Of a stretch of 64,000 nucleotides of DNA, positions 1 through 64,000 are shown piece after piece (within the stretch, counting starts at the first letter, position 1; the number at the start of each line of letters is the position of its first letter). Source of the DNA: an uncultured Cytophagia bacterium (GTDB lineage Bacteria > Zhuqueibacterota > Zhuqueibacteria > Oleimicrobiales > Geothermoviventaceae); assembly GCA_964644845.1 (NCBI GenBank), contig CAZXXS010000097.1, positions 153,838 to 217,837 on the forward strand, in the 5' to 3' direction. The notes beneath the pieces are model-generated. The model had not been told where the DNA came from. It saw nothing but the letters and a program-made list of their open reading frames with translations, and did no database searches. The translations under genes were made by a program, and so were the position numbers.

Positions 1-708
1 TTTTTTTCGGGCATTCGCCCAGGTAAGGCCATTCGTGGTGCGTTGTGGACGTGCGGAGCGGTCGGCCTGCGCCAAAGACGCGGTGGGCTTTTCACGGTTG
101 GTTGCAGAAATGGAGCGGCATGACGCTTTCGCTCCCGAAAAGCAGAGATCACAAGCGTGCGCGCGTACACAGATTTTGCAAGAGCGGGTAGATCGCTAGA
201 CACGCGTTAGGGAACGCGGTTGCCCCTCTCGGCATGCCACGTGAGGCTGCGCGGCTAAAAGGCTAAGAGCAGCGTAACGACGGGTTTTGTCACCTTTTAG
301 TCTTTGTCTGCCGTGCCGCGGGCATCAGGCTGTTTGGGCCCTACCCGAAGGGATTCGGAGTGAGAAGTTTCGCCTGAACCTGGATCCAAAAGGCCGAACC
401 GTTGGATGACCGAAGGGTAGGGGACTGACGATGGGGCACGACTGTTCACCTTTGACTACTTGCACGGAGTCGTTTGTTGTGGGGGTCAACCAACCAGGGT
501 AACGGTTGTGGCCCGTAGTGAGAGCGAAAAAGTACCGAAAGGCCGCTTTTGTTACGGGGCGCATTTTTTCCCGGATCTGTCCCGCGTCGGAGTTGCTTCC
601 GGTTTTGTTTGCGATCCGGGGTTTACCAGCCCAAAGCGCACAACGCCGGGTTCCCCTGTGCGAAGAACCCGGCGTTGCCTGCCGTCTTGGGAAGCGGACG
701 GTGTACGC

Positions 709-1185
709 CTAAGTGAAGATGATCTGGGCTCCTGCTGACACTTCGTAGAACTGCCCCACGGTGATGATGTCGTCCACCTCGTCGCAAAAATCCTCCCGTT
801 TCAGATGGAACATGTCCACTGTGGCTTTGCAGGCGTACAATTTTGCCCCGGCGTCGTGGATCATCTCGATGAATTCGTCCACCGGTGGGATGTCCAGCTT
901 TTCCATTTCCCGTTTCATCATGATCGTAGCAAGCGCGGACATCCCCGGCAGGATGCCGATCAAGCTGGGGATGTGCATGGCTGGATTGCCAACTGTTGCC
1001 ACTTTGAGTTTCTTCATGCGCTTTTTCACGATCGCGTCGAGGCCGAAAAAAGTGAAGAAAACGTTGGCCTCGATGCCTTCCATGCGTGCGCCGTTAGCCA
1101 TGATGAGTCCGGGGTAGACCCCCTCGAGCGACCCCTTTGAGATGATGATCGACACTTTCTTGATGCGGTCCTCGTTTGTAGGCAT
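709..1185 (-). CDS. DsrE/DsrF-like sulfur-relay family protein
   Basis: ORF 709..1221 translated. Sequence from MPTNEDRIKKVSIIISKGSLEGVYPGLIMANGARMEGIEANVFFTFFGLD resembles DsrE/DsrF/DsrH-like proteins. Start moved to the internal ATG at 1185, which follows a GGAGGAAACC RBS. Confidence 0.75.
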   Translation of the reverse strand: MPTNEDRIKKVSIIISKGSLEGVYPGLIMANGARMEGIEANVFFTFFGLDAIVKKRMKKLKVATVGNPAMHIPSLIGILPGMSALATIMMKREMEKLDIPPVDEFIEMIHDAGAKLYACKATVDMFHLKREDFCDEVDDIITVGQFYEVSAGAQIIFT

Positions 1186-1213
1186 GGCGGTTTCCTCCTT
1201 GAGGCAGGTGAAC

Positions 1214-1531
1214 TTACACACAACCTTGTGGCTTGGGTAGCCCTGCGATCTTAGCGGCTTTTTTCGCCGGACCGCCCGGAAAAAGGCGGTACAGCTCTTT
1301 TACAGGAACCCCGCCGGTATTCTTGAGGCGCCGGATGGATGGCGCGGTGCCTTTTTCCTGGTACTCCTTACGCATGAAATGGATCACCTTCCAGTGTGCC
1401 TCTGTCAGTTCTCCGATGCCTTCCTCTTTAGCGATGGCTTTGGCAAGTTCCTCGTCCCAGTCGGCCTGGTTTACCAGGTAACCTTCTTCGTCTACTTCTA
1501 CTTGCCTGCCGTTGAAGTCCTTAACTGGCAT
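1214..1531 (-). CDS. TusE/DsrC-family sulfur-transfer protein
   Basis: 105 aa ending ...GLPKPQGCV. The C-terminal Cys-Val tail with a second Cys upstream matches the DsrC/TusE family. GGAGGAAG RBS before the ATG. Confidence 0.8.
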   Translation of the reverse strand: MPVKDFNGRQVEVDEEGYLVNQADWDEELAKAIAKEEGIGELTEAHWKVIHFMRKEYQEKGTAPSIRRLKNTGGVPVKELYRLFPGGPAKKAAKIAGLPKPQGCV

Positions 1532-2249
1532 GGGTAACTTCCTCCGTGTTTGTCGTTCGCAGTGTTGAATCCGTTGTGGCTGCCGTTTCGTTGGCGACCA
1601 GGTTCTTCAGAAATTGGATGCCAAACGCGAGCCCCCGCCGCATTTCTGGAGTCCTGAACTCTTTGAAAAGGCGCCGGTACGAGATTTCCTCGTCCACGCT
1701 GATGGTGAGGTTCTTGTACACGGAAACGGCGTTGTTGATGGTTTCCAGCATGTCTGGCTGCGTGAGATTGCGGACGGTTGTTAGGATGGTAACGATGTTC
1801 TCACCCAAAAGCCGTACGTCTTCGACAGTGAAGGCGGTAACCACTTTGTCCAGCACTTTCGCGAGTTCGCTGAAAAAAGCGAAGTAGCCCTTCCGGTCAA
1901 GTTCGTCCAGTGTGGCCAGAAGATCGAAGAAGGCGTCCCGTGCGATTGGTTTCGCATCCTGCAGGAAGTCGTTGGCGCTTTCCAGCTGGTCCAAGGTGCG
2001 CGCGAGATTCCGCACATTACGAAGCAGCTTCTTGCCAAGGTGCCACAGATCAGACGCGTCGAAATGATGGGCTACCTCGTCAAGCTCAACTACAGCGGTT
2101 AGGAACATGTCTGTAACAACGCGGCTGAGGTCTTCCTTCAACTCCTGTGCTTCGCGTTCGCGCCTTCGTTGCAGAGCCAGCTGTTCGGTGACGAAGTCGA
2201 GCTTTCGGTTGATTTCTGCCAGCTGTTTCTCGAGACCGTTTCCACTCAT
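1521..2249 (-). CDS. DUF1641 domain protein
   Basis: 242-aa protein with the composition and pattern of DUF1641. It overlaps the downstream TusE start by 11 nt and the upstream SQR stop by 4 nt, so it sits in the operon. Confidence 0.6.
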   Translation of the reverse strand: MSGNGLEKQLAEINRKLDFVTEQLALQRRREREAQELKEDLSRVVTDMFLTAVVELDEVAHHFDASDLWHLGKKLLRNVRNLARTLDQLESANDFLQDAKPIARDAFFDLLATLDELDRKGYFAFFSELAKVLDKVVTAFTVEDVRLLGENIVTILTTVRNLTQPDMLETINNAVSVYKNLTISVDEEISYRRLFKEFRTPEMRRGLAFGIQFLKNLVANETAATTDSTLRTTNTEEVTHAS

Positions 2250-3481
2250 GCTACCCGCCTCTTTCCTGCCATGTTCATCTGCGCCTCGATCGGTAACTCT
2301 GCACCTTTGAGCAGCAGGTTCCAGTACATCCAGCGGAACATCATCTTGCCCCAGTGATTCATCTTTGTCTCCTCAAGAAGCGAGAAGGGACCGATTCCCG
2401 GTAGGGGAAACTTTCCCGGCAAAGGTTCGACATCGTAGTTGAAATCAATCAGAATGCCTTTCCCGAAACCGGACTCGATGAAACAGTTAGCATGCCCGTC
2501 GAACTTGGGCAGGAGCGGACGTTTGTCGATGGCTCGCAGAATGTTTTCGAACAGTACCTCGGACTCGAAATGGGCCACAGAACCCGCTTTCGAGCTGGGC
2601 AAGTCTGTGGCATCCCCGAGCACGAAAACGTTTTCGTAGTTCTTCGCCTGTAGGGTGTGCTTGTCGGTCGGGATGAAATTCAGCTCATCACCCATTCCCG
2701 AGCGCGCAATCACCTCGTCGCCCATGTTCGTCGGGATGGGTACGAGTAAATCGTATTCGATTTCTTGCTCGTCGTAGGAGATGATTTTCTGCTTGTCCGG
2801 ATCTACGCGTTCAACGTTGAAATCCGGTACCAGCCGGATGTTCTTTTTTTCAAGGAAGTTGCCCAAGAACTTCGACGCCAACGGTTTTGTGAAAGCGCCC
2901 GGGAGCGGCGTAACGAAAATGATCTCCACTTTGTCGCGAATGCCCTGTTCGGTGAACCACCAGTCGGCCAGAAACACGAATTCCAGGGGCGCCACTGGAC
3001 ACTTGATGGGCATTTCCACAATGTTCAACACCATTCGCCCGCCTTCCCAGTACTTTAGGAAATTGGCGAGACTTGTTGCCCCATCGATCGTGTAGAAGTC
3101 GAAGATGTTCTGTCTCCAGCCCCCTTCCAGCATCCCTGGTGTTTCCTCGGGGTGAATTTTGGAACCGGTGGAGATGATCAAATAGTCGTACTCCAACGTT
3201 TTGCCGTTCTCGAGCTTTACTCGACTTTTCTCTGGCTCGATGACTTCGATGCCGGACATTTCCACATTCACACCAGCGGGTAAAAAGTCACGCTTGGGCT
3301 TGATGACGTCGTTCCGGTTGTAAATGCCGAAGGGGATGAAGAGAAAGCCGGGCTGGTAGTAGTGGACCTCCTCTTGATCCACGATGGTAATGTCCCATTC
3401 GAGTGGATCAAGAACAGGCCTCAACTTATTGGCCATGATGGTGCCGCCAGTGCCAGCTCCGAGAATCAGAAGCTTCTTCAT
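2246..3481 (-). CDS. sqr: sulfide:quinone oxidoreductase-like FAD-dependent pyridine nucleotide-disulfide oxidoreductase
   Basis: 411 aa. N-terminal MKKLLILGAGTGG Rossmann motif, conserved cysteine context IKCPVAPLEF and C-terminal cap domain typical of the SQR/FCSD family. GAGGAGAG RBS. Confidence 0.75.
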   Translation of the reverse strand: MKKLLILGAGTGGTIMANKLRPVLDPLEWDITIVDQEEVHYYQPGFLFIPFGIYNRNDVIKPKRDFLPAGVNVEMSGIEVIEPEKSRVKLENGKTLEYDYLIISTGSKIHPEETPGMLEGGWRQNIFDFYTIDGATSLANFLKYWEGGRMVLNIVEMPIKCPVAPLEFVFLADWWFTEQGIRDKVEIIFVTPLPGAFTKPLASKFLGNFLEKKNIRLVPDFNVERVDPDKQKIISYDEQEIEYDLLVPIPTNMGDEVIARSGMGDELNFIPTDKHTLQAKNYENVFVLGDATDLPSSKAGSVAHFESEVLFENILRAIDKRPLLPKFDGHANCFIESGFGKGILIDFNYDVEPLPGKFPLPGIGPFSLLEETKMNHWGKMMFRWMYWNLLLKGAELPIEAQMNMAGKRRVA

Positions 3482-4143
3482 CGTTGTTTCTCTCCTCGTA
3501 ATTCTTTGTCCGACAAAATCTTGCGTTGTTTGTTCCTGGACCTCTCGCCCAGCACCGAAGTGACATCCCTATTGTGTCATGTCTTGTACGCCGAGCCGCC
3601 TGCCGAGCTGGGCGATCTAAAGCAAATGCTCTGCGTTCGCGCTCGGGCTCGCCTGGCTCAGGATGTTGCTGTTCTTGTGTTTGAGGCGTGCAGTCGGTTG
3701 CCACCGATTGAAGCCTTTCACGGGCGAGGCAATCTTGCTGTTCACCCGAACCCGAACGGGCAAAAGTTAGTAAATAGAAGCAACAATTGCAACTAAAATC
3801 AGATGCGCACAGCAATACTAACCAGTAGCACGTAGTGTTGTTGTTAAGAACCCACGAAAGAGAATGCGAGAATCGGAAGATGCCTGCTTTTCTGTTGACG
3901 TTTGTTGACGCCCGAGCGAAATGGCTCTCACTTGCGGGCTGGTGGCGTGGCCAGGTTAGGAGCCCCCTGAGGCCGCTATTTTTCCCGTGTGGATCCAGAG
4001 TTTGGCTAAGCAGGGTGAAAAAGGCTTTGTAGCAGCTCTATTTTTGAACTCGCCCTGGCAGCTTTGCGCCGGAAATGGCTCTGAACTTCACTTCCTGGGT
4101 CGTTTGGAGACTTCCCAAAATTCCCTCGGCTCTTTTCGTAGCC

Positions 4144-4212
4144 AAACCGCCTTCGGACGGCGGTTTTTTGACGTAACGCGGGGATTGGATCCCCGGGCGA
4201 AGGGGCGTCTCC
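4144..4212 (+). repeat. 69-nt direct repeat copy R1: intrinsic-terminator-like hairpin (AAACCGCC-ttcggac-GGCGGTTTTTT) plus second hairpin CGGGGAT-tgg-ATCCCCG
   Basis: Read directly from the sequence. About 91% identical to the copy at 4598..4666. Confidence 0.8.
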
Positions 4213-4450
4213 GATTCCCATTTAGCCGCAGAGAGAGGCATCTCCGAATCCCCATTCATCCCCGCATCTCCTTCACCGACTACGAGATCGTGCGGAGAAA
4301 ATCGCAAGGCGACCCAGGCATCGAACGCTGAGGGGTACGAGGTGACGCGACATTGCTGGCGGCGGTCTGGATTCGCGAGCGTTTTTTGGCGCAGCAGAAT
4401 GAGTGCGGCTGCTGTTTTGCGCGTCCATCTTCGCGGGCGCGCTTGGTACG

Positions 4451-4505
4451 CCGGGGACTGAAGTCCCCGGCTGCGTCAGGTGGAAACCGGCTGAAGCCGG
4501 TTTTG
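4451..4505 (+). repeat. related double-hairpin unit (CCGGGGA-ctgaag-TCCCCGG then AAACCGG-ctgaag-CCGGTTTT)
   Basis: Same two stem types as R1/R2 but in the opposite order. Both loops are CTGAAG. Confidence 0.7.
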
Positions 4506-4597
4506 CTTGGGGTGTACTTTGCAGCTCAGCGCGGAGGCCGTCTTCTGGTCGTGCGAGGTTTCGGTTCTCCCCGTGAGGTGATGCATTTGCCGCGGGG

Positions 4598-4666
4598 AAA
4601 CCGCCTTCAGGCGGCGGTTTTTTGACGTAGCCCGGGGACTGGATCCCCGGGCGAAGGGGTGTCTCC
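4598..4666 (+). repeat. 69-nt direct repeat copy R2 (terminator-like hairpin plus GGATCC-containing hairpin)
   Basis: Aligns to 4144..4212 with 6 mismatches in 69. Confidence 0.8.
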
Positions 4667-4929
4667 AAATGCGCATTTGTTCCCCCATCTCCTCTCAGTG
4701 CAGCCAAATTTCGGGGTCTACCGTGCCGGGATTCCGGGCGTGCGAAGAAGCGGTTTTCACGTAACGCTGGTTGTGTTTCTTCTGCGGCGGAATGAACTCC
4801 GCCGTTGGAGAACTTGTCGTGCTCTTCGGCGAATGTGTTTGCGAAAGTGGTACTCAGGCGGTGGTTTTTTGCCTGCCTGGTGGTAAGTGGTTCCCCTGGG
4901 CCCGGGCTGAAAGGCTGAGGCAGGTCGGT

Positions 4930-5415
4930 TTAGGAGGTTTCTCCAGAGTGTTTTTCGGCATGGTCGGCCAAATGTTCGTCGGACCACAGTTCCATGGCGT
5001 GGATGAGATCCTCGAACGTGTCGACCACGGTCCCCAGAGATGGATTTTGGAGCAAGGCGAGGATCTGGCGGTGCATTTCGTCGTACTCGCGCGTCATTTC
5101 GGCGGCCAGCTTCCGGCCCTTCGGGGTCAGGTTTACAATCTTGAACCGTCGGTCGTCCTCTGGTTCGTGGCGTTCAACGAGTCCTTTTTTGCGCAGGTCT
5201 TCCACAATGCGGGTCAGGCGTGCCGGACTAAGGTTCATGAGCTCCGCAAGGTGCCTGATGGGTGAATTGCCCTCCTTCCACAGCGTGCGAAGACACCGGA
5301 ACTCGGCGACACGCAGTCCGTAACGTGCCGCGAAGTGCACCTGTCGCTCCTGGCATAGTTCGTAAAGACGCAGAACGAGATCAGACATGCGGGAGGCGTA
5401 ATCCTCGGTCATCAA
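4930..5415 (-). CDS. MarR-family transcriptional regulator
   Basis: 161 aa with a winged-helix MarR pattern (…LTPKGRKLAAEMTREYDE…). GGAGGA RBS. Confidence 0.8.
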   Translation of the reverse strand: MMTEDYASRMSDLVLRLYELCQERQVHFAARYGLRVAEFRCLRTLWKEGNSPIRHLAELMNLSPARLTRIVEDLRKKGLVERHEPEDDRRFKIVNLTPKGRKLAAEMTREYDEMHRQILALLQNPSLGTVVDTFEDLIHAMELWSDEHLADHAEKHSGETS

Positions 5416-5735
5416 GATCCTCCAGTTTTGACAGAGGTGTGGGAACGAATCAACGTTTGGCTGCGATGGGACTGTCGAAACCCGCGGGACTGCACACTGG
5501 CTTCTTCAATCAGATTTCTCACAGAGAGGCTACACAGAGGCGCTGCCACAAATGCTGACAGCCGTCCGCCAGGACTGCTGCACCTGAGCTTCGGTGGCCC
5601 GTTTTGTCGGACTCGCCGGAAAACGCGTGGTTCATCCCAAACTTTTGGTCCGGAAATCACACCCCGAATCGGTTCTGTTGGCCTGCAAGATCAAACAACT
5701 TGCAGAAACCGTGTGCGTTCCGTCAGGCCGCAAAA

Positions 5736-8453
5736 CTACTCGGATTGCGTTTGCTTGACCAATTCCTCCAGAACGGCCCGCAGTTTCTCGAGTTGTTCGC
5801 CGTACCCAGCCCAGTCCCCGTTGCGCAATCGGCGCATCGCTTCCTCGTAGTGCTGCATGGCTTCGGCGGCGAGTTCGCCTGTGCCTTGCGGGCTAATGGT
5901 GCCACCTGCGGGCACTGTTCCCACCTCACGCGGACGCTCAGTGCTGACTTCCGTAGTGCCGATAGCATCCTGTAAGGCCAGATCCAGTGTTTCGCGCATC
6001 ACGATCCGATTCTTGTAGGCCACGATCACGCGTTTCAGTTCCGGGAGTTGCCCATTTTCAGCGCGCAGGTACACGGGTTCCACGTAAAGCAGGACGCTAT
6101 CCACTGGGATGGCCAGCAGGTTGCCACGGATCACCTGGGACCCGCGTTGGCTCCACAAGGTGAGCAACCTGGAAATGTCGGGGTCTTGGTCAATGCGGGC
6201 CTCGATCTGCCGTGGGCCATAAACCAGACGCTGCTTTGGCAACATGTAGGCGAACATCTGTCCGTAGTTGGGAGGATCGCAGCGGGCGGCAATCCAGGCA
6301 ATCATGTTGTCCTTTTCCTTGGGAGTAAATGGAAGCATGAGGATGTACTCGCCATCCGGTTCGCCTGGCAACTGCATCAGCACGTAGTAAGGCTCCATTG
6401 GCTGCTCCGAGCCGGCGTAGACCTCGCGTGGAATTTGCCACACATCCTCCCGGTTGTAAAAAGTCTGTGGGTCACGCATGTGGTAAGTGGCGTACATGCT
6501 CGTTTGCACGGAGAAAAGACCTACAGGGTACCGAAGATGTCTGCGGAAATCGTCCGGAAGCTCGCTCAGGGGTTTGAACAGCTTCGGGAAAATTGCTGCG
6601 TAGGCACGAATGATCGGATCTTTGGGATCGGCGATGTAGAATGTGACATCCCCGTTGTAGGCGTCGACCACCACTTTGACGCTGTTGCGGATGTAGTTGA
6701 ACCTGTTCTGGTAAGGCTCGGAGTAGGGAAAAGTGCTGCTGGTTGTGTAGGCGTCTTCGATCCAGAAGAGACGGCCGTCTACAATGACCACGTAGGGGTC
6801 GCCTTCGTACTGAAGAAATGGAGCGATCGTGCGGATTCGCTCCGAGACCGTGCGGTGGTACATGATGCGGCTGTCACTGGTAAGGTAGCTGGTCAAGATG
6901 AGCTTTGCGCTCCCGAATTCGTACGCGAATGCAAGACGTCGCAACAGCGAACCGATCCTGACACCGCCACTTCCGGAATAAGTTGTGAACTTGTTCCGTT
7001 CGCCAACAGGGTAGTCAAATTCCTCCGTTGCGGTTTTCACGAGAGCGTATTCGGTAGTCTCTTCGCCGTAGTAAATGGCGGGCTGATCGAGCTTGATGTC
7101 GACGTTGATCACAGGCGGGATGTCTTTGATGAAGAAATAGGGCAACCCTTCCTCGGTAACCAGGTTCACAGGGTTCATCACAACGCCGTAACCGTGTGTG
7201 TATTTGAGGTGCAGGTTCACCCACGTTCTCGCCTGGGTGGGGATCTGGTCGTAGTTCAGCTCGCGGGCTGAGAGCATCACCTGGCGGTAGTCGTCTCCGA
7301 AGGTGTAGCGATCCACGTCCACGTCGTGAAAGTCGTAGTAAAGGCGAATTTCCTGTAGCTGGCTGTAAGTGGCGTGAAGTGGCCGCCAGTCCCACAGCCG
7401 CATGTTTCGCACCGTGGAGCGGTAGTTCAAAAGGTCGTTGTAGGTAATTGAGCCACTTGGGTCAAACCCTTTTTCTTCAACGGACTCGAGCCCGTAAGCT
7501 AAACGAGTCAGGCGAATGTTGTGGGCGATGTAGGGTTTTTCTTTTTCCAGCTCATTGGGTTCGACGACCAGTTTCTGGACAAGGCTCGGATAAATGCCTA
7601 CGGCGAGAACCAGCATGAGTACAAAAAGAGCGGTACCCGCTACCACAATTTTCCACCCACGTCTGGTGATGGCCAAGAGGATTCCCACAACGATCACCAG
7701 CGTGGCGATGACCATGATCCAGTAGGCTGGGAGCTTGGCGTGGATGTCGGCGTAACCCGCGCCGAACACGGCTCCGGTGCGTGAGTAGAGGAGCTGAAAA
7801 CGCTCCAACCAAAAACGTCCCGCGAGCACCAAGAGGGTCAACGCGGCTAAGATGGAAAGGTGAGCTTTTGCGATGGCCCGCAGTTCCCTGAGGCGACTCA
7901 AGAAACTGCCCCCGAGGAAGTAGATTACAGCGGAAAGCCCGAACGCGAGGATGAAGAGCCACATGAGCCAGGTTGTTCCCAGCACGTACACAGGTAGCGA
8001 GAACACGTAGAAGGCGATGTCTTTCCCGAACACTGGATCCGTGGCGCCAAACGGTTGACGCTTGAAGAAAGCCAAAATTTGCAGCCACCGCGTGGAGATG
8101 GCACCGGCGAAAATCAAACCGACGAAAAGCGCCGCCAGGGCTACAAGGGTTTTTTGCAGTTTGATGAGTTTCGGAATGGAGATGCTGACGTCATCCAGAG
8201 TGAGAACAATCCGCTGAGGAGCTGCCTTCAGGGCGAACCAACCGTTCAGGTAGAGAAAAAGGCTCGAGACGAAAAATCCCCCCAGGAAAAAAGCCCATTT
8301 TGCGGTCAGCGATTTCGTGTAGACGCTGAGGTACCCCAGTTTGGAAAACCAAATGGCATTGATGTACAGCCCTACACCGCTTCGCAGGAAGATCAAAATG
8401 CCCGCGATCGCTGCCGCAACAATCAGGCTTATTTTTTGACGGCGGTTCATGGC
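5736..8453 (-). CDS. UPF0182-family large membrane protein
   Basis: ORF 5736..8534. Start set at MNRRQKISLIV after a GGAGATACG RBS. About 7 N-terminal TM helices then a large soluble region, the characteristic UPF0182 architecture. Confidence 0.7.
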   Translation of the reverse strand, partial: AMNRRQKISLIVAAAIAGILIFLRSGVGLYINAIWFSKLGYLSVYTKSLTAKWAFFLGGFFVSSLFLYLNGWFALKAAPQRIVLTLDDVSISIPKLIKLQKTLVALAALFVGLIFAGAISTRWLQILAFFKRQPFGATDPVFGKDIAFYVFSLPVYVLGTTWLMWLFILAFGLSAVIYFLGGSFLSRLRELRAIAKAHLSILAALTLLVLAGRFWLERFQLLYSRTGAVFGAGYADIHAKLPAYWIMVIATLVIVVGILLAITRRGWKIVVAGTALFVLMLVLAVGIYPSLVQKLVVEPNELEKEKPYIAHNIRLTRLAYGLESVEEKGFDPSGSITYNDLLNYRSTVRNMRLWDWRPLHATYSQLQEIRLYYDFHDVDVDRYTFGDDYRQVMLSARELNYDQIPTQARTWVNLHLKYTHGYGVVMNPVNLVTEEGLPYFFIKDIPPVINVDIKLDQPAIYYGEETTEYALVKTATEEFDYPVGERNKFTTYSGSGGVRIGSLLRRLAFAYEFGSAKLILTSYLTSDSRIMYHRTVSERIRTIAPFLQYEGDPYVVIVDGRLFWIEDAYTTSSTFPYSEPYQNRFNYIRNSVKVVVDAYNGDVTFYIADPKDPIIRAYAAIFPKLFKPLSELPDDFRRHLRYPVGLFSVQTSMYATYHMRDPQTFYNREDVWQIPREVYAGSEQPMEPYYVLMQLPGEPDGEYILMLPFTPKEKDNMIAWIAARCDPPNYGQMFAYMLPKQRLVYGPRQIEARIDQDPDISRLLTLWSQRGSQVIRGNLLAIPVDSVLLYVEPVYLRAENGQLPELKRVIVAYKNRIVMRETLDLALQDAIGTTEVSTERPREVGTVPAGGTISPQGTGELAAEAMQHYEEAMRRLRNGDWAGYGEQLEKLRAVLEELVKQTQSE

Positions 8454-9562
8454 GTATCTCCTTGGCTCAGGGATTCCTGAGAAACCACTGCTTGTTGGCC
8501 TGAAAAATCGCGACTCTTGGGGAAGCCAGTGCACGAACTTGTTTGCTCAAGTGAAGGTACGGTAGAATGTTGAACGGAGCAAGGGCAAATTTTGCGTGTG
8601 CTAAACAATGCTCAGCTGAAATGTACTTGAGGGTGTGAGACGGTTTCAGGGACGCACTCTCCGTTTGGAGCGGTTGCAAGAACCCGTTTTTGCCTACGTG
8701 GTGGACGTCAAACGGAAAGGAGAGCTTGCGTCGGCTGACCGTTGCGCTTGGACGTTGGAACTGCGGTGGCAGTCGCTACGACCGATTTAGCGCATCAGAA
8801 AGAGACTGCAGCAGGCTGGAGGAGAGTGAACACAAAATTGGCCACGTCGTTCCCGGCGAGTCCCATTCAAACAGTGCTCATTCCCTGAATCTGGGGTGTG
8901 AACCCTGGGGAAAGCGGCAGGACCTCGACACTGATTGCGCGCGCTTCCGGCAGCGAACACCTCTCCACGCACGTGAGTGCTTTGCTACGGTACGAACGTG
9001 CGTAGGTAAGAGTCCCCTGTGGGGTCACGGTTTCGGGAAGTCGGGGAAAGGTGCTACTTGCCTCAGAGTCCACGAAGAAACGGCTACGTGGTGCACAGCT
9101 GGTGGCAGCTACTTTCAAGCGGCAGGGACTGTCCAAGCCCGAGGTCCCAAATTCCGGACGTTGTAAGTAAAGTGCACTGCCCAAGGTTGTTCCCAGTGAC
9201 AGGGTGTAGTAGCCTCAGAATGTAAGCAGGCGTTGTGGAGGGGTGGACGGAGTGGCGCGCCCGGATACCAGGGATCTCCCCATTTTTGCCTGTGAACTCG
9301 CCGACACCTCGGAGCGGCTTGGTTCCTGCTGGTAAAATTGGTTCCAGGACAGGAGCTGAAAGAGCGTTCTGTGTTTCCGGCGGGGCCTTCCGGTTCACGG
9401 GCGCTCTGCAGGCAGTCCGGGACTTCCAGCTCCCCCTGCTTGCAGGGGTAAGCCTGACCGTGCGGGCAAGGTCCGACTTCTGGGCACAGCGAAAGCTCAA
9501 CAGCAACCGTTACCTGCCGTGCCCCCAACGTGTTTGCGGGGAGACCCTCGCCCAGATACAGC

Positions 9563-9591
9563 TTGACAAATTGAAGGGCAATTCTTATCAT
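9563..9591 (+). promoter_or_regulatory. sigma70-like promoter (TTGACA-17nt-TATCAT)
   Basis: Exact -35 TTGACA at 9563-9568 and -10 TATCAT at 9586-9591 with a 17-nt spacer. It drives a roughly 180-nt leader or sRNA that ends at the terminator near 9770. Confidence 0.5.
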
Positions 9592-9742
9592 GAGCTTGAG
9601 CCGTGAGAGGTTGCGGATGGACGCACGAACAAGATGATGACTGGCCTGGTCAAGGGGACCTGTGTGGAGGCCCGCTCGATGTTTGTGTGGTGTTTAGTTT
9701 TGGGGTACCGTCTGTGGCTTGGTTTGCGCTTTGCCAGCTGAA

Positions 9743-9770
9743 GGACAGTCACATTTGGCTGTCCTTTTTT
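9743..9770 (+). terminator. intrinsic terminator/attenuator hairpin (GGACAG…CTGTCC + TTTTTT)
   Basis: GC stem followed by a T6 run, about 50 nt upstream of the aminotransferase AAGGAGG RBS. Confidence 0.5.
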
Positions 9771-9822
9771 GTTTCTGTTTTGCTCAGGGAACAAGGGACC
9801 TTTAACAAGCTAAGGAGGTGTC

Positions 9823-10992
9823 ATGAAATTCGCTGAGAGAATGAAGCGGCTTGGCACCGAGACAGCATTCGAAATGTTGGCGAAAGCCAAGGCTCTGGAG
9901 GCGCAGGGAAAGGAAATCATTCACCTTGAGATCGGCGAACCAGATTTCGACACGCCGCGCAACATCGTGGAGGCGGCCGTGCGAGCGTTGCGAGAAGGCT
10001 ACACACACTACGGCCCTGCGCCGGGGCTGCCAGAACTAAGGGAGGCCATTGCGCAAAATGCAGCCAAACGGCGGAACATTCAGGTAGGACCGGACAACGT
10101 TGTGGTTACACCCGGCGCGAAGCCGATCATGTTTTTTGGCATCCTCGCGTGCGTAAATGAAGGTGAGGAGGTGATTTACCCAAACCCGGGATTTCCGATC
10201 TACGAGTCAGTGATCAACTTCATCGGCGCGAAACCTGTGCCAATCCGACTCCGTGAGGAGCGTGAATTCAGTTTTGACGTCGACGAGCTCGCGAGCCTGA
10301 TTACTGACAAAACCAGGATGATTATCCTCAATTCGCCCCACAATCCCACCGGCGGCGTTCTGTCGAAAAGCGACCTGGAAGCCATCGCCGGAATGGTCCG
10401 GGGACGCGACATCTGGGTTCTGTCTGACGAGGTGTACAAGGACATCCTTTACGAAGGCGATTTTCTCAGCATTGCTTCCCTGCCGGGCATGGCTGAGCAG
10501 ACCATCATTCTCGACGGCTTTTCAAAGACCTACGCCATGACGGGGTGGCGCCTTGGTTACGGGGTGATGCCCGTTCCCCTGGCAGAAAAAATCGCCCGCT
10601 TGATGGTGAACAGCAATTCGTGCACAGCAACTTTCATTCAAAAAGCTGGTGTGGAGGCTCTCACGGGGCCGCAGGATGAAGCTCGTCGCATGGCCGAGGA
10701 GTTCCGCCGCCGCCGGGATGTGATCGTGGACGGTTTGAATCAGATCGAAGGGATTACCTGCCTGCGTCCACACGGGGCGTTCTACGTGTTCCCAAATGTC
10801 ACGGGCATCCCCATGGGCACGACGGAGTTGGAGAATTTTCTGCTCTACGAGGCAGGTGTTGCCAGTTTGTCCGGTACAGCGTTTGGCGCCTACGGCGAGG
10901 GCTACCTGCGCTTTTCGTACGCCAATTCGGTTGAAAACATTCAGAAGGCACTGGATCGCATGGCTGAGGCTCTCAAGAAGGTCCGCAAGTAG
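9823..10992 (+). CDS. pyridoxal-phosphate-dependent aminotransferase (aspartate/aromatic aminotransferase class I)
   Basis: 389 aa with class-I aminotransferase motifs (…SPHNPTGGVL…, SKTYAMTGWRLGY). AAGGAGG RBS. Confidence 0.85.
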   Translation: MKFAERMKRLGTETAFEMLAKAKALEAQGKEIIHLEIGEPDFDTPRNIVEAAVRALREGYTHYGPAPGLPELREAIAQNAAKRRNIQVGPDNVVVTPGAKPIMFFGILACVNEGEEVIYPNPGFPIYESVINFIGAKPVPIRLREEREFSFDVDELASLITDKTRMIILNSPHNPTGGVLSKSDLEAIAGMVRGRDIWVLSDEVYKDILYEGDFLSIASLPGMAEQTIILDGFSKTYAMTGWRLGYGVMPVPLAEKIARLMVNSNSCTATFIQKAGVEALTGPQDEARRMAEEFRRRRDVIVDGLNQIEGITCLRPHGAFYVFPNVTGIPMGTTELENFLLYEAGVASLSGTAFGAYGEGYLRFSYANSVENIQKALDRMAEALKKVRK

Positions 10993-11002
10993 GAGACGCA
11001 CA

Positions 11003-12097
11003 GTGGAACCGAAGAAGACCGCTCTTTACGAGGTTCACAAACAGCTCGGTGCGAAAATGGTTGAGTTCGCGGGTTACTGGATGCCCATCCAGTACCGCGG
11101 CATTTTCGAGGAACACAAACGTGTTCGAACGACCGTCGGCGTTTTCGACGTGTCACACATGGGCGAATTCCTTTTCAGGGGCGATTCCGCCTTGGATTTT
11201 CTGCAGTTCATGACGACAAACGATGTTGCCAAGTTGCACGTCCACCAGGCTCAGTATTCAACCATGTGCTACGAGAATGGCGGCATTGTGGACGATCTGA
11301 TTGTTTACCGGTTGCCCGACGGCTACATGATGGTCGTCAACGCTGCAAACATCAAGAAAGATTGGACCTGGCTGGCGGAACACAGGCCTGACGGCGTTGA
11401 AATGATCAACCGCAGCGAGGAGTTGAGTCTGATTGCCGTCCAAGGACGCTACGCCGAAGCCACCCTGCAAAAGATCACGGATCTCGATCTGTCCCAAATC
11501 AAGTACTACTGGCTGGACGAAGGGAAGGTGGCGGGTGTGGACGCAGTGGTGTCGCGGACGGGCTACACAGGGGAAGATGGTTTCGAAGTTTGTGTGGCCC
11601 GTGAGCAAACGGTGCCCGTCTGGGAGGCGATTTTTGAGGCCGGTGCGGAGTACGACATCGAGCCTGTGGGACTGGGTGCCCGCGACACCCTTCGACTCGA
11701 AATGAAATACTGTTTGTACGGCAACGACATCGATGAAACCACAAACCCGCTTGAGGCCGGTTTGGGCTGGATTGTTAAACTCAAAAAAGGGGATTTCATC
11801 GGCCGGGACGCACTTCTGAGAGTCAAAGAAGAGGGCCTGAAACGCAAGCTGGTTGGGTTCGAAGTCGAGGGACGAGCCTTTCCCCGTCACGGCTACAAGA
11901 TCCTGGACGAAACAGGTCGTGTTGAGCTGGGTTACGTGACCTCCGGTACGTTCTCACCCATGCTGCAGAAAAGCATTGGGATGGGCTACGTTTCCATCGA
12001 CTACGCCGAGGTGGGGACTCCCCTGCTTGTGGATGTCCGGGGGCGGAGGGCAAAGGGACAAATCGTGGAAACCCCATTCTACAAGCGTCCCTACTGA
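11003..12097 (+). CDS. gcvT: glycine cleavage system aminomethyltransferase T
   Basis: GTG start 10 nt after the upstream stop, after a GGAGACGCAC RBS. Strongly GcvT-like (…GVFDVSHMGEF…, TGYTGEDGFE). Confidence 0.85.
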   Translation: MEPKKTALYEVHKQLGAKMVEFAGYWMPIQYRGIFEEHKRVRTTVGVFDVSHMGEFLFRGDSALDFLQFMTTNDVAKLHVHQAQYSTMCYENGGIVDDLIVYRLPDGYMMVVNAANIKKDWTWLAEHRPDGVEMINRSEELSLIAVQGRYAEATLQKITDLDLSQIKYYWLDEGKVAGVDAVVSRTGYTGEDGFEVCVAREQTVPVWEAIFEAGAEYDIEPVGLGARDTLRLEMKYCLYGNDIDETTNPLEAGLGWIVKLKKGDFIGRDALLRVKEEGLKRKLVGFEVEGRAFPRHGYKILDETGRVELGYVTSGTFSPMLQKSIGMGYVSIDYAEVGTPLLVDVRGRRAKGQIVETPFYKRPY

Positions 12098-12135
12098 TCG
12101 GGCGGAATCGGGCAAATTGCGAGAGAGGCGCCGAG

Positions 12136-12873
12136 GTGGCTCAGCTCGAGGTCGTGCTTGTGCCGGGGGAGATTCGGCCCCGAGAATTGCGGGGACGTTT
12201 TGTCGTGGTGATCGATGTGCTGCGGGCCGGGACTTCGGTGGCTGTTGCGCTGGCCAACGGAGCACGCAAAGTGATCCCTGTGGCTGGCGTGCGGTCTGCC
12301 AGACAAAAAGCCGCGGCTTTGGGGCGCAGCAACGTGCTTCTCTGCGGGGAACGCAGCGGCGTTCGTTTGCCAGGTTTTGACCTTGGGAATTCGCCCCGCG
12401 AGTACACCCCGGAGCGAGTGGCCGGCCGTAACCTGGTGTTCACGAGTTCGAACGCCACCCGCGCTCTTGCGCGGACGCGTGAGGCCAAAGAGGTGGTTCT
12501 TGCTGGCCTTGTGAACGTCAGTCGCGTTGCGCAGAGCGCAGCTTCTTCTGATCTCGAAATTACGCTTGTTTGCGCTGGGCGGCTTGGGCGATTTGGCTTG
12601 GAGGATTTCTTGGCCGCGGGGCTCCTGGTAAAGGCCATCCGGCAAATACTGGCCTTGACCGACGATGACCTTGACGATGCCAGCAGAATGGCAGCGAACT
12701 TTGCCGCAGAGCAGCGGGAAGACCCGCTGGGGGTGCTTGCCGCTTCAACGCACGGCCGCTACTTGTGTTCGATTGGCTTTGAGGCTGATCTCCCCCTGTG
12801 TGCGGCTCTGAACACGGTCGACGTAGTCCCCACTTTCAACGGCGAAGCTCTTGTGCCAGGTCCTCGGGGGTGA
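12136..12873 (+). CDS. 2-phosphosulfolactate phosphatase (ComB) family protein
   Basis: 245 aa. VVVIDVLRAGTS motif typical of the ComB family. GTG start. Confidence 0.6.
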   Translation: MAQLEVVLVPGEIRPRELRGRFVVVIDVLRAGTSVAVALANGARKVIPVAGVRSARQKAAALGRSNVLLCGERSGVRLPGFDLGNSPREYTPERVAGRNLVFTSSNATRALARTREAKEVVLAGLVNVSRVAQSAASSDLEITLVCAGRLGRFGLEDFLAAGLLVKAIRQILALTDDDLDDASRMAANFAAEQREDPLGVLAASTHGRYLCSIGFEADLPLCAALNTVDVVPTFNGEALVPGPRG

Positions 12874-12977
12874 CGCAGTGCAAGCTCCTCCACTTAGGCC
12901 TTGCGTTTTGTTCTTTCACGGACTACATTTCGGTGTCACCAGTGTTCAAATCTTGACACAAATCTGGACCTTCCGAC

Positions 12978-13640
12978 GTGTCCAAACGGCGATTTGATCC
13001 GCGTGAAATTGATTGGTCCTTGTACGCAATCCTCGACCGTGAATTCATCGGCAACCGATCCTTCGGTCAGATCGCCGAGGCGGTGATCCAAGGGGGTGCT
13101 GGGATCGTTCAGTTGCGTGATAAAGTTTCTGGAAGCAGAGATTTCTACCTCGAGGCGCTTCAGGTCCGCGAGGTTACGCGAAACTTCGGGGTGCCTTTCG
13201 TCGTGAACGACCGTGTGGACGTGGCGCTTGCCGTCGACGCGGACGGTGTGCACGTGGGCTGGAGCGATTTGCCGCCGGAGGTCGTGCGTAGGCTGATTGG
13301 AAGTGAGCGACTGCTTGGACTGTCGGCGAGTTCCGAGGAGGAAGTAGACAAAGCGGTTTCGTACTCACCCGATTACCTGGGGGTCGGAGCCATGTTTGCG
13401 ACGGCCACAAAGCCCGACTACCCCGTTCCCGGCCCAGGTCTAATTGCGAAGGTGAGATCCAGGGTTGCTTGCCCGATTGTGGGGATTGGTGGAATCACGC
13501 CGGAAAACGCAGCCGCAGTTGTAGCAGCTGGGGCCGACGGAGTGGCGGTCATTTCGGCTCTGCTGAGCGCGCAGGACGTTAGAGAGCAGGCTAACCGCTT
13601 TGTTGAGGCCATCCGCCAGGTGAGAAAGGCTGAGAAGTAG
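12978..13640 (+). CDS. thiE: thiamine-phosphate synthase
   Basis: 220 aa. LYAILDR…VQLRDK…IGGI motifs typical of ThiE. GTG start. Confidence 0.8.
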   Translation: MSKRRFDPREIDWSLYAILDREFIGNRSFGQIAEAVIQGGAGIVQLRDKVSGSRDFYLEALQVREVTRNFGVPFVVNDRVDVALAVDADGVHVGWSDLPPEVVRRLIGSERLLGLSASSEEEVDKAVSYSPDYLGVGAMFATATKPDYPVPGPGLIAKVRSRVACPIVGIGGITPENAAAVVAAGADGVAVISALLSAQDVREQANRFVEAIRQVRKAEK

Positions 13641-13815
13641 CTGGGGAGTCCTGCGATTTTCCCAGCGGGGGAAAACACGCTGGTTCACTTTGAATGCGAT
13701 GCCCCGGCCGTTCCAAACGAGGGGTAGATTTCCCAAGCCGAGAACGAACGTGGTCAAGCTGCTTGCAAACCACGGAAAATCTGGTCCAGGTCAGGGGATC
13801 CTCTAACCGACGAAG

Positions 13816-16266
13816 TTGCGAGGTGAGAGACGTTTGCTGAGACGTCGTGAAAAAACGAGTGCCCAGCGTCAGCAGGAGATTTTCGGTCTTCTCTTGATGA
13901 CATTCGGTGTTTTTCTCCTGCTGGCCATGCTTACCTACGACCCGGCCGAGGTTCCCGGTAAGATTCACCCCGGTACCACCCGCAACGCCATGGGTTTCAT
14001 TGGCGCCTACCTGGCGCACTACGTGGTTCGCTACACGTTTGGCTACGCCGCTTTTACGATGCCGTTCCTTCTCATCGCCTGGGGATGGAACCGTTTCCGC
14101 CACAACGACCCTTCTGCTCTCGTCCGCTGGACACCGTACGTTTTGCTTCTCAGTCTTTACTTGGGAACTGTGATGGCTGTGCCCGAGGTGCTCAGGCCTT
14201 CGGCTGGGGCGCCGGATTACCGTCTGGGCGGCGCTTTTGGGATTGGACTCGGCCGCATCATGGTCACCTGGTTTGGGCTTGCTGGTACGGTGATTCTGCT
14301 TTTTGTCCTGGCGCTGATCTTGTTCTCGATGGCAACTCAGGTGAGTCTGTCTGCCTGGGTTTCGGGCGTTGTCGGCCTGTGGGCGGATTGGCGCATTTTG
14401 GTTGAAAGGGAGCTGAACCGCTGGAGACAGAGCAGGGTGCGAAAGCGTCTGGCTGAGCACGAGGCCGCCGAGGAGGCCTGGGAAGAAGAAGCCCCGGTGG
14501 AACGCGCTGCCGACGTTGGGTACCAGGAAAACGGGGAACTGGAGGAGGTAGAGCAGAATTTTGCGGCCCGCGCGGAGACTGAAGACATCAGTGAGCAGGA
14601 AGAGTTTGACAGCGAGCCCGGTGTTCTACCCTGGGAGCCAGGAACTGGTGAGGCAGCTATCGAAAGACCCGAACCAGTCCCGCCCAAGACGCCGCTTCGC
14701 CAGCTTGAGCTGTTGGAGGTAGAAGACGAAGTGCCGCCGCCGGCGGAAACGCCAAGTGGCGAGCCCTATTCCCCGGAGAACTACCGTTTTCCGCCCACGA
14801 GCGTTCTGGCGCTTTCTGAACCTCAGGATGAGCTGACGGACGAAGAACTGCGCGAGAACGCTCGGGTGCTCGAGCAGGCGTTGCTGGAATTTGGTGTTGA
14901 AGCGCGGGTGGTAGAAATTGCTCCCGGTCCTGTAATCACCCGCTTCGAGGTTGAGCCGGCGCCGGGGGTCAAAGTCGCTCGCATCCTCAGTCTTTCGAAT
15001 GACCTGGCCCGTGTGCTTCGGGCGTCGCGAATCCGAATCGTTGCTCCGATTCCGGGCAAGGCGGCTGTTGGCATCGAGGTGCCGAATCGCAATCCGGCCA
15101 TCGTAGCCCTTCGAGACGTAATCGAGTCCGAAGCATTCTTGAGTTCACCGTCGGTGTTGACGATCGCACTGGGAAGAACGATCTCGGGGAAGCCGTACGT
15201 TACGGACCTGGCGAAGATGCCGCACTTGCTGGTTGCGGGGGCTACTGGTTCGGGCAAGAGTGTCTGCTTGAACACGATCATCGCGAGCATTCTTTACAAG
15301 GCGCGTCCCGATCAGGTGCAATTCGTGATGATTGATCCCAAACGGCTGGAGCTCTCCATGTACAGCCGCTTGAAAGATCACCACGTAACCTACCTGGAGG
15401 GACTTGGCGAGGCTGTTGTAACGACGCCGGCGAACGCCATCTCGGTACTTCGTGCGGTAGAGTACGAAATGGAACGCCGTTACGGCGTTTTGTCGCGAGC
15501 TGGGGTACGTAATCTTGAGGACTACAACGACCGTGTGCGCCAGGGACGTGTGAAAGCCGAAGGCGACGAAGAACCGCAGCCTTTGCCCTACCTGGTGGTC
15601 ATCATCGATGAACTTGCCGATTTGATGATGACGGGCGCACGGGAGGTGGAAGAACCCATTGCCCGACTTACGCAGATGAGCCGTGCTGTCGGTATTCATC
15701 TTGTGGTCGCGACGCAGCGGCCCTCGGTCGACGTGATAACTGGGGTCATTAAAGCAAACTTCCCGGCCCGAATCGCCTTCCAGGTTTCTTCGAAAACCGA
15801 CTCGCGGACCATCCTCGACATGAACGGGGCCGAGAAGTTGCTTGGTCGTGGGGACATGCTTTTTCTTCCCCCCGGTAGCCCGGAACCTGTACGGGTTCAC
15901 GGCGCCTACATTTCAACTGATGAATCTGAGCAAATCATTGACTGGATCGCTGCCCAGCCGCCGGTTCCGAAGGAACCTCTTGTTGCGTTCCGGGAACAGC
16001 AAGGCGGTGCGGGAACCATGTTCGGAGCGAACGAGCAGGATCCCTTGTTTGAAGACGCCGCTCGGATCGTCGTGCTGACGCAACAAGGCTCCATTTCGAT
16101 CCTGCAGCGGAAATTGAAGATTGGTTACGCACGTGCAGCGCGACTGATTGATGCCCTGGAAGATGCCGGGATCGTTGGTCCGTTTGACGGCAGCAAAGCG
16201 CGCGAGGTACTGGTTGACCAGGAGGGGCTCATGGCAATGGGAATCGCGCCGTACGGTGAAAGCTGA
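13816..16266 (+). CDS. ftsK: DNA translocase FtsK/SpoIIIE
   Basis: 816 aa: N-terminal TM segments, a Pro/Glu-rich linker, Walker A (VAGATGSGKS), and a C-terminal gamma domain (winged helix). TTG start. Confidence 0.9.
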   Translation: MRGERRLLRRREKTSAQRQQEIFGLLLMTFGVFLLLAMLTYDPAEVPGKIHPGTTRNAMGFIGAYLAHYVVRYTFGYAAFTMPFLLIAWGWNRFRHNDPSALVRWTPYVLLLSLYLGTVMAVPEVLRPSAGAPDYRLGGAFGIGLGRIMVTWFGLAGTVILLFVLALILFSMATQVSLSAWVSGVVGLWADWRILVERELNRWRQSRVRKRLAEHEAAEEAWEEEAPVERAADVGYQENGELEEVEQNFAARAETEDISEQEEFDSEPGVLPWEPGTGEAAIERPEPVPPKTPLRQLELLEVEDEVPPPAETPSGEPYSPENYRFPPTSVLALSEPQDELTDEELRENARVLEQALLEFGVEARVVEIAPGPVITRFEVEPAPGVKVARILSLSNDLARVLRASRIRIVAPIPGKAAVGIEVPNRNPAIVALRDVIESEAFLSSPSVLTIALGRTISGKPYVTDLAKMPHLLVAGATGSGKSVCLNTIIASILYKARPDQVQFVMIDPKRLELSMYSRLKDHHVTYLEGLGEAVVTTPANAISVLRAVEYEMERRYGVLSRAGVRNLEDYNDRVRQGRVKAEGDEEPQPLPYLVVIIDELADLMMTGAREVEEPIARLTQMSRAVGIHLVVATQRPSVDVITGVIKANFPARIAFQVSSKTDSRTILDMNGAEKLLGRGDMLFLPPGSPEPVRVHGAYISTDESEQIIDWIAAQPPVPKEPLVAFREQQGGAGTMFGANEQDPLFEDAARIVVLTQQGSISILQRKLKIGYARAARLIDALEDAGIVGPFDGSKAREVLVDQEGLMAMGIAPYGES

Positions 16267-16298
16267 GGCATGATTCGCTTGCCTAAGATTAGAATCGC

Positions 16299-16313
16299 AC
16301 GCACGTGCGTTTT
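16299..16313 (+). terminator. perfect 12-nt palindrome ACGCACGTGCGT + TTT, 33 nt after the ftsK stop
   Basis: Seen directly. Weak terminator, or possibly an operator upstream of the LolA-like gene. Confidence 0.3.
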
Positions 16314-16362
16314 CAGGTGCACTAAGGTGACTGTTGCTCAATTCTGAGAGCGGGAGATTTCG

Positions 16363-17016
16363 TTGAGGAAAACAACGGCAGCGGCGATTCTCCTGGTTTT
16401 GGTGGTGGCTTCGCCTGCGGACGCACAGGCCTCAACACCTCCAGACGCCGCGAAAATCATCAAAAAGACGAGAGCAAAGTACGAATCGATCAAATACCTG
16501 TCGCTTCGATTTCAGCAGCGTTTTGAATGGACACTGACAGGTGAAGTGCAAGAGCTCAGGGGCCAAGTTTTCGTTGCTCCCGGCGATCGCTACCGCGTTG
16601 AGACCAGTACCCAGGTCATCGTGTCGGATGGTAAGACACTGTGGACGTACAACAAGCCCACGCATCAAGTGATTGTGGACAATCTCGGCACACAAAGAAA
16701 CCCGTTGCTTCGCGACCTGATTCTTCGTTACACTCAGGATTACAGAGCAACGCTGGCTGGGGAGGATACCGTTGCAGGGCGAAAATGCTGGGTGCTGGAG
16801 CTGTCGGCTTCTGATCAAGGTGAGTTTGTTCCTCAGATCAAAGTTTGGGTGGACAAACGAGAGTACATCATTTGGCAGGTAGAGGAGAAAGACGCAAACG
16901 GCAACGTGAATCGTTACAAGATTACGGTGTTTGAAGAGCCCAGTACTTTGCCCGATCGGCTTTTTCACTTCAAAGTGCCCGAAGGCGTTGAAGTTGTAGA
17001 TTTGCGGTCTGAGTGA
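16363..17016 (+). CDS. LolA-like outer-membrane lipoprotein carrier / sorting family protein
   Basis: 217 aa with a signal peptide and the LolA fold pattern (…VQELRGQVFVAPGDRYRVE…TLWTY…). TTG start. Confidence 0.6.
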   Translation: MRKTTAAAILLVLVVASPADAQASTPPDAAKIIKKTRAKYESIKYLSLRFQQRFEWTLTGEVQELRGQVFVAPGDRYRVETSTQVIVSDGKTLWTYNKPTHQVIVDNLGTQRNPLLRDLILRYTQDYRATLAGEDTVAGRKCWVLELSASDQGEFVPQIKVWVDKREYIIWQVEEKDANGNVNRYKITVFEEPSTLPDRLFHFKVPEGVEVVDLRSE

Positions 17017-17121
17017 CGATTATTTTGTGCTGAAAAAATAGATTGCATGTTAGCCGCAAGTTCGCTATTATTCTGCCCGTAACCGGGAGAGATTTGTATC
17101 AGCCTGAGGGGAGTCACCTCC

Positions 17122-19494
17122 ATGATGCAGGAGCCTCTTGAGCAACAAGTTACGCTGAACGACTATCTCCGAGTTCTCTACCGCGGCCGCTGGATCATCG
17201 CGATTGCTTTCCTCGCTACGGTTCTGGCTACTGCCTATTTTACGTTCACGACCGAACCAATCTACGAGGCATCCGCTACCGTCATGGTTAAGGAAGAGGG
17301 CAGCGGGGTCTCGGACATGTTGTTTGGGGGTGTGGCCAGTGCCTTTCGCCGGGAGACTGAGATCAACAATCAGGTGCAAATCCTCAAAAGTCGGACTCTG
17401 GCAGAGGCCGTGATCCGGCGCCTTCAGCAGTCACCCTACGCAGACAAATTGCGGATTCTCGGCAACGTCCCGGAGGATGTGCGACGAAGCTTCAATCCGG
17501 TCAGCGCGGCGATGGGGCTTGTGTCAGGGTTGTTCAGGGGTAGAAACCAGCAGACCGCCCAACCGAGCGGCGATGAATTGGTATCCGTACTGGCTGAGGA
17601 TCTCCAAAAGCGGATTAAGATCAGCCCTGTACGGGATACCGACATGATTCACATCAAGTTTGATGCACCCAGCCCGTTTGAAGCAGCTTATGTAACCAAC
17701 GCCATTGCTCAGACATACCGGGAACAGAACATCGAGGAAAGTCGGGCTGAGGTGAAGCAGGTTAAGGAATTCTTGGAAGGGCAGCTTCCCGCAATCAAGA
17801 AGCAGCTGGAATCTGCAGAAGAACGTCTCAAGCAGTACCAGGAGAAACGAGGCGTCTACGCTCTCGACAAAGAAACGGAGAAACTCGTAGAGCAAATTTC
17901 CGAGGCCGAGGCACTCTACCAGGAAGCTCTAACGGACCTGCAGTCGAACGAGAAACGCTTGGCTTACGTGGACTCCCTGCTGGCCGCAAGCAAGACGAAC
18001 ATCGATGTGGAAACGATTGCCAGCGAGCCGTACCTCGAGGAGATCAGAAAACAGATTGCCCAGCTGGAAATCGCCCGGTCAGACTACATCAGTTCTTTGA
18101 TCGAGAACGGTGTTTACAGAAAAGACGATCCGAAACTTCAAGAGTACGATCGTAGACTTGAACAGCTAAACAAGAAGTTTCAAGAAGAAGTCGCGAAGAT
18201 TGCCGCCGCGGAAATGCCGAATCCTTTGGCGGTGTCCAGTGACGTGTTCAAGAGCAAGATCGAGATCGAAGCGGAACTCAGGTCTCTTCGACCCAGGGTG
18301 AGAGCGCTCAAGGCAATTCGTGATCACTACCGCCAGCGTTTGGAAAGTGTGCCCGCGAAAGCACTTGAGCTGGCTCGCCTCAAGCGGGAAGCTCTGGTCA
18401 ACGAGAAGATCTACACGATGATGCAGGAAAAGTACGAGGAGAGCCGGATTACAGAGGTCGGACAGCTCGGTAAAGTACGCATTGTCGATCCTGCACGACC
18501 GCCTCGTTATCCTGTCAAGCCGAAAAAGAAACTAAACCTCATGCTGGCGGCGATCATCGGGTTGATGCTGGGTGTGGGCATTGCTTTTGTGATCGAATAC
18601 ATGGACAACTCGATCCGCAGTCCCGAGGAAGTTGAGCGGATGGGACTGCCGCTCCTGGGTACAATTCCGGTTATTGCCGAAGAAGAGGAGGATGGTTCAA
18701 GAAACAACGGCCGCCTCAGGTTACGCCCAGGCTCGGCGAATGGTGATGACGAAGCGCAGCAACTGTCCCGGCGCCTGGTGGCCCATTTCAGACCGAAGTC
18801 GCCGATTTCAGAGGCTTATCGAACGATCCGGACAAATATTCAGTACAGTCGGGCGGACGATCCCATCAGATCGCTGTTGATCACAAGTCCGGGCCCAGGC
18901 GAGGGCAAGTCGACGACTGCAGCCAATCTGGCCATCACCTTTGCGCAACTCGGGTACAAGACGCTGCTTGTGGATGCCGATCTGCGGCGTCCTGTGATGC
19001 ACAGAGTGTTCGGTCTCGATCGGAACAAGGGCCTGACCAATTGTCTCGTGGGGCGGGAGCAGCTAGAAAGTGTTGTGAATAGCACAGAGATTGAGAACTT
19101 GTTCGTGCTAACCTGTGGACCGCTTCCCCCGAACCCTTCGGAAATGTTGGGATCCGAAGCGATGAAACGTCTGCTTTCCGAAGCCAGCCAAAAGTTCGAG
19201 GCGGTTGTTCTCGACAGTCCCCCTGTGCTTGCGGTCACGGATGCAGCGGTCATGTCAACAGAAACAGACGGTACAGTTCTCGTGGTTCGGGCAGGTAAGA
19301 CAGACCGACAAGCCACCGTGCGGGCGCATGAATCCCTGCGGAAGGTGGGTGCACATGTCCTCGGCGGTCTGTTAAACGGTGTGCGCGTAGAGAACCTTTA
19401 CGGGTCGTACTACTATTACTACCACTACTATTACTACACGCGCGACGGAGAAAAGAAAGTTCGCAAGCGCAAGAAGAAACGCTCGCATTATTGA
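17122..19494 (+). CDS. polysaccharide co-polymerase / BY-kinase (Wzc/GumC/ExoP-type tyrosine autokinase)
   Basis: 790 aa. N-terminal Wzz domain with two TM segments, coiled-coil region, Walker A (SPGPGEGKST), and a C-terminal tyrosine cluster YGSYYYYYHYYYYTRDG. Confidence 0.85.
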   Translation: MMQEPLEQQVTLNDYLRVLYRGRWIIAIAFLATVLATAYFTFTTEPIYEASATVMVKEEGSGVSDMLFGGVASAFRRETEINNQVQILKSRTLAEAVIRRLQQSPYADKLRILGNVPEDVRRSFNPVSAAMGLVSGLFRGRNQQTAQPSGDELVSVLAEDLQKRIKISPVRDTDMIHIKFDAPSPFEAAYVTNAIAQTYREQNIEESRAEVKQVKEFLEGQLPAIKKQLESAEERLKQYQEKRGVYALDKETEKLVEQISEAEALYQEALTDLQSNEKRLAYVDSLLAASKTNIDVETIASEPYLEEIRKQIAQLEIARSDYISSLIENGVYRKDDPKLQEYDRRLEQLNKKFQEEVAKIAAAEMPNPLAVSSDVFKSKIEIEAELRSLRPRVRALKAIRDHYRQRLESVPAKALELARLKREALVNEKIYTMMQEKYEESRITEVGQLGKVRIVDPARPPRYPVKPKKKLNLMLAAIIGLMLGVGIAFVIEYMDNSIRSPEEVERMGLPLLGTIPVIAEEEEDGSRNNGRLRLRPGSANGDDEAQQLSRRLVAHFRPKSPISEAYRTIRTNIQYSRADDPIRSLLITSPGPGEGKSTTAANLAITFAQLGYKTLLVDADLRRPVMHRVFGLDRNKGLTNCLVGREQLESVVNSTEIENLFVLTCGPLPPNPSEMLGSEAMKRLLSEASQKFEAVVLDSPPVLAVTDAAVMSTETDGTVLVVRAGKTDRQATVRAHESLRKVGAHVLGGLLNGVRVENLYGSYYYYYHYYYYTRDGEKKVRKRKKKRSHY

Positions 19495-19558
19495 GGCAGA
19501 TCCTGGTTGTTGCTGTAGTGGCTCTTGCAAAGCGGCTCTACGAAGGCTTGAGGAACGT

Positions 19559-20080
19559 ATGCGGTCAACGAAGACAATTGTTGCGTTCGCTGTTCTTGGG
19601 ATTTTTCTCGTTTCTGCAGCTACGCATGCCCAGGAAAGGCAGAAAAAGGTAGCTGCCAGTACGCAGGGTGCAGCCAGGTACTACTTGGGTTCGCTCGGTG
19701 GAACCTCCGAAGAGCTCTTGATGAACGTTAATGTGTGGGGCTTTGTGTTGAAACCCGGGCAGTACATGGTCCCGGTGAAAACGGATCTCGTGTCTTTGAT
19801 CTCTTACGCCGGTGGTCCGTTGGAAGAAGCGAGCTTGAAGCGCGTGCAGTTGATTCGGGGGACAACGAAAGACGGTGAACCCACGGTTTTCACCGTGAAC
19901 TTGCAGAAGTATCTGGAGCAGGGGGACCGCTCACTCTTGCCGACGTTGCGGCCTGGCGACACTGTGGTGATTCGGGCGGGGAGAGGATACGGTTTCAAAC
20001 GTGTCCTCGAGTATGTGTGGCGGATCGCCGTGATCGTGCAGGCGTACGCCCTGTTTAGCTACTACCTCAAGCGTAGCTGA
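19559..20080 (+). CDS. short polysaccharide export protein (Poly_export/SLBB domain, Wza-like)
   Basis: 173 aa with a signal peptide and an SLBB-like LRPGDTVVI motif. Much shorter than canonical Wza. Confidence 0.6.
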   Translation: MRSTKTIVAFAVLGIFLVSAATHAQERQKKVAASTQGAARYYLGSLGGTSEELLMNVNVWGFVLKPGQYMVPVKTDLVSLISYAGGPLEEASLKRVQLIRGTTKDGEPTVFTVNLQKYLEQGDRSLLPTLRPGDTVVIRAGRGYGFKRVLEYVWRIAVIVQAYALFSYYLKRS

Positions 20081-20154
20081 GGCAAACTCCGTACCGCTGT
20101 TGTAGCAGGTTTGTCATCCGCTTCTTTCCTGAGACGAAACTGCCGGGTCTGGAA

Positions 20155-20718
20155 ATGCACTACGAGTCGTCAGACACTCTCCGCTGGTACGCCCTTTACA
20201 CAAAATCGCGCCACGAGAAGAAGGTGGATCTGCAACTTCGGGAGAAGGGCTTCGAATCCTACCTTCCCTTAAGAGGTGTGTGGCGGCAGTGGAGCGACAG
20301 GCGAAAACTTGTCGAAGAGCCGCTTTTTCGCTGTTACGTCTTTGTACACACGAATGAGAAGCAACGAGTGCGTGCCCTACAGACATACGGGGCTGTGCGA
20401 TTTGTGAGCTTTGATGGTCGCCCGGCGGTCGTGCGCGACGAAGAAATTGAGACGATCAAGCGGATTTTGAAAGAGTTTCCTGAAGCGGAAGCCTGCGAAC
20501 CGTTTTCGGTAGGCGATCTGGTTGAGATCGTGCGTGGTCCGCTAACGGGGATTATGGGGAGACTGGAAGAAATCAGAGGGGCCCGACGGCTCGTAGTAAC
20601 CATTGACTCGATTCATCAAGGGGTGCGTTTCGAGATCGATAGGTTGGACGTGCGTCTGCTGCAGAAGGCGAGGATTCAGGAGAGCCACCAGTACGATCGT
20701 TACCGTTTCAGACCGTAA
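20155..20718 (+). CDS. UpxY-family transcription antiterminator (NusG paralog)
   Basis: 187 aa. N-terminal WYALYTKSRHEKKV NGN-domain signature typical of Bacteroidota UpxY, plus a KOW-like C-terminus. Confidence 0.7.
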   Translation: MHYESSDTLRWYALYTKSRHEKKVDLQLREKGFESYLPLRGVWRQWSDRRKLVEEPLFRCYVFVHTNEKQRVRALQTYGAVRFVSFDGRPAVVRDEEIETIKRILKEFPEAEACEPFSVGDLVEIVRGPLTGIMGRLEEIRGARRLVVTIDSIHQGVRFEIDRLDVRLLQKARIQESHQYDRYRFRP

Positions 20719-20721
20719 ATC

Positions 20722-21798
20722 TCACCTCTCGGCCCGGTAGAGCAAGTAGACGGCGACACTGCCGAACAAGATGTTCCCGATCCAAGCCCCTAACCAGGGG
20801 GTCAAGCGCCCATTGTGACCGAGGGACTGGCCGATCCGGATGATCCCGAAGTACAAAAAACAAATCGCCAGGCTGATGCCAAATCCCACCATCGCTCCAC
20901 TCCGCCGCTTGGTGGACGCCAGTGGCGCACCGAACATCACGATGATGAGGTTTGAAAACGGGAAAGCGATCTTCATGTAAAGATCGACCAACCATTGCCG
21001 CGGATTCCCGCCGTTCCGTTTCACTTCCCGAATAAAAAGCTTGAGTTCTCTGTAGGACATTTCCTCTGGAGGTTTCTGCACGCTGGCCAGGTCCGAGGGC
21101 CGGAAGTTCAGCCCGGCGAAGTGGACGTTGGCGAACGGTTGGGCCCTCTCTCCTTTCGCTTCGAAATCGCGCAAGTATCCGGACTCGAGCACCCAGATGC
21201 TGTCTTGCCAAACGAGACGGCGAGCATCCCAGCGTTTGACCATGCGGCTGCCCTTGTACTGCTGAATGCTCACGTTGTGGCCGATCTTCTTGCGGGGGTC
21301 AAAAAAACCGATGAATACACGCCGGTCGGCCGTGTCTTGAATGTAGACGTTTGCCCTGCGGATTTGAACGCGCCTTGGCACGCGGTCCAGGTACGTTCGT
21401 TTGATCTGGAACTTGCGGTCGTTTGTGATCGGTACGATCGTTTCCGAAAAATAGTAGTCCACGACGCTGACGACAAACGCGGCTACGAAAACAGGAGCCA
21501 AGATTCGGTAGATGGACACGCCGGAGCTGCGGATAGCGATCAATTCGTTGAACCGGGCCATCTGACCGATGCTGAACAAGCTCGCAAGCAGCATGGCCAC
21601 GGGTAAGATAAGTGTCATGATGTAAGGCAGGTAGTACAGGTAGTAGGAAGCAACAACGTGCCGAGGTACTTGATGGTCGATGAACCTGTCGAGGTTTTCG
21701 ATGAGGTCGACCACGACGAAGATTACCGTGAACGCGATCAATGCGAAGAAAACGGTCAACAGAAACCGGCGTAGGATGTAGCGATCCAGAAGCCTCAC
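20722..21798 (-). CDS. lptG: LPS export ABC transporter permease LptG (YjgP/YjgQ family)
   Basis: ORF 20722..21933. Start set at GTG (VRLLDRYILRRFLL…), the typical LptF/G N-terminus. Six TM helices. Confidence 0.75.
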   Translation of the reverse strand: MRLLDRYILRRFLLTVFFALIAFTVIFVVVDLIENLDRFIDHQVPRHVVASYYLYYLPYIMTLILPVAMLLASLFSIGQMARFNELIAIRSSGVSIYRILAPVFVAAFVVSVVDYYFSETIVPITNDRKFQIKRTYLDRVPRRVQIRRANVYIQDTADRRVFIGFFDPRKKIGHNVSIQQYKGSRMVKRWDARRLVWQDSIWVLESGYLRDFEAKGERAQPFANVHFAGLNFRPSDLASVQKPPEEMSYRELKLFIREVKRNGGNPRQWLVDLYMKIAFPFSNLIIVMFGAPLASTKRRSGAMVGFGISLAICFLYFGIIRIGQSLGHNGRLTPWLGAWIGNILFGSVAVYLLYRAER

Positions 21799-23177
21799 GC
21801 AGGCGTTTCCTCGTCTTCGTGTGCAAGATGAAGCCGGGTAGCGATCCGGTGCCACTGGATGAATGACGTTTCTCGTACTGATCGAAGAAGCAGGATAACC
21901 CCGGCTGCGCCGACGATGAAATTCGGTGACCACATGGCGATGAAAGGCGTGACGTATCCGCGATCGGCCAACTCCTCACCTCCGATGAGGAAGGCCCAGT
22001 ACAAGAGGAAAAAAAGTAACCCAATCCCTCCGCCAACCGCCATCCCACCGTGCCGAGCCATTACGCCAAGAGGTACACCCACCAGTACGAACACAATGCA
22101 AGCCGCAGGAATCGAGTACTTCTTGTGTACTTCCACCATCAGGCTGTTGATCGAACGCCGGTAGCTGCGGATGACGGCTTGTTCGGTCTCGATTTGGCCG
22201 AGAAGCTGTTGGTGCTGGGCGCGGGCCTGCCGCAAATCGGGTTTGCTCCAATAACGCGGTGTTCTGGTGTTGGGGGGGGACAGCCAGGGCAGGTAACGTT
22301 GTGCCACCAGAAGAGCCGATTTTTTCACTTGTTGGCGCCGCTGGTCGATTTTTTCACGGTACTTCCGTACTTCACCCAGCATCATGGCGGCACTCTTCTC
22401 ACGATCGCCACGGTAATCGGACTCCCGCCGCACGAGCACCATCCCGGGGATTTGCAGTGTGATCCGGTGTTTGGGGAATTTCAGACGCCGATACGAACTA
22501 AGGTCGTCCAGATGGACCTCGTGAATTTCGCCGCTGTACAGAGTCAGGTAAAGCAAACCGGTGCGTGGGTCAACGCGGATCTCGGCGCTGTCGGCGGTGA
22601 TGGTTTTGCGAACGTTCTCCTGGCTGTGATCGTCGATGATCACGTCCCAGGCCTTGGACACGTTTTCGCGTTCGACGATTCTCTGTGCGACCAGCGCGTA
22701 GTGTGGAATGCCGCGGTACACCACACCTGGCTGAAGTTCGAGTGTTGGTCGTTTGCGCGAAATGTCGCCCGCCAGCAGCCGTAAGCGGTGATTTGCATCC
22801 GGAAGCACGTGGTTGTTGAACCAAATCAGCACCAGCGCCAGCAGGATTGAGGCTACCAACACTGGCCGCATCAGGCGTACGAGACTAACTCCGCCCGCTT
22901 TGAAGGCTGTGATCTCGTTGTCCGAAGAGAGCCTGCCAAAGGCCATGAGTACCGACATCAGGACAGCCATCGGCACGGCCAAAGCCACGATCCAGGCCAG
23001 ATTCAGGGCGAAAAATTCCGCGATGATGCCGATGGGAAGCCCCTTGCTCAAAATTCGCCCCAATTCCCTGAAAACGAGATTGAGCAGGAAAATCAGGGTA
23101 ATAAGCGCGAACCCGAACACGAATGGTGGAATGTGTTCACGCAAAACGTAACGGGATGTTATCGAAAAAAGCTTCAC
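21795..23177 (-). CDS. lptF: LPS export ABC transporter permease LptF (YjgP/YjgQ family)
   Basis: ORF 21795..23291. Start set at GTG (VKLFSITSRYVLREHIPPF…). Overlaps lptG by 4 nt. Confidence 0.75.
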   Translation of the reverse strand: MKLFSITSRYVLREHIPPFVFGFALITLIFLLNLVFRELGRILSKGLPIGIIAEFFALNLAWIVALAVPMAVLMSVLMAFGRLSSDNEITAFKAGGVSLVRLMRPVLVASILLALVLIWFNNHVLPDANHRLRLLAGDISRKRPTLELQPGVVYRGIPHYALVAQRIVERENVSKAWDVIIDDHSQENVRKTITADSAEIRVDPRTGLLYLTLYSGEIHEVHLDDLSSYRRLKFPKHRITLQIPGMVLVRRESDYRGDREKSAAMMLGEVRKYREKIDQRRQQVKKSALLVAQRYLPWLSPPNTRTPRYWSKPDLRQARAQHQQLLGQIETEQAVIRSYRRSINSLMVEVHKKYSIPAACIVFVLVGVPLGVMARHGGMAVGGGIGLLFFLLYWAFLIGGEELADRGYVTPFIAMWSPNFIVGAAGVILLLRSVRETSFIQWHRIATRLHLAHEDEETPA

Positions 23178-24160
23178 GAGTGGCCCGGTTTTTGTAATGG
23201 TACAAAGTGCCGAACAGAACGGGACTGGGGGACTCGGATGTCCGCAAACAGAACCCGGACCGGGGCGTGGCCCTTTTCTGAGCGAGCGCATCGTCGGCTC
23301 GCCGTGAGTAAACTCTACAGAAACTGGCTGAGCGCGCGAGTAATCGAGTCTAAATCTGCCACACCGTTGGTCCGAACAACACGGCTGCAGCGACCCAAAT
23401 CGGGAAAGCCCACGAATGGTCGATCGTGTTGCAGCGCGGAACCACCCAACACCTCCCGGTTCTTAATGTACAAATGGTGCTCCGACGTTCCAAACAAAAA
23501 GGCAATTCGCCTTCAGCCTGTAGAGGGGCAACGTGCTTTGGAGTCTGTGTACACCAGCGACGCCCCCGGAAACCCGGTCCTGACATTTGTTTCGGGTTGT
23601 GCATCAGTCGCACATGCTGTCTCACAAGCGCGCACGTCGGTAAGATCTGGCGTGGTGCTTGGGCGATTTTCCGGACTCGCCAAGTCAAGTGCACCGGGAG
23701 AGATTGGGAAACGTGCGGAACAAGGCGATGCTCTTGTGCCCTCAGGTCTAGCTACCGAAACCGCTGGTGGGGGGTACTTGCCGTGGACCGGTTGGCCGGA
23801 AATCGAGGGCACGACCAGCGAGTTGAGAGCCGTCACATGTCCCAACAAGCCGTCACAGGAGTTGAAGCTTCTGGCCGGGAACCTTCGTGTGGGTGCAGCG
23901 GTCTAAGGGAGTGGTACCACGGCGTCCCTAATTCGAACTGTGTAGATGTGCGTTTCGCTTGATTTTTAAGGCGTTGTTGTGTACTTTTTGACGCGCGATG
24001 GTCAGGCAGAGAGAGTTGCAACGGTGGGAGAAAACAAGCGACGGAGGGTGTATCGGAGGTTGCTACAGGGTCCAACTTCTGCATGGGTTGCCTGGAACCC
24101 GCGCTATTTCCTACGGGGTTGGTAGACTGGTAACTGCAAAAAAGTAACGGGTTCGAGCAT

Positions 24161-27100
24161 TTGCGCCCTCCACGTCGCGGCGCTCAGGCTGTATTGAGCG
24201 CTGTTTTTCTCTCAGTGTGTCTGGTCATCGCGTGGCAGTCACCTGTGCGGGCTGCGGAAGGGAGTCGTGTGTTTTTTCGACGCCCTCCCCTTCTTGATCC
24301 CCTTAGGGCACCCCTTCTTGACACTCAGTACCACGGCATCCCGATCGATTCCCTCCACATTCAGCCGATGCCAGCGTCCATCCGGGCCCTCCGGATGACG
24401 ACGTCCGTGGACTCCACGCATCAGTTTGTCACAATCAAGTACAGCATTGGCCGCGACCAGATTTTCTACCCGCTGAAGATGCGCGTGGAGGATTTTCGGC
24501 GTCTACGTGGACAGCAGGAGCTGGCCAAACTGTGGCGGACCACGCTCTTGAAACCTCCCGAAGAGCTACTGCGCCGCCGGCGCCGGAGACAGCAGGGCGT
24601 GCGAATTGACCTGCCGGTTGAAATCCGGAGCAAAACGTTCCAAACGCTGTTTGGTGGCTCCAAGGTCGGTTTGAGCGTTACCGGGGACATCACGATTGAC
24701 GGCGGTTTCCGGCACGAGAAGCGCAGCGAAGTGAAAACCGCGCTCACGCAGGGCTCCGATTACAACTTCAAGATGGAGCAAAAGCAGCGTTTCGGAGTTG
24801 AAGGGCACATCGGCGAGAAGGTCAAGGTGCGCGTCGATCAGGACTCGGAACGCCCGTTTGATTTCGAGAACACCATCCGTTTGCAGTATCAGGGTTTCGA
24901 GGACGAAATCATCACGTCGATCGAGGCTGGGAACATCTCGTTGTCCCTACCGGCAACCCGGTTCGTGACTTTCAGCGGCCGGAACTCCGGATTGTTCGGC
25001 ATCAAGTCACAGATGGCGCTCGGCAACCTGAAAATCACCACCATCGCCAGCCAGGAGAAAGGCGAAAGCAAACGGATGAGCCTCTCCGGTGGAGCCCAGG
25101 AGAACACCCAGAAGATTGAGGATTACCAGTACAGGAGAGGGGCCTATTTCTTCCTGGATCGCTTGTACCGCGAACAATTCCGCCACTACGACGAAAACGG
25201 CTTGCACATCTACAATCCCAACTTTGCCATCACGCGCATTGAGTTGTACAAGTCGGAAGCTGGCTACGACACGCGCTACTCGGACTCGATTCGCGGGTGG
25301 GCTGTCATCGACGAGACGCCGGACAGTTTGAGGAGCTTCGATGCCGACACGACCCACGGCGTGGACCAGAATCACTATTTTGGTTACTTTCGCCGGATGG
25401 AAAAAACGGAGTACTTCGTGGATCGCGATCTCGGCTACATTCAGCTGAACATGCCTGTACGGGATGGCGAGGTGCTGGCAGTCGCTTTTGAGACCCGGAA
25501 CGGTCGAAAAGTTGGGGACATCGATTTCAATCCCGATTCCTCGAACACGATCGTCCTGCGACTGCTCAAGTCCATGAAGCCAACCCCCAAGGACAGTACC
25601 TGGGACCTGGAATGGAAAAACGTTTACTACCTCGGCGCCAGCAACATTCAGAAAGAGGGATTCGAACTCAAGATCTACTACAAGCCGCCGTCCGGCGATC
25701 CTCAAGAGACACAGCAGGTAGACGGAAAAGCGAAGACGTACCTGGAGATTTTCGGGCTTGACCGTTACGATCAGAATGGTGCGCCTCATCCCGACGGTGT
25801 AATCGATTTCGACCCCAACATCATCAACTTGGCCCGCGGTGAACTGATTTTCCCGGATTTGCAGCCTTTCGATCCCATCGGGATCTACATTGGTGACAAA
25901 CTGGTGAAACCGGAACTGAGTGCTGACAAATTCAGTCCCGTGCTTTACGACACCACGAGTCAGACGGCCATCACAGCGGCCAGCAAGTTCTACATCGAAG
26001 TCAAATCGAAGAACAAGAGCGCCAACTACCAGCTTGGTTTCAACATCATCGAGGGGTCCGAGGTTGTTACCCTGAACGGGCGCCAGCTGCAGCGCGGAAC
26101 CGATTACGTCATCGATTACTACACTGGCAACCTCACGATTCTGAACGAAGAGGCAACGTTGCCGACCGCGGACGTCCAGATTTCGTACGAGAGTAATCAG
26201 ATGTTTCAGCTGGAAAAAAAGACGTTGATTGGTACACGCGCTCAGTACGACTTCGGGCAGGATCGATTCATTGGCGGTACCTTGTTGTACATGAATCAGA
26301 GCACCATTGAGCGCAAAATCCGCGTTGGGCAGGGCCCGATGCGCAATCTCATCTGGGACATCAACGGGAAGCTCGGTTTCAGGCCCAACTTCCTTACAAA
26401 GGCGGTGAATTTCCTGCCTTTCGTCGAAACGCAAGCACCCTCCAAGCTGAACATCGAGGGTGAAATTGCACAGGTGCTGCCGAATCCCAACACCAGCAAC
26501 AACAAAGACACCGGCGATCCAAGCGGCGTTGCGTACATCGACGACTTCGAGGGTTCAAAGCGCACGATCGGTTTGAGCATCATGCGGCGCGCCTGGACCC
26601 TCGGGTCGCCACCCGCCAAGTACTACCAAGCAGGCGATCCGCTAACCACATTGCGGATGGGGCATGTGGTCTGGTACAACCCGTGGGAGCAAGTTCCCAT
26701 CAAGGAGATTTGGCCGAATCGGGATGTGAACCCGAACGTGCCCCAACGTGTCCATGTCCTGTCGATCGAGTTTACCCCGGCAGACAGTTCCCACTTGCCG
26801 CAAGATTCGCCTTACTACTTCCCGGCCGACAGTTCGTGGGGTTCCATCATGCAGGCGCTGTCCGCCGGGTACCACGATCAGACAGAAAGCAAGTTCCTCG
26901 AAATCCTCGTGCAAGGCAATGAGGGAATCCTGCACATTGACTTGGGCCAGATCTCCGAAGACGTTATTCCGAACGGAAAGCTGGACACAGAGGACAAGGC
27001 GCCGCCTGGCGGATTCCGAAATGGACTGTTGGACGAAGGGGAAGACGTCGGGCTTGACGGCATGAAGGCCAAAGATCCTAACGACTTCTGGGACATCAAC

Positions 27101-30100
27101 GGAAACGGTGTGCGAGATCCGGGCGAACCGATCAGTTGGGACGACTGGAATTACCAAAGTGGTAGCTACGTTTACGATCAGATCGACGGTACTGAGAACA
27201 ACGCGAACGACGAAGGCGGGCGCCGACCCGACACAGAAGACATCAACGGTAACGGCGCTGTGGACCTGGCTAACAATTACTTCGAGTACACCATCAATCT
27301 GGACAAGACCAGCCCCGACACGGCTTACATTTCTGGCGGCAACCCGGACGCACCTGGAGGTGGATGGTGGCAGTACCGGATTCCGTTGGACGACCTGACG
27401 CACCGCAAGGACATCGGCAACCCGGACTTCACACGGATCGAATCAATTCGGCTGTGGTTTGAGGGGTTTAAAGGCCCGAGTCGCATTCGCATCGCTGAGC
27501 TGAACCTGGTTGGCAACGACTGGAAGGAAAAAGGCGTGGCGCCGCCGAACGATCCCGAAAACTACGACGCCAACGACGACAGCACTGTGGCGGTGACGGT
27601 TGTAAACACGCACGACAACCCTGAATACAAGCCGCCAAAAGGTGTGGCTGGTGAAATCGATCCGGTGACCCGCGTGCAGGCCAAAGAGCAGTCGTTGGTA
27701 CTGAAGATCACGAATCTTCAGCCGGGTTACAGTGGGTTGGTGCAAAAAACCTTCTTCAGCCCGCAGAATTACATTCACTACGAAAAGATGAAGATGTACG
27801 TGTACGGGCGGGATCCCTTCGGTGTGCACATCCGACCAGACACCAGCTACATCGAGTTTTTCTTCCGGTTTGGCTCCGACTTGAACAACTACTACGAGAT
27901 CCGCGAGCGGGTTTACCCCGGCTGGGACGACCGTAACGAAATCGTCATTGACCTCCTGGACTTGACGGCGACGAAGCTGGACTCTTCGTTCTACGATTCC
28001 TCGGGTGTTTTCATCAAGCGGCTTTCCAACGGCAAGGAGTACCGGATCAAGGGGCGGCCGTCCTTGACCAACGTGCGAATGCTGGCCGCGGGCGTGCGGA
28101 ACCTGATGGGTGCAACGCTGGACACCACTGGCGTAACGACGCCGATTCCCTTCACTGGCGAAATCTGGATGAACGAGCTCCGTTTGAGTTACGTCAAGAA
28201 GGAGCGGGGCAAGGCCATGCGTGCCCGGGTAGATTTCGGTCTTGCCGACGTACTCAACGTGAATGCGGAGATTAACCGTCAGGACGCCGATTTCCACGAC
28301 ATCAAAACACGATTCGGCCGGGGCGACAATCGGCTTTCGACGAATTTCAACGCCAGTTTGTCCCTGGACAAGCTGCTTCCCGCCTGGCTCGGATTTTCGA
28401 TCCCGGTGAGTTACAAATTTGGCCGGTCAGAAGCGACACCAAAATACAAACCGGGTACGGACATCGAAGTTAGAAAGGATCGAATCCCGCCGGAGATCCT
28501 GGAAACCATTCAATCGCGCCAGAAGCAATCTGGCTTCAGCGTGTCGATCCGGCGAAGTACAAAATCGAAAAATTGGATTCTGGCCAACACGATCGACCGG
28601 ATTTCCGGGAGCTACAGCGAAACGCGGAGCGAAGGAAGTAATTCGACCACGAAGAGCTCGACCAACTTTTCCCAATCCGGGAGATTTGGGTACAATCTGA
28701 GCTTCGGTCGGGGTAAGTTTTTCCAGCCGTTTGCCTGGATTCGCAAAGTTCCGGTGCTCGGCGTCCTTGGCGAAACCAAGCTTTACTACACACCGCGTAC
28801 GTTTTCGGTTCAGGCTTCGGTAACCCGGTCCCGGCGGAGTTCGTTGACACGAACCGGCGCTTTAACGGGGAGCGAAACGTTCAACGTGCAGCGCCAGATT
28901 CGAGCTGGTTACAACCTCTTTGAAACGTTGGGATTTGACTTCAGCCGTAGTTACGTCTCCGACATGCGCGGGCGCCCAATGAGCGACCTCTGGAAGCGAA
29001 AATTCGGCCAAACGACAGGGATCAATCAGAACTTCAGCGTCAAGTACAACCCGAAGATTTTTGCGTGGCTGACCAACAATTTCTCGTACACAGCGGGGTA
29101 CAAATACAACGTCAACCTCCAGCAAAGGGCAACCGGCCGGAGTGCCGCTAACAATGCTAATCTCTCGGCGCAGGTCACGCTGGATCCGGCCCGGCTGTGG
29201 AGTTCCATCTTTCGTACCGGAACAACGGCGAGACGGCGTCCGGGGGCGCGAGCCGTTCGTGGCCGGAGACCTCCAGGCTCCCGAAGGGCACCGCCGGGGT
29301 CCCGGCGAAAACCCGGTACAAAGGACAAGAAGAAACAAGAGGAGAAGAAGTCTGGTTCGCCATTTCACGTGTTCGGCCTGTTCGGCAAGGTGTTCGAGAT
29401 GATCGATCCCATTCAGTTTAGCATCCAGCAGCGAACAGGTAACAACTACTACGGTTTGCAAAGCACGCAGATGCCGACGACGGCCTTCCAGTTTGGTCTC
29501 GACGACAGCACAGGCGTACCAGTACTGCAAAATGTAGGCACAAACCGTGGTTCTCAAAATTTCAACAAGGCGATTTCGATCCAGACGGGCATTTCGCCCA
29601 TGCGCAGCATGAGCATTGATTTCCGCTACAATCGTTCTGAGCAACGCAACAACACGACAACCACGACCGGCGGCTACAACGAAACGTACTTACGACTTGG
29701 CAATCTTGACATGGCTTTCCCGAACTGGACGCTCCGGTGGTCCGGATTGAGCCGCGTCAAACTGTTCAAGAAGTACGTACAGCAGGTAACCCTGGACCAT
29801 TCCTTCAGTGGCCAGCGAAATGAGACCTGGAACCTGACGCCCGAGGGGGAAAAGAACATCACCAAGCTTGACTTCCAGTCTGGGTTTCGGCCACTGATCG
29901 GCTTAAACGCTCGTTTGAAGAATGGTGTAACCGTAAACTTGCGGTACAACATGAGTGAAAACCTGAGCCAGAGCATGACCGGCGGTCTCGGATCCACGAA
30001 GCAGGTGAGTCGGGATCTGAATTTCACGGCCACGTACTCCAAACGCTCGGGGTTTCGCCTGCCTTTCTGGAAGAACAAAGAACTGCGCAACAGCATTGAT

Positions 30101-30343
30101 TTTTCGCTCAGTTTCATCTACGGCAGCAACGTTACGTACAAGAGTCGCGGTACCGAGGGGCGTTTCCAGCCGACTGCGGAAACGTCCAAGTGGACTCTGG
30201 AACCCAAGGTGACGTACTCATTCAGCACCCAGGTACGCGGTGGCGCGCATTTGCAGATTGGCCACACGAAGAATTCCTTGATGGGCGAAACCAAGATCCA
30301 AGAGCTGGGGATCAACGTCCAAATCTCCATTCGCGGCAGTTGA
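24161..30343 (+). CDS. sprA: giant (about 2060 aa) secreted outer-membrane protein, SprA/Sov-like T9SS translocon candidate
   Basis: Uninterrupted 6.2-kb ORF. N-terminal signal peptide (AVFLSVCLVIAWQSPVRAAE). Asn/Tyr/Gly/Thr-rich beta-rich composition throughout. Size and context (cyclase immediately downstream, T9SS cargo nearby) fit SprA. Family assignment is by recollection, not by a search. Confidence 0.55.
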   Translation: MRPPRRGAQAVLSAVFLSVCLVIAWQSPVRAAEGSRVFFRRPPLLDPLRAPLLDTQYHGIPIDSLHIQPMPASIRALRMTTSVDSTHQFVTIKYSIGRDQIFYPLKMRVEDFRRLRGQQELAKLWRTTLLKPPEELLRRRRRRQQGVRIDLPVEIRSKTFQTLFGGSKVGLSVTGDITIDGGFRHEKRSEVKTALTQGSDYNFKMEQKQRFGVEGHIGEKVKVRVDQDSERPFDFENTIRLQYQGFEDEIITSIEAGNISLSLPATRFVTFSGRNSGLFGIKSQMALGNLKITTIASQEKGESKRMSLSGGAQENTQKIEDYQYRRGAYFFLDRLYREQFRHYDENGLHIYNPNFAITRIELYKSEAGYDTRYSDSIRGWAVIDETPDSLRSFDADTTHGVDQNHYFGYFRRMEKTEYFVDRDLGYIQLNMPVRDGEVLAVAFETRNGRKVGDIDFNPDSSNTIVLRLLKSMKPTPKDSTWDLEWKNVYYLGASNIQKEGFELKIYYKPPSGDPQETQQVDGKAKTYLEIFGLDRYDQNGAPHPDGVIDFDPNIINLARGELIFPDLQPFDPIGIYIGDKLVKPELSADKFSPVLYDTTSQTAITAASKFYIEVKSKNKSANYQLGFNIIEGSEVVTLNGRQLQRGTDYVIDYYTGNLTILNEEATLPTADVQISYESNQMFQLEKKTLIGTRAQYDFGQDRFIGGTLLYMNQSTIERKIRVGQGPMRNLIWDINGKLGFRPNFLTKAVNFLPFVETQAPSKLNIEGEIAQVLPNPNTSNNKDTGDPSGVAYIDDFEGSKRTIGLSIMRRAWTLGSPPAKYYQAGDPLTTLRMGHVVWYNPWEQVPIKEIWPNRDVNPNVPQRVHVLSIEFTPADSSHLPQDSPYYFPADSSWGSIMQALSAGYHDQTESKFLEILVQGNEGILHIDLGQISEDVIPNGKLDTEDKAPPGGFRNGLLDEGEDVGLDGMKAKDPNDFWDINGNGVRDPGEPISWDDWNYQSGSYVYDQIDGTENNANDEGGRRPDTEDINGNGAVDLANNYFEYTINLDKTSPDTAYISGGNPDAPGGGWWQYRIPLDDLTHRKDIGNPDFTRIESIRLWFEGFKGPSRIRIAELNLVGNDWKEKGVAPPNDPENYDANDDSTVAVTVVNTHDNPEYKPPKGVAGEIDPVTRVQAKEQSLVLKITNLQPGYSGLVQKTFFSPQNYIHYEKMKMYVYGRDPFGVHIRPDTSYIEFFFRFGSDLNNYYEIRERVYPGWDDRNEIVIDLLDLTATKLDSSFYDSSGVFIKRLSNGKEYRIKGRPSLTNVRMLAAGVRNLMGATLDTTGVTTPIPFTGEIWMNELRLSYVKKERGKAMRARVDFGLADVLNVNAEINRQDADFHDIKTRFGRGDNRLSTNFNASLSLDKLLPAWLGFSIPVSYKFGRSEATPKYKPGTDIEVRKDRIPPEILETIQSRQKQSGFSVSIRRSTKSKNWILANTIDRISGSYSETRSEGSNSTTKSSTNFSQSGRFGYNLSFGRGKFFQPFAWIRKVPVLGVLGETKLYYTPRTFSVQASVTRSRRSSLTRTGALTGSETFNVQRQIRAGYNLFETLGFDFSRSYVSDMRGRPMSDLWKRKFGQTTGINQNFSVKYNPKIFAWLTNNFSYTAGYKYNVNLQQRATGRSAANNANLSAQVTLDPARLWSSIFRTGTTARRRPGARAVRGRRPPGSRRAPPGSRRKPGTKDKKKQEEKKSGSPFHVFGLFGKVFEMIDPIQFSIQQRTGNNYYGLQSTQMPTTAFQFGLDDSTGVPVLQNVGTNRGSQNFNKAISIQTGISPMRSMSIDFRYNRSEQRNNTTTTTGGYNETYLRLGNLDMAFPNWTLRWSGLSRVKLFKKYVQQVTLDHSFSGQRNETWNLTPEGEKNITKLDFQSGFRPLIGLNARLKNGVTVNLRYNMSENLSQSMTGGLGSTKQVSRDLNFTATYSKRSGFRLPFWKNKELRNSIDFSLSFIYGSNVTYKSRGTEGRFQPTAETSKWTLEPKVTYSFSTQVRGGAHLQIGHTKNSLMGETKIQELGINVQISIRGS

Positions 30344-30364
30344 CGGGAGCGCAAGGGAGGCGCT

Positions 30365-31267
30365 GTGAGACGACTGCTGATTCTCGCTGCTTTGCTGTTT
30401 TTTCTGCTCCCCAGTTTTGGGTGCGGGCAGAAGCGCGGTGCTTTTGACGGCCAGAAAGCTTTTGCGGAGCTCGAGCGTCAGGTGAGTTTTGGACCACGGT
30501 TCCCGGGTTCCGCAGGTCACGATCGCTGTCTGGACTACCTGGTTACAACCCTCCGTGGCTACACAGACGACGTTCGTCAGCAGAGTTTCACCTTCACCTA
30601 CGGACCGGAGCGTGTAACGGCCAAGGCGACCAATGTCGTTGCTCGCTTTGGGCCTGGGGGTAACCCTCGATTGCTTCTCTGTGCGCACTGGGACACGCGC
30701 CCGTGGGCCGACCGCGACCCCAATCCCGCAAACCGTCAGAAGCCGATCCTCGGGGCCAACGACGGTGCCTCAGGCGTGGCCGTGCTGTTGGAGCTGGCCA
30801 GGGTGATGCACACTCGACCGCCGCGACAGGGCGTGGTAATTGTCCTTTTTGACGCCGAGGATGAGGGGGTGGAAGGAGACGACGACAGCTACGCGATCGG
30901 TTCGAAGTTCTACGCCGAGCATCTGCCAGAAACCGAACGGCCTGAATTCGGGATCCTCCTTGACATGGTCGGTGACGCCGATCTGAACCTGTACCAAGAA
31001 GGCTACTCACTCACCTACGCCAAAGCCTACGTGGATCTGGTTTGGCAAACCGCGCAACAGCTGGGCTACCCGGAGTTCATTCCTCGTGCACAGTACTACG
31101 TGGTGGATGACCACGTGCGTTTACTGAAGGTTGGGGTGCCTTGCATCGACATCATTGACTTCGACTACCCCTACTGGCACACGCTGCAGGACACGCCCGA
31201 CAAATGCAGTGCCGCGAGCCTGGAAAAAGTGGGCCGTGTTCTGGAGCACGTAATTTACGGGTACTGA
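30365..31267 (+). CDS. M28-family glutaminyl-peptide cyclotransferase-like lipoprotein
   Basis: 300 aa with a lipobox (LLPSFGCG). Zn-binding M28 motifs HWDTRPWAD, LFDAEDEG, HTLQDT typical of animal-type glutaminyl cyclases of Bacteroidota. GTG start 22 nt after the sprA stop. Confidence 0.7.
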   Translation: MRRLLILAALLFFLLPSFGCGQKRGAFDGQKAFAELERQVSFGPRFPGSAGHDRCLDYLVTTLRGYTDDVRQQSFTFTYGPERVTAKATNVVARFGPGGNPRLLLCAHWDTRPWADRDPNPANRQKPILGANDGASGVAVLLELARVMHTRPPRQGVVIVLFDAEDEGVEGDDDSYAIGSKFYAEHLPETERPEFGILLDMVGDADLNLYQEGYSLTYAKAYVDLVWQTAQQLGYPEFIPRAQYYVVDDHVRLLKVGVPCIDIIDFDYPYWHTLQDTPDKCSAASLEKVGRVLEHVIYGY

Positions 31268-31375
31268 GCTGGACGACGTAGCGCGGAGTGCCACGACCAG
31301 GACACACCCGTGAAATACGGCTCCAGGTTTCCCCCGAGGATCTGCCCGCAATGTGTTTGAGAAATGGAGTGAAGT

Positions 31376-32230
31376 ATGCCTCGACGTTGGCCGAAAGTCA
31401 TTCTGCGGGGACCGCAGGAAGAGCGCGAGATTGTGGCAGCTGCGCTTCTTGAACACGGAGCTTTAGGAGCATGGGATACCCCAGGTTCCACGGTGATTTA
31501 CTTCCCCCCAGCGCTCTCTGAGGAGGAGGTAAAGGAACTCGTGTCCTCTGCCCTGACGCCAAAGAGCCACGTTTCCTGGGCGGTTGGCTGGGAGCATGAA
31601 CAGGACTGGATGACAGGCTGGAGGCAGTATTTCAAACCAATTGCCGTTGGCAAGCGAATAATTGTGAAACCTCCATGGGGGCAAATTCCGTCTGAGTTGG
31701 TAGGGCGCGACGTGGTAGTCGAAATCGAACCGAAAATGGCTTTTGGAACCGGGACTCATCCTTCGACGCAGCTGGTTCTTGAAGCGGAAGAAGATCTCTT
31801 GGAAAAGCGTGCTGACGTGCTGGACGTCGGGACGGGCAGTGGCATCTTGGCCATCGCGGCTGTGCTTTTGGGAGCCCGGCGTGTGGTGGCCTTCGACGTA
31901 GACACGACAGCCGTGCGAAATGCCGTGGAGAACCTACGCCGGAACAAGGTACAGGATCGTGTGTGGATTTACGCGGGCGGACCAGAATGCGTGACAGCAA
32001 GCCGTTGCTTCGATCTTGTGCTGGCGAACATCCGCACGGATGTACATCGCGAGCTCCTTGGCTTCTACCGCCAGCGTTTGAGCAGGCGGGGGCGCGTTGT
32101 GCTGTCTGGGGTTTTGCGCAGCGAAACGGCTGAATTGAACCAGCTGCTTCGGCAAGAGGGATTCACCGTCGAGCGCGTACGAGAGCGGGAAGAGTGGGCT
32201 GCCATCGAAGCAGGTGTCCTGAGCAGGTGA
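31376..32230 (+). CDS. prmA: ribosomal protein L11 methyltransferase
   Basis: 284 aa. SAM-binding motif VLDVGTGSGILAI and a PrmA-like N-terminal domain. GGAGTGAAG RBS. Confidence 0.8.
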   Translation: MPRRWPKVILRGPQEEREIVAAALLEHGALGAWDTPGSTVIYFPPALSEEEVKELVSSALTPKSHVSWAVGWEHEQDWMTGWRQYFKPIAVGKRIIVKPPWGQIPSELVGRDVVVEIEPKMAFGTGTHPSTQLVLEAEEDLLEKRADVLDVGTGSGILAIAAVLLGARRVVAFDVDTTAVRNAVENLRRNKVQDRVWIYAGGPECVTASRCFDLVLANIRTDVHRELLGFYRQRLSRRGRVVLSGVLRSETAELNQLLRQEGFTVERVREREEWAAIEAGVLSR

Positions 32231-32964
32231 CGTGGCGCCGTCGAACGCGTGCGTTTGGCGCTTTGATCCTTTCGCTGGTGTTCTTTGCCCTGTGGACAAC
32301 CGGGGTGAACGCCAGAACCCGGCCCATCCTGGTCGATTCCGTTGGCGTTCACGGGGATTCCGTTTTCGTGACGTTTCAGGCCCCGGGACTCTTCGACAAC
32401 ACCGTGCTACGAGCTCTTCGCCGTGGAGCGACCAGTGCCGTGGAGTACGAGATTCGCCTGTGGCGAGACCGGAAATTTGTACCTGACGCTTTGATTTCCA
32501 CGCGCCGGTGGCGTGTGCGCATCGTTTACGACCACCTTGAGGCAAAATACCTCCTTTTCGAAGCGGACACGAGCGCCGGATTGCCGGTAGAATTGGAAGA
32601 AGCGATTCGTCGTTGCGAACGCAGACGGCGCGAGTTTGTTTTCTCGCCGGTGCGTAGCCTGAAGCCGGGACGGTATTTTGTGAGTGTGTCAGTGGTGGTG
32701 GAGCCACTCGCGGTGGAAAACTACCGGGAACTGAAGCGCTGGGTTTCCGGGGAGGCGAAGACGCTGGCGGAACGCTTGAAGAAAGGAAATCGCGCGCAAG
32801 AGGAACGGGGGCGCCTGTTCCAGATTTTGCTCGAGCTGACCGGCTTTGGTGATCGGGTCCGTGGGGGACGATCTTTGCCTTTCGAAATTCGAAAGGATCA
32901 ACCGAGCACAAGTGGAGAAAGTGACGGGACTCACGATCGTTGGAGGGGTTTGTGCGTACATTAG
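32226..32964 (+). CDS. conserved hypothetical secreted/membrane-anchored protein (possibly DUF4390-like)
   Basis: GTG start overlapping the prmA stop by about 4 nt. N-terminal hydrophobic segment then a basic C-terminal region. Domain assignment is uncertain. Confidence 0.45.
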
Positions 32965-33441
32965 GAAGAATCTCTCGGTTCGAGAACAGCAAGAAGGGAA
33001 TGCGGGTGATCCTCCTCGCGAGCGCTTCCGGGATTACGAAAGAGGTGTGAGTCCGGGCGCGGCGGAGCTGCTTATTTCCGGCGTAACGGGCCGGGTTGGT
33101 AGAAAGTTTGCAGCAGCATTTTGAGGTTGGATCCCGGGTCTCCAGTGGAGTAGTGAGTTTCCGTTTGGGGGCGCTTGAGGCAGACCGGCGCGGGCTGGTC
33201 GTGTTCGGCAAGTCTTGCCGAAACGCAACAACGGGTAGCGGCACTCGGGGAGTGGTTTTGAGGGGCTGTCAGGCTTCTCAGTGGTCTTTTTCTGAACAGG
33301 GGAACTGGTGCTGTTGACTTTTCTCGGAGACTTGTGGGGGAAAGCTGTTGTCGTGCGGTTTGGTGCGGGGTCCGCTGCATTGACAGTCCAGCCAGGCGGC
33401 GGATGAAGGGGTGTGAACCTTTCCCAAGGAGGTGAACAAGT

Positions 33442-36400
33442 ATGCTGAAATTGCGAAAATGTCTGCTGACTGGCGCGACGGGGCTGCTTTTCCTGGCACT
33501 CGGGTTTTCTGGGTATGCTGGCACGGCTCCCCGCAATCTGGCAAAAGACCTGTCTGAAGATCTCAAGAACGCCAGAACGGAGCGACAGCTGGTGCAAGTC
33601 GTGCAGCGGGTTCAGACGTACCAACAGGAGCAAGAAGCTCGAGTTCAGGCAGCGTTGAAAGGGGTGCGGGCTAAGCAGGCGTTACTTCAAACGGCACGAA
33701 AGGCGATTTCTCCAGATGTACGCGTCCGTGCGGCGGTGCTGGCTGTCCGCGGGATGCTCCAGAGAGGGCAGAGTGTCGGCCTGGAAATTGAAAAAGCTCG
33801 AAAGGCCTACGGTGTCGCCGATGTGGCTGGGCGGGGTACAATCTCGGGCAAAGTGACGGTGGCCGGAGAGGCTCCGGAGGGCGACGTCGAGGTGGTGGCG
33901 TTTGATACGCTTGGGTACGTGGCGGATGTTGCACGCGTTGGCCCGCGAAACGCCAGGTACGTTTTGACAGTTCCCCCGGGCCGCTACTACCTGATGACGG
34001 TGAGCACGGGGTACGTCGACGAGATGTACGACGACATCCCGGCCCCCTTTGGCTCGAAAGAAGGGTGGCGTGCGGCAACTCTGGTGACTGTGAATGCTGC
34101 CGAACAGGTTGGGGACATCGATTTCGATCTGGACGTTGGCGCTACGATCACTGGGAAAATCTTCGACTCCGATGGGTACCCACTGGCGGGTACAACCGTT
34201 TCGTTTCAGCTTACCAGTGTGCAGAGTCCGATCTCGCTGCTCGAGTACGAAACCTGGACGGATGACGCCACTGGTGAGTACCGAATCCACGTGCCTGCGG
34301 CGGGTCAGTACAAACTGGCGGCCAGCTGCGATGGTTACGCGCAGGTGTGGTACGACCAGAAAGACACGTGGGAAGAGGCGGACACGCTTCTGGTACCGTC
34401 TGCGGATGCTACGGTGGCTGGCATCGACTTTTCCCTGCCGTTTCAGGGTGGAGAAGGGATTGGCTTGCCCTCAGCGAGTGAGGGTGGTGCGATCTCTGGT
34501 GTGGTGAAAGGACCAGGCGGACTGTTCCCCGTGATCGCTGCTCTGACGGTGGCTTTCGATCTGGCCGACAGTTCGGTGGCCGGATTCGGCATGTCCATGC
34601 TCGGGAATCCGTACGTGATCGGAGGCCTCCAAGACGGAGAGTACCTTGTTTACGCTGACGACATTCTGGGTGACATCCTGGGGGTCGGGAACTACGTTGG
34701 GGAATTCTACGACGACGCACAAACTCCAGACCAGGCTACCCCGGTCCAAGTGAGCAACAGCGACACAACTTTCGGGATCGATTTCGAACTGGACAAGGGA
34801 GGTAAGATTGAGGGGACTGTCACGGGACCTTCTGGGGAGCCGCTGGATTCTGTCCTTGTTGTGGTAGCCGATGCGGGAATCCTGGATGCCGCGGACGACC
34901 CGTTTTTGACCCACGTCCGACTCGGTGTTACTTTGACAGATGATGCCGGGAAATTCTCACTCTCCGGCCTTCGGACGGGTGACTACGTACTCCGGACACT
35001 GACTGTGGTCAAGCACGTCGGCGAAGTGCTGGACGAGTACTGGGACGGACACCACAGCATCTGGGATTTCCGGGAGGCGGATGTTGTGCACGTTCAGGCG
35101 CCTCGTAAGGTCTCTGGAATCAACTTCACCTTGGATGCAGGCGGGAGTGTGCAGGGGCACGTGTACGGAAGCGACGGCACTACCCCAGTCCCCGCAACAA
35201 CAATTCTGGCGCTAAACGCTGACTCGAATCTGCCGGAATTCGCGTACGGCGAAGCGGGAACGGACGGGGCCTACACGTTGGCTCCTCTGCCTTCCGGTGA
35301 CTACAAGTTGCTGGCTATCTCGGCTGACGACAAACACCTGTCTGAGTTCTACGACGGCGCCTACCGACTCGAGGATGCCAACCTCGTTCATGTGGACGCT
35401 CCTAACGCCACCGACGGGATCGATTTCACCTTGAACGAAGGTAGTGTGATTCGCGGCTTTGTTCACCTGCCGGACGGTCTGCCCGTTGGAGCGGACACGA
35501 CCTACCGTTTTCCGGTTGTGGCTTACGACGCCAACACCGGGTTAATGGTGGACTACGCGTACGTGCAGTTTCCCGGTGGGTTCCGAATCAGTAAGCTGCT
35601 GCCGGGCCAGTACAAAGTTGCTGCGCTTCCGATTCTGTACGGCTACGCGGTGACCTACGTGGGTGGTGGCGACTCGTTTGACGACGAGGCAACTGGGACA
35701 GTGAACGTTGGCCCCGGCGCGGCAGTAGATGTAAGCATTACCCTGGAGCAGGGCTCAGGCTCGATTGCAGGCACAGTAACTGAGCAAGGCACCGGTGAAC
35801 CCCTCGACTTTGCTGTCGTCATGGCCTACGACGTTACTGGGCACGCCGCGGGCTTCGGTCTGGTTGGCGCGGATCCGGAACGCATGGTGCCGAGCAATCA
35901 GCCCGGGCAGTACACCATTCGCGGCTTGCGGCCCGGCAGCTACTACGTGCGGACATTCGCTTTTACGCACGTTTTCCCTCAAGTCTCTTCGATCGATCTC
36001 GAAAACTTTGAGTTCGATCTCAGTGGAGGAGAGCTTCCGTTTTTGTCGGGTGCGAACGGCAATTTCGGACTTTTCAATCTGTACCAGGACGAGTGGTACA
36101 ACAACGTGCCTGTCGAGAATTCGAAGATCACCCTGGAGACCCTGTACACGACGATTCTGGCTTTTGTGCGTCACGGTTTCGCCGAGGACTACGAGGATGA
36201 CCTGATTCCGTTCTACCTGCCGCTGCCGTTCCAGGACACACCTGTACCAGGCGCTTCGGCCGTAGTCGTTGAGGAGGGCGGTACGGCAACGGCAGATTTT
36301 GCTCTGGCTGGTGCCACCGTCCAACAAGTCACGGCCGTGGAAGGCGAAAGGACACCCATGCCTTCGAAATTTAAGTTGTCGCAAGCCTACCCGAACCCCT

Positions 36401-36642
36401 TCAACCCGAGCACTAACTTGCAGTTAGCTCTGCCGAAGGCGGGTCGAGTTCGCGTGGTGGTGTACGATCTGCTGGGACACCCGGTGCGGCAACTGCTGGA
36501 CGGCGTTCGACCGGCGGGACTGTACACGCTCACGTGGAACGCGACAAACGACCAGGGCGAAGCTCTCCCAAGCGGTGTGTACTTCGTTAGGGTCGAGACT
36601 GGCTCCTTCAAAGCAACGCGAAAGCTTCTGCTGCTGAAGTAG
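33442..36642 (+). CDS. T9SS cargo protein: tandem carboxypeptidase-regulatory-like (CarboxypepD_reg) domains plus type-A Por C-terminal sorting domain
   Basis: 1066 aa. Signal peptide. At least 6 repeats of the G(T/S)I(S/T)G.V…G.P..(A/V).V motif. C-terminus KFKLSQAYPNPFNPSTNLQLALPKAGRVRVVVYDLLGHPV…GVYFVRVETGSFKATRKLLLLK matches the T9SS CTD. AAGGAGG RBS. Confidence 0.8.
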   Translation: MLKLRKCLLTGATGLLFLALGFSGYAGTAPRNLAKDLSEDLKNARTERQLVQVVQRVQTYQQEQEARVQAALKGVRAKQALLQTARKAISPDVRVRAAVLAVRGMLQRGQSVGLEIEKARKAYGVADVAGRGTISGKVTVAGEAPEGDVEVVAFDTLGYVADVARVGPRNARYVLTVPPGRYYLMTVSTGYVDEMYDDIPAPFGSKEGWRAATLVTVNAAEQVGDIDFDLDVGATITGKIFDSDGYPLAGTTVSFQLTSVQSPISLLEYETWTDDATGEYRIHVPAAGQYKLAASCDGYAQVWYDQKDTWEEADTLLVPSADATVAGIDFSLPFQGGEGIGLPSASEGGAISGVVKGPGGLFPVIAALTVAFDLADSSVAGFGMSMLGNPYVIGGLQDGEYLVYADDILGDILGVGNYVGEFYDDAQTPDQATPVQVSNSDTTFGIDFELDKGGKIEGTVTGPSGEPLDSVLVVVADAGILDAADDPFLTHVRLGVTLTDDAGKFSLSGLRTGDYVLRTLTVVKHVGEVLDEYWDGHHSIWDFREADVVHVQAPRKVSGINFTLDAGGSVQGHVYGSDGTTPVPATTILALNADSNLPEFAYGEAGTDGAYTLAPLPSGDYKLLAISADDKHLSEFYDGAYRLEDANLVHVDAPNATDGIDFTLNEGSVIRGFVHLPDGLPVGADTTYRFPVVAYDANTGLMVDYAYVQFPGGFRISKLLPGQYKVAALPILYGYAVTYVGGGDSFDDEATGTVNVGPGAAVDVSITLEQGSGSIAGTVTEQGTGEPLDFAVVMAYDVTGHAAGFGLVGADPERMVPSNQPGQYTIRGLRPGSYYVRTFAFTHVFPQVSSIDLENFEFDLSGGELPFLSGANGNFGLFNLYQDEWYNNVPVENSKITLETLYTTILAFVRHGFAEDYEDDLIPFYLPLPFQDTPVPGASAVVVEEGGTATADFALAGATVQQVTAVEGERTPMPSKFKLSQAYPNPFNPSTNLQLALPKAGRVRVVVYDLLGHPVRQLLDGVRPAGLYTLTWNATNDQGEALPSGVYFVRVETGSFKATRKLLLLK

Positions 36643-36672
36643 GCGAATCGGGGTGGTGGGGCGGCGGGGTTT

Positions 36673-36708
36673 AGCCCCGGTCCTGAGACACGGGCCGGGG
36701 CTTTTTTG
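36673..36708 (+). terminator. rho-independent terminator (GCCCCGGTCC-tgagaca-CGGGCCGGGGC + TTTTTT)
   Basis: 30 nt after the cargo gene stop. Seen directly. Confidence 0.8.
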
Positions 36709-37234
36709 TGGCCGCAGAGCTTGTCGGAAGAAACCCCTCTGACAACGGCGGCTGCGCCCCATGCCTTCACCGCAGCCGATTTTTCCTGGAGCCGTACCCA
36801 ACGGCAGGCGCGACCCGTTAGGGCGAGGTGGGGAATGCGTAGCTTACGGAGAAAACACGGAGCAAAGTTCTTGCCTTGGCCTGGAAAACTTGGTTGCTTC
36901 TTCGGGATCGGTTCGTCGGGTGGTCTCACGAGCGCCCGTGGGATCTTCCGCAGTCGATCTCGAGTCCCTTGGTGTCCCGGCGCAGCAAAGACACAACCCG
37001 AGTCCGAACACAGAGAGTGGACACCGGAGATGTTTGCCGATTGGTGCGCTCGTGAGCGAGGTGTTTTTGTGAACCAGGCTTATTACCTTCGACGGCCTGT
37101 GTGGGAAAATCGGGCGCTCTCCGGTGTGAACGTTCGCGTTGATTTTGTGCCGGGGCGTGTGTAATTTCCAGCGCGGTAACGGGGCGCCCGCCCTCGAGCG
37201 CGGGCGGTGGCAGTGCGACAAAAGAGAGAACAGG

Positions 37235-37897
37235 ATGCCGGCGAAAGTAGATCTCACAAAGGGACAGAACGTTGTTCTTCAAAAAGACGCTGAGGTAATC
37301 GATTTTCGCTCGGAAACGGTGGTTCTGGACGTCAGCGACGAGCAAATCGCAGTGGCGTGTCGAACGCTCACGGGCGACGAGCTGGCGCTTTCCAGCGGCG
37401 ACTGGGTCTACGTGATTTTCATCCGGCCAGATGCCCTCTACAACTTTCGCACCCGTGTGGCGGCGGTGGACAGCGCAAACAAGGTGGCTTACCTGGAGCG
37501 GCGGGATGCGGAAGTACGTCGCGTTCAGCGACGGCAGTACTTTCGTGTTTACGTTCGTGTCCGGGTTGTGGCACGACTCATTGACGACGGCCGGGTGCGG
37601 CGGGCTGTTTCGCTGGAGTACCCCGCTCAGGCGGAAAACTTGAGCGGCGGGGGCTTGCTCTTGAAGGTGGCCGGGCGGTACGAGATCGGCGATTTGTTGT
37701 CCATTCAAATTTTCCTGCCAGATGGTAAGCCGCCGGTCGAGGCCGTAGGCAAGATTGTGCGTGTTCAGAACGAACCCAAGGACGAGAACCTCGCCGCGCA
37801 CTACGGGGTGGAATTCGTGGAGATCGACGAACGCGAACGCAGCCGGATCATCGCTTTCCTGAACAAAGTCCAGGCCAGCAAGCTCGCGGGGGTGTAA
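37235..37897 (+). CDS. PilZ-domain (c-di-GMP-binding) protein
   Basis: About 220 aa from the internal ATG (MPAKVDLTKG). RRQYFRV…LSGGG PilZ signature preceded by a YcgR-N-like domain. Confidence 0.7.
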   Translation: MPAKVDLTKGQNVVLQKDAEVIDFRSETVVLDVSDEQIAVACRTLTGDELALSSGDWVYVIFIRPDALYNFRTRVAAVDSANKVAYLERRDAEVRRVQRRQYFRVYVRVRVVARLIDDGRVRRAVSLEYPAQAENLSGGGLLLKVAGRYEIGDLLSIQIFLPDGKPPVEAVGKIVRVQNEPKDENLAAHYGVEFVEIDERERSRIIAFLNKVQASKLAGV

Positions 37898-37898
37898 C

Positions 37899-38513
37899 GT
37901 GTTCCTCCCCGAGGATGCTTACCGCACGGTCTCCAGGGTCGGGAAAGCGGAGATCGAAGTCAAAGGCTCCCGATTCATCGGCCACGCATTGCCAGCGAGC
38001 ACGGTGGAGGAAGCCGAGGAAAAGATTGACGCCATCCGGCAGTACTACCGCGATGCGACGCACAACTGTTTCGCTTACCGAATCGGAACGGGCCCTGGGT
38101 TGGTTTACCGCTTCGACGACGCTGGCGAACCTGGGGGGACCGCAGGGCGTCCAATTTTGCAAGCGATTGAAGGCAAGGGCCTGACGGACGTTGCTGTTGT
38201 CGTTACCCGTTACTTTGGCGGCACAAAGCTCGGCGCTGGCGGACTTGTGCGAGCCTACGCCAGCGTTGCGGCAGCTGCCCTGGATGCGGCCGAACCGGTG
38301 GTCCGGTACTTCGAGGAGACGTTTCGCGTCAGTTTTCCTTACCCCTTCTACAGTGCCGTCCAGCAAACGCTGGGTCAGTTCGGTGCCCGAGTTTTGCACT
38401 CCGCTTTCTCAGAAAGAGTTACGCTGGTTGTGGCTGTGCGGACGTCGAACCTCAAAAGCCTGCTCGAAGCCCTCCTGGACGCAACGTCTGGCAAACTCGA
38501 GAGGATTGAATGA
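37899..38513 (+). CDS. YigZ/IMPACT-family (UPF0029) protein
   Basis: 204 aa. Motifs GSRFIGH…HNCFAYR…DDGEPGGTAG typical of YigZ. Confidence 0.8.
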   Translation: MFLPEDAYRTVSRVGKAEIEVKGSRFIGHALPASTVEEAEEKIDAIRQYYRDATHNCFAYRIGTGPGLVYRFDDAGEPGGTAGRPILQAIEGKGLTDVAVVVTRYFGGTKLGAGGLVRAYASVAAAALDAAEPVVRYFEETFRVSFPYPFYSAVQQTLGQFGARVLHSAFSERVTLVVAVRTSNLKSLLEALLDATSGKLERIE

Positions 38514-39796
38514 TCGACCTCCTGGGCATCCTTTTGACCCTTGTGCTTTCCGCCTTTTACTCGGGCAGCGAGACGGCGCTCGTTTCCGCGAACCGCCTCA
38601 AGTTCGAAGCTCTACGCCGCCTGGGCTCGCGTACAGGCAAACGGGTTGTGAAGCTGCTTGAGGAACCCGACCGCTTTCTCACGATTTGCGTTGTGGGTAC
38701 CAACATTGCGGTAGTTGCGTGGTCGTCGCTTGTGGCGATCAAGCTGGAGCCGGTGATGGCCAGTTCCACCATCGTGCTGGTTTCCGCCACGGTGATGTTG
38801 ATTTTCGGGGAGATCTTGCCGAAGACATTGGGCCGTTCGCTGGCGGACCGCTCGGCCGGCTGGATTGCCGCTGGGGTCGCGGTTTCTGAGGTCCTTCTCT
38901 ACCCGATGGTGTGGTTTGTGAGGGCAGTAGGGCGCGTGCTCGCGAAACTTTTCGGCGCCAAGCCTGGGGGTGCTGGGATGCGTTTCTTGCTGTCGCGCCG
39001 CGATCTCGAGTACCTCCTGGCTTCAAGCGAGGGGATGGCTCCCGTTGAAGAAGAAGAACGGGCGTTTATCACCCGGGTATTTCGTTTGGGGCACCAGCGC
39101 GTTCGCGACATCATGATTCCGCGAACAGAAATCGAGGCGGTCAGAATTGATGAACCCCTTGCTAAGGTGATTCAGAAGTTCAAATCGACAGGCTACTCGC
39201 GCTTGCTTGTCTACGGTGACAACCTCGACGACGTGCGCGGCTTTGTCCACGTGCTCGACCTCCTCAAGAAGCCTGAGCGTTGGCAGGACGTCATTCGTCC
39301 TGTGTTGGCCGTGCCCGAAAGCCTGTCCAGTGTTGAGCTGCTGCGTCGGATGCAAAGGGAGAAGAAAAGCATCGCTGTGGTGGTCGACGAGTACGGTGGC
39401 ACGGAAGGCCTGGTGACGCTGGAAGATCTGGTGGAACAGCTTTTCGGTGAGATTCAGGACGAGTTCGACAACGAAGAACGTCTGGTACGTCGGCTCGGGC
39501 CGAGATCGTTCGTCGTTTCAGCCCGGGCTGAAGTGGCCTCGCTGAACGAAACGTTCGGTTTGAATCTCCCGGAGGGCGACTACGTCACGATTGGCGGGCT
39601 TCTTACGGAAAGGGCGGGGCGTATTCCAGCGCCAAATGAGGAACTGGTCGTCGGCGAGTGGCGTATTCGGGTGCTTTCTTCGAGTCCGAAGCGAGTGGAA
39701 TGGGTGCGGTTGGACCCGGTACGGCAGGACAAGCCACAACGTGGGGTACTGGAGAACGCGACGTCTGCGAAGCGTGGTACTGGGGAGCTGACGTGA
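38510..39796 (+). CDS. hemolysin-family protein with CNNM (DUF21) transmembrane, CBS pair and CorC_HlyC domains
   Basis: 428 aa. Four N-terminal TM helices, CBS region, C-terminal transporter-associated domain. Confidence 0.8.
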   Translation: MIDLLGILLTLVLSAFYSGSETALVSANRLKFEALRRLGSRTGKRVVKLLEEPDRFLTICVVGTNIAVVAWSSLVAIKLEPVMASSTIVLVSATVMLIFGEILPKTLGRSLADRSAGWIAAGVAVSEVLLYPMVWFVRAVGRVLAKLFGAKPGGAGMRFLLSRRDLEYLLASSEGMAPVEEEERAFITRVFRLGHQRVRDIMIPRTEIEAVRIDEPLAKVIQKFKSTGYSRLLVYGDNLDDVRGFVHVLDLLKKPERWQDVIRPVLAVPESLSSVELLRRMQREKKSIAVVVDEYGGTEGLVTLEDLVEQLFGEIQDEFDNEERLVRRLGPRSFVVSARAEVASLNETFGLNLPEGDYVTIGGLLTERAGRIPAPNEELVVGEWRIRVLSSSPKRVEWVRLDPVRQDKPQRGVLENATSAKRGTGELT

Positions 39797-40254
39797 AGCT
39801 CGCACTACTCAGTGTTGGCAAGGTCAAAGACCAGCGGATGACCAGCTTGATTGACGACTACCTGCGTCGCTTACGGGGAAGCGCCCAGGTGGACTGGGAG
39901 GTTGTAAAAGCAGCGGGTGCCACGTTGCCGAAACAGGAGGTAATGCGTGCCGAGGCAGAAAAGCTGCTTGGCCGCCTGAAATCGGACGATGTTGTGGTTC
40001 TCCTGGATGAGAAGGGCGTGCAGTGGAGCAGTCAGCAACTGGCGCAGTGGTTGGGAAAACAGCGGACGGTCGCGAGGCGAGTTGTTTTCGTTGTGGGAGG
40101 ACCTTGGGGCACTGCAGTCGCGTTGCAGCGCCGGGCAGATGTAGTTCTGTCCCTCTCGCGCTTCACGCTGCAACACGACCTGGCGCTACTGGTGCTTGCA
40201 GAACAGCTCTACCGGGCGTTTTCTATCCTTTCGGGGCACCCGTACCACAAGTGA
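39793..40254 (+). CDS. rlmH: 23S rRNA (pseudouridine1915-N3)-methyltransferase
   Basis: GTG start overlapping the upstream stop. About 153 aa, SPOUT fold pattern (…VVLLDEKG…FVVGGPWG…). Confidence 0.75.
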   Translation: MKLALLSVGKVKDQRMTSLIDDYLRRLRGSAQVDWEVVKAAGATLPKQEVMRAEAEKLLGRLKSDDVVVLLDEKGVQWSSQQLAQWLGKQRTVARRVVFVVGGPWGTAVALQRRADVVLSLSRFTLQHDLALLVLAEQLYRAFSILSGHPYHK

Positions 40255-40318
40255 CGGAAGCCCGTTGTACCTGCGCAACGCTCCGTCTTGGAGTGACCCG
40301 CCTGTCTCCCGTGGAGTC

Positions 40319-40549
40319 CTACTCGAGGATCTCGAGTGTCGCGTGTTTGCCTGATTTCCTGGCGATTGCGTTCAGCAGAACTCGGATTGCCTGCGCGGTT
40401 CTACCGTTCTTGCCGATGACCTTGCCCATGTCCCTCTGGGCCACGCGAAGCTCGTAGACCGTCGTGGTTTCCCCAAAAACCTCGGAGACGCGGACCTGGT
40501 CCGGATGATCAACCAGGTGTTTCACGACGTATTCTACGAATTCTTTCAT
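40319..40549 (-). CDS. KH-domain RNA-binding protein (YlqC/UPF0109 family)
   Basis: [21 protein letters not shown]… with a [17 protein letters not shown] motif. GGGGAAGGTGG RBS. Confidence 0.75.
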
Positions 40550-41514
40550 GCCACCTTCCCCTGCCTGGACCATGGCGTTCTGCCCCGTTCAAGTGATCTT
40601 GCTATTTGACAATCTCGCTGAGTCCGTAAAGGTGGGTTTACTTGGCGGGGATGCCCGGCAGCGACTGCATCTGCACGAGCGGAGCTGAACGGCACACAGG
40701 ATGCCGTAAGAGCGCGTGCTGAGGCTTCTGTTCATCGTGGCTGGCTGATTAGTGGTCTGGCCGGCCCTCGACCCATGGTTTGGACCTCCTTCAAACGCAA
40801 TATATTTCGTAAACCCCTGAATGTCAAGGAGAAAATCGAATTTCCGTCGCTTTTTGCAACTGTACCCTCAAACAGCCGAGGCTGGGCTATGTACGGAGTC
40901 TGGGCCCGGTGCTGGCAGGCAAACGATTCGCTCTTGCGGAGGCGTTGGCGTCCGCTAAAGCAAGGCCAGATTGTGGTACGGGCGTGTTGTCGCAGACCAG
41001 ATCGGTGTTAGCGTACCTGTGAAGCCCGGGCGTTTACGGGGAAGTGGTCCGGGACCTGTTGGGATTTCGAGCGGACATTGGGTGTCGGAGACGGGTGAGG
41101 AGTTTTCGCAAGGCCGCGGTTCGGTTGCAGAAAGATCGGCCCCCTGGGAGCATCGCACGATCGGCAGGAAGGTCAGTCGGTATCTGAGCTTCAGTTGAGC
41201 CCATCCTCTCCAAGCCGGTGAATTGCGTTGTCTCTCGAAGCCTTGATCGGAGCCCACCAGCGGAAGGTTTGTGGGGTTCATTGCTATTTGAGGTGAACCG
41301 TTTGGGGGCTAAGGCGTAAGCCATCGTGGCAGTACGTTTGGAGAACGCTACTCGACTAACGGCATGCGAAAATCTACATAAGCCGCCGAATATTTGCGAT
41401 AACGGCCGAAACAATCAACAATCAGTTAGGTCTGCGAACTCAGGCATGTGACTTGTCCGTTGCGTTGTTGGGTCGGATTGATCTTGTCTGCTCGGATGTT
41501 AAATTAAGGGCGTG

Positions 41515-41541
41515 TTAGCACTCGACGCAGGCGAGTGCTAA
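41515..41541 (+). promoter_or_regulatory. CIRCE operator (HrcA binding site) TTAGCACTC-N9-GAGTGCTAA
   Basis: Perfect match to the CIRCE inverted repeat, 52 nt upstream of the groES start. Confidence 0.9.
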
Positions 41542-41593
41542 CAAAGCCGCCTGTTCTTTGACTTCCGAGCAGAATCCAATTGAGAGAGGAGGG

Positions 41594-41884
41594 ATGGCCA
41601 TGAACATCAAGCCTCTGGCGGACCGCGTTGTGGTTAGACCTCTGGAGCCCGAAGAAAAGAAACAGGGCGGAATCATCATCCCCGACACTGCGAAAGAAAA
41701 ACCGCAGCAGGGCGAAGTGGTTGCCGTTGGACCTGGGAAGGTGGACAACAACGGCAAGCGCATCCCGCTGGAAGTGAAAGTCGGGGACAAGGTTCTGTTC
41801 GGCAAGTACGCGGGCACGGAGGTTGAGCTGGATGGTCAGGAGTACCTGATCATGCGTGAGGCCGACATTCTGGCTGTTGTGTGA
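41594..41884 (+). CDS. groES: co-chaperonin GroES
   Basis: [14 protein letters not shown]… (the call begins 2 codons upstream at MAMNIKPL). Classic GroES. Confidence 0.9.
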
Positions 41885-41908
41885 GTGTGTGGGGCAAAGG
41901 TGGAGTAA

Positions 41909-43552
<1,644 letters not shown>

Positions 43553-43579
43553 GAAGCCGCAACACCCTGCAGTAGAAAG

Positions 43580-43618
43580 AAGCCCCGGAGCGCTGAGCGC
43601 TTCGGGGCTTTATTTTTA
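43580..43618. terminator. bidirectional rho-independent terminator between groEL(+) and gcvPA(-)
   Basis: 12-bp GC stem (GCCCCGGAGCGC-tga-GCGCTTCGGGGC) with A-rich 5' and T-rich 3' flanks. Confidence 0.8.
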
Positions 43619-43695
43619 CAGCGCAGTGGGGTCTTTACGGGAGCCGTTACGACGGGGCGGTGACGACGAAATCCGCTTGGTGCACCTTGCAGATC

Positions 43696-45036
43696 TCAGG
43701 GCAACCTCTTCAAGACTTCCACAAAACGGTCCATTTCTTCGCGCGTTCGCTTCTCGGTAACTGCTACCAGCAAATCGTGGGTGCGTTCCGGGTAGAACTG
43801 CGAAAGCGGCACCCCCGCGAAAATCTTGTCGTTCAGGAGCTTTTGAACCAGCTTTTCGGCGGGGATGGGTGTGCGCACAACGAATTCTTTGAAGAAAGGT
43901 CGATTGTGTGCGAGTTGGAAGCCCGGCAGTTCTGCAATCCGCTGAGCAAGGTAGTGGCTCTTTTGCAGAGACATTTCGGCCACGCGGCGGAAACCTTGCT
44001 TCCCCAGCAGGGCCAGGTGCACCGTGGCTGCCAGCGCCAGCAGACCCTGGTTCGTGCAAATGTTGGAAGTGGCTTTTTCTCGCCGAATGTGTTGCTCCCG
44101 GGTCTGCAGGGTCATGACAAAGCCACGTCTTCCCTGCGTGTCCACGGTCATTCCGATCAAGCGACCGGGCATGCGACGCACCAGGTTCTGTTTCACGGCG
44201 AACAGTCCCAGATACGGTCCGCCAAAACTGAGGGGAATGCCAAGGGGTTGTCCCTCACCCGTAGCGATGTCGGTGCCGTACGCCCCCGGAGGTTTGAGAA
44301 CACCGAGAGAGATCGGATCGTTTGACGTGACGAGCAGAGCGCCAGCTTCATGTGCCGCTTGGGAAATCGCGTCTACGTCTTCAAGCACGCCGTAGAAATT
44401 CGGGTGCTGAATCAGGACACACGCTGTGTCGTGCACAACCTCTGCTGTTAGCGCAGAGACATCGGTCGTGCCGTCCACCTCAGGAACCTCAACTACCTCG
44501 ATGTTCTGGCCGCGCGTGTAGGTGCGCAGGACCTCGCGGTAAAGCGGGTGCAGTGTTGAGGCCACTACAACACGAGGCCTGCGCGTCTGGGCCACAGCCA
44601 TCAGGGCTGCTTCTGCAAGAGCCGAAGCGCCGTCGTACATCGAGGCGTTGGCGACGTCCATTGCTGTGAGTTCACAAACCAGGGTCTGGTATTCGTAAAT
44701 GGCCTGCAGGGTACCCTGGCTGACTTCAGCTTGGTACGGTGTGTAGGCCGTGTAGAACTCGGACCGCAGCAGGATGTGGTCAACCGCGGCGGGGACGAAG
44801 TGATCGTAGGCTCCCGCTCCGAGAAAGCACGTGTATTCCTCGGTTGTCGTGTTTCGCTCGGAGAGATCGCGAAGCAAACGCGTCGCTTCGTACTCGGATA
44901 GAGCCTTGGGGAGATTCAGAAGCCCTTTCAACTTGAACTGGTCGGGGATGTGCGAGATGAGCTCATCGAAACTGGAAACGCCAATCGCAGCAAGCATGCG
45001 CTGCCGATCGGCGTCCGTCATCGGGATGTAATGCAT
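43696..45036 (-). CDS. gcvPA: glycine dehydrogenase (decarboxylating) subunit 1
   Basis: 446 aa, strongly GcvPA-like. No gcvPB is adjacent. Confidence 0.85.
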   Translation of the reverse strand: MHYIPMTDADRQRMLAAIGVSSFDELISHIPDQFKLKGLLNLPKALSEYEATRLLRDLSERNTTTEEYTCFLGAGAYDHFVPAAVDHILLRSEFYTAYTPYQAEVSQGTLQAIYEYQTLVCELTAMDVANASMYDGASALAEAALMAVAQTRRPRVVVASTLHPLYREVLRTYTRGQNIEVVEVPEVDGTTDVSALTAEVVHDTACVLIQHPNFYGVLEDVDAISQAAHEAGALLVTSNDPISLGVLKPPGAYGTDIATGEGQPLGIPLSFGGPYLGLFAVKQNLVRRMPGRLIGMTVDTQGRRGFVMTLQTREQHIRREKATSNICTNQGLLALAATVHLALLGKQGFRRVAEMSLQKSHYLAQRIAELPGFQLAHNRPFFKEFVVRTPIPAEKLVQKLLNDKIFAGVPLSQFYPERTHDLLVAVTEKRTREEMDRFVEVLKRLP

Positions 45037-45063
45037 CGAAGGCCTCTTGCTTTGGCTTGTTGC

Positions 45064-45444
45064 CTATTCCCCGATCACCTGTTTGTAGTCTTCGGCGCTG
45101 AGTAGTTTCTCAAGTTCGGAAGGATCGGCCATCTCAACCCGAATCATCCAGCCGTCGCCGTAGGGATCCTTGTTGACCAGATCCGGAGAATCCGCCAGCG
45201 CTTCGTTGATTTCCACCACTTCTCCCGTCAGCGGGGCGTACAGATCCGACACAGCTTTTACGGCTTCGATCGTGCCAAAGGGTTCCATTTGCTTCGTTTT
45301 GTCGCCAACGTTTGGCAATTCGATGTAAACGATGTCGCCCAGCTCACTTTGAGCGTAATCGGTGATGCCAATTGTGGCCACATTGCCGTCCACGCGCACC
45401 CACTCGTGTTCCTCGGTGTACAAAAGATCGTCCGGAATGTTCAT
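45064..45444 (-). CDS. gcvH: glycine cleavage system H protein
   Basis: Lipoyl-lysine motif EAVKAV. Start at MNIPDDLLYTEEHEW after a GGAGG RBS. Confidence 0.85.
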   Translation of the reverse strand: MNIPDDLLYTEEHEWVRVDGNVATIGITDYAQSELGDIVYIELPNVGDKTKQMEPFGTIEAVKAVSDLYAPLTGEVVEINEALADSPDLVNKDPYGDGWMIRVEMADPSELEKLLSAEDYKQVIGE

Positions 45445-45561
45445 GTGAACCTCCATCTGCCCGTTTGGTCCTCTGATTTTCCCCAGCGATTGTGCGGGTT
45501 ACCTTTGTCGCGAGAAGATTGCCGTAGCTTCCCCCTGCAATGCGTGCGAACCAGGTCTTGA

Positions 45562-46929
<1,368 letters not shown>

Positions 46930-47069
46930 AGCCTTCCCTTCGAGCTTGAGTTGCTGTCGTCCTGTAGCGACTCCGCATCAGTTGGGCCTGCCGCGAGGTA
47001 AGCGACACCTTGGGGCCCAACTGACACGACAAAGGCGCCTCAGACAACCTCGGCGCCTCGTACGGAATC

Positions 47070-47582
47070 TCAGTTCACCGGCTCCAGTCTGAAGAGTACC
47101 TGGTTGTACTCCACAGGCTGGGCGTTCTCGACGCAAATCTCGACGATCTTACCGGAAACCTCGGCCTCGATCTCGTTCATCAACTTCATGGCTTCGATGA
47201 TGCAAAGCACCTGTCCAGGCGAGACCACATCGCCGACTTTCACGTAAGGCTCGGCTCCTGGAGCGGGGGCCCGGTAAAACGTACCTACCATTGGTGAACG
47301 AACTTCGATGAGTTCCTTCGCTTCCCCGGGTTCAGACTCGCTCTGAGCAGGCTGCGCTTGTACAGGTTGGGATGCTGCAGCAGGTGTCGGCTGGGCAGGG
47401 GCCGGTGCTGGCGCAACGGGTGCCGCTGGCAGAACGACATTTTCTGCGCCGTTCACGGAACCGTTGCCAGGAGTGGCGTATTTGCGAATGCGAACTTTTC
47501 TGCCCCACCGGGAGACCTCAAGCTCAGCGATGTTGCTTTCCTCGACGATCTTGACAAGTCGCCGAATTTCTTCCTCTCTCAT
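47070..47582 (-). CDS. accB: acetyl-CoA carboxylase biotin carboxyl carrier protein
   Basis: [17 protein letters not shown] biotinyl-lysine motif and an Ala/Pro-rich linker. Start at MREEE after a GGGAGGTG RBS. Confidence 0.85.
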
Positions 47583-47615
47583 TTCACCTCCCAACGGTAC
47601 GCCCCATGGCCGAAA

Positions 47616-48176
47616 TCAGCGGACGCGCTCGATGTACTCTCCCGTTCGCGTGTCCACTTTCAAAACGTCGCCCTCGTTGATGAAAAGCGGTACCTGGATG
47701 ACAGCCCCTGTCTCAAGAGTTGCTGGCTTCGACCCCCCGGAGGCTGTGTCGCCACGAACACCAGGCTCTGTTTTGGCCACAGCCAGTTCGACGAAAAACG
47801 GCAGCTCGACGCCAACCGGTGTTTCACCGTGAAAAAGGACTTCTACCTCTTGCCCTTCTTTCAGGAAGAGACGTTTGTCGCCGAGCATCTCCTCGCTGAT
47901 CGGTACCTGCTCGTAGGTCTCGGTGTCCATGAAAACGTACTGGCCTTCGCTTTGGTACAGGTACTGCATGGTTTTGCGCTCGATTCGGACGTCTTCGACC
48001 TTTTCGCCGGATCGGAACGTGCGGTCAATCACGCGGCCAGTCTTCAGGTTCTTCAACTTGGTCCGTACGAAAGCCGTTCCCTTGCCGGGGTTAACGTGCA
48101 AAAACTCCACGATTGTCCAGATCTCGCCGTCCAAGAGGATTGTCAGACCATTCCGAAAGTCTGAGGTGGTTGCCAT
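47616..48176 (-). CDS. efp: elongation factor P
   Basis: 186 aa canonical EF-P (…[16 protein letters not shown]…). Confidence 0.9.
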
Positions 48177-49000
48177 GCAGTAGGGCCTCCTTGTTGCCGC
48201 CGATTCTTCAACTGTCCTCGAAGCGTAGTACCGCTCGCGAAATGACTGGAGAACCGCTTTCCGCGGTTGCTTTTTACCGGTCCGAACGCCAGTTGGTCAA
48301 GGATGGAGCGCTGCCCTGGTCTTGCAGTTAGTTCCTTGTGGTGCTTGCCCTGGCTCAACTCAGTTACCGGGAAAACCGCACTTGTGAACGCGTCTCAGGA
48401 CAGGCGCTAATTTCACAAAAAGCAATCGAATATAATCCAAGCTCGGCTAAAAGTCAATGGCTTTGTCGTCGGACAGAGCCGCGACGAACTCGGCAGGAAC
48501 TCCTCGAGGGTGCCCACTGCCTTTGTTCGGAAAGTGCTGTCTACGACGAGGTCGCTGCAGCTTGACCGGCTGGATCTTGCCCGTCGAGCCTGCCCCGTGG
48601 GTAAAGAAAGACTTGTGCTTTAGTTCGCCAGGTGGCGCAGTGTTCTTGCTGAGTCTACCCGGTCCTCTGCTCAACTCTCCTCTTGACCGAACGCCAGCGG
48701 TTTGCTACTTTACAACAACGTCACAACTCTTCCTGGAGATTGCGCGGTGAGGCGTGTGTGCTGTGCGCAGTGCACGTTGGATGTGCCAAACCTTTCAGAG
48801 GTGCGAAAAGGAACAGGGGCGAAGCGCAAGAAATCTACCCAATTCCCGGAGGCACTCGTCAGAGGCGTCCGGTAGACTGAGAGGGCGACGTTTCGACGAA
48901 CCGTGTTTGCTGGCACGGAGTAGGGACGGGGGAACGGGGCACTGCGTGACGGAGCTACCTTGTGCGGAGTGCTCAAGCAAAAGAAGCAGCGTCACCCAAA

Positions 49001-51463
49001 ATGAGGTGCAGTGAACCCAGTGCGGAGTCCGTTTTGAGAAAACGATTGGATCTTGGTGGTGACTGGCACTTTCGTTGCGTAACGCCCGGGTGTCCGAACG
49101 CCCGTTGGGCCGAGTGGCACCGCGCAACAGTGCCAGGTGTGGTCCACACGGACCTGCTGTCCAACGGACTAATTCCGGAACCCTTCTACGCGGACAACGA
49201 GCGCGTCATCCAGCCTGTGCACGAGCAAGACTGGCAGTACAGGAGGGAGTTCGACTGTTCTGGCGGCGAAGGGCCGGTTACCCTCGTCTGCGAAGGGTTG
49301 GACACCGTGGCGGAGGTACGGCTCAACGGCAATTTGGTTGGACAATCCGAAAGCATGTTCCTTGTCTACCGCTGGGATGTCACCCGATTCTTGCAGCGGG
49401 GGCGCAACACACTGGAAGTTACCTTTCGGTCGCCCTTGCGTGCCGCAGAGGCCTACCGCGAACGCTACGGCCTGCTACGGTCGATGCACAAAGAGTACGA
49501 CGAGCCACGCCTTTACATCCGCAAAGCGCAGTACGCGTTCGGTTGGGATTGGGGTCCTGCGTTTCCCACGGTGGGCATCTGGCGGCCCATTTACCTTGAG
49601 GTGACCAACCGACCCGCATTGACGGACGTGTGGGCGAAAGTCCTGCGCGCCGATGAAAAAGAAGCGCGGCTGGCGGTTAGCGTTGAACTGAACGGGAACA
49701 CCAAGGGGCTGCAACTTCAGGTAGCCCTGTGGCGATCGGGGACGAAAGTGGCGGAGACCCGTGTCGCTGCCGAGCCCGACGCGGTGACCTGTGAATTGAA
49801 TGTGACAAATCCCGACCTGTGGTGGCCGAACGGCTACGGCGCGCCTGCTCTGTACGATCTGGTTGTCCGGCTCGTCGGCAACGGCGAGGTGGTCGACGAA
49901 CGGCGCGTACGTGTCGGTTTACGCACAGTACAGTTGGTTCTGCAACGCGACGGCGCACCTGCCTTTGCCTTCAAAGTGAACGGACGCGAGATCTTCGCAA
50001 AGGGCGCGGACTGGATCCCGGCCGACAGCTTTCTGCCGCGCGTGGGACGCGCCAAGCTCGAAACGCTTCTTCGCTACGCTCGTGATGCCCACATGAACAT
50101 GCTGCGCGTCTGGGGCGGCGGTATCTACGAGGACGATGCCTTCTACGACCTTTGCGACGAGCTCGGTTTGCTCGTGTGGCAGGATTTCGCTTTCGCCTGT
50201 GGTGTGTACCCGGAGGACGCGCATTTTCTTGACCTCGTTCGTGCCGAGGTGGAACAGAACGTTCGACGACTGCGCAACCACCCGAGCGTGGCGCTGTGGT
50301 GCGGGAACAACGAATGCGAGTGGATCTGGCGCCGGGAAACACAGGAGCCCGTGGAGCACATGCCCGGTTACAGGATTTTCCACGACCTGATTCCCGAATG
50401 GCTCTCCCAACTGGACGATTCGCGACCCTACTGGCCGACCTCCCCCTGGGGAGATCCGGACGACCCAGACTCAGAGACAACCGGAAACCGGCACCAGTGG
50501 GACATCTGGAGCCGCTGGGTCGACTACCGTGAGGTGAAGCGCGACCACAGCCTGTTCGTGACCGAGTTCGGTTTCCAGGGACCCGCCAATCGACAAACCC
50601 TGGAAGCCGTGTTGCCCGAGGAAGAGCGCTGGCCCCAGAGCAGGCTTTTCGAGTTTCACAACAAACAGGTCGAAGGCACTGAGCGTCTGTTCCGTTTCCT
50701 GGCTGGGCATTTGAAGGTTGAAACCGATTTTGGCCGCTTCATTCACGCTGCGCAGTTGAATCAGGCCTTAGCTCTGAAGACCTGTGTGGAGCACTGGCGC
50801 TCCGGTTGGCCGCGGACGGCGGGGGTGCTGATCTGGCAACTCAACGACTGCTGGCCTGTCACGAGCTGGGCCCTGATTGACGGCAACCTGATTCCGAAGG
50901 CTGCCTACTACTGGGCCCGACGGTTCTTCAGCCCGGTTTCGCTCCTGGTTGAGGTGGATGACGGCGTGGTGTTCACACTGCTCAACGATACGTTCGAAGC
51001 CGCCTCGGGTGAACTGCTCTGGCAACTACGCAGCACTGACGGTCAACAGATCACTTCGGGTAAGCTTCTTGTCGAGGTGCCGGCGCAAACGGTGCGAACC
51101 ATCCGGGACGTGCCGATTGACGTGCCAGAGGACACCCCTAAGGAGCGTCTGTACATTCTGGCGGAGTTCCGCGGGTCGGGATTCCCGGTGACTCGGGCGC
51201 GGACGTTTTTCGTCGAATTGAAACACCTGCAGTTGCCTGTGCCGCACGTGAACGTGGCGAGCTTTGCTCTGGAAGGACGCTCTGGTGCTGTTGAACTGGA
51301 AGCGAAGACGCTTGTGCTTGGGTTGCAGCTGGAATTGCCGGGCGCGGTGTTTGCAGACAACTTCTTTGACCTGGAACCTGGGCAAAGAAGGAGAGTTGAT
51401 TTTGACTTGGCGGGCGAAGTTAGCCCAAACCGGCGCGATCTGAAGCTGACGTACTTGCGTTAG
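49001..51463 (+). CDS. GH2 beta-mannosidase
   Basis: About 820 aa. N-terminal sugar-binding and TIM-barrel regions with GH2 catalytic signatures (…WCGNNECEW…, …FVTEFGFQG…). An alternative GTG start lies at 48962. Confidence 0.75.
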   Translation: MRCSEPSAESVLRKRLDLGGDWHFRCVTPGCPNARWAEWHRATVPGVVHTDLLSNGLIPEPFYADNERVIQPVHEQDWQYRREFDCSGGEGPVTLVCEGLDTVAEVRLNGNLVGQSESMFLVYRWDVTRFLQRGRNTLEVTFRSPLRAAEAYRERYGLLRSMHKEYDEPRLYIRKAQYAFGWDWGPAFPTVGIWRPIYLEVTNRPALTDVWAKVLRADEKEARLAVSVELNGNTKGLQLQVALWRSGTKVAETRVAAEPDAVTCELNVTNPDLWWPNGYGAPALYDLVVRLVGNGEVVDERRVRVGLRTVQLVLQRDGAPAFAFKVNGREIFAKGADWIPADSFLPRVGRAKLETLLRYARDAHMNMLRVWGGGIYEDDAFYDLCDELGLLVWQDFAFACGVYPEDAHFLDLVRAEVEQNVRRLRNHPSVALWCGNNECEWIWRRETQEPVEHMPGYRIFHDLIPEWLSQLDDSRPYWPTSPWGDPDDPDSETTGNRHQWDIWSRWVDYREVKRDHSLFVTEFGFQGPANRQTLEAVLPEEERWPQSRLFEFHNKQVEGTERLFRFLAGHLKVETDFGRFIHAAQLNQALALKTCVEHWRSGWPRTAGVLIWQLNDCWPVTSWALIDGNLIPKAAYYWARRFFSPVSLLVEVDDGVVFTLLNDTFEAASGELLWQLRSTDGQQITSGKLLVEVPAQTVRTIRDVPIDVPEDTPKERLYILAEFRGSGFPVTRARTFFVELKHLQLPVPHVNVASFALEGRSGAVELEAKTLVLGLQLELPGAVFADNFFDLEPGQRRRVDFDLAGEVSPNRRDLKLTYLR

Positions 51464-51646
51464 CACCCCTTGAGAAGCATCTGCAGAAAACCCGTTTTTG
51501 AGTCCTGTGTCAAAACGGGCCCAAGCAGCAGCAATTTCTAAAGATCTGGCCTAAATTCCGAAAATTTAGATGGAAACTGGTGGTGTGTCGCTGTGGCACT
51601 GGTAGTAGAAAACCGGAGGGAAAGGCAACTGAAGCAGGGTGGAGGC

Positions 51647-52597
51647 ATGGACGGGATCGACCTTTTCACGCGCTTCGAAGGTAACCCGATTCTGACACCG
51701 GAAGACTGGCCGTACCTGGCAAATGCAGTGTTCAACGCCGGCGCGGTGGAAATCGACGGCGAGACGGTTCTGCTGGTGCGGGTGGAAGACATGCGCGGCA
51801 TGTCGCACCTGACCGTGGCTCGCAGCAGGGATGGACGGACGAATTGGGAGATCGACCCGGAGCCGACTCTTCTTCCAGATGTTGAGAATCACCCGGAAGA
51901 GATCTGGGGGATCGAAGACCCACGAATTGTTTACCTGGAGGAGAAGGGCGTCTACGCGGTGACTTACGCTTCTTTTTCGATGGGTGGCCCCCTGGTCTCG
52001 CTGGCCATGACCGAAGATTTCAAGACATTTGACAGACTGGGACCGATCATGCCGCCCGAAGACAAAGATGCATCGCTTTTCCCGCGCCGGTTCAACGGCT
52101 TGTGGGCCCTGATTCACCGTCCCATGCCTTCGTCGGCTGGCGAAGGAGCGCACATCTGGATCTCCTTCTCACGCGACCTTACGCACTGGGGCGAACACCG
52201 CATTCTGCTGCCTGCACGGCGCGGTGGCTGGTGGGACGCCAACAAGGTGGGGTTGGGGGCTCAACCGATCGAAACCCCGGAGGGCTGGCTCATCTTGTAC
52301 CACGGCGTGCGCGTCACCGCGTCCGGAAGCCTCTACCGCGTGGGGGCGGCTCTTTTGGACCTGGAAAACCCCAGTCGCGTGCTCAGGCGCACGGACCAGT
52401 GGATTTTCGGTCCGAAAGAACCTTACGAGCGCACCGGCGACGTGCCCGGCGTGACCTTCCCGTGTGGGGTGATTGTGGACAGAGAGAGAGACGAACTGCG
52501 CATGTACTACGGTGCTGCCGATTCGACCGTCGCTCTGGCGACTGCCAAATTCAGTGAGGTGCTGGACTACGTGCTGAGTTGTCCGGAGCCTCGGTGA
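51647..52597 (+). CDS. GH130 beta-mannoside phosphorylase-family protein
   Basis: 316 aa from MDGIDLFTRFEGNPIL…, a typical GH130 beta-propeller start. RBS GGGTGGAGG. Confidence 0.75.
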   Translation: MDGIDLFTRFEGNPILTPEDWPYLANAVFNAGAVEIDGETVLLVRVEDMRGMSHLTVARSRDGRTNWEIDPEPTLLPDVENHPEEIWGIEDPRIVYLEEKGVYAVTYASFSMGGPLVSLAMTEDFKTFDRLGPIMPPEDKDASLFPRRFNGLWALIHRPMPSSAGEGAHIWISFSRDLTHWGEHRILLPARRGGWWDANKVGLGAQPIETPEGWLILYHGVRVTASGSLYRVGAALLDLENPSRVLRRTDQWIFGPKEPYERTGDVPGVTFPCGVIVDRERDELRMYYGAADSTVALATAKFSEVLDYVLSCPEPR

Positions 52598-52808
52598 AAT
52601 TTGGCCAAATCGGAAAACCATTTGCCAATCCGTTCTCGTTTTGGGGGGCGTGAAATCTGGAATTGGCCTACGGGCGGGCGTTGTCGGTCCTGGACCTGTG
52701 CGGCTGACGGCGTTCTTGGTTGGGTGGCAGTTGTCTCCAGGTAGGCCGTTTTGGCGGACCGTGTGTGCCGGGGTTCAGACTGCAGGTGCCACGAAGGGGC
52801 TGCCGGGT

Positions 52809-52961
52809 TCACTTCCTGGTCGGCCAGAGAAGCTGCGCCAGTCCCGTCAAGACGCCAGCCAAGGTAAGCGTTAACCCCGCGTAGAGGGCGGCGGTCTGGG
52901 ACCGGAGGAAGCCGTACCCCGTGCACAGAAGGCCGACGGCAAGCACCATGGCCGAAATCAT
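52809..52961 (-). CDS. candidate small two-TM membrane protein (about 50 aa)
   Basis: MISAMVLAVGLLCTGYGFLRSQTAALYAGLTLTLAGVLTGLAQLLWPTRK preceded by AAAGGGA. No homology basis, composition only. Confidence 0.25.
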   Translation of the reverse strand: MISAMVLAVGLLCTGYGFLRSQTAALYAGLTLTLAGVLTGLAQLLWPTRK

Positions 52962-53529
52962 CTGTCCCTTTGTGGTGCCGCGACCTGCTGACGCCCCAAC
53001 GTGCTCACTGCCTGTCGCCTGCATTCCGTACGCTCCTTAGCGCGAAAATCTGACACCTTCCTAAATGCTCTGTTAGACCGCGAACAGACCGCGTCCGAGA
53101 CATTTGGCAGCGTGCTGTGTGCGCCACAGGTTACGTCCGGCAGCGGAGAAAAGCAAACGAAACGTTGCCACGTTCGACCCGCTTGGGGTGAGTACGTTCG
53201 GCCGAGACCGCGCGAGTGCAGCCGAAAGAGAGGTCTCGTCGCGGGGTGTCTTTGCCTGCTAAGCGTGTCCGTGTGGCTGAGGGGAGCGGCTAAGGTGCCG
53301 ATGCGAATCGTTCTGCCGCCAGATGGCGAACGCCTGGAGTGCACCTGCGACGGAAATTGAACAGGGCTCGGGAACCCCGGAAGGGCGTGCGGTCGTTAAT
53401 TAACCTGGGGTTTTGCTGCACTTGCTTTCCTGCCTTGGTTCCGGCAGATGAACACTGCCCGGTTTCTTTCTCTCTGTCGAAATCTCCGCAACTGACAACT
53501 GAGCGACCAAGGGGACAACGGAGGCTTAC

Positions 53530-55839
53530 ATGACAGACCGTGACGAAATCAGGACGCACGTGAGCTTTGTCAGTACCTACGTTCCCAGGCGTTGTGGCAT
53601 TGCGACGTTCACGCACGATTTGGTACGCTCCCTTTGTGAACACCAGGGGAACGCCGACGACTTGAGTGCCTGCGTGGACATTGTGGCGCTGAACAACACG
53701 CAGGAAGGGTACCCGTACGGGCCTGAGGTGCATTTCGAAATTCGCGATCAGCACAAAGCGGACTACCGCGAGGCGGCCGACTTTCTGAACGTTTCGCCCG
53801 TCGACGTCGTCTCGATTCAGCACGAGTTTGGGATCTTTGGCGGTACCTGGGGAGGCCATCTCATCACCCTGCTGGAAAATCTGAAAAAGCCCGTGGTGAC
53901 GACACTTCACACAGTGCTTCGCGAGCCATTCGACGACGAGATGCGGCGTGTGTTCGAGGCGGTTTGCGAGCGTTCGACGTTGCTGGTTGTGATGGCACAC
54001 AAGGCCCGCGAAATCCTCACGGAGGTTTACGGCGTTCCGGAAGACAAGATTGTCTACATCCCACACGGCGCACCGGACATTCCCTTCCTGGATCCATCGT
54101 TTTACAAGGACCAGTTTCAGCTTGAGGGGCGGCGGGTCATTCTGACGTTTGGCCTGATCAGTCCGAACAAGGGCATCGAGTACGCCATCCGGGCCATGCG
54201 TCGGGTCGTGGACGAACACCCGGACGTGGCTTACGTTGTGCTGGGCGCTACGCACCCGGAGATCAAGCGGCGTTTCGGGGAACAGTACCGCATGTCGCTG
54301 CAGCGTTTGGTGGACGAACTCGGATTGCAAGAGCACGTCATCTTTCACAACCGCTACGTGACGTTTGAGCAGCTTACGCATTTCTTGATTGCTTCCGACC
54401 TGTACGTGACCCCTTACCTCTCGCGGGAGCAGATCGTGTCTGGCACGCTGACCTACGCCATCGCCACCGGTAAGGCCATTGTGTCTACGCCGTACTTCTA
54501 CGCGGAAGAAACGCTGGCAGATGAACGGGGCGTGCTTGTACCGTTCCAGGATGCAGACGCTCTGGCCGAGGCTCTGATCGATTTGCTGAGCGACGAGAAC
54601 AAACGCAACCGTCTCCGCAAGAATGCTTACCAGTACGGGCGCAAGATGATCTGGCCGGAGGTGGCGCGTCAGTACGCAAGTGTGTTCGCGCGGGCGGTCG
54701 AAGAGTACGGACGACTCACAGTGCGCCACGCCATCCGCAAGAAGGTGTTGCCGCAGACGGCGCTTCCGGAGGTGAAACTCGACTACCTGAAGGTACTCAG
54801 CGACGACACGGGCATTTTGCAACACGCCACGTACACGGTTCCCAACAGGGTGCACGGCTACTGCACCGACGACAACGCACGCGCTGTGATGGTCGCTGCG
54901 GCCCACTGGGACCTGTTTCGGAACGAAGAGATTCTACCGTTGTTGTACCGTTACCTGGCTTTTCTACACCACGCTTTCAACCCGGAAAACGGTCGCTTTC
55001 GGAATTTCATGAGCTTCGACCATCGCTGGTTGGAAGACGCAGGTAGCGAGGACAGTCATGGTCGTGCACTCCAGGCGCTGGGCTACGTGATTGCGCACCC
55101 GCCCACGGATTCGATTTTGGCCTTCGCTACGCGTTTGTTCGGTGAGGCTCTGCCGGCTGTGCACAGCCTGAAAGCCCCGCGTGCGCTGGCATTCTCGATT
55201 CTTGGTGCGGCGGACAAACTGAAGCGCTTCGGTGGGGCTCGCGAGGCTCGTCAGGTAGTCGAGGTGCTTTCGGACAAGCTGGCGGAACTTCTGGCGGAAA
55301 ATGCTACCGCTGACTGGTACTGGTTCGAAGATGTGCTCACCTACGACAACGCTCGGTTGCCTCAGGCCCTGATCGCTGCGGGACGCGTTCTGGGCTCGGA
55401 AAACCTGATCGAGGCCGGCCTGCGCTCGCTTGAGTGGCTGGTGGGTGTGGAAACCGACCCGAGCACGGGTTACGTGAGCGTGGTTGGCAACGACGGTTGG
55501 TACCGCAAAGGGCAGGAGCGTGCTCAGTTTGATCAGCAGCCCGTCGAGGTGGCCAGCCTCGCCGACGCGGCTCACGAGGCCTACGAAGCCACGGGTGACA
55601 GGAAATGGCTGGACCTGGTCCGAGCCGCGTTCAACTGGTTCCTTGGCGACAACGACATCCGAGAGCCGGTGTACGATTTCAGTACAGGCGGGTGCCGGGA
55701 CGCGCTGGAGAGCTCCGGTGTGAACCAGAACCAGGGCGCTGAATCCACACTGGCCTGGCTTTCGGTTTTGCACCGGATGTACGCCGTGGTCCAGGAACAA
55801 ACGCTGCAGCGCGAACTGGAGGCGACCGGTGTGAAGTGA
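53530..55839 (+). CDS. GT4 glycosyltransferase fused to a roughly 370-aa C-terminal (alpha/alpha)-barrel-like domain
   Basis: 769 aa. N-terminal GT-B GT4 motifs (…GLISPNKGIEY…, E…G.PVV signature region). The C-terminal half resembles glycoside-hydrolase-like alpha-toroid proteins (…GYCTDDNARAV…, DWYWFEDVLTYDNARLPQAL). Confidence 0.6.
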   Translation: MTDRDEIRTHVSFVSTYVPRRCGIATFTHDLVRSLCEHQGNADDLSACVDIVALNNTQEGYPYGPEVHFEIRDQHKADYREAADFLNVSPVDVVSIQHEFGIFGGTWGGHLITLLENLKKPVVTTLHTVLREPFDDEMRRVFEAVCERSTLLVVMAHKAREILTEVYGVPEDKIVYIPHGAPDIPFLDPSFYKDQFQLEGRRVILTFGLISPNKGIEYAIRAMRRVVDEHPDVAYVVLGATHPEIKRRFGEQYRMSLQRLVDELGLQEHVIFHNRYVTFEQLTHFLIASDLYVTPYLSREQIVSGTLTYAIATGKAIVSTPYFYAEETLADERGVLVPFQDADALAEALIDLLSDENKRNRLRKNAYQYGRKMIWPEVARQYASVFARAVEEYGRLTVRHAIRKKVLPQTALPEVKLDYLKVLSDDTGILQHATYTVPNRVHGYCTDDNARAVMVAAAHWDLFRNEEILPLLYRYLAFLHHAFNPENGRFRNFMSFDHRWLEDAGSEDSHGRALQALGYVIAHPPTDSILAFATRLFGEALPAVHSLKAPRALAFSILGAADKLKRFGGAREARQVVEVLSDKLAELLAENATADWYWFEDVLTYDNARLPQALIAAGRVLGSENLIEAGLRSLEWLVGVETDPSTGYVSVVGNDGWYRKGQERAQFDQQPVEVASLADAAHEAYEATGDRKWLDLVRAAFNWFLGDNDIREPVYDFSTGGCRDALESSGVNQNQGAESTLAWLSVLHRMYAVVQEQTLQRELEATGVK

Positions 55840-56246
55840 AGATTCCACCTGGGTCGTTTACAGAACAGAGGGTGAGGGCTCCTCTTCTGGGCCCCGAGAG
55901 GGGCTCGTAAGGTCGCCGCAGGGGTAGCAGGTGTTGAACGGGGACAGTTGCGACGGCTCAGTGGGGGATCCCTTTGAGGGGTGCCTCTTTACCGTGGTGA
56001 TGTTTGCGCAGAAGTGGGGGAAGGCGGTTTCCAGGCAGAGTCTTTGCAACCAGGTTCCTGGGAGCCTGGAGTGGGAAACGGGTGGCCGCACTTGCCCGGC
56101 GGTCAAGTTGTTCGCTGGGCTGCGGGCGCTCCCTGGAGGAGTTTCCCCGCGCGCCTGGCGACGTCGACAAGTGGCGCGTGCGAAAAGTCCGCCTTGCAGT
56201 GCAACGCAAGGACCAGACACCACCGCCGACGTGGAGACGTAAAGGC

Positions 56247-56262
56247 ATGTTTGCACAAACAT
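56247..56262 (+). promoter_or_regulatory. 7-2-7 inverted repeat ATGTTTG-ca-CAAACAT overlapping the promoter/RBS of the CDF transporter
   Basis: Seen directly, 14-29 nt upstream of the GTG start at 56276. Candidate metal-sensing repressor operator. Confidence 0.45.
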
Positions 56263-56275
56263 CGGAGAAAAAAGC

Positions 56276-57193
56276 GTGAGCCATGGACACGCACACACGC
56301 ACGGGGAGATTCCGCAGGGGGCTGCCTACCAAAAGCAATTTGCCGTCGGTGTGGCGCTGAATGTGGGGTTCGCAACCGTCGAACTTGTGCTTGGTCTCCT
56401 GGTTGGTTCTCTGGCCCTTGTCGCGGATGCCGGGCACAATCTGAGCGACGTCCTTGGACTCCTGCTCGCGTGGGGAGCCAGCAGGCTTACCCTCCGCAAG
56501 CCGACACTGCGCCGGACGTACGGCTTCCGACGAGCGACCATTTTGGCCTCGCTCCTCAACGCGGTCATCCTGCTTGTGGCCATGGGCGGTGTGGCGTGGG
56601 AGGCTGTGCGGCGTTTCGGTCACCCTGTTGAGGTGCCCGGTGGAACGATCATGCTGGTTGCGGGGATTGGTGTGCTCATCAACACGGCCACTGCTTTGAT
56701 GTTTGCCTCCGGTCGCCATCGTGACCTGAACATCAAAGGAGCCTACCTCCACATGGCCGCCGACGCTGGAGTGTCTCTGGGAGTTGTGCTGGCGGGACTG
56801 CTGGTCACCCTGACAGGCTGGTCCTGGCTGGATCCCGCCATCAGTCTCGCCATCGTGGTCATCGTTGTGGTTGGTACCTGGAGTCTTTTGCGTGACTCTG
56901 TCGACTTGCTGATCGATTCTGTACCGCGAAACGTAGATCCCGTGGCTGTAAGCCGTTTTCTGAAAAGTTTGCCGGGAGTTCAGGATGTTCACGACCTCCA
57001 CATCTGGGCCATGAGCACCACCGAAGTGGCGTTGACGGCGCACCTGGTAAGACCCGACGGGGGAGGCGATCACTTCCTCAACGAGGTGGCAGACGCGCTG
57101 CGTCACCGTTTTGGCATCCAGCACACCACAATCCAGCTTGAGCGGGGTGAACCCGACGAAGAGTGCCCACAGGTGAAGAACGGGTGCGTGTGA
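56276..57193 (+). CDS. cation diffusion facilitator family metal efflux transporter (CzcD-like)
   Basis: 305 aa. N-terminal His-rich MSHGHAHTHGE, six TM helices, C-terminal cytoplasmic domain. Confidence 0.85.
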   Translation: MSHGHAHTHGEIPQGAAYQKQFAVGVALNVGFATVELVLGLLVGSLALVADAGHNLSDVLGLLLAWGASRLTLRKPTLRRTYGFRRATILASLLNAVILLVAMGGVAWEAVRRFGHPVEVPGGTIMLVAGIGVLINTATALMFASGRHRDLNIKGAYLHMAADAGVSLGVVLAGLLVTLTGWSWLDPAISLAIVVIVVVGTWSLLRDSVDLLIDSVPRNVDPVAVSRFLKSLPGVQDVHDLHIWAMSTTEVALTAHLVRPDGGGDHFLNEVADALRHRFGIQHTTIQLERGEPDEECPQVKNGCV

Positions 57194-57810
57194 GTCCGTG
57201 CGTGAGAAGATCCTTGGTCCTCGTGAGCGCCGAGGGGCTTCTCTTGGATCAAAACGTTGTTGTACGTTCTTGTGTGGGCTCGGCGCGATCTCGCAGCGTC
57301 GAGGGATCAGAGCCTCGGACACGTCCAACGCGAAGCCGTGGCGGTTAGACCCCGGTGCTGAGGTTGCTCTTTGCGGTTGGCTTTTCCGGAAGCTCTCAGC
57401 GGATCACCCCTCGTTCTGAAGGCGCCGAGAAGGGTTCGTGCCCTTGTTGCTGTTCCCGGTCGGAATGCGTTTCGTTCCTGAAAACAGGGGGCACACTCTT
57501 TTCTCCCACCCGCTTCGGTAAACGCTGCAAGGCCGTGACGCTGAAAGGAAGGCAAAGCTTCGGGTGACGAGGTTGATTTGGCTCGTCCACGCTGACTCAG
57601 GACCTTGACCTCGAGGAATTCACCGCTTTCGCCCCAGAAGGGTCCCTTTTTGCAGCGGATCTACGAGAACGCGATTCAGTCGGCCAAAACTGGGCCGCGT
57701 TTCTTCGCACACGTCTCACTGGATTTCGTCCGAGGATTTCGTTAAATTGAAGACAAAACTTCTGTTTGTGTGCATTTGTTGGACCAGAAGTCAGAAAGGA
57801 GCTTGCCGTG

Positions 57811-60042
57811 AGCAAACCCAGGATTGTCAAGGTTTTGGTTGGAGGAACGCTCGTCGCGGCCGTGGTCTTGTTGCTGGCCGGGTGCGGCAAACAGCTGAGC
57901 GAGAGGGGCTGGACAGTGGTGCCAAATACCCGTAAGGCCTCACTCGCTGTGAAAAACGCGGACCTCGGGATCGTTCTCGGCGACGTTCGTTTGGCTCTAC
58001 TCAACGACTCCACGGGCGTTGTCGACACGCTGCGGGGCTGGCATGTAAAGCGCAGTGGAACGGCGTTGCAGATTCAGACCGACAGGCCTAAGAAAACCAC
58101 GTGGACGGTAACTGTTTCGGATTCCGCGGTCGATTTCCGCGTTTCCGCATCGAACGCCGTGCTTTTCGGTGTCGCCCCAGCGTCAGAACAGCGAATTCCG
58201 GCTCGTGTCCGCAGTCAGGACAACGGCGTGATGTACACCGCGCTCGGGCCGATTTCAGCCGCAAACATCCACCACCTCTTCGATCGTCAGACCGACATCA
58301 TGATCTGTTTCCCCGAGATGTCGCGGCTCCGCCGCAACCCGTCCCAGCAGGACCAGATGGTTGTGCAGATCAGTGTCTCGCCAAAGGCTCCCGAAATCTC
58401 GCTCCTACGGCACTACTACACGGACGTAGTCGGCATTGCCCACTACCAGAAGACCAAATTCAAGCCGGTCTACGTTCCCTACCCGGGACGTTTCAAACGG
58501 GCGCCGACGGGCTGGTGCAGCTGGTACTGTTACTACATGAAGGCGAACGAAAAGGACATGGTGAAAGAAACGGACGTGCTTGCACGCGAACTCAAGCCCT
58601 ACGGTCTGGAGTACGTGCAGCTGGATGCCTGCTACACCCGCGGCAAAGAGGCCAACTGGCTGGAGTGGAACAAGGAGCTGTTTCCGCACGGTGGCAAGTG
58701 GCTTTTTCAGTACATTTCGAGCAAAGGGTTGAAACCCGGGCTGTGGGTGAACGCTTACGGTGCCAATTACGCCAAACCAGCCATGGCCGACAAGTACCCG
58801 GAAAACTTCTTCCTGAGAGACAAGAACGGTCGCCTCTCGGGCGCCTGCTGCACGGCGGACACCACGGTTGTGCGCCTCGACTACACGAACCCTGCCGTTC
58901 TCGAGAAGCACCTCAAACCGCTTTTCCACACCCTTGTGGACGACTGGGGTTTGCGTTACCTGAAAGACGCGGGTTGGGGCACGTGGATGGACTACTACGA
59001 AAAGAACCGCGCCAACGCATTCGACTCGACGCTGGACAGCCGGGTTGTCTACCGCCGGGTTCAGAAAGCCATCCGCGAGATCATGGGCCCGACGAACTAC
59101 ATCAACGGGTGCGCGATGCACGAGGTGGGTGTTGGCTTCGGCTACTACGACGGTTCGCGTGTGGGTGGCGATGACTACGCTCGTTGGGCCCCTGAGAAGG
59201 GCAAGGGTAACCGCAATTCCATGTCGATGCAAACGTTTTTCAACTCGCTCTTCGGGGCCAACTACCTGAACGGCATTTGCTGGTGGTCAGACCCGGACGT
59301 TGTGATGGTCAGACCGCCGCTGACCATGGAGGAAGCCAGGACGATCGTGACAACGATTGCCCTCTCTGGACAAACGTACATGATCAGCGATTTCATGGCC
59401 GAACTGCCGGACGAGCGGATGGAATTGTACAAAAAAACCATGCCCACGATGCCAATTCACGCTGTGGACCTGTTTCCCTTCCGCACGGAGCCGGTTTGCT
59501 GCCCCAAGCCGAAGAGTTTTCCGAAAGCGCTGGACCTGAAAGTGAGTGCAGCGACAGGTACCTACGACGTCGTGGCTGTGTACAACTGGTCGGACCAGCC
59601 TGTCATGAGGACCGTTGCTTTCGCGCGTGACCTGGGCCTTGACCGTGCGCCGCGCTTGGTGTTTGACTTCTGGCAGCAAAAGTTCTTGGGGATTTTCACG
59701 GATTCCCTGAGTGTCGAGATTCCCGTGCACGGCGTGCGGGCTCTCGTCATCCGGCCGGTGGAACCAACACCGCAGGTGATTGCCACTTCGCGGCACATTT
59801 CTGGGGCCTACAGTGTGAAGTCCGTGAGCTGGGATGAGGGTGCCGCGACCCTCAGCGGCCGCTCGCAGGCTGTGAACGGTGTTCCGTACGCTGTTTTCGT
59901 CTACGTACCGGGCGGCAAGAAGCTGAGCCAGGTGACGGCAAACACCAAAGTCCTCTACCACACGCAAACCGGGAGTGTGGTCAAGGTGCTGCTCCAGGGA
60001 AAGGAAGAACCGATCGAATGGAAACTGGTTTTCGGTACGTAA
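57811..60042 (+). CDS. lipoprotein glycoside hydrolase, GH-D clan (alpha-galactosidase/melibiase-like) candidate
   Basis: Start at GTG (VSKPRIVKVLVGG…LLAGCGK lipobox) after an AAGGAG RBS. TGWCSWYCYY and QLDACY motifs resemble GH27/GH36 GWNSW/DDCW signatures. Family is uncertain. Confidence 0.45.
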   Translation, partial: SKPRIVKVLVGGTLVAAVVLLLAGCGKQLSERGWTVVPNTRKASLAVKNADLGIVLGDVRLALLNDSTGVVDTLRGWHVKRSGTALQIQTDRPKKTTWTVTVSDSAVDFRVSASNAVLFGVAPASEQRIPARVRSQDNGVMYTALGPISAANIHHLFDRQTDIMICFPEMSRLRRNPSQQDQMVVQISVSPKAPEISLLRHYYTDVVGIAHYQKTKFKPVYVPYPGRFKRAPTGWCSWYCYYMKANEKDMVKETDVLARELKPYGLEYVQLDACYTRGKEANWLEWNKELFPHGGKWLFQYISSKGLKPGLWVNAYGANYAKPAMADKYPENFFLRDKNGRLSGACCTADTTVVRLDYTNPAVLEKHLKPLFHTLVDDWGLRYLKDAGWGTWMDYYEKNRANAFDSTLDSRVVYRRVQKAIREIMGPTNYINGCAMHEVGVGFGYYDGSRVGGDDYARWAPEKGKGNRNSMSMQTFFNSLFGANYLNGICWWSDPDVVMVRPPLTMEEARTIVTTIALSGQTYMISDFMAELPDERMELYKKTMPTMPIHAVDLFPFRTEPVCCPKPKSFPKALDLKVSAATGTYDVVAVYNWSDQPVMRTVAFARDLGLDRAPRLVFDFWQQKFLGIFTDSLSVEIPVHGVRALVIRPVEPTPQVIATSRHISGAYSVKSVSWDEGAATLSGRSQAVNGVPYAVFVYVPGGKKLSQVTANTKVLYHTQTGSVVKVLLQGKEEPIEWKLVFGT

Positions 60043-60197
60043 TCGGGCGCGAGAGCGTTGGAAGGCGAAACGGTTGAGCGGTAGGGCCTTCTCCCGCGCA
60101 GAGACTGTGCCCACGACTCGCTCAAGACAACCGGTCCGGGCCTGTAGCCGATCGGAAAAACAACCCTTGAGCTTCGCGTGTTTCCGGGGGGTACGCC

Positions 60198-60920
60198 GTG
60201 CATTTTCTGACGCACAGCGGTGTGCGTGTTCCCGCCGTCACGGCGGAGCAAATGCGCCGGGTGGATGAGCTTGCAACCGGCGAATTCGGCTTGAATCTCC
60301 TTCAAATGGTGGAGAATGCGGGCTGGGCCCTGGCCTCTGTCGTACTGCGGCTACGGGAAGCCACGCCCGGAAGCGTACTGGTACTGGCGGGAAGAGGAGG
60401 TAACGGTGGGGGAGGGCTGTGCGTAGTGAGGCATCTTCGGAACCGCGGTGTGCGCGTTGAGGTGGTGCTTGCCTTCCCGCCCCGAGATCTCAGCGACGCC
60501 GCTCGACTGCAGTTCGAGGTTCTACAGCGTGACGGACTGAAGCCGGTGGATGCCAAAAGGGTGTGGGCCTTTTCAGGAACTGGTCTCGTGGTGGATGCCT
60601 TGATCGGCTACAATCTTTCCGGTGCCCCAGAAAGGCGCGTGGCCGAACTGACCTCGCTGGCAAATGCTTTCGACGGACCAGTGGTGTCCCTGGACGTTCC
60701 TTCGGGAGTGGACGCGACCACGGGCCAAGCTTTCGACCCGGTGGTTGTGCCAACGCACACAGTGACGTTGGGTTTGCCGAAAACTGGGCTCCGTGAGCAG
60801 CCGGGACTCCTTTACCTGGCGGACATCGGGATTCCCCAGCGTGTTTTCGAGCGCATTGCCTTGTCGTACCACTGGCCAGACGAGACACAGTGGGTTTTGG
60901 AGCTCATCAGTGCCGAATGA
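60198..60920 (+). CDS. NAD(P)H-hydrate epimerase (YjeF N-terminal domain)
   Basis: 240 aa. VLVLAGRGGNGGGG motif and VDALIGYNLSG typical of YjeF_N. Confidence 0.75.
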   Translation: MHFLTHSGVRVPAVTAEQMRRVDELATGEFGLNLLQMVENAGWALASVVLRLREATPGSVLVLAGRGGNGGGGLCVVRHLRNRGVRVEVVLAFPPRDLSDAARLQFEVLQRDGLKPVDAKRVWAFSGTGLVVDALIGYNLSGAPERRVAELTSLANAFDGPVVSLDVPSGVDATTGQAFDPVVVPTHTVTLGLPKTGLREQPGLLYLADIGIPQRVFERIALSYHWPDETQWVLELISAE

Positions 60921-61300
60921 AGTCCGGCTTCCGCCGTGCATTCGGAAATCGATCCGTGGAGCCACAGCCTCAGCACACCCCGGAGCGATTGGCCCGGAGT
61001 TGGCAGCGGTGAACACAAAGTGCGCTTCTTGACACGCGGATTTTGGACAACGGGTAGCAGCGCGAAAAGGGAGTGTGCGGGCAAGCTTCGTTCCCAGCGG
61101 GTGTACGCCTGGTGGGCGTGTGGTTCAACCTGTTCCCCGTCGGGCTGCTGAGGGCCGGCGTGCCGCGCATTGTTGTTTCGGCGAGTGCCCCGTCAGGGAG
61201 TCCGGGAATTGAAGTGCGGGCGCGAAGCCTGCCCTGCGTTTAGCTTCCCCCCTAAGCGAGTGTGACGCAGTAGGTTTGGATTGTGCGAAAGGAGTCAAGG

Positions 61301-62953
61301 ATGGACGAGAAAGTAGTGCTCAAGGATTTGGGCGCTTACGCTGAAGCTGTGGAGCAGGCTCTCCGCAGCCTGCAGGCCGACCGCATTCTGGAGCGCGTTT
61401 GGCAACACGACCACACGGTGTGGAAACCCGAACCAACGGAAATTGCCAATCGCCTGGGCTGGCTTGAGATCGTGGAGGAGATGTGGCCCAAACTCGGCGA
61501 ACTTCGAGCTTTTGTCGACGAAGTTCGGGCTGCGGGTTACACACACGTACTGTTGCTCGGGATGGGTGGGTCGAGTCTTGCTCCCGAGGTCTTTCGGAAA
61601 GTGTTCGGTGTGGCACCGGATCATCTGGACCTTGCCGTCCTCGACAGCACGGATCCCGGAGCTGTGAGGGCGCAGGCAGAAAAGCATGACCCGCGCCGAA
61701 CGCTCTTTCTGGTGTCGACCAAATCCGGTTCGACGGTTGAAACGCTTTCGTTCTTCAAATTCTTTTACACCTGGGTAACAGAAGCGCTGGGGCGCGACCA
61801 GGCCGGGGCCCATTTTGTCGCCATTACCGATCCCGGCTCACCGCTCGGGGCTACGGCCGCGGAGTACGGATTCAGACGCGTTTTCCTGAACAATCCCGAC
61901 ATCGGAGGCCGCTACTCCGCCCTGTCGTATTTTGGACTGGTGCCTGCCGCCCTCGTCGGCGTGGATCTTGAAGGCTTGCTGAACCGCGCACGCCAGGCGA
62001 TGACCGACTGCGGTCCCTCTGTTGCGGCAGCGCAGAATCCGGCCGCACAGCTTGGTGTTGCGATGGGACAGCTTGCTTTGCTCGGCCGTGACAAACTCAC
62101 CGTTGTTCTCCCGCCGGAGATCGCCAGCTTCGGCGACTGGTTGGAACAGCTGATCGCCGAGAGCACGGGAAAGGAAGGAAAAGGGATCCTGCCTGTGGTT
62201 GGGGAGCCGCTTGGTGAACCTTCTGTGTACGGCGACGACAGGCTTTTTGTGGTCGTTGGCGCTTCGACCAATCCCGAGGAAAGAGGGGCACTCGAATCCC
62301 TTCGCGCTGCCGGTCACCCCGTTGTTCAACTGGCGTTTGAGGACAAACTTGACCTCGGGTACCAGATGTTCCTGTGGGAGCTGGCGACGGCAATTGCGGG
62401 CCAACAACTCAGGATCAACCCCTTCGACCAGCCGAATGTGGAGGCAGCCAAAGCGATGGCTCGCAAGACCTTGGAGGAGCGCTGCGGAGCCAAACCTCTC
62501 GGGGTTGCGGATTTCCCTGAGCCTGATGCCAGCATCCTGGCGGAATTCCTTTCCGATGCCCGAGAGGGCGCTTACGTTGCCTTGCAGGCGTACGTTGCAC
62601 CGACGCCGAGAGCGGACGAGGGCCTTAGACTGCTTCGACTGGCGTTGCGAGAGCGGACACGCCTTGCGTGCACCGCGGGCTACGGACCGCGCTACCTGCA
62701 CTCTACGGGTCAGCTCCACAAAGGGGACGCTGGCAAAGGCCTGTTCGTCCAGTTCGTCTCAGAAGCTGACGAAGACGTTGTCATTCCGGACGAGCCCGGC
62801 AGGCCCGAAGGGACACTCACCTTCGGTCAGCTCAAGATTGCTCAGGCGATCGGTGATCAACAAGCTTTACGGACCAACGGACGCAACGTGCTGGTCTTTC
62901 GAGCCCCAGCGAACGCTGGACCCCTGTTCGCAGCGCTGGCGGAGTCGCTCTGA
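61301..62953 (+). CDS. pgi: glucose-6-phosphate isomerase (SIS-domain PGI)
   Basis: Start at MDEKVVLKDLGAY after an AAGGAG RBS. LLGMGGSSLAPEV and VSTKSGSTVET PGI signatures. Confidence 0.8.
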   Translation: MDEKVVLKDLGAYAEAVEQALRSLQADRILERVWQHDHTVWKPEPTEIANRLGWLEIVEEMWPKLGELRAFVDEVRAAGYTHVLLLGMGGSSLAPEVFRKVFGVAPDHLDLAVLDSTDPGAVRAQAEKHDPRRTLFLVSTKSGSTVETLSFFKFFYTWVTEALGRDQAGAHFVAITDPGSPLGATAAEYGFRRVFLNNPDIGGRYSALSYFGLVPAALVGVDLEGLLNRARQAMTDCGPSVAAAQNPAAQLGVAMGQLALLGRDKLTVVLPPEIASFGDWLEQLIAESTGKEGKGILPVVGEPLGEPSVYGDDRLFVVVGASTNPEERGALESLRAAGHPVVQLAFEDKLDLGYQMFLWELATAIAGQQLRINPFDQPNVEAAKAMARKTLEERCGAKPLGVADFPEPDASILAEFLSDAREGAYVALQAYVAPTPRADEGLRLLRLALRERTRLACTAGYGPRYLHSTGQLHKGDAGKGLFVQFVSEADEDVVIPDEPGRPEGTLTFGQLKIAQAIGDQQALRTNGRNVLVFRAPANAGPLFAALAESL

Positions 62954-64000
62954 CTGCTGGCAGTGTGTGAACAACACTACTGGGCTGGGACCCAAAGGGG
63001 GGCAGATTCGTGTCCGTGGTCTCTTTGTGCCAACCGAACCTTCGCGCGGCGCATCTCAGTGAGGCAAGAGTCGACCCAGAAGAGGGAGAGGGCCCAGGTC
63101 GAAACTGTCTCTGTACTGCCACAAAGGGGGACTGCCACGTTACACTTTCTGCAGGCGAGGCGCAAAGCACTGCGCGGCTTGCAGTGCGGCGGGGCGACGT
63201 CGGCGGTGGGCTGCGTGTTGAGATTTCCGGGTGACGGTGTCGAACACGGCTTGAGGCTGTGGGACCTGAAGAAACAGCGCGCTGGCCGAGTGCGCGCTTC
63301 CGCGTGTCTCGATGCCGTTTGAGCCGTCCGAAGCCCCACAAGCTTTGATCCCTTGCCACCGGGATCCCTCGTGCCCAGCTCGCAGAAAGTCCGGTGCGCC
63401 GTGTTTTCGGTTTCCTACCTTAGTCGCCTTGTCTCGTGCTGGATGCTTCGAGCCGTCCTGAACGGAGGCCCGAGCGCGGCGGTTTCTTCGGGAAAGCAGA
63501 ACACGTCTTGTAGCGGGATGCGGCTCTTCCGGCTGGGCAGCCACGGGGGAGCAGGCTTCGGGGTAGCCAGAGTTCGTCGCAGTCTGCCTACAGTCTTGTT
63601 GCTGTCGCGACCGCCTACCTTCCTTCCAGAAAAAGAAGCAACCGTGCAGACAAAAAGATTCTTCACAGGATTCTCGGCGTACCGTTTTTTCCTGCCCTTC
63701 GGTAAGGCCTGCTTTCGGGGTAGTCCTCATGCTGGTTGTGCCGGTTTTCCCTGGACGGAATGTACCGAGAGGTACACTTGCGTGTACCCGGTTGTTCAAA
63801 GCGGGTTTCTGGCGGGTTGGAGAAAGCGGTTTGGAGCAACCGGTTGCTTGGAGTGAGTGGATGTAAGTCCTTAACAAACAAGTAGGATTGTGGTTTGCGC
63901 AACGAGTTCTCAGCTTCCGGAACAATCTGGCACGCGGCTTGCGAAAGGCGAGTGGGAGGCTCAAACGGAGAATGACATGCGAGGTTGGTTCAGAAAAATT

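Follow-up and report, generated by a model that had tools for sequence, protein, structure and literature searches.

The Staphylococcus aureus cst operon (cstA-cstB-sqr, under the control of CstR) encodes a sulfide:quinone oxidoreductase (SQR) together with dedicated persulfide-handling proteins, as the operon presented here appears to do, and it is governed by a thiol-based persulfide-sensing repressor of the CsoR family. One of its proteins, CstA, contains TusA-like and DsrE-like domains, and the operon shows that SQR-to-protein persulfide relays do exist. It differs from the present operon in that (i) its SQR is of type II; (ii) a persulfide dioxygenase-rhodanese, CstB, disposes of the sulfur; and (iii) it lacks a helical-membrane-plugin (HMP) scaffold. 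To our knowledge, none of the cst proteins is orthologous to the two small proteins described below.

Similar proteins take part in two relays, TusBCD/TusE (2-thiouridine in E. coli) and DsrEFH/DsrC (sulfur oxidation in Allochromatium vinosum; PMC3397948). In both of them, a DsrE-fold protein whose active site contains a cysteine passes sulfur to a TusE/DsrC-fold protein with a penultimate cysteine in its C-terminal arm (PMC3397948 for DsrEFH/DsrC), and the present operon encodes the same two kinds of protein. But while TusBCD and DsrEFH are heterohexamers of three different subunits, a single DsrE2-like gene is found here, and the sulfur source would be SQR instead of TusA, IscS or rhodanese.

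In Methylacidiphilum fumariolicum SolV, the operon MFUM_v2_0219-0221 (type III SQR - TusA - DsrE2) is 1.7-fold up in sulfide-adapted cells, and its authors proposed that it is the sulfide-detoxifying route (PMC10205796). By its description, it resembles the present operon in that the gene of a type III SQR is accompanied by those of a DsrE2-type protein and of another small sulfur carrier (PMC10205796). This other carrier is TusA in SolV and a TusE/DsrC-family protein here; no DUF1641/HMP gene is reported for the SolV operon, whereas there is one here; and the host, an aerobic acidophilic methanotroph of the Verrucomicrobiota, differs in phylum and lifestyle.

Proteins of the DUF1641/HMP family are tubes that join soluble oxidoreductases to membrane quinone (PMC13433803, PMC13524794). 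Examples are ForE (ForCE formate dehydrogenase), HucM (Huc hydrogenase) and YjlC/Ncp (Ndh of Bacillus subtilis), all of them small helical DUF1641 proteins whose genes, as here, lie beside and co-directional with that of a soluble or peripheral quinone reductase (PMC13433803, PMC13524794, PMC8808070, PMC10017518). The pairing of SQR with HMP is already known from the comparative genomics of 2025-2026, in which most HMP genes adjoin SQR genes (PMC13433803). Each part of the operon has a known precedent, and the combination is uncharacterised. The initial annotation had described the locus as not being a textbook operon, which holds for the SQR-HMP-TusE-DsrE2 combination (our literature search found no paper describing it) but not for the association of a type III SQR with sulfur carriers, which has a precedent (PMC10205796).

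Layout and conservation of the four genes

The window, i.e., the whole 64-kb stretch of DNA analysed, carries four minus-strand genes, which the initial annotation had read as a coupled set of SQR, DUF1641, DsrC/TusE-like and DsrE-like genes. All four were found at the positions it gave, with the junctions that it listed, as read off the sequence: a 4-nt ATGA overlap between SQR and DUF1641 (GCATGAGT); an 11-nt overlap between DUF1641 and DsrC, with GGAGG located 5' of the DsrC ATG; and a 28-nt gap between DsrC and DsrE, which contains AAGGAGG 7 nt ahead of the ATG. A Shine-Dalgarno-like GAGGAG precedes the ATG of the SQR gene.

The order SQR, HMP, TusE/DsrC-like, DsrE2-like is kept in all 80 related loci, as far as each contig extends, with median intergenic gaps of 1, 14 and 30 nt, and therefore the four-gene arrangement is far beyond chance. 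These loci belong to Calditrichota, KSB1, Marinimicrobia/Fidelibacterota, Bacteroidota and further groups. The SQR-HMP junction is the tighter one (median gap 1 nt, at most 30 nt in 78 of 79 loci), while the gaps ahead of the two small genes are looser, up to 635 and 530 nt depending on the locus. The best explanation for the whole, which we consider reasonably probable, is that the four genes make up a single operon, which encodes a sulfide-oxidising unit of a Calditrichota bacterium.

Around 30 nt past the stop codon of the dsrE2-like gene, a GC-rich 17-bp hairpin (640..678, minus strand) is a possible operon terminator or RNA-stabilising element. The minus-strand RNA of 625-700 folds with -44.2 kcal/mol (z = -4.6 versus shuffles), and the stem is followed by a weak U tract (GCGCUUUGGG); the hairpin is absent from the output of a consensus terminator scan.

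The encoded proteins

The first gene of the operon (2246..3481, minus strand) encodes a flavoprotein of 411 aa which, to judge from its profiles and catalytic residues, is a type III SQR in its Cys form, in agreement with the SQR-like label of the initial annotation. It scores 671.8 bits (cut-off 525) with NCBIfam NF049943 (type III sulfide quinone reductase) and 58.6 bits with Pfam Pyr_redox_2. Its closest solved structure is human SQOR (E 3e-47), whose catalytic Cys201 and Cys379 motifs align with 'PIKCPVAP' and 'HANCFIES' of the flavoprotein; the cysteines Cys161 and Cys333 are invariant in 81/81 sequences. CoA-disulfide reductase was rejected as an identity (merely 26 bits versus a cut-off of 579), and there were no NDH-2 models among the profile matches.

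The second gene (1521..2249, minus strand) encodes a cysteine-free DUF1641/HMP protein of 242 aa, a putative quinone-channel scaffold for SQR. Its Pfam DUF1641 match is marginal (22.5 bits versus a cut-off of 21, residues 189-217), and the profile of its family matches ForE1/YjgD (8rqz; E 5.6e-8, profile positions 96-226) and YjlC (9snk_B; E 0.05). Source records name its homologues "DUF1641 domain-containing" or "helical membrane plugin domain-containing". The family profile and ForE1 have the C-terminal motif L-K/R-x-P-E...F..FLK in common, whereas the approximately 95 extra N-terminal residues of the operon's protein, predicted to form long helices, are not present in ForE and YjlC. The AF2 monomer model is of low confidence (pLDDT 61), and a Foldseek search with it yielded no structural support. 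None of the solved HMP systems (ForCE, Huc, Ndh-YjlC) has sulfur-relay genes in its operon, and the solved complexes are those of other enzymes; the SQR-HMP complex proposed here is deduced from homology and strict adjacency. The view of DUF1641 as an SQR companion is thus right about the pairing but falls short of the family's nature as a quinone-channelling scaffold (PMC13433803, PMC13524794). The scaffold may be dispensable, given that sulfide:quinone electron transfer activity has been reported for other enzymes of type III (PMC10205796, citing Lencina et al. 2013 and Han and Perner 2016).

The profile search placed the two small proteins in the TusE/DsrC and DsrE families, as had been proposed, each with one invariant cysteine at a known sulfur-carrying position. 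The first of them (1214..1531, minus strand; 105 aa, a single cysteine) belongs to the TusE/DsrC/DsvC family, with 138 bits for Pfam DsrC and 114 bits for TIGR03342 (cut-off 53.5), and scores under the TusE equivalog cut-off. Its closest solved structures are true DsrC proteins (2xsj_C, E 4e-29), to which it aligns from end to end, and its penultimate Cys104 is invariant in 78/78 sequences. Across these 78 sequences the C-terminal arm shows no further conserved cysteine, and the window protein has Ala at the position of DsrC CysB. Accordingly, the "DsrC/TusE-like" label stands as regards family membership, but the second cysteine that defines a true DsrC is absent. This protein would be the terminal persulfide carrier.

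The putative first persulfide acceptor is the DsrE2-like protein (709..1185, minus strand; 158 aa), which scores 115 bits with Pfam DrsE_2 and 111 bits with NCBIfam DsrE2, under the cut-off of 210. An alternative GTG start at 1221 would give 170 aa; the ATG start is favoured because homologues measure 155-158 aa and the existing gene call is also of 158 aa. Cys119 ("YACK") is invariant in 74/74 sequences. In comparison with the closest solved structure (2qs7, Sulfolobus DsrE2B; E 4.5e-19), the window protein has a hydrophobic insertion, with extra residues at about 63-85 and its sole strongly hydrophobic 19-residue stretch at 72-90 (KD 1.71); the AF2 monomer model is again of low confidence (pLDDT 60). 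The only biochemically tested close relative, DsrE2B of M. cuprina, was inert to six sulfur compounds and took nothing from DsrE3A or TusA (PMC4175335), which counts against the relay proposed below.

Regulatory genes and the upstream spacer

On its upstream side the operon is preceded, in the same orientation, by a gene for a MarR-family regulator of 161 aa (4930..5415, minus strand; Pfam MarR, 50.7 bits), a candidate lineage-specific regulator. The MarR gene is indeed beside the operon, as annotated, but it is not a conserved partner: it is found upstream of SQR in three loci only (the window, L001 and L002), while in 54 of the 80 relatives a Cys-rich MerR-family gene adjoins the operon (directly upstream and co-directional in 52 loci; on the downstream side, next to dsrE, in L022 and L024). 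MarR is, hence, outside the conserved module. Its Cys21 and Cys41 are conserved in the three sequences, and on these two residues the idea of a persulfide sensor remains a guess, since MarR accompanies the operon in just those lineage-specific loci. A sulfur-related context is seen in another relative (L021), in which YeeE/YedE-like and rhodanese-like ORFs, judged by eye, are directly upstream.

Between MarR and the operon there is a non-coding spacer of 1,448 nt (3482..4929). The hairpin-repeat island that had been noted there is real: it comprises a pair of 69-nt direct repeats (4144-4212 and 4598-4666; 91% identity) with two hairpins in each, besides partial copies. The repeat motifs do not occur again within the 64 kb, and an Rfam search of the spacer gave no family match. 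The island is a local, non-conserved feature: it is not conserved in L001, though its SQR is 98% identical, and in L002 the MarR-SQR interval is only 59 nt.

Proposed mechanism and alternative readings

By analogy with characterised SQRs, sulfide would attack the Cys161/Cys333 redox centre, two electrons would pass to FAD, and the sulfane sulfur would stay on cysteine. The HMP helical scaffold, translationally coupled to SQR, would dock it and open access to the membrane quinone, a part that ForE, HucM and YjlC/Ncp play for their own enzymes. Instead of being freed as polysulfide, the sulfane sulfur would then bind to Cys119 of the DsrE2-like protein and move on to the penultimate Cys104 of the TusE/DsrC-like protein, which lies in a flexible C-terminal arm. 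This order, DsrE to TusE/DsrC, which the initial annotation had suggested, agrees with both characterised relays, TusBCD to TusE and DsrEFH to DsrC, on which the proposed persulfide transfer is modelled. The relay reading of the initial annotation also came through the checks applied to it: profile searches, cysteine positions and gene neighbourhood. No Dsr, sHdr, Sox or PDO sulfur-oxidation genes are present near the operon within the 64-kb window, and neither DsrAB nor MnmA is in the operon neighbourhood. The sulfur might end up on a low-molecular-weight thiol, leave the cell by export or enter biosynthesis.

Alternatively, SQR and HMP might constitute the entire enzyme, and the small proteins might serve for regulation, active-site protection or biosynthetic sulfur supply (e.g., tRNA thiolation) with sulfur from another source. 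DsrC-family proteins hold a helix-turn-helix-like motif, and the TusE/DsrC-like protein gave a weak LexA_DNA_bind match (E 0.003, under cut-off). We nevertheless regard this as unlikely: the inertness of DsrE2B in vitro (PMC4175335) and the looser gaps ahead of the small genes would suit it, but the invariance of the carrier cysteines (78/78 and 74/74) favours sulfur chemistry over a purely regulatory role, the small genes accompany SQR in every sufficiently long locus, and an association of type III SQR with TusA and DsrE2 exists in a phylum unrelated to these (PMC10205796).

The system could also run in the reductive direction, with the carriers gathering persulfide or polysulfide sulfur and the flavoprotein reducing it to H2S with quinol via HMP, in aid of fermentation with S0. 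This seems quite improbable, as quinol is a poor reductant for sulfur/sulfide (textbook values: menaquinone, about -75 mV; S0/HS-, about -270 mV), the characterised members of the SQR family are, as far as is known, all oxidative, and the nearest published operon, that of Methylacidiphilum, is induced by sulfide and not by sulfur (PMC10205796). Yet carrier proteins could deliver sulfur to an enzyme as well as receive it, and Caldithrix abyssi, which has orthologues of SQR and of the DsrE2-like protein, turns S0 and thiosulfate into sulfide in peptide fermentation by means of enzymes not firmly assigned (PMC5317091). Finally, that the operon handles selenium instead of, or besides, sulfur (selenide oxidation, with the carriers supplying selenoprotein or selenouridine synthesis) is very improbable. 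The name of the top NCBIfam model, "type III SQR, selenoprotein subtype", points that way, but an in-frame TGA in SQR was found in 0/80 loci, and the carriers show no sign of a selenium function; the match to the SelD-linked oxidoreductase family TIGR03169 is weak (50 bits, far under the cut-off of 310); and the cysteine-desulfurase-like/SelD-like fusion some 7 kb further downstream on the source contig is on the opposite strand, with three unrelated genes between.

For the proposed sulfide-oxidising unit, control would probably be exerted by MarR, with its two conserved cysteines, in the window's lineage and by the Cys-rich MerR in most relatives; MarR is proposed as the regulator because it occupies the exact position of the relatives' MerR and, in L002, ends 59 nt ahead of the SQR start. 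The operon is kept in many uncultured bacteria, both marine and from sediment, and its net role would be sulfide detoxification together with the feeding of electrons into the quinone pool.

Layout and conservation of the operon

Reading of the open frames places four genes on the minus strand of the window, which encode, in the order of transcription: (i) an SQR-type flavoprotein of 411 aa (2246-3481); (ii) a DUF1641/HMP protein of 242 aa (1521-2249); (iii) a TusE/DsrC-family protein of 105 aa (1214-1531); and (iv) a DsrE2-like protein of 158 aa, counted from its ATG (709-1185). A gene for a MarR protein of 161 aa (4930-5415), also on the minus strand, lies beyond a spacer of 1,448 nt. The SQR stop and the HMP start share an ATGA (4-nt overlap); the HMP and TusE/DsrC-like genes overlap by 11 nt, with a GGAGG 5' of the ATG of the latter; and a 28-nt gap separates the TusE/DsrC-like gene from the DsrE2-like gene, whose ATG is preceded at 7 nt by AAGGAGG. 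These junctions were read directly in the sequence, and the gene content, coordinates, overlaps and gap that the initial annotation had described for 709-5415 are correct.

About 30 nt 3' of the dsrE2-like stop, RNA folding gives a perfect, GC-rich hairpin of 17 bp (640-678, minus strand; -44 kcal/mol in a 76-nt context; z -4.6) with a weak U tract after the stem, which a consensus terminator scan missed. No sigma-70-like minus-strand promoter was found 5' of the operon in 1-5800, where counts were not above those of shuffled sequences; promoters of the FCB group may differ from the consensus used.

Scanning of one genome per species yielded 337 loci with relatives of the flavoprotein, of which the best 80 were kept. 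Their hosts belong to the Calditrichota, candidate division KSB1, Marinimicrobia/Fidelibacterota, Bacteroidota and Chlorobiota, among others. Wherever the contig reaches far enough in these best 80 of 337 loci, the four genes appear in identical order and orientation, and the conservation of the neighbourhood, proposed earlier as a check, is thereby confirmed. Within this same set, SQR and HMP genes lie a median of 1 nt apart, and at most 30 nt apart in 78 of the 79 loci concerned, while the median is 14 nt between the HMP and DsrC-like genes and 30 nt between the DsrC-like and DsrE-like genes. The window belongs to a Calditrichota genome: the nearest relatives of its proteins are encoded by MAGs (98-100% identical). 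Orthologues of SQR or of the DsrE2-like protein are also present in the cultured Caldithrix abyssi and Melioribacter roseus (MROS_1022).

As to the surroundings, profiling of ten of the larger ORFs from about 5.7 to 23.3 kb gave housekeeping families (UPF0182, aminotransferase, GcvT, ThiE, FtsK, LolA and others). Directly upstream of the MarR gene, on the same strand, lies a gene for a UPF0182-family membrane protein of 932 aa (5736-8534, minus strand; Pfam 1011 bits), a family for which we know of no function. Further along, a ComB-type 2-phosphosulfolactate phosphatase gene (12136-12873, plus strand) adjoins one for thiamine-phosphate synthase (ThiE; 12978-13640, plus strand), and a very long ORF of 2,060 aa occupies 24161-30343 (plus strand). 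In a Calditrichota relative (L021:3069-5904), four co-directional ORFs precede SQR; by eye, they seem to encode an NrfD-like membrane protein, two halves of a YeeE/YedE-like sulfur transporter and a rhodanese-like protein. This gene set would be an extended sulfur context that is not seen in the window.

The flavoprotein and its proposed helical partner

The flavoprotein scores 671.8 bits against the NCBIfam model NF049943, "type III sulfide quinone reductase, selenoprotein subtype" (cut-off 525). Two other identities were considered and rejected: CoA-disulfide reductase, for which the score is 26 bits against a cut-off of 579, and NDH-2, for which there is no model among the matches; the catalytic cysteines, placed as in human SQOR, also speak against both. 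On these scores the protein is therefore an SQR, as initially annotated, and not a member of either of the other two families. Among solved structures, human SQOR comes closest to it (E 3e-47), and its "PIKCPVAP" and "HANCFIES" motifs align on those of the human catalytic Cys201 and Cys379. The corresponding Cys161 and Cys333 are the sole cysteines of the protein, and all 81 family sequences have both of them, so that the examination of cysteine positions also bears out the SQR assignment. Residues 5-13 form an FAD-binding Rossmann motif ("ILGAGTGGT"), and there is a match to Pfam Pyr_redox_2 as well; reading by eye around residues 150-165 (NIVEMPIKCPVAP) revealed no second, NAD(P)H-binding GxGxxG. 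Across phyla, SQR identity is 72-98% and the C-terminal 60 residues are almost invariant (best 80 of 337 loci), which is beyond the needs of a plain amphipathic anchor in the membrane.

Despite the name of its best model, the SQR of the window is a cysteine form: both active-site positions are Cys, which discards the selenoprotein form, and its ORF is uninterrupted. No in-frame TGA was found in SQR among the best 80 of 337 loci, nor at the cysteine positions of SQR or of the carriers. Selenium use is of interest here, since that model is called "selenoprotein subtype". On the source contig (L081:10990-13191), about 7 kb to the left of the window, lies a 733-aa gene with Aminotran_5 and AIRS/AIRS_C domains; to judge from its domains, it looks like a NifS-like/SelD-like fusion, which suggests selenium use in this organism.

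The second gene is directly beside, and co-directional with, a gene for an oxidoreductase of the quinone-reducing type, i.e. SQR. Its match to PF07849 (DUF1641) is marginal (22.5 bits; cut-off 21) and confined to residues 189-217 at the C-terminus, but most of its homologues have a precomputed match to this family, and their public names are "DUF1641 domain-containing" or "helical membrane plugin domain-containing". A profile built from 31 members matches ForE1/YjgD of Bacillus (8rqz) with an E of 5.6e-8 over 131 profile positions, well beyond the 39-residue motif, and YjlC (9snk_B) weakly (E 0.05). The protein of the window has no cysteine. Its AF2 monomer, built on an alignment of 35 sequences that is too shallow or too similar, is all-helical (pLDDT 61; pTM 0.26), and a Foldseek search of this low-confidence model against the PDB returned long-helix noise (best E = 1). 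It has been shown structurally that HucM, ForE and YjlC/Ncp are DUF1641/HMP helical tubes which scaffold soluble oxidoreductases and provide a quinone conduit to the membrane (PMC10017518, PMC8808070, PMC13524794, PMC13433803). Such a scaffold is typically a tetrameric tube of helices on which the enzyme docks, and lipid and quinone fill its hydrophobic lumen. Most HMP genes adjoin SQR genes, and SQR is probably the ancestral partner (2026 Nature Communications, PMC13433803); the pairing of SQR with DUF1641 is, therefore, already recognised from genomics; no SQR-HMP complex is known to have been isolated.

The putative small carriers and the candidate regulators

The small proteins belong to the DsrE and TusE/DsrC families, in agreement with the initial annotation. 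The product of the third gene scores 138 bits against Pfam DsrC and 114 bits against TIGR03342 (cut-off 53.5), and its alignment with true DsrC structures runs from one end to the other (2xsj_C, E 4e-29). Bona fide DsrC, the partner of DsrAB, has two cysteines in its C-terminal arm: the penultimate CysA and, ten residues upstream, CysB. The protein of the window ends in ...AKIAGLPKPQGCV, with a penultimate Cys104 that all 78 family sequences share, and has Ala at the CysB position when compared with 2xsj_C (arm ...CKMAGLPKPTGCV); across these 78 sequences, the C-terminal arm has no other conserved cysteine. Because CysB is absent, the third gene does not encode a bona fide DsrC. At the same time, it falls under the TusE equivalog cut-off (NF008562, 92.6 bits against 191), and its match to 7syb, deposited as "Sulfurtransferase", is weaker (E 1e-9) than that to DsrC structures (E 4e-29). 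The most fitting name for it is a single-cysteine carrier of the TusE/DsrC family.

The DsrE2-like protein matches PF13686 (DrsE_2) with 114.9 bits and lies under the DsrE2 equivalog cut-off (NF047629, 111.3 bits against 210). Its closest structure is 2qs7 from Sulfolobus (E 4.5e-19), which is a DsrE2B (PMC4175335). Cys119 ("YACK") is invariant in 74 of 74 sequences and aligns with the 2qs7 cysteine in "FACS"; a second cysteine, Cys134, is present in 39 of the 74. A conserved hydrophobic insertion with a central Pro-Gly (residues 72-90, KD 1.71), absent from 2qs7, is the only transmembrane-like hydropathy segment among the four operon proteins (19-residue window). DsrE2A proteins are marked by a strictly conserved pair of cysteines and by having two transmembrane helices (PMC4175335, PMC12998232). 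The AF2 model of the DsrE2-like protein, again from an alignment too shallow or too similar, has a pLDDT of 60, and of less than 50 in the hydrophobic insertion. The DsrE2B of M. cuprina was inert toward every sulfur compound offered (PMC4175335) and, in consequence, the DsrE2 group is still without a known donor.

The MarR protein, which has a winged-helix domain (PF01047, 50.7 bits) and could, according to the initial annotation, act as a persulfide sensor, stands outside the conserved module: among the best 80 of 337 loci, it adjoins the operon only in the window and in two relatives, L001 and L002 (3/80). In L002, MarR ends 59 nt before the SQR start. Its Cys21 and Cys41 are kept in all three orthologues available, although two conserved cysteines in three sequences make thin evidence of thiol sensing, and no conserved operator was found for MarR. 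Clustering of flanking ORFs revealed, in 54 of the same best 80 of 337 loci, a MerR-family regulator of about 157 aa adjoining the operon (for instance, L079:5531-6004, L033:5531-5998 and L048:5531-6001). This Cys-rich MerR is usually immediately upstream of, and co-directional with, SQR; in L022 and L024 it comes just after dsrE. Pfam recognises only its MerR HTH; the C-terminal half has eight near-invariant cysteines (reference positions 61, 85, 99, 109, 119, 124, 127 and 136) and could bind a metal or an Fe-S cluster, or sense polysulfide. No homologue of it was found anywhere in the 64-kb window. It looks as if one regulator had been replaced by another, with MarR in the place of MerR in this lineage, and MarR is therefore a reasonable candidate regulator of the operon here.

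Between MarR and the operon, the non-coding spacer (3482-4929, 1,448 nt) contains two 69-nt repeats (4144-4212 and 4598-4666, 91% identical) and partial copies of them (4446-4471, 4754-4770 and 4854-4871). Each 69-nt repeat comprises a terminator-like hairpin (AAACCGCC...GGCGGTTTTTT) and a CCGGGGA...TCCCCGG hairpin, motifs of which no copy was found in the remainder of the window. Scanning of the whole window against Rfam, at gathering thresholds, and for tRNAs detected no RNA genes, and the repeat island therefore does not belong to any known RNA family. Conservation does not extend to the spacer even in L001, where SQR is 98% identical, and a different assembly of this organism (L081) breaks off within it. 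It is regarded as fast-evolving repeat DNA inserted between the regulator and the operon.

A proposed sulfur relay and its alternatives

The core of the initial annotation, in which sulfane sulfur from SQR would be handed to a relay of DsrE and TusE/DsrC proteins, holds, and the finding is real. The sequences establish the families, the catalytic and carrier cysteines, and the structure and conservation of the operon; the complex, the regulator, and the direction and order in which sulfur moves are inferred from them. In the best-supported mechanism, SQR would oxidise sulfide at its Cys161/Cys333 centre, thus reducing FAD, while the HMP protein, which translational coupling would keep in stoichiometric amounts, would dock SQR and supply quinone. 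The sulfane sulfur would then be passed to Cys119 of the DsrE2-like protein and from there to the TusE-like protein, whose C-terminal arm carries Cys104. This order is proposed because sulfur runs in this way in both the TusBCD to TusE relay, which is a characterised one, and the DsrEFH to DsrC relay. The latter has likewise been characterised (PMC3397948).

Other roles can be considered for these proteins. That the small proteins serve a purpose unconnected with the product of SQR is unlikely, given that the carrier cysteines are invariant and that an independent linkage of SQR, TusA and DsrE2 exists: a type III SQR-TusA-DsrE2 operon of Methylacidiphilum fumariolicum is up in sulfide-adapted cells (PMC10205796). 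A reductive role, with quinol driving the reduction of carrier persulfides, would be a loose fit to the physiology of Caldithrix; nevertheless, it is thermodynamically unfavourable and has no precedent in the SQR family, which makes it quite improbable. As for a selenium role of the module, the name of NF049943, a far sub-threshold match and a distant SelD-like gene speak for it and, as nothing beyond these three does, it must be considered extremely improbable.

Going back to the relay from SQR through the DsrE2-like protein to the TusE-like protein, a bolder version of it, possible although rather doubtful, would join the four proteins in one particle. SQR would be docked on the HMP tube, which would carry quinone to the membrane and back. 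The conserved hydrophobic hairpin with its Pro-Gly would place the DsrE2-like protein either at this same lipid-filled scaffold or where sulfur leaves SQR, and the protein would there load the TusE-like arm. If this were true, electrons and sulfane sulfur, the two products of sulfide oxidation, would both be channelled and never released, an HMP scaffold would for the first time organise a substrate relay plus a quinone channel, and the DsrE2 family, inert in all assays to date, would gain its missing sulfur donor.

Each of these elements has a published relative. The set formed by a type III SQR, an HMP protein, a TusE-type and a DsrE2-type protein, to which a Cys-rich MerR is usually added, seems not to have been described: a literature search found no paper that combines DUF1641, sulfide and DsrE, and a search for type III SQR, TusA and DsrE gave the Methylacidiphilum paper alone. 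The Caldithrix genome paper mentions neither DsrE nor DsrC, and twelve sulfur-related passages in it are silent on the cluster.

Type III SQRs are, to our knowledge, the least understood class of SQRs, and we know of no demonstrated substrate for DsrE2-type proteins. The operon ties SQR to two candidate acceptors and to a putative quinone-channel scaffold in one unit with near-invariant active-site residues. Owing to this linkage, the questions of SQR-HMP complexes, of the sulfur acceptor of type III SQR and of DsrE2 function become directly testable in a compact system of four small soluble proteins, with Caldithrix abyssi and Melioribacter roseus as cultured species. The operon is carried by abundant lineages of sediments and oxygen-minimum zones (Calditrichota, KSB1, Marinimicrobia/Fidelibacterota and Ignavibacteriota), and the finding bears on how these bacteria tolerate or exploit sulfide.

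Follow-up and report, generated by a model that had tools for sequence, protein, structure and literature searches.

The sqr-marR spacer and its host

The window, by which we mean the whole stretch of 64,000 nt analysed here, comes from an uncultured Calditrichota bacterium, whose SQR protein is 98% identical to that of the MAG "Calditrichota bacterium M_MaxBin.061" (locus L004). Contigs about 99% identical to the window over the common stretch are present in GCA_054028295.1, ERZ27262694 and JGI 3300028908. The part of interest is a long intergenic spacer with these neighbours:

2246-3481, minus strand: sqr, with Pyr_redox_2/FCSD domains; DUF1641, DsrC/TusE and DsrE genes come next
3482-4929: the sqr-marR spacer, 1448 nt, containing the cluster of hairpin repeats
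4930-5412 (or 5415), minus strand: marR, preceded by a UPF0182 gene

The eight short-read contigs examined all terminate within this spacer, those arriving from the sqr side at window positions 4199, 4806 and 4815, and those arriving from the marR side at 4428, 4625, 4670, 4689 and 4784.

A composite element with inverted arms

The sole substantial repeat of the entire 64-kb window is a 69-nt direct repeat, 4144-4212 versus 4598-4666. An earlier note on this DNA had put the identity of the two copies at about 91%; we find 91%, far beyond chance, each half-pattern having exactly two matches in 64 kb against 0.00 expected from shuffles. The same note described a third unit nearby that reused the two stem types in reverse order and had CTGAAG in both loops. 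The unit exists and the loops can be read directly (CTGAAG/TGAA), but it is not mere stem reuse: the stretch 4451-4503 corresponds to the 69-nt module in reverse complement, and its inverted alignment with 4598-4650 (~55 nt) scores 37, where shuffles score 13.4 ± 2.0 with a maximum of 19. Since the third unit is inverted relative to the module, 4446-4666 is one complete element of ~220 nt, in the order left arm, centre of ~90 nt and right arm, the arms being inverted and ~55 nt long. Each arm combines an AAACCG...CGGTTT hairpin flanked by A/T runs with a GC hairpin of 7-9 bp, and on the inner side of the GC hairpin lies an unpaired TGACGYAG, a GTAG-type tag.

A covariance model (R1) was built from nine arms (alignment A5) and run unfiltered over the 64-kb window. 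It returned exactly three arms, 4592-4669 (plus strand, right arm U2 of the complete element, 90.3 bits), 4138-4215 (plus strand, a solo right arm, U1, 88.1 bits) and 4432-4509 (minus strand, left arm of the complete element, 56.6 bits), and no arm in the window beyond these three in the spacer. The pattern AAACCG-N(4-14)-CGGTTT likewise has three matches in the window, all inside the spacer. The features of the spacer are as follows:

3982-4046, no strand assigned: weak candidate for a very decayed left arm of U1, including GTGTGGATCCAG, based on a 16-nt inverted match (I11) and its place in alignment A1
4144-4212, plus strand: solo right arm U1, with terminator-like hairpin T1 at 4144-4166, T-run at 4164-4169, tag GTAA at 4173-4176, GC hairpin CGGGGAT-TGG-ATCCCCG at 4179-4195 and tail GCGAAGGGGCGTCTCC
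4248-4277, plus strand: C-rich CATCTCC box downstream of right arm U1
4446-4505, minus strand: left arm of the complete element, which repeats the right arm in inverted orientation
4450-4471: GC hairpin of the left arm, GCCGGGGAC-TGAA-GTCCCCGGC
4471-4478: CTGCGTCA of the left arm, reverse complement of the TGACGYAG tag
4484-4503: second hairpin of the left arm, AAACCGGC-TGAA-GCCGGTTT
4506-4597, plus strand: centre of the element, its 5' part (4506-4540) conserved with the second-locus copy
4541-4595: strain-variable patch in the centre, including a hairpin with a 15-nt loop
4598-4666, plus strand: right arm U2 of the complete element, with terminator-like hairpin T3 at 4598-4620, T-run at 4618-4623, tag GTAG at 4627-4630, GC hairpin CCCGGGGA-CTGGA-TCCCCGGG at 4631-4651 and tail GCGAAGGGGTGTCTCC
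4684-4693: shorter version of the CATCTCC box, after U2
4750-4770, plus strand: decayed right-arm fragment GCGGTTTTCACGTAACGCTGG, retaining the 3' half of the T stem, the T-run and the tag, with the GC hairpin lost (repeat families D5 and D7)
4777-4812, plus strand: strong hairpin (-22.1 kcal/mol), part of a larger reiterated unit
4854-4871, plus strand: decayed right-arm fragment TCAGGCGGTGGTTTTTTG, retaining the loop, the 3' half of the T stem and the T-run, 94% identical to 4607-4624

Upstream of U1 the arm test gave no significant left arm, and the candidate at 3982-4046 is detected neither by that test nor by R1.

The element family is non-coding

The spacer had been described as free of credible ORFs. 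ORFs of up to 144 aa do overlap it, but the description stands in that they have no Pfam match and no frame conserved among copies. Specifically, Pfam gave no match for the spacer ORFs 3987-4331 (plus) and 4273-4707 (minus), both of which overlap the modules, and tblastx between paralogues returned similarity in all frames, stops included, on which grounds we rejected a protein-coding reading of either strand. The most concrete version of such a reading would make the 69-nt modules the N-terminal part of small minus-strand proteins, with the patch as their variable C-terminal part. It draws on two minus-strand ORFs, 4088-4255 (55 aa) and 4476-4688 (70 aa), each preceded by GGAG-ATG and each starting just downstream of a GAAGGAGATG-like sequence, and on the 107-168-aa ORFs that gene callers place on that strand at a second locus (see below). 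Besides the Pfam and tblastx results, with their stops and frame changes, the reading is opposed by a manual translation, in which the frame of the conserved module differs between the window and that second locus (L084), by a manual count in which four of the six differences between the window copies are non-synonymous, and by indels among copies that are not multiples of three; we give it almost no credence. The family is non-coding, and annotators should be cautioned that ORFs of 55-170 aa called over these repeats are spurious.

Copies at other loci of the host and a sister species

A scan of JGI metagenomes with a degenerate 23-mer for further copies matched one contig (L084). It carries an unrelated locus, consisting of a STAS gene, two units and icd, whose spacer measures 1043 nt in the host. 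The first of these units is 69% identical to the window element over 211 nt and 82% identical to U1 over 79 nt, and the complete elements of the window and of the host sequence at the second locus (L088) are similar in size, at ~220 nt. The two host loci are collinear, each running arm, centre, arm, CATCTCC box, hairpin, arm: the CATCTCC box at 4248-4277 is 83% identical to L084 2120-2091, in the same relative position after the second-locus right arm, and the core of the strong hairpin (4784-4803) is 85% identical to L084 1979-1960, between the two second-locus units. The earlier claim that conservation between copies is limited to the hairpins thus applies within the window, but not to the second-locus copy, with which the element is homologous over ~210 nt (69%). 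The STAS-icd locus was found on contigs of GCA_054028295.1 and ERZ27262694, assemblies that also carry the sqr locus; at the level of the MAG, one genome therefore carries the family at more than one locus, and the question raised earlier of further genomic copies can be answered in the affirmative.

In a sister species (L085) the STAS protein is 93% identical, while the STAS-icd spacer is just 307 nt and lacks a unit; the same species has one unit downstream of a DUF362 gene, a site where the host has none. The sqr-marR spacer of L004 retains only a remnant hairpin and TGACGTAG motifs, and cannot be aligned with the window spacer except for a 73-nt box around GCAACAATTGCAAC. Counting both sister Calditrichota species, the family is accordingly present at no fewer than three intergenic loci, and at all three its presence or absence differs between the species. 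Filled and empty spacers of the sister species are too diverged to align, so that insertion boundaries cannot be defined.

Beyond these loci the searches were negative. SQR and STAS neighbourhoods of other FCB-group genomes (1.38 Mb, more than 80 genomes) yielded no copies other than the L004 remnant and the L085 unit; the 23-mer scan of viral contigs and a stricter 20-mer scan of GTDB species representatives each gave 0 matches; and ~14 kb of additional host sequence at the second locus (L088) held no further locus. With one locus in 64 kb and one more from the metagenome scan, copy number looks low, and we lean towards a low-copy family.

These distributions bear on the simplest account of the cluster, namely that it arose purely locally, through a single ordinary terminator region being duplicated in tandem and decaying, with neither dispersal nor a function of its own. 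Such an account would fit the restriction of the family, within the window, to the sqr-marR spacer, and the gene conversion (see below) that homogenises neighbouring arms. It is already contradicted by homologous units elsewhere, both at an unlinked locus in this MAG and at the third locus, which is in the sister species, and it sits badly with arms that occur in inverted as well as direct orientation; we consider it very unlikely.

We instead consider, with a probability of roughly 55%, that the spacer holds clustered copies of a dispersed palindromic repeat, lineage-specific and non-coding, which belongs to the REP/REPIN (BIME) or MITE kind. It is filed there on the strength of its dispersal, its inverted arms, its solo arms and fragments, and its GTAG-type tag, together with the lack of coding capacity, promoter and target duplication.

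Strain variation points to gene conversion between arms

Comparison of the window with contigs L001 and L002 across the aligned stretch 3400-4815 revealed no difference before 4204 and, apart from one patch, only scattered differences beyond it. The exception is the 55-nt patch at 4541-4595, which is fully replaced in L001 and L002, with differences running on through the right arm to 4688. In ERZ27262694, the marR-side contig (L095) has the window version of the patch and the sqr-side contig (L002) has the other, so that both versions coexist in one sample. In L001 the U2 right arm matches the U1 arm without a difference over 46 nt, and the right arms of L002 and L097 are mosaics. Arms have exchanged sequence both with neighbouring copies and across strains. 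Mosaic arms and a replaced patch point to gene conversion between arms, which would keep the arms 91-96% alike while their flanks decay. Inversion was rejected as the origin of the variable patch, since reverse-complementing the window version does not give that of L001. No collected sequence matched as a donor for the patch, implying that the family has at least one more member. Among five strains the second locus showed no hypervariability, with just 14 scattered differences.

The two patch versions could instead be tandem copies rather than alleles, an extra unit of ~390 nt having been collapsed in the window assembly. The arrangement in ERZ27262694 is suggestive here, with one version on the sqr-side contig, the other on the marR-side contig, and the two contigs left unmerged despite an overlap of ~380 nt; so is the stopping of all eight short-read contigs within the spacer. 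However, both versions are flanked on both sides by sequence identical to single-copy window sequence, and the simplest graph is a two-strain bubble closing at 4688/4689. We regard a collapsed copy as improbable, and it would in any case affect copy number alone, not the nature of the element.

Terminator-like hairpins and the small-RNA reading

The terminator stems and GGATCC hairpins claimed earlier all fold stably as described. Folding energies are -11.9 kcal/mol for T1, -14.4 for T3, -13.4 for the 4484-4503 hairpin and -22.5 for the 4450-4471 hairpin, and the GGATCC hairpins fold at -13.2 and -20.5 kcal/mol. A GC-rich stem-loop directly adjoins a U-run in T1 (6 T), T3 (6 T) and the 4484-4503 hairpin (4 T). 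The claim of three clustered terminators therefore holds as regards hairpins and T-runs, but not as an enrichment: a generic terminator scan of 3300-5200 found 3 sites where 2.9 would be expected, and of these T3 alone belongs to the family. The scan misses T1, whose T-run is taken up by the longest stem. At chance level, terminator density is not significant alone; the signal is the repeat.

The T hairpin (register CCGCC-TTCA-GGCGG) has kept its pairing through double changes in five of eight pairs, for example CCTGC/GCAGG in L085 and CCGCCGC/GCGGCGG in copy L084b; the GC hairpin had no double changes among the compared copies. Covariation of the T hairpin fits an RNA hairpin and a single-strand DNA hairpin alike. 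At the second and third loci the units lie where terminators would, at the 3' end of a gene on the same strand (STAS and DUF362, respectively). The T-runs of the window are on the strand opposite to both flanking genes (sqr and marR), which leaves a terminator role there without an obvious transcript to stop. An arm consisting of a GC hairpin and a T-run would probably stop transcription on the strand of the T-run, and weakly on the other, and from this anatomy we predict that the arms probably function as terminators or insulators.

The earlier note offered a REP/MITE-like family or tandem small-RNA genes as explanations. The first has gained from the additional loci, the inverted arms and the GTAG-type tag; the second, the main rival, is the weaker of the two, having neither a sigma-70-like promoter nor a conserved transcribed body. 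In full, the rival holds that the units are a small multi-copy family of genes for trans-acting sRNAs, with a plus-strand transcript running from ~4506-4540 through the variable hairpin (a possible seed) to the terminator at 4598-4623, and likewise over ~4050-4169, the inverted left arm just insulating it from upstream transcription. Several features suit this: the anatomy of an intrinsic terminator is good (6 U), most copies keep the T-run, stem T covaries, and the window, L001 and copy L084a all contain a hairpin whose 15-nt loop is semi-conserved (AGGYG..GCAY.T.C), on stems of differing sequence. Against it, a scan that does detect the icd promoter (TTGACT-17-TAACAT) returned no sigma-70-like promoter for 3300-5200 or for the second array. 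The sequence TGGGGTGTACTTTGCA at 4508-4523 fits sigma-54 spacing and would speak for the rival, but sigma-54-like sites occur in the window at chance level (12 versus 10.9 expected) and the corresponding L084a site has a different GG-to-GC spacing (alignment A1), so that we rejected it as a promoter. Furthermore, the body is not conserved in the sister species, the L085 copy lacks the T-run, inverted and solo arms are unexpected for an sRNA gene, and no Rfam family reached threshold. On balance we hold the sRNA reading to be unlikely, while still the most serious of the competitors to a dispersed repeat.

A combination of the two can be imagined, in which a mobile terminator cassette has an actively diversified centre and, if transcribed, an sRNA hairpin swapped in from silent paralogues. 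The 55-nt patch just upstream of the terminator does exist in at least two unrelated versions in one population, with identical flanks. We rate this idea a long shot; if true, it would amount to gene-conversion cassette switching of a non-coding RNA on a new REPIN-like family, in a phylum without such elements described.

Likeness to known repeat systems

An Rfam search, as had been proposed, was run over the window and yielded no family at gathering threshold anywhere in it; at permissive E-values the only matches were sub-threshold and at chance level (Acido-Lenti-1, RNAI and the rnk leader). The first of these (RF01687; PMC2864571) was rejected at 22.6 bits for 4451-4481 against a gathering score of 37: the hairpin there shares CC..G..CUGA.G..C..GGCU with the first hairpin of the motif, and the 19-nt second part of the model is missing here. 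With no Rfam family at threshold, the repeat is not an already annotated family in Rfam or the cited repeat literature, and it looks like a new lineage-specific member of the REP/MITE type, not yet described.

GTAG-tagged REPs and their dimers and clusters (REPIN, BIME) are mobilised by RAYT/TnpA-REP (PMC3733652, PMC3337134, PMC3333891). The present family resembles them in its extragenic site, GC-rich palindrome, short loop and A/T runs beside the hairpins. GC palindromes of the spacer at 4179-4195, 4450-4471 and 4631-4651 have stems of 7-9 bp, within the 6-13 bp of REPs. The tags, read from only about nine copies, are GTAG (U2), GTAA (U1, L084a and L001), GTGG (L004), CTAG (L085) and GCAG (left arm, reversed), which fit the degenerate GTAG forms listed for REPs in PMC3733652. 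Arms 4451-4503 and 4598-4650 form an inverted dimer with tags pointing inward, and the 7-9-bp stem and the tail-to-tail pair around a variable spacer are both shared with the GTAG-tagged REPs of PMC3733652. Variable spacers, and clusters reiterated together with flanking DNA, recall REP clusters (PMC3733652, PMC3337134), and a distribution that differs between close relatives without target duplication is a further trait in common with REPs. The differences are that the tagged hairpins lie ~160 nt apart here, versus the usual 20-100 bp in REP dimers; that the arm is a composite of a terminator-like and a tagged hairpin; that the right arm, and not the left, has a conserved tail (GCGRAGGGGYGTCTCC); and that copy number is apparently low, where classical REPs have more than 100 copies per genome (PMC2817692). 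A low-sensitivity tblastn search of the window and the collected loci with E. coli RayT found no RAYT (best E-value 0.22).

With the bacterial MITEs Correia/NEMIS, ERIC/IRU and RU-1/2/3 (PMC3184786, PMC10969869) the element shares a length of ~220 nt and its non-coding, intergenic nature, as well as long imperfect terminal inverted repeats, internal hairpins and dispersal with presence/absence differences. Terminal inverted repeats, small size and the lack of coding capacity are all those of a MITE, as are dispersed copies with filled and empty sites in relatives, here at three loci and without exact boundaries. On the other hand, the flanks of the element, GCTTGGTACG on the left and GCGAAGGGG on the right, have no common direct repeat, and the lack of a visible target-site duplication argues against a classical MITE. 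It differs from MITEs also in having no known parent IS with matching ends, and in that the solo right arm, not the whole element, is the usual form of a copy.

Within the same phylum, the Caldithrix abyssi genome has an 18-nt REP-like palindrome, aAACCGTTgaAACGGTTt, in 38 exact copies that are intergenic and mostly downstream of genes (PMC5317091). Its outer arms AAACCG/CGGTTT and central GA/TGAA are as in the 4484-4503 and T hairpins, and both it and the family described here are intergenic, mostly downstream of genes and low in copy number. The C. abyssi sites, however, are reported outside larger repeats (PMC5317091), whereas the hairpins here lie within a ~220-nt element, and the core pattern of the palindrome, nAACCGTTnnAACGGTTn, has no match in the window with up to 2 mismatches. 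The resemblance could be just that of generic terminator-like sequence.

Possible mode of spread and significance

Mobility of the element is inferred from its distribution. Copies would have moved in the form of DNA, the likeliest route being single-strand hairpins on which a transposase encoded at some other site acts in trans, either a tyrosine HUH enzyme (RAYT/IS200-like) or one of another kind; this route would leave no target duplication. Once side by side, copies may accumulate, be homogenised by gene conversion and then decay, and those that terminate transcription would insulate neighbouring operons.

For bacterial genomes these findings hold no surprise, and they do not demonstrate a new mechanism. 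The repeat cluster explains why there is a long gap without a credible gene between sqr and marR and why assemblies of Calditrichota MAGs systematically break here. REP/MITE-type elements catalogued outside Proteobacteria are few, and to these it adds a composite repeat in which a terminator-like hairpin is paired with a GTAG-tagged one. Should the arms truly terminate transcription, the family would exemplify terminators spreading inside a repeat.

Assembly break in the sqr-marR spacer

The spacer between sqr and marR (3482-4929) is a systematic assembly breakpoint. The locus is present in four short-read data sets, each independent of the others (NCBI MAG, ENA, JGI and Logan), and all the contigs that carry it stop within the spacer, with ends at window positions 4199, 4428, 4625, 4670, 4689, 4784, 4806 and 4815, because of the repeats there and the two coexisting alleles of a 55-nt patch (4541-4595). 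Elsewhere in the window (34113-35451), a 37-nt segment occurs three times at a spacing of ~650 nt and 70% identity, which looks like a repeated domain within a large coding region.

Promoter sequences

Only one part of the spacer, 3763-3835, is conserved with the sqr-marR locus of a sister species, L004 (81% identity over 73 nt). The box contains GCAAC-AATT-GCAAC, a 14-mer whose exact sequence was found, among the 92 loci compared, in the host and L004 only. On the minus strand the box reads TTGCAA-17 nt-TAACTT. It probably acts as promoter of sqr, as an operator (possibly a MarR site), or in both roles. As promoter, it would leave sqr a 5' UTR of ~280 nt.

Downstream of the DUF362 gene, a clear promoter, TTGACT-17-TATATT, precedes two tRNA-like genes, which were read by eye:
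L085 (sister species) 12110-12370
L088 (host) 18650-18910
Together with the icd promoter, this promoter shows use of canonical sigma-70 hexamers by the organism.

Repeat tag and restriction-modification genes

The host carries, between icd and obg:
L088 13072-15004: N6_N4 methyltransferase gene and RE_MjaI restriction enzyme gene
Both are absent from the sister species (L085). MjaI-type enzymes cut at CTAG, and the repeat tag reads CTAG in the sister-species copy versus GTAG or GTAA in the host copies; this correspondence may be a coincidence.

Range of the Caldithrix abyssi palindrome

The core AACCGTTNNAACGGTT of the REP-like palindrome reported in Caldithrix abyssi (PMC5317091) also has matches with at most 1 mismatch elsewhere in the FCB group, at three loci, one of them in a Marinimicrobia MAG:
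L013 13165-13180
L045 4668-4683
L065 5103-5118
These matches suggest that the motif may range more widely than C. abyssi.

Follow-up and report, generated by a model that had tools for sequence, protein, structure and literature searches.

The region upstream of the aminotransferase and gcvT genes is best explained as a promoter and long 5′ leader of an aminotransferase-gcvT(-comB-thiE) operon, in which a promoter-proximal intrinsic terminator would act as an attenuator; we hold this reading with moderate confidence. The region was analysed within a stretch of 64,000 nucleotides, called the window here. Its elements are the following.

9552–9562, + strand: conserved block just 5′ of the −35 hexamer, CCAGATAC plus 3 nt.
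9563–9591, + strand: predicted sigma70-type promoter, −35 TTGACA at 9563–9568, 17-nt spacer, −10 TATCAT at 9586–9591.
9598–9739, + strand: leader body, G/U-rich and C-poor, its start near 9598 placed by promoter geometry.
9634–9741, + strand: candidate uORF of 35 codons, from ATG ATG to TGA, its stop abutting the terminator stem, with a weak Shine-Dalgarno (SD) sequence in the window.
9740–9770, + strand: intrinsic terminator, 12-bp stem (9740–9751/9756–9767), loop CATT, T6 at 9765–9770.
9771–9822, + strand: post-terminator 5′ UTR, containing the conserved GGGAACAAGGGAC as well as the SD sequence AAGGAGG at 9812–9818.
9823–10992, + strand: class I/II PLP-dependent (aspartate-type) aminotransferase, first gene of the operon (Pfam PF00155, E = 2.3e-68).
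11003–12097, + strand: gcvT, aminomethyltransferase (Pfam PF01571 and PF08669).

In the proposed leader, RNA polymerase carrying the primary sigma factor would start near 9598 from the near-consensus −35 and −10 hexamers. Most transcripts would stop in vivo at the hairpin and U-tract of 9740–9770, freeing an RNA of 173 nt, which agrees with the start site and the length of about 175 nt proposed in a first-pass annotation of this DNA. A read-through fraction would carry the conserved 52-nt UTR and its strong SD sequence into the operon. The approximately 135 nt from start to terminator would be a spacer, with length and G-rich, C-poor composition kept and sequence and fold not kept.

The promoter matches the consensus at 11 of 12 positions, and a consensus scan of 5000–15000 found no other promoter-like site. 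On both strands of the 64-kb window, two sites of at least 11/12 were observed against 0.125 expected, and three of at least 10/12 against 1.6 expected, with expectations from 40 first-order Markov simulations. The 17-nt spacer is present in all relatives' promoters. Six lineages carry the hexamers TTGACA/TATCAT; the two most distant carry TTGATT/TAAAAT (TAGAAT as a variant in L171) or TTGATT/TATCAT, and the variant hexamers TTGATT and TAAAAT are still compatible with the sigma70 consensus. The hexamers thus have the 16–18 bp separation of the sigma70 class and are kept at orthologous positions. The site at 9563–9591, which had been placed correctly in the first-pass annotation, is by prediction a near-consensus sigma70-type promoter. 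The spacer contains a conserved inverted repeat, AATTG-N5-CAATT. Directly upstream, CCAGATAC is the same in the window, L163, L175, L178 and L181, and is CCAGATC in L164; we infer from this block a possible UP-like element or regulator contact.

The first-pass annotation considered a sigma70-type promoter unexpected if the organism were Bacteroidota-like. The closest named relatives are annotated as Calditrichaeota or candidate division KSB1, not Bacteroidota, and the host lineage is uncultured and KSB1/Calditrichota-like (FCB group). The only other two sites of at least 10/12 in the window are intergenic; they point at khpA and efp from 220–250 nt upstream. With such relatives and such further sites, the objection is not supported. 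Canonical −35/−10 promoters appear to be in normal use in this organism, and the window scan also finds canonical intrinsic terminators at its gene ends. The leader studied here shares with the efp and khpA leaders only motifs of 8 nt or shorter.

The hairpin at 9740–9767 reads GAAGGACAGTCA-CATT-TGGCTGTCCTTT. It had been noted before as a GC hairpin with T6 at 9743–9770; the stem is found to begin at 9740, and the structure is conserved in relatives. With 12 pairs, 9740–9770 is the top terminator-like match in a scan of 5000–15000. A separate terminator scan gives it an energy of −17.9 kcal/mol, similar to that of the clear gene-end terminators at 36663–36702 and 43573–43612. One match to GGACAG-N6-14-CTGTCCYTT is present in the window, and none in 100 shuffles. 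The core GGACAG/CTGTCC is unchanged across 11 distinct sequences, and 97.7% of the alignment cells in the stem are paired, compared with 33–68% in slid controls. Two stem pairs show compensatory double changes, and a conserved U·G wobble pairs on the + strand RNA only. As judged from this alignment, the terminator helix is an RNA-level structure of the + strand. A G+C-rich stem-loop, a U6 tract, location on the transcribed strand and compensatory change, the marks of an intrinsic terminator, are all found.

Eight distinct lineages, whose aminotransferases are 79–100% identical, keep promoter and terminator in a fixed position relative to each other. All relatives found at 79% or higher protein identity have both elements 5′ of the orthologous aminotransferase gene, with the terminator 52–85 nt before the ATG. 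The comparison covers about eight metagenome-derived lineages of one narrow clade. The neighbour on the other flank is UPF0182 in L163, L175 and L181 and pyrR in L165–L174; despite this rearrangement, the unit is always immediately 5′ of the aminotransferase gene and co-oriented with it. Wider relatives were searched for in genome and metagenome contigs with the aminotransferase, and only sequences of 71% identity or less were found. The hairpin motif is in none of them, and the promoter-terminator pair stands upstream of the aminotransferase in 0 of the 20 checked. In two further relatives, at 73–74% identity, the gene follows immediately after plsY or rplS and the leader is missing. An independent sRNA gene would look the same, with a strong promoter and, after it, a strong terminator, both conserved.

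The two elements could in principle be promoter-like and terminator-like strings that co-occur by chance and have no function, and for the promoter the first-pass annotation had raised this. Consensus scans always yield some matches, and a 10-kb promoter scan at a loose threshold gave fewer matches than shuffles. However, 11/12 sites are expected about 16 times more rarely than observed, both elements are conserved across lineages whose intervening DNA is randomised, and the terminator stem carries compensatory changes. The conservation of the pair in relatives excludes a chance promoter match, and a functionless coincidence of the two elements is extremely improbable.

The leader body behaves differently. 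Its identity to relatives is 50–63%, and the third codon positions of the aminotransferase give 43–57%. Between the window and L163 the promoter is 100% identical, the terminator 97%, the post-terminator UTR 85%, the body 62% and third codon positions 57%. By these comparisons the body is diverging at about the synonymous-site rate, near-neutrally. Indels of 18 nt separate the bodies even of genomes whose aminotransferases are 93–95% identical. The length from the predicted start to the terminator is about 135 nt, the predicted whole RNA is 154–173 nt across lineages, and the composition stays at G 0.33–0.38 and C 0.19–0.25 in all of them. U-rich tracts lie 5′ of the hairpin in the leader of the window.

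RNAalifold on 11 leaders recovered the terminator only, with no helix in the body beyond two 3-bp stems, and the single-sequence MFE folds of different lineages do not agree. An alignment of the intergenic region had been suggested in the first-pass annotation as a source of covariation; here the promoter and terminator are conserved, and the covariation lies in the terminator stem and not in the body. The MFE fold of the window is a long irregular rod with a fold z-score of −1.1. Its pairs are formed in 54.9% of alignment cells against 33–46% in slid controls, a value to which the row of the window contributes by construction. A structured sRNA was rejected on this point, the rod not being maintained in relatives. 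Each leader was also folded with everything 3′ of the terminator's 5′ arm removed; the arm was then unpaired or inconsistently paired, so that no antiterminator was found. Counted by hand, GGA (CsrA-type) motifs number 5–7 per RNA, not a true excess over the about 4–5 expected. The leaders show no consistent occurrence of TRAP-like (G/U)AG repeats, PyrR boxes or ops-like elements. Since neither the sequence nor the fold of the body is kept, the body is not expected to be a ligand-sensing aptamer.

This bears directly on whether the leader is a novel riboswitch, a T-box or another metabolite- or tRNA-sensing leader controlling the terminator. The glycine riboswitch (RF00504) is the usual cis-regulator of gcvT and commonly sits upstream of it, and its expression platform can be an intrinsic terminator. 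The present leader has the same place, 5′ of a gcvT-containing operon, and the same order of promoter, leader, terminator and RBS. In contrast to the glycine riboswitch, it has no covariance-model match and no conserved aptamer-like sequence or structure. Rfam cmscan of the whole window at the gathering score gave 0 matches. For 9100–9900 at E <= 10, only asX2, STnc390 and miRNA matches appeared, at E 0.4–6.6 on the terminator hairpin, which is at chance level; a permissive scan of 8400–9600 gave nothing. The first-pass annotation could match the leader by eye to no T-box, glycine, SAM, TPP or cobalamin consensus, and the Rfam scan likewise finds no known riboswitch or T-box family. The glycine riboswitch and all other Rfam riboswitches were rejected for lack of a covariance-model match, with an unconserved body and an MFE structure not kept in relatives. 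The window does contain GGGGTACCG, which resembles a T-box core by eye, but it is not conserved in L163, L178, L164 or L165; a T-box (RF00230) was rejected because there is neither a cmscan match nor an antiterminator. With near-neutral divergence and 18-nt indels between close genomes added to these results, a sensing leader is very improbable. The earlier proposal of an attenuator leader or an RNA of about 175 nt therefore stands as to its architecture, with promoter and terminator conserved, and falls as to the riboswitch option, given the unconstrained body and the lack of an antiterminator.

6S RNA (RF00013) was also compared. The likenesses are a size of about 170 nt, a strong sigma70 promoter and the long irregular rod of the window's MFE. 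The present element differs in diverging far too fast, in ending at an intrinsic terminator and in its link to the downstream operon. 6S RNA was rejected: there is no covariance-model match, the MFE shapes differ among lineages, and the pairing of the rod across the alignment is the one given above.

The UTR at 9771–9822 is 80–85% identical in the four closest lineages, where the body is 50–63% identical. An RBS AAGGAGG had been noted about 40 nt after the terminator, and it lies at 9812–9818 before the ATG at 9823. Homologues of the aminotransferase are named aspartate aminotransferase or PLP-dependent aminotransferase in their source records. The gcvT gene starts 10 nt past the aminotransferase stop, with comB-like and thiE genes after it; the gene called at 4181–5275 of the near-identical locus L001 maps to 11003–12097. 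From +20 to the ATG, the sigma70 scan, which is blind to other promoter types, found no second sigma70-like promoter of at least 8/12 in any lineage; a promoter of another type could lie 3′ of the terminator. Without a second promoter candidate before the ATG, the operon should depend on read-through.

Alternatively, the promoter and terminator may belong to an independent gene for a trans-acting sRNA of about 155–175 nt, with the operon served by an unrecognised promoter or by leak-through. A strong promoter and a strong terminator enclosing no ORF under purifying selection would suit such a gene, and the steady G-rich, C-poor composition in all lineages suggests an RNA constraint beyond that of a pure spacer. 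A terminator hairpin with its U-tail is often the protein-binding module of bacterial sRNAs, and it is the most conserved part here. However, no conserved single-stranded seed or fold is present outside the terminator, and the body changes about as fast as synonymous sites. The unit is strictly tied to the aminotransferase gene, adjacent and co-oriented, while the other flank rearranges, and the sigma70 scan found no promoter candidate downstream in any lineage. More distant relatives that lack the leader have the aminotransferase gene joined to another operon, with no sRNA neighbour kept. An independent sRNA is unlikely on this evidence, and less likely than a cis-acting leader.

Prematurely terminated 5′-leader RNAs and 5′UTR-derived sRNAs have been catalogued by surveys of the Term-seq type. 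The leader is similar to these in that a short abundant transcript would form from the promoter of the downstream operon, for which a secondary role in trans could exist. It differs in that most characterised examples have a conserved sensing domain or seed, whereas only promoter, terminator and distal UTR are conserved here.

Read-through could be controlled at either of two places. One is the terminator, on which a trans-acting factor might work, or a ribosome completing the short uORF that ends next to the stem. The other is the promoter, with the conserved inverted repeat in its spacer. Since no antiterminator or other switch was found, attenuation may here mean only constitutive damping.

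A ribosome-dependent mechanism is a doubtful candidate for this control. A ribosome at the uORF stop would cover the 5′ arm of the terminator and block the hairpin. Read-through would then follow from tight coupling of transcription and translation, and termination from a ribosome that falls behind. What counts would be translation as such, whatever the peptide. The sole conserved island in the body is an aligned SD-ATG motif, ACGGAGAAATGCATGAC, which starts ORFs of 28–33 codons in L163, L175, L178 and L181. In L164, an SD sequence is followed by a TTG start for a similar ORF. Together with that of the window, whose 35 codons extend the range to 28–35, all these ORFs end in TGA or TAG directly 5′ of AGGGACAG. 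In L165 and L173, the SD-led ORF continues through the terminator. Net differences in start-to-stop length are multiples of 3 (33, 32 and 27 codons), and the mechanism predicts neutral drift of the body and no RNA antiterminator, as found.

Against it, the leader is A-poor, so that stops are rare in all frames and whole frames are open by chance. In four lineages the uORF stops at the base of the stem and in two it passes through the stem, with open frames expected by chance at 0.12–0.5; by shuffles this is 0.26–0.5 per lineage and 0.12–0.19 for the longer L165 and L173 ORFs, which is not significant alone. The start codons in L164, L165 and L173 were picked post hoc. The peptide sequence is not conserved, and substitutions between close pairs look neutral, with about 7 amino-acid changes and 3 synonymous codons between L178 and L181 by hand count. 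The window lacks GGAG, having ACGAACAAGATGATG, and poor translation of its uORF is expected; no uORF contains a run of regulatory codons. The evidence for a short uORF at the terminator foot is suggestive only.

In E. coli pyrBI, the ribosome physically blocks an intrinsic terminator. The present leader resembles pyrBI in having a promoter-proximal intrinsic terminator about 150 nt into the leader with no need of an RNA antiterminator, a short candidate ORF in the leader extending to or across the terminator, where a close ribosome would prevent the hairpin, and U-rich tracts upstream of the hairpin in this window. Differences are also seen. The downstream genes are not pyrimidine genes and there is no sequence homology, UTP-sensitive pause sites are not conserved, and the uORF is statistically weak, with a degenerate SD sequence in the window. 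The trp, his, leu and thr attenuators likewise combine a promoter, a short ORF and an intrinsic terminator before a biosynthetic or amino-acid operon, over about 150–200 nt. However, they need mutually exclusive 2:3 and 3:4 hairpins and runs of regulatory codons, neither of which is found here. A ribosome-mediated attenuator of the trp/his type was rejected, as no candidate uORF has codon runs and there is no alternative antiterminator hairpin.

A minimal form of the pyrBI-like mechanism can be sketched, though we think it improbable. The ribosome itself would be the antiterminator, using a sequence-free uORF with its stop at the terminator foot, and the arrangement would have arisen recently, in one thermophilic KSB1-like clade, when aminotransferase and gcvT together moved out of a ribosomal-protein operon. 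If this were true, operon expression would report how close the first ribosome is to RNA polymerase and thereby translational capacity or charged-tRNA supply, for example of Gly-tRNA. Such an attenuator would be very simple in design, needing neither an RNA switch nor specific regulatory codons.

Taken as the favoured attenuating leader, the element looks like an ordinary clade-specific attenuating leader or short leader RNA, not a new RNA class. It offers a case, supported by comparative genomics, of a canonical −35/−10 promoter and an intrinsic terminator kept as a unit in an uncultured lineage. To our knowledge, no promoter has been mapped experimentally in the KSB1/Calditrichota-like lineage. 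The case can help to annotate MAGs of this lineage, with regard to their promoters, terminators and 5′ UTRs, and it indicates that no glycine riboswitch governs the gcvT operon of this clade.

The upstream border of the unit is marked by one further feature.

8622–9551, strand not given: insert of 930 nt, directly after which homology with L163 resumes at 9552.

The insert has no terminal repeats and no second copy within the window; its ORFs have no Pfam match, and it has no Rfam and no plasmid match. Its fold z-scores are +0.55 and −0.11. It ends 11 nt 5′ of the −35 hexamer and leaves the promoter-terminator unit undisturbed.

The aminotransferase-gcvT operon is preceded by a sigma70-type promoter and a promoter-proximal intrinsic terminator. 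The coordinates that the first-pass annotation gave for the promoter, the hairpin with its T6 tract, AAGGAGG and the ATG were all reproduced in a sequence read of 9200–10100.

Promoter, terminator and operon start
9563–9568, + strand: −35 hexamer TTGACA
9569–9585, + strand: promoter spacer, 17 nt
9586–9591, + strand: −10 hexamer TATCAT
9740–9767, + strand: terminator hairpin GAAGGACAGTCA/CATT/TGGCTGTCCTTT
9765–9770, + strand: T6 tract, overlapping the hairpin 3′ end
9812–9818, + strand: Shine-Dalgarno-type AAGGAGG
9823, + strand: ATG of the class I/II aminotransferase, a 389-aa ORF (PF00155, E = 2.3e-68)

In scans of 5000–15000, 9563–9591 was the sole promoter-like match and the 9740–9767 hairpin the top-ranked terminator-like match. 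Over both strands of the 64-kb window, two sigma70-like sites at 11/12 were found versus 0.125 expected, and three at 10/12 or better versus 1.6 expected. The hairpin motif occurs once in the window versus 0 in 100 shuffles.

In broad scans of genome and metagenome collections, every aminotransferase homologue recovered had at most 71% identity; the hairpin motif is absent from all their loci, and an upstream promoter-terminator pair was found in 0 of the 20 checked. The useful loci of relatives (L numbers) were located by exact match to the proteins of the closest database homologues and, with duplicates removed and near-identical copies not counted separately, represent eight lineages.

Lineages and aminotransferase identity to the window
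Window = L001 = L002: 100%
L163: 95%
L175 / L176: 94%
L178–L180: 94%
L181: 93%
L164: 84%
L165–L172: 82%
L173 / L174: 79%

The first-pass annotation had proposed a comparative alignment, and in it the promoter and terminator are conserved in all eight lineages. A −35/−10 pair with a 17-bp spacer lies 5′ of the aminotransferase in each; six lineages read TTGACA...TATCAT, the two most distant TTGATT...TAAAAT or TTGATT...TATCAT, with TAGAAT as the −10 of L171. The GGACAG...CTGTCC hairpin with its T-run is found in every lineage, 154–173 nt past the predicted start and 52–85 nt before the ATG. The promoter spacer also holds an inverted repeat, AATTG-N5-CAATT, kept in the window, L163, L175, L180 and L181 and altered, though palindromic all the same, in L164; a possible role is that of a promoter-overlapping operator bound by a repressor.

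The upstream neighbour of the leader varies by lineage between UPF0182 (a membrane protein gene, divergent in the window) and pyrR-pyrB-pyrC. A 930-nt stretch (8622–9551) separates the UPF0182 upstream region from the promoter and ends 11 nt 5′ of the −35; it is present in L001 (99% identical) and replaced by 47 nt in L163, L175, L181 and L178. Because the upstream neighbour changes and this insert stops just short of the −35, the promoter-leader-terminator block is taken to travel together with the operon. The insert has a GC content of 55–66%. Its ORFs gave no Pfam match, and it showed no Rfam or plasmid match, no fold signal (z = +0.55, −0.11), no terminal repeats and no second copy within the window.

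In relatives at 73–74% identity the gene stands behind plsY or rpsP-khpA-trmD-rplS without the leader, so the leader is, by this comparison, specific to the window's clade. At L183 and L184 (1–3800; hydrothermal and sediment metagenomes; 73% identity) the aminotransferase-gcvT pair ends the rpsP-khpA-trmD-rplS operon. The loci suggest that the stand-alone promoter and leader arose once the pair had left the ribosomal-protein operon.

The first-pass annotation had doubted a sigma70-type promoter in a Bacteroidota-like organism. The aminotransferase shows 95% identity to a protein labelled 'Calditrichaeota bacterium' and 79% to one of 'candidate division KSB1 bacterium', and an identical protein is present on a MAG contig (GCA_054028295.1). 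Since its closest aminotransferases carry these annotations, the host is placed in the FCB group as a KSB1/Calditrichota-like organism and outside Bacteroidota. The two other sites at 10/12 or better are intergenic and directed toward housekeeping genes, and the doubt can be dropped.

Other sigma70-like promoters
40827–40799, − strand: TTGACA-17-TATATT, 11/12, intergenic, ~220 nt before khpA
48457–48429, − strand: TTGACT-17-TATATT, 10/12, intergenic, ~245 nt before efp

Each of the window's three best promoter matches has a 220–250-nt leader. Clear hairpin and U-tract terminators stand at gene ends (36663–36702 and 43573–43612). From these promoters and terminators, the genome is taken to make normal use of canonical sigma70-type promoters, intrinsic terminators and long leaders. 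The second terminator (43573–43621) is very strong and bidirectional (−29 kcal/mol on +, −21 kcal/mol on −), separates the convergent ORFs 41939–43552 (+) and 43696–45036 (−), and shows that the host relies on canonical intrinsic terminators. The khpA leader (40827–40574, −) has no Rfam match and begins with a perfect GAAGGAGG-N7-ATG and a 14-codon ORF (MGRGPARPLISQPR); the efp leader (48457–48177, −) has neither an Rfam match nor an obvious terminator. KhpA lies directly 3′ of rpsP in the distant relative L183, and no S16 gene was recognised in the window.

Constraint is uneven along the leader.

Identity of leader parts (body, 9598–9739; post-terminator UTR, 9771–9822) and aminotransferase third codon positions
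Window vs L163: promoter 100%, body 62%, terminator 97%, post-terminator UTR 85%, third positions 57%
Window vs L178: promoter 86%, body 53%, terminator 81%, post-terminator UTR 81%, third positions 53%
L178 vs L181: body 81%, third positions 90%

The body diverges at about the synonymous-site rate, and carries 18-nt indels between genomes with 93–95% identical aminotransferases. RNAalifold retained only the terminator and two trivial 3-bp stems, and no common architecture was found among the lineages' single-sequence MFE folds. The window's own rod-like fold (z = −1.1) is 54.9% paired across the alignment versus 33–46% for slid controls, a figure raised by the window row itself. The terminator helix is 97.7% paired versus 33–68%, with compensatory changes at two pairs. 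A conserved U.G wobble in its stem pairs in the + strand RNA only, and this RNA-level pairing argues against a palindromic DNA operator at the terminator. What persists in the body is its length, a small SD-ATG island and, in all lineages, a G-rich, C-poor composition. The khpA and efp leaders lack this bias, which would disfavour Rho loading.

The riboswitch proposed in the first-pass annotation, a T-box and 6S RNA are rejected, because the drifting body has no conserved fold, the Rfam scan of the leader matched no family, and no antiterminator was found: in each leader folded up to the terminator loop, the terminator 5′ arm lacks a consistent partner. At 9703–9711, ~35 nt 5′ of the terminator, GGGGTACCG looks by eye like the T-box core GGTGGTACCGCG; it is conserved in no relative, is unsupported by the Rfam T-box model and is taken as a coincidence. 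The element itself is genuine, is conserved and has no counterpart in Rfam.

From +20 to the ATG, no lineage has a second sigma70-like promoter candidate. This, the conserved post-terminator UTR and the strict operon linkage make a cis-acting leader with a promoter-proximal terminator the best-supported reading of the sequences. From a start near 9598, transcripts would end efficiently at 9770 by intrinsic termination, giving a ~173-nt leader RNA, and read-through would supply the operon. The leader or attenuator half of the original proposal is favoured, as a cis leader linked to the operon. Its other half, an independent sRNA released by the same terminator, is unlikely, given the fixed linkage and the lack of a conserved seed. 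The design, a 5′ leader with a promoter-proximal terminator, is familiar and here confined to a narrow uncultured clade.

Read-through past the terminator of this cis-acting leader may be controlled by a ribosome on a short upstream ORF (uORF), by a protein at the invariant hairpin or by a factor at the promoter, with its conserved AATTG-N5-CAATT spacer repeat; alternatively it may be constitutive. In L163, L175, L178 and L181 the SD-ATG island ACGGAGAAATGCATGAC consists of GGAG, six nucleotides and ATG, and opens a candidate uORF of 28–33 codons whose stop, TGA or TAG, directly precedes AGGGACAG. In the window the aligned position reads ATGATG, and the GGAG is lost.

9634–9741, + strand: candidate uORF of the window, 35 codons

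In L164 an SD precedes a TTG start and the stop position is unchanged; the SD-led ORFs of L165 and L173 continue through the terminator. The aligned start-to-stop frame is preserved (33, 32 and 27 codons), a suggestive feature. The A-poor leader has few stops in any frame, and in shuffles the frame is open by chance with P = 0.26–0.5 per lineage (0.12–0.19 for the longer L165 and L173 ORFs). Peptides of different groups show no relation to one another, and close pairs differ by changes that look neutral. In pyrBI-style attenuation no RNA switch is needed: a ribosome over the hairpin suppresses the intrinsic terminator. A ribosome halted at the stop of the candidate uORF would cover most of the hairpin 5′ arm and could act in this way; we regard this mode of suppression as unlikely.

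Downstream of the aminotransferase the gene order is gcvT, a 2-phosphosulfolactate-phosphatase-like gene, thiE and ftsK. The largest ORF of the window lies at 24161–30343 (+ strand) and encodes 2060 aa.

Follow-up and report, generated by a model that had tools for sequence, protein, structure and literature searches.

[quoted passage not shown] In Porphyromonas, N-terminal pyroglutamate shields proteins from degradation, presumably by aminopeptidases, and the published experiments argue for a general stabilisation of exported proteins. Bochtler et al. (2018; PMC5837995) described pyroglutamate as a trait of signal peptidase I substrates in general, without control over the T9SS, and in their P. 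gingivalis experiments RgpA alone was affected. They also noted a striking co-occurrence of the T9SS and high Q-values, asked whether a mechanistic link exists and concluded that it does not. The initial annotation of the present locus had taken pyroglutamate formation to be required for T9SS secretion in Porphyromonas, a premise that is overstated in view of that paper.

Unlike the genes for PgQC and TfQC, the QC gene in our window (the whole 64-kb stretch of DNA that was analysed, from a bacterium of candidate division KSB1) lies directly after sprA. The recurrence of this pair across KSB1 and Calditrichota provides genomic-context evidence on the co-occurrence of the T9SS and the Q-rule that is independent of Bochtler et al. 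Such a tight and conserved sprA-QC pair speaks for long joint inheritance of the T9SS and pyroglutamate formation, and for their probable joint expression.

SprA and its gene block

The conserved upstream border of the gene block is marked by lptG and lptF (20722..23291, - strand; PF03739, 300.6 and 286.1 bits), which encode LPS export permeases and are divergent from sprA. The divergent intergenic region of 869 nt (23292..24160) presumably holds the promoter of the sprA unit; it contains no Pfam-positive ORF and no Rfam family, and an Rfam search of 20000-38000 returned nothing. Sequence conservation in this region is limited to the final ~200 nt before sprA and is shared only with the closest relative (L002), and a blastn comparison of three intergenic regions with the nearest relatives detected no conserved regulatory element, the only match being to L002 just upstream of sprA.

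The + strand then carries sprA (24161..30343), the gene for an M28 type II (bacteroidal/animal-type) QC homologue that is a probable lipoprotein (30365..31267), prmA (31376..32230), encoding the cytoplasmic ribosomal protein L11 methyltransferase, a gene for an exported DUF4390 (PlrP-family) protein (32227..32964) and, 477 nt further on, the gene for a type A CTD cargo of the T9SS (33442..36642), whose 1066 aa include repeated CarboxypepD_reg-like domains. The QC gene starts 21 nt after sprA with a GTG preceded by a GGGAGG Shine-Dalgarno sequence, and prmA follows after a gap of 108 nt; the likelier start of the DUF4390 gene is the GTG at 32227 (alternative start, 32194), which overlaps the prmA stop codon as GTGA. 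No strong terminator was found within the unit before 36673, and the first strong terminator-like hairpin (36673..36702, + strand; a stem of 11 bp, 9 of them GC, that is followed by a T run) is likely the end of the transcription unit. The tight spacing, the common strand, the order kept across phyla and the translational-coupling overlap speak for at least co-transcription; the genes from sprA to DUF4390 probably form a single co-transcribed unit, which possibly reads on into the cargo gene. The initial annotation had placed these ORFs correctly, including the adjacency of SprA and cyclase across 21 nt, and its proposal of an operon agrees with the two short gaps, the 4-nt overlap and the position of the terminator; the cargo gene that it had placed about 0.5 kb downstream is the TIGR04183-positive CTD gene. 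We took an antisense ORF of 436 aa (31934-33244), for which Pfam gave no match, as a shadow of prmA and DUF4390.

The 2060-aa product of sprA scores 1020 bits against the full-length equivalog HMM TIGR04189 (cut-off 200) and 142.6 bits against PF14349 (SprA_N; cut-off 27), and it matches the solved F. johnsoniae SprA (6h3i_A) in three stretches with 305 bits (E 6e-90). No TamB/AsmA family matched the protein, and this identity was rejected; the assignment to SprA, for which an HMM search had been proposed as the check, is confirmed. Translation from the TTG at 24161 gives an N-terminus of MRPPRRGAQAVLSAVFLSVCLVIAWQSPVRA followed by AEGS, which a home-made predictor and inspection identify as a Sec signal peptide with predicted cleavage between VRA and AEGS. 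The stretch ahead of Met70 is conserved as protein in relatives. A database protein (P0121) that is 100% identical but 69 aa shorter fits a start call at Met70; such a call would leave SprA without a signal peptide, and the corrected start is one practical gain of the analysis. Like F. johnsoniae SprA and P. gingivalis Sov, the protein combines a well-passed equivalog HMM, a match to solved SprA and a signal peptide. Unlike them, it belongs to a phylum outside the Bacteroidota, has a basic Arg/Pro/Lys-rich insert (residues 1691-1735) and is encoded among lptFG, QC and prmA as conserved neighbours; it is also ~340 residues shorter than F. johnsoniae SprA (2403 aa). No PorU-like gene was found by tblastn in the 64-kb window.

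Among the downstream genes, prmA had been regarded as an unexplained passenger; across lineages it is instead the most constant gene downstream of sprA, and its product scores 195.3 bits against TIGR00406 (cut-off 183.15) and 208.3 bits against PF06325. The DUF4390 protein (PF14334, 40 bits against a cut-off of 27) has a signal-like N-terminus with predicted cleavage between VNA and RTRP, and belongs to the DUF4390/PlrP family described in PMC13001219. Like Bordetella PlrP, which partners the NtrY-family kinase PlrS in the periplasm, it joins a DUF4390 domain to an export signal and is encoded directly 3' of the gene for a methyltransferase of the translation apparatus (rsmB in Bordetella, prmA in the window). 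Unlike the Bordetella gene, it is not followed by an NtrYX-type kinase/regulator, and at 40 bits the match is weak; no NtrY-family sensor kinase gene adjoins it in the unit, the next gene being that of the CTD cargo. The cargo (TIGR04183, 45.4 bits against a cut-off of 23; PF13620, 114 bits in four stretches) is predicted to be cleaved between GYA and GTAP, and its orthologues occupy the same position in 17 loci from the genome scan and in L167 and L169. A CTD cargo gene adjoins sprA here.

The M28 glutaminyl cyclase homologue

The M28 protein (PF04389, 121.6 bits) has as its best solved relatives TfQC (6qro, 222 bits, ~44% identity) and PgQC (6qql, 197 bits), with E-values of 1e-57 to 1e-65. 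It shares with both the M28 fold, and the motifs D-G, E-D, LLDMVG, DDH and WH are all conserved in the alignment, its GANDGASG, FDAEDEG, ILLDMVG and YWHT aligning with the motifs of PgQC and TfQC. According to the residue lists of PMC7948796 and PMC5837995, it keeps the single-zinc ligands (PgAsp149 of the Asp-Gly, PgAsp183 after the catalytic Glu and PgHis299 of the Trp-His), the catalytic Glu itself (PgGlu182/HsGlu201) and the HsAsp248 equivalent; an equivalent of HsAsp305 is likewise shared with PgQC and TfQC. In the pocket, the Arg-Pro..Asp loop (PgArg128, Pro129 and Asp132) and Trp298 are retained. Unlike PgQC, the window QC has Tyr in place of Trp193, a site occupied by W, Y or F in relatives, and lacks the 8-residue, Phe294-bearing loop that precedes the W-H motif, aromatic residues flanking the site. 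Both changes also tell against the explanation of the linkage favoured below. The N-terminus reads MRRLLILAALLFFLLPSFG followed by C, so that a Cys, a predicted lipoprotein anchor like that of PgQC, stands after the hydrophobic region (LPSFG, then C); the lipobox is non-canonical, and a Cys after the signal peptide is present in nine of the 12 non-PDB QC sequences of the alignment, that of the window included.

These features most likely identify the protein as a type II QC, periplasmic and membrane-anchored, with cyclase activity as the predicted function, and the glutaminyl-cyclase-like lipoprotein of the initial annotation can be specified as a QC homologue of the bacteroidal type whose signal peptide is followed by a conserved Cys. 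It might also be an aminopeptidase: animal-type QC orthologues retain all residues of the M28 metal site, Bochtler et al. (PMC5837995) hold that sequence alone fits either activity, the protein passes no NCBIfam QC model, and the Tyr at PgQC Trp193 and the absent PgPhe294 loop point the same way. We regard this as very improbable, however, since the scores of 197-222 bits are against experimentally active QCs and those against true aminopeptidases do not exceed 44 bits, and since the protein has the Glu-Asp pair specific to bacteroidal QCs, together with an Arg-Pro..Asp loop and a Trp-His motif, the Cys resembles the membrane anchor of PgQC and Gln is enriched ~5-fold at position +1 of exported proteins in the lineage, which implies that substrates for a cyclase exist. 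Better annotation of genes labelled 'M28 family peptidase' in KSB1 and Calditrichota is a further practical gain.

Gene order across phyla

Among the best 80 of 490 SprA loci, which made up the genome scan, 44 of 58 informative KSB1 loci (species level) carry the QC gene directly after sprA, and divergent lptF/G lie no more than 2.5 kb upstream of sprA in 63 of 66 KSB1 loci, counts that are not independent, as the loci resample orthologous genes. The lptFG-sprA adjacency is thus more conserved than that of QC. Adjacency of sprA and QC was also found in L001, L167 and L169, and the order sprA-QC(-prmA) in five of six Calditrichota-like loci, one of them labelled Caldithrix abyssi by a source and four others. 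C. abyssi is a cultured organism. In the five Calditrichota-like loci with this order, the M28 proteins are orthologues of QC that share 48-54% identity with the window QC and keep all motifs. The order is retained across phyla and where SprA identity is as low as 35%, and in most loci alignment puts the spacing at less than ~130 nt. Such an adjacency far exceeds chance, and the linkage is an ancient gene order common to KSB1 and Calditrichota.

Synteny in related genomes, which the initial annotation had named as a check, was found. Its statement that the linkage is not known from model Bacteroidota was also supported, as SprA lay within 10 kb of QC in none of 80 Bacteroidia-type QC loci, and literature searches on sprA with glutaminyl cyclase gave no paper on it. 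For a T9SS, or type IX secretion, in KSB1 the literature searches gave no result, and the supplement text of PMC5837995 has no Caldithrix or Ignavibacterium entries; the synteny appears to be undescribed so far.

The QC gene is missing from the position after sprA in 14 of the 58 KSB1 loci and in L172, and where both QC and prmA are lacking, sprA is followed by genes for a TP_methylase-family methyltransferase, a CDP-alcohol phosphatidyltransferase or saccharopine dehydrogenases. Such losses and replacements by other housekeeping genes, like the mixture of unrelated functions in the block (a cytoplasmic PrmA, the divergent lptFG), would fit a slowly decaying ancestral order of housekeeping genes, perhaps transcribed independently, in which the adjacency has no function. 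This is unlikely in our judgement, as the order has outlasted divergence across phyla and to 35% SprA identity, the genes are very tightly spaced, with 21 nt here and less than ~130 nt by alignment in most loci, and they share a strand, with a translational-coupling overlap farther along between prmA and DUF4390.

The explanation that we favour, with moderate confidence, is that the QC is a periplasmic cyclase with a general role, expressed together with the other genes of an old envelope and T9SS block, and not a cargo-specific maturation step required by the T9SS. SprA would act as the T9SS outer-membrane translocon, and the membrane-anchored periplasmic QC would convert N-terminal Gln to pyroglutamate on any Sec/signal-peptidase-I substrate that starts with Gln; their linkage would reflect co-expression and co-inheritance inside a block for envelope and secretion biogenesis, often with porU or porV farther downstream.

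A PorU-like sortase gene lies downstream in 14 KSB1 loci, with QC between it and sprA, and in Calditrichota QC lies between sprA and porV. These positions show the guilt-by-association pattern of a T9SS accessory factor and run against a general cyclase. Close QC homologues also occur elsewhere, beside a peptidyl-prolyl isomerase gene in L083 (a MAG named Aminicenantes) and away from sprA in L168; L082, a locus named Zixibacteria, begins at the QC gene and is uninformative on the upstream side.

Glutamine at predicted mature N-termini

Gln at position +1 of exported proteins was scored with a crude home-made signal-peptide predictor on ~1.6 Mb of loci; a first version had been discarded, since many of its cleavage sites fell within the hydrophobic core (+1 = L, F or V). 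By this measure Gln occupies +1 in 18-21% of KSB1 exported proteins (per-family mean 0.195), and in 27-50% (per-family mean 0.374) of the Bacteroidia control, for which the published mean is 71%, so that the improved predictor under-reads the control and the KSB1 value is rough. Against a background of ~4%, Gln is the top residue at +1 in KSB1, as it is in the Q-rule lineage of PgQC and TfQC. Unlike the Bacteroidetes, however, where the Q-rule denotes a Q-value of ~48% or more among signal peptidase I substrates, the host lineage has an intermediate value, crudely estimated at ~20%: Gln is enriched, and there is no rule. The recognition of KSB1 as a lineage with an intermediate Q-value is among the practical gains, which are modest, and the finding does not demonstrate a new mechanism.

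These values bear on whether the QC is coupled directly to the translocon, as an accessory factor of the T9SS on which secretion depends and which acts in N-terminal maturation of SprA, PorU or a subset of the cargo. The order kept in two phyla, the PorU or PorV genes downstream in many loci and the co-occurrence of the T9SS and high Q-values noted by Bochtler et al. (PMC5837995) would all suit such a role, as would Gln at +1 in ~40% of SprA orthologues, a share above that of the average exported protein that also counts against a purely general cyclase. Nevertheless, SprA without an adjacent QC begins with Gln at least as often, by eye, as SprA with one, and KSB1 CTD proteins, with Gln at +1 in ~12-17%, are not enriched over other exported proteins. 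The initial annotation had made Gln at the mature N-terminus of the cargo its check; the adjacent cargo is predicted to begin with Gly, its orthologues with N, A, D, M, H, G or E, and Gln was found in 0-1 of 18. Mature SprA, DUF4390 protein and adjacent cargo of the window start with A, R and G, respectively. As the P. gingivalis experiments of PMC5837995 also argue against a T9SS-targeting role, and close QC homologues are found away from sprA in L083 and L168, direct coupling seems quite unlikely to us. Such a coupling of translocon and cargo-maturation cyclase is what the initial annotation had proposed; it is not supported, given the non-Gln cargo, the unenriched CTD proteins, the lower Gln share at +1 in KSB1 than in the Bacteroidia control, the higher conservation of lptFG-sprA and the constancy of the cytoplasmic prmA downstream of sprA.

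A more far-reaching possibility, which we hold to be distinctly improbable, is that the sprA-QC-prmA block preserves the ancestral state of a true partnership between the T9SS and N-terminal pyroglutamate, and that the genome-wide Q-rule of the Bacteroidota grew from that coupling. The KSB1/Calditrichota cyclase would then work beside the translocon, for example protecting SprA, PorU and a subset of the cargo waiting in the periplasm, and an origin of the Q-rule in local sprA-QC coupling would explain the co-occurrence of the T9SS and high Q-values. A general periplasmic cyclase remains the reading that we prefer. Two other proteins of the window, LolA and an SLBB polysaccharide-export protein, do start with Gln.

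The gene block in the window

Five genes lie in the same orientation on the + strand: sprA, an M28-family gene, prmA, a DUF4390 gene and a T9SS cargo gene. The sprA gene (24161-30343) encodes 2060 aa, and its product far exceeded the cut-off of 200 bits for the SprA/Sov equivalog TIGR04189, with 1020 bits, and scored 142.6 bits against PF14349 and 305 bits against the solved F. johnsoniae SprA. A TamB/AsmA identity was also considered, but no such family matched, and the initial identification as SprA therefore holds. The M28 gene (30365-31267; GTG start preceded by GGGAGG) begins 21 nt past sprA and is followed after 108 nt by prmA (31376-32230; TIGR00406, 195.3 bits against a cut-off of 183.15), whose stop codon overlaps the GTG start of the DUF4390 gene (32227-32964; PF14334, 40 bits) at GTGA. 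After 477 nt comes the cargo gene (33442-36642), whose 1066-aa product combines CarboxypepD_reg repeats with a T9SS C-terminal domain of type A (CTD; TIGR04183, 45.4 bits, cut-off 23). A single strong terminator-like hairpin was found, at 36673-36702, and all genes of the block are members of known families. Upstream of sprA, lptG and lptF are divergently transcribed, and the wider window holds envelope and housekeeping genes: ftsK, lolA, a Wzz/GNVR tyrosine-kinase gene, an SLBB export-protein gene and a NusG-like gene before the block, and yigZ, a gldE-like gene, groEL, gcvPA and accC after it.

A 100%-identical database protein (P0121; 1991 aa) is 69 aa shorter than the SprA of the window; its length fits a call from Met70, which would remove the signal peptide. 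At 24161-24370, the 69 residues before Met70 are preserved at the protein level in relatives, which makes the TTG at 24161 the more probable start codon. Residues 1691-1735 (29231-29365) form a 45-residue, basic, low-complexity insert rich in Arg, Pro, Lys and Gly, and a similar basic Pro/Gly-rich stretch is kept in the SprA consensus of candidate division KSB1. About 2 kb past the cargo gene and behind the yigZ-family gene lies the gene for the GldE-like CNNM/CorC-type membrane protein (38510-39796), which scored 206 bits against TIGR03520, short of the 376-bit cut-off. In KSB1 the DUF4390 gene lies directly 3' of prmA, a translation-apparatus methyltransferase gene, and no NtrYX-type system follows it in the window; in beta- and gamma-proteobacteria the DUF4390 gene, PlrP, lies 3' of rsmB (PMC13001219).

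Conservation of the gene order

The closest SprA proteins to that of the window are named as KSB1 proteins. A genome scan with the SprA alignment was examined for the best 80 of 490 loci (species-level, 35-97% identity to the window SprA). Where enough downstream sequence was present (58 loci), the glutaminyl cyclase (QC) gene directly followed sprA in 44, prmA without QC in six, and neither in eight; further look-ups gave the same sprA-QC order in L001, L085, L167 and L169. The most divergent scan locus, L080, belongs to Calditrichota, as its SprA shares 63% identity with one named for Caldithrix abyssi. The order sprA-M28-prmA also occurs in L170 (named Caldithrix abyssi), L171 (a 4.7-Mb contig), and L173 and L174 (a further lineage); all four carry a PorV-like gene within the next few genes. 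The M28 proteins of the Calditrichota-like loci are QC orthologues with all motifs present. Fourteen KSB1 loci carry, downstream of the block, a gene for a protein of about 1600 aa with a CTD and a PorU-like sortase region (NF033707, about 335 bits, below the cut-off of 420; e.g., L047 18793-23631, L061 21328-26124 and L078 16887-21716); no such gene was found in the 64-kb window. The position of the QC gene between sprA and porU or porV is a point in favor of a dedicated T9SS role for the cyclase.

By comparison, none of 80 Bacteroidia-type QC loci from metagenomes had SprA within 10 kb. Thus, the sprA-QC linkage is genuine and ancient, and it is specific to lineages outside the Bacteroidota, which confirms and extends the initial annotation of a cyclase-like gene just past sprA. 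A literature search found no paper on the linkage, and this conserved order has apparently not been described so far, as had been supposed for model Bacteroidota. Caldithrix abyssi is cultured, and the conserved order is testable there. In L083 (4817-6993), from a MAG named Aminicenantes, a QC homologue of 59% identity comes immediately behind the gene for a cyclophilin/FKBP-type peptidyl-prolyl isomerase, and SprA is absent from the locus; another QC homologue lies away from sprA.

The other neighbors provide a baseline. Divergent lptFG precedes sprA in 63 of 66 loci, a conservation above that of the QC position, and prmA is the steadiest downstream neighbor of sprA in all three lineages (window 31376-32230, L009, L014, L061, L068, L072 and L170-L174): it follows QC in Calditrichota too, and directly follows sprA where QC is missing (six KSB1 loci and the Calditrichota-like L172). 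As PrmA is a cytoplasmic enzyme, adjacency alone is weakened as an argument for shared function. Where both QC and prmA are missing, unrelated housekeeping genes follow sprA. In at least two such KSB1 loci (L042 16227-16916; L043 16562-17260), these are a TP_methylase-family methyltransferase gene, which we take to be RsmI-like, and a gene for a CDP-alcohol phosphatidyltransferase; in L066, ORFs of equal sizes occupy the corresponding positions.

The M28 protein as a probable glutaminyl cyclase

Among solved structures, the M28 protein matches best the cyclases of T. forsythia (6qro, 222 bits) and P. gingivalis (6qql, 197 bits), both shown by experiment to be active, along with Bacteroides and Parabacteroides proteins whose annotation has since been changed to QC, whereas true aminopeptidases scored at most 44 bits. 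Most of the defining QC residues (PMC7948796, PMC5837995) are present in the alignment, namely the zinc ligand Asp-Gly, the Glu-Asp pair that characterises bacteroidal QCs and the LLDMVG Asp, as are DDH, Trp-His and the Arg-Pro..Asp loop. However, Trp193 of the P. gingivalis enzyme (PgQC) is replaced by Tyr (W, Y or F in relatives), and the 8-residue loop bearing PgQC Phe294 is missing. From these sequence features, we infer that the protein is a glutaminyl cyclase, its activity being presumed. A Cys after the signal peptide, in this protein and most relatives, points to membrane anchoring like that of PgQC.

Candidate substrates

The initial annotation read the linkage as coupling the translocon to cargo maturation, on the premise that pyroglutamate is required for T9SS secretion in Porphyromonas. 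This premise needs correction: in P. gingivalis, whose cyclase is PG2157, substitution of the Gln had an effect on RgpA and none on RgpB or Kgp, and the authors conclude that pyroglutamate does not control T9SS (PMC5837995). Across Bacteroidetes, Gln starts most signal peptidase I substrates in all compartments, with a mean Q-value (share of these substrates with Gln at +1) of 71% (Bochtler et al., PMC5837995), and QC essentiality has been ascribed to protein stabilisation, presumably against aminopeptidases (Szczesniak et al., PMC10653852).

Nor do the cargo N-termini fit: the adjacent cargo has a predicted mature N-terminal Gly, and among its orthologues the first residue is N, A, D, M, H, G or E, while Gln is possible in at most 1 of 18. 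Among KSB1 CTD proteins, collected with an HMM built iteratively from the window CTD and judged by inspection, about 12-17% start with Gln, versus 4/5 Bacteroidia CTD proteins. Among KSB1 proteins predicted to be exported, position +1 is most often Gln (18-21%; per-family mean 0.195, background 4%), with 27-50% (per-family mean 0.374) in the Bacteroidia control; the home-made signal-peptide predictor used for both under-reads this control, so the true KSB1 share is probably higher. The KSB1 share is clearly intermediate. Within the window, LolA (16363-17016; SPADA|QAST) and the SLBB protein (19559-20080; ATHA|QERQ) have a predicted Gln at +1 and would be the best candidate substrates, while other residues are predicted there for SprA, the DUF4390 protein and the cargo. 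About 40% of SprA orthologues start with Gln, whether QC is adjacent or not.

The many SprA proteins starting with Gln again favor a dedicated T9SS role, but the failure of the adjacent cargo and the opposite direction of the published experiments make this role unlikely. Of the original interpretation, the co-transcribed sprA-QC block stands as the most likely reading, and cargo maturation is not supported. We consider it reasonably probable that a general periplasmic glutaminyl cyclase is co-transcribed with sprA inside an ancient block of envelope and T9SS genes; QC would then act on exported proteins generally while being expressed with sprA from one block. The QC of L170 (13337-14224) lacks the anchor Cys and has a predicted mature N-terminal Gln (TLVA|QFND), so this enzyme may be soluble and may cyclise its own N-terminus.
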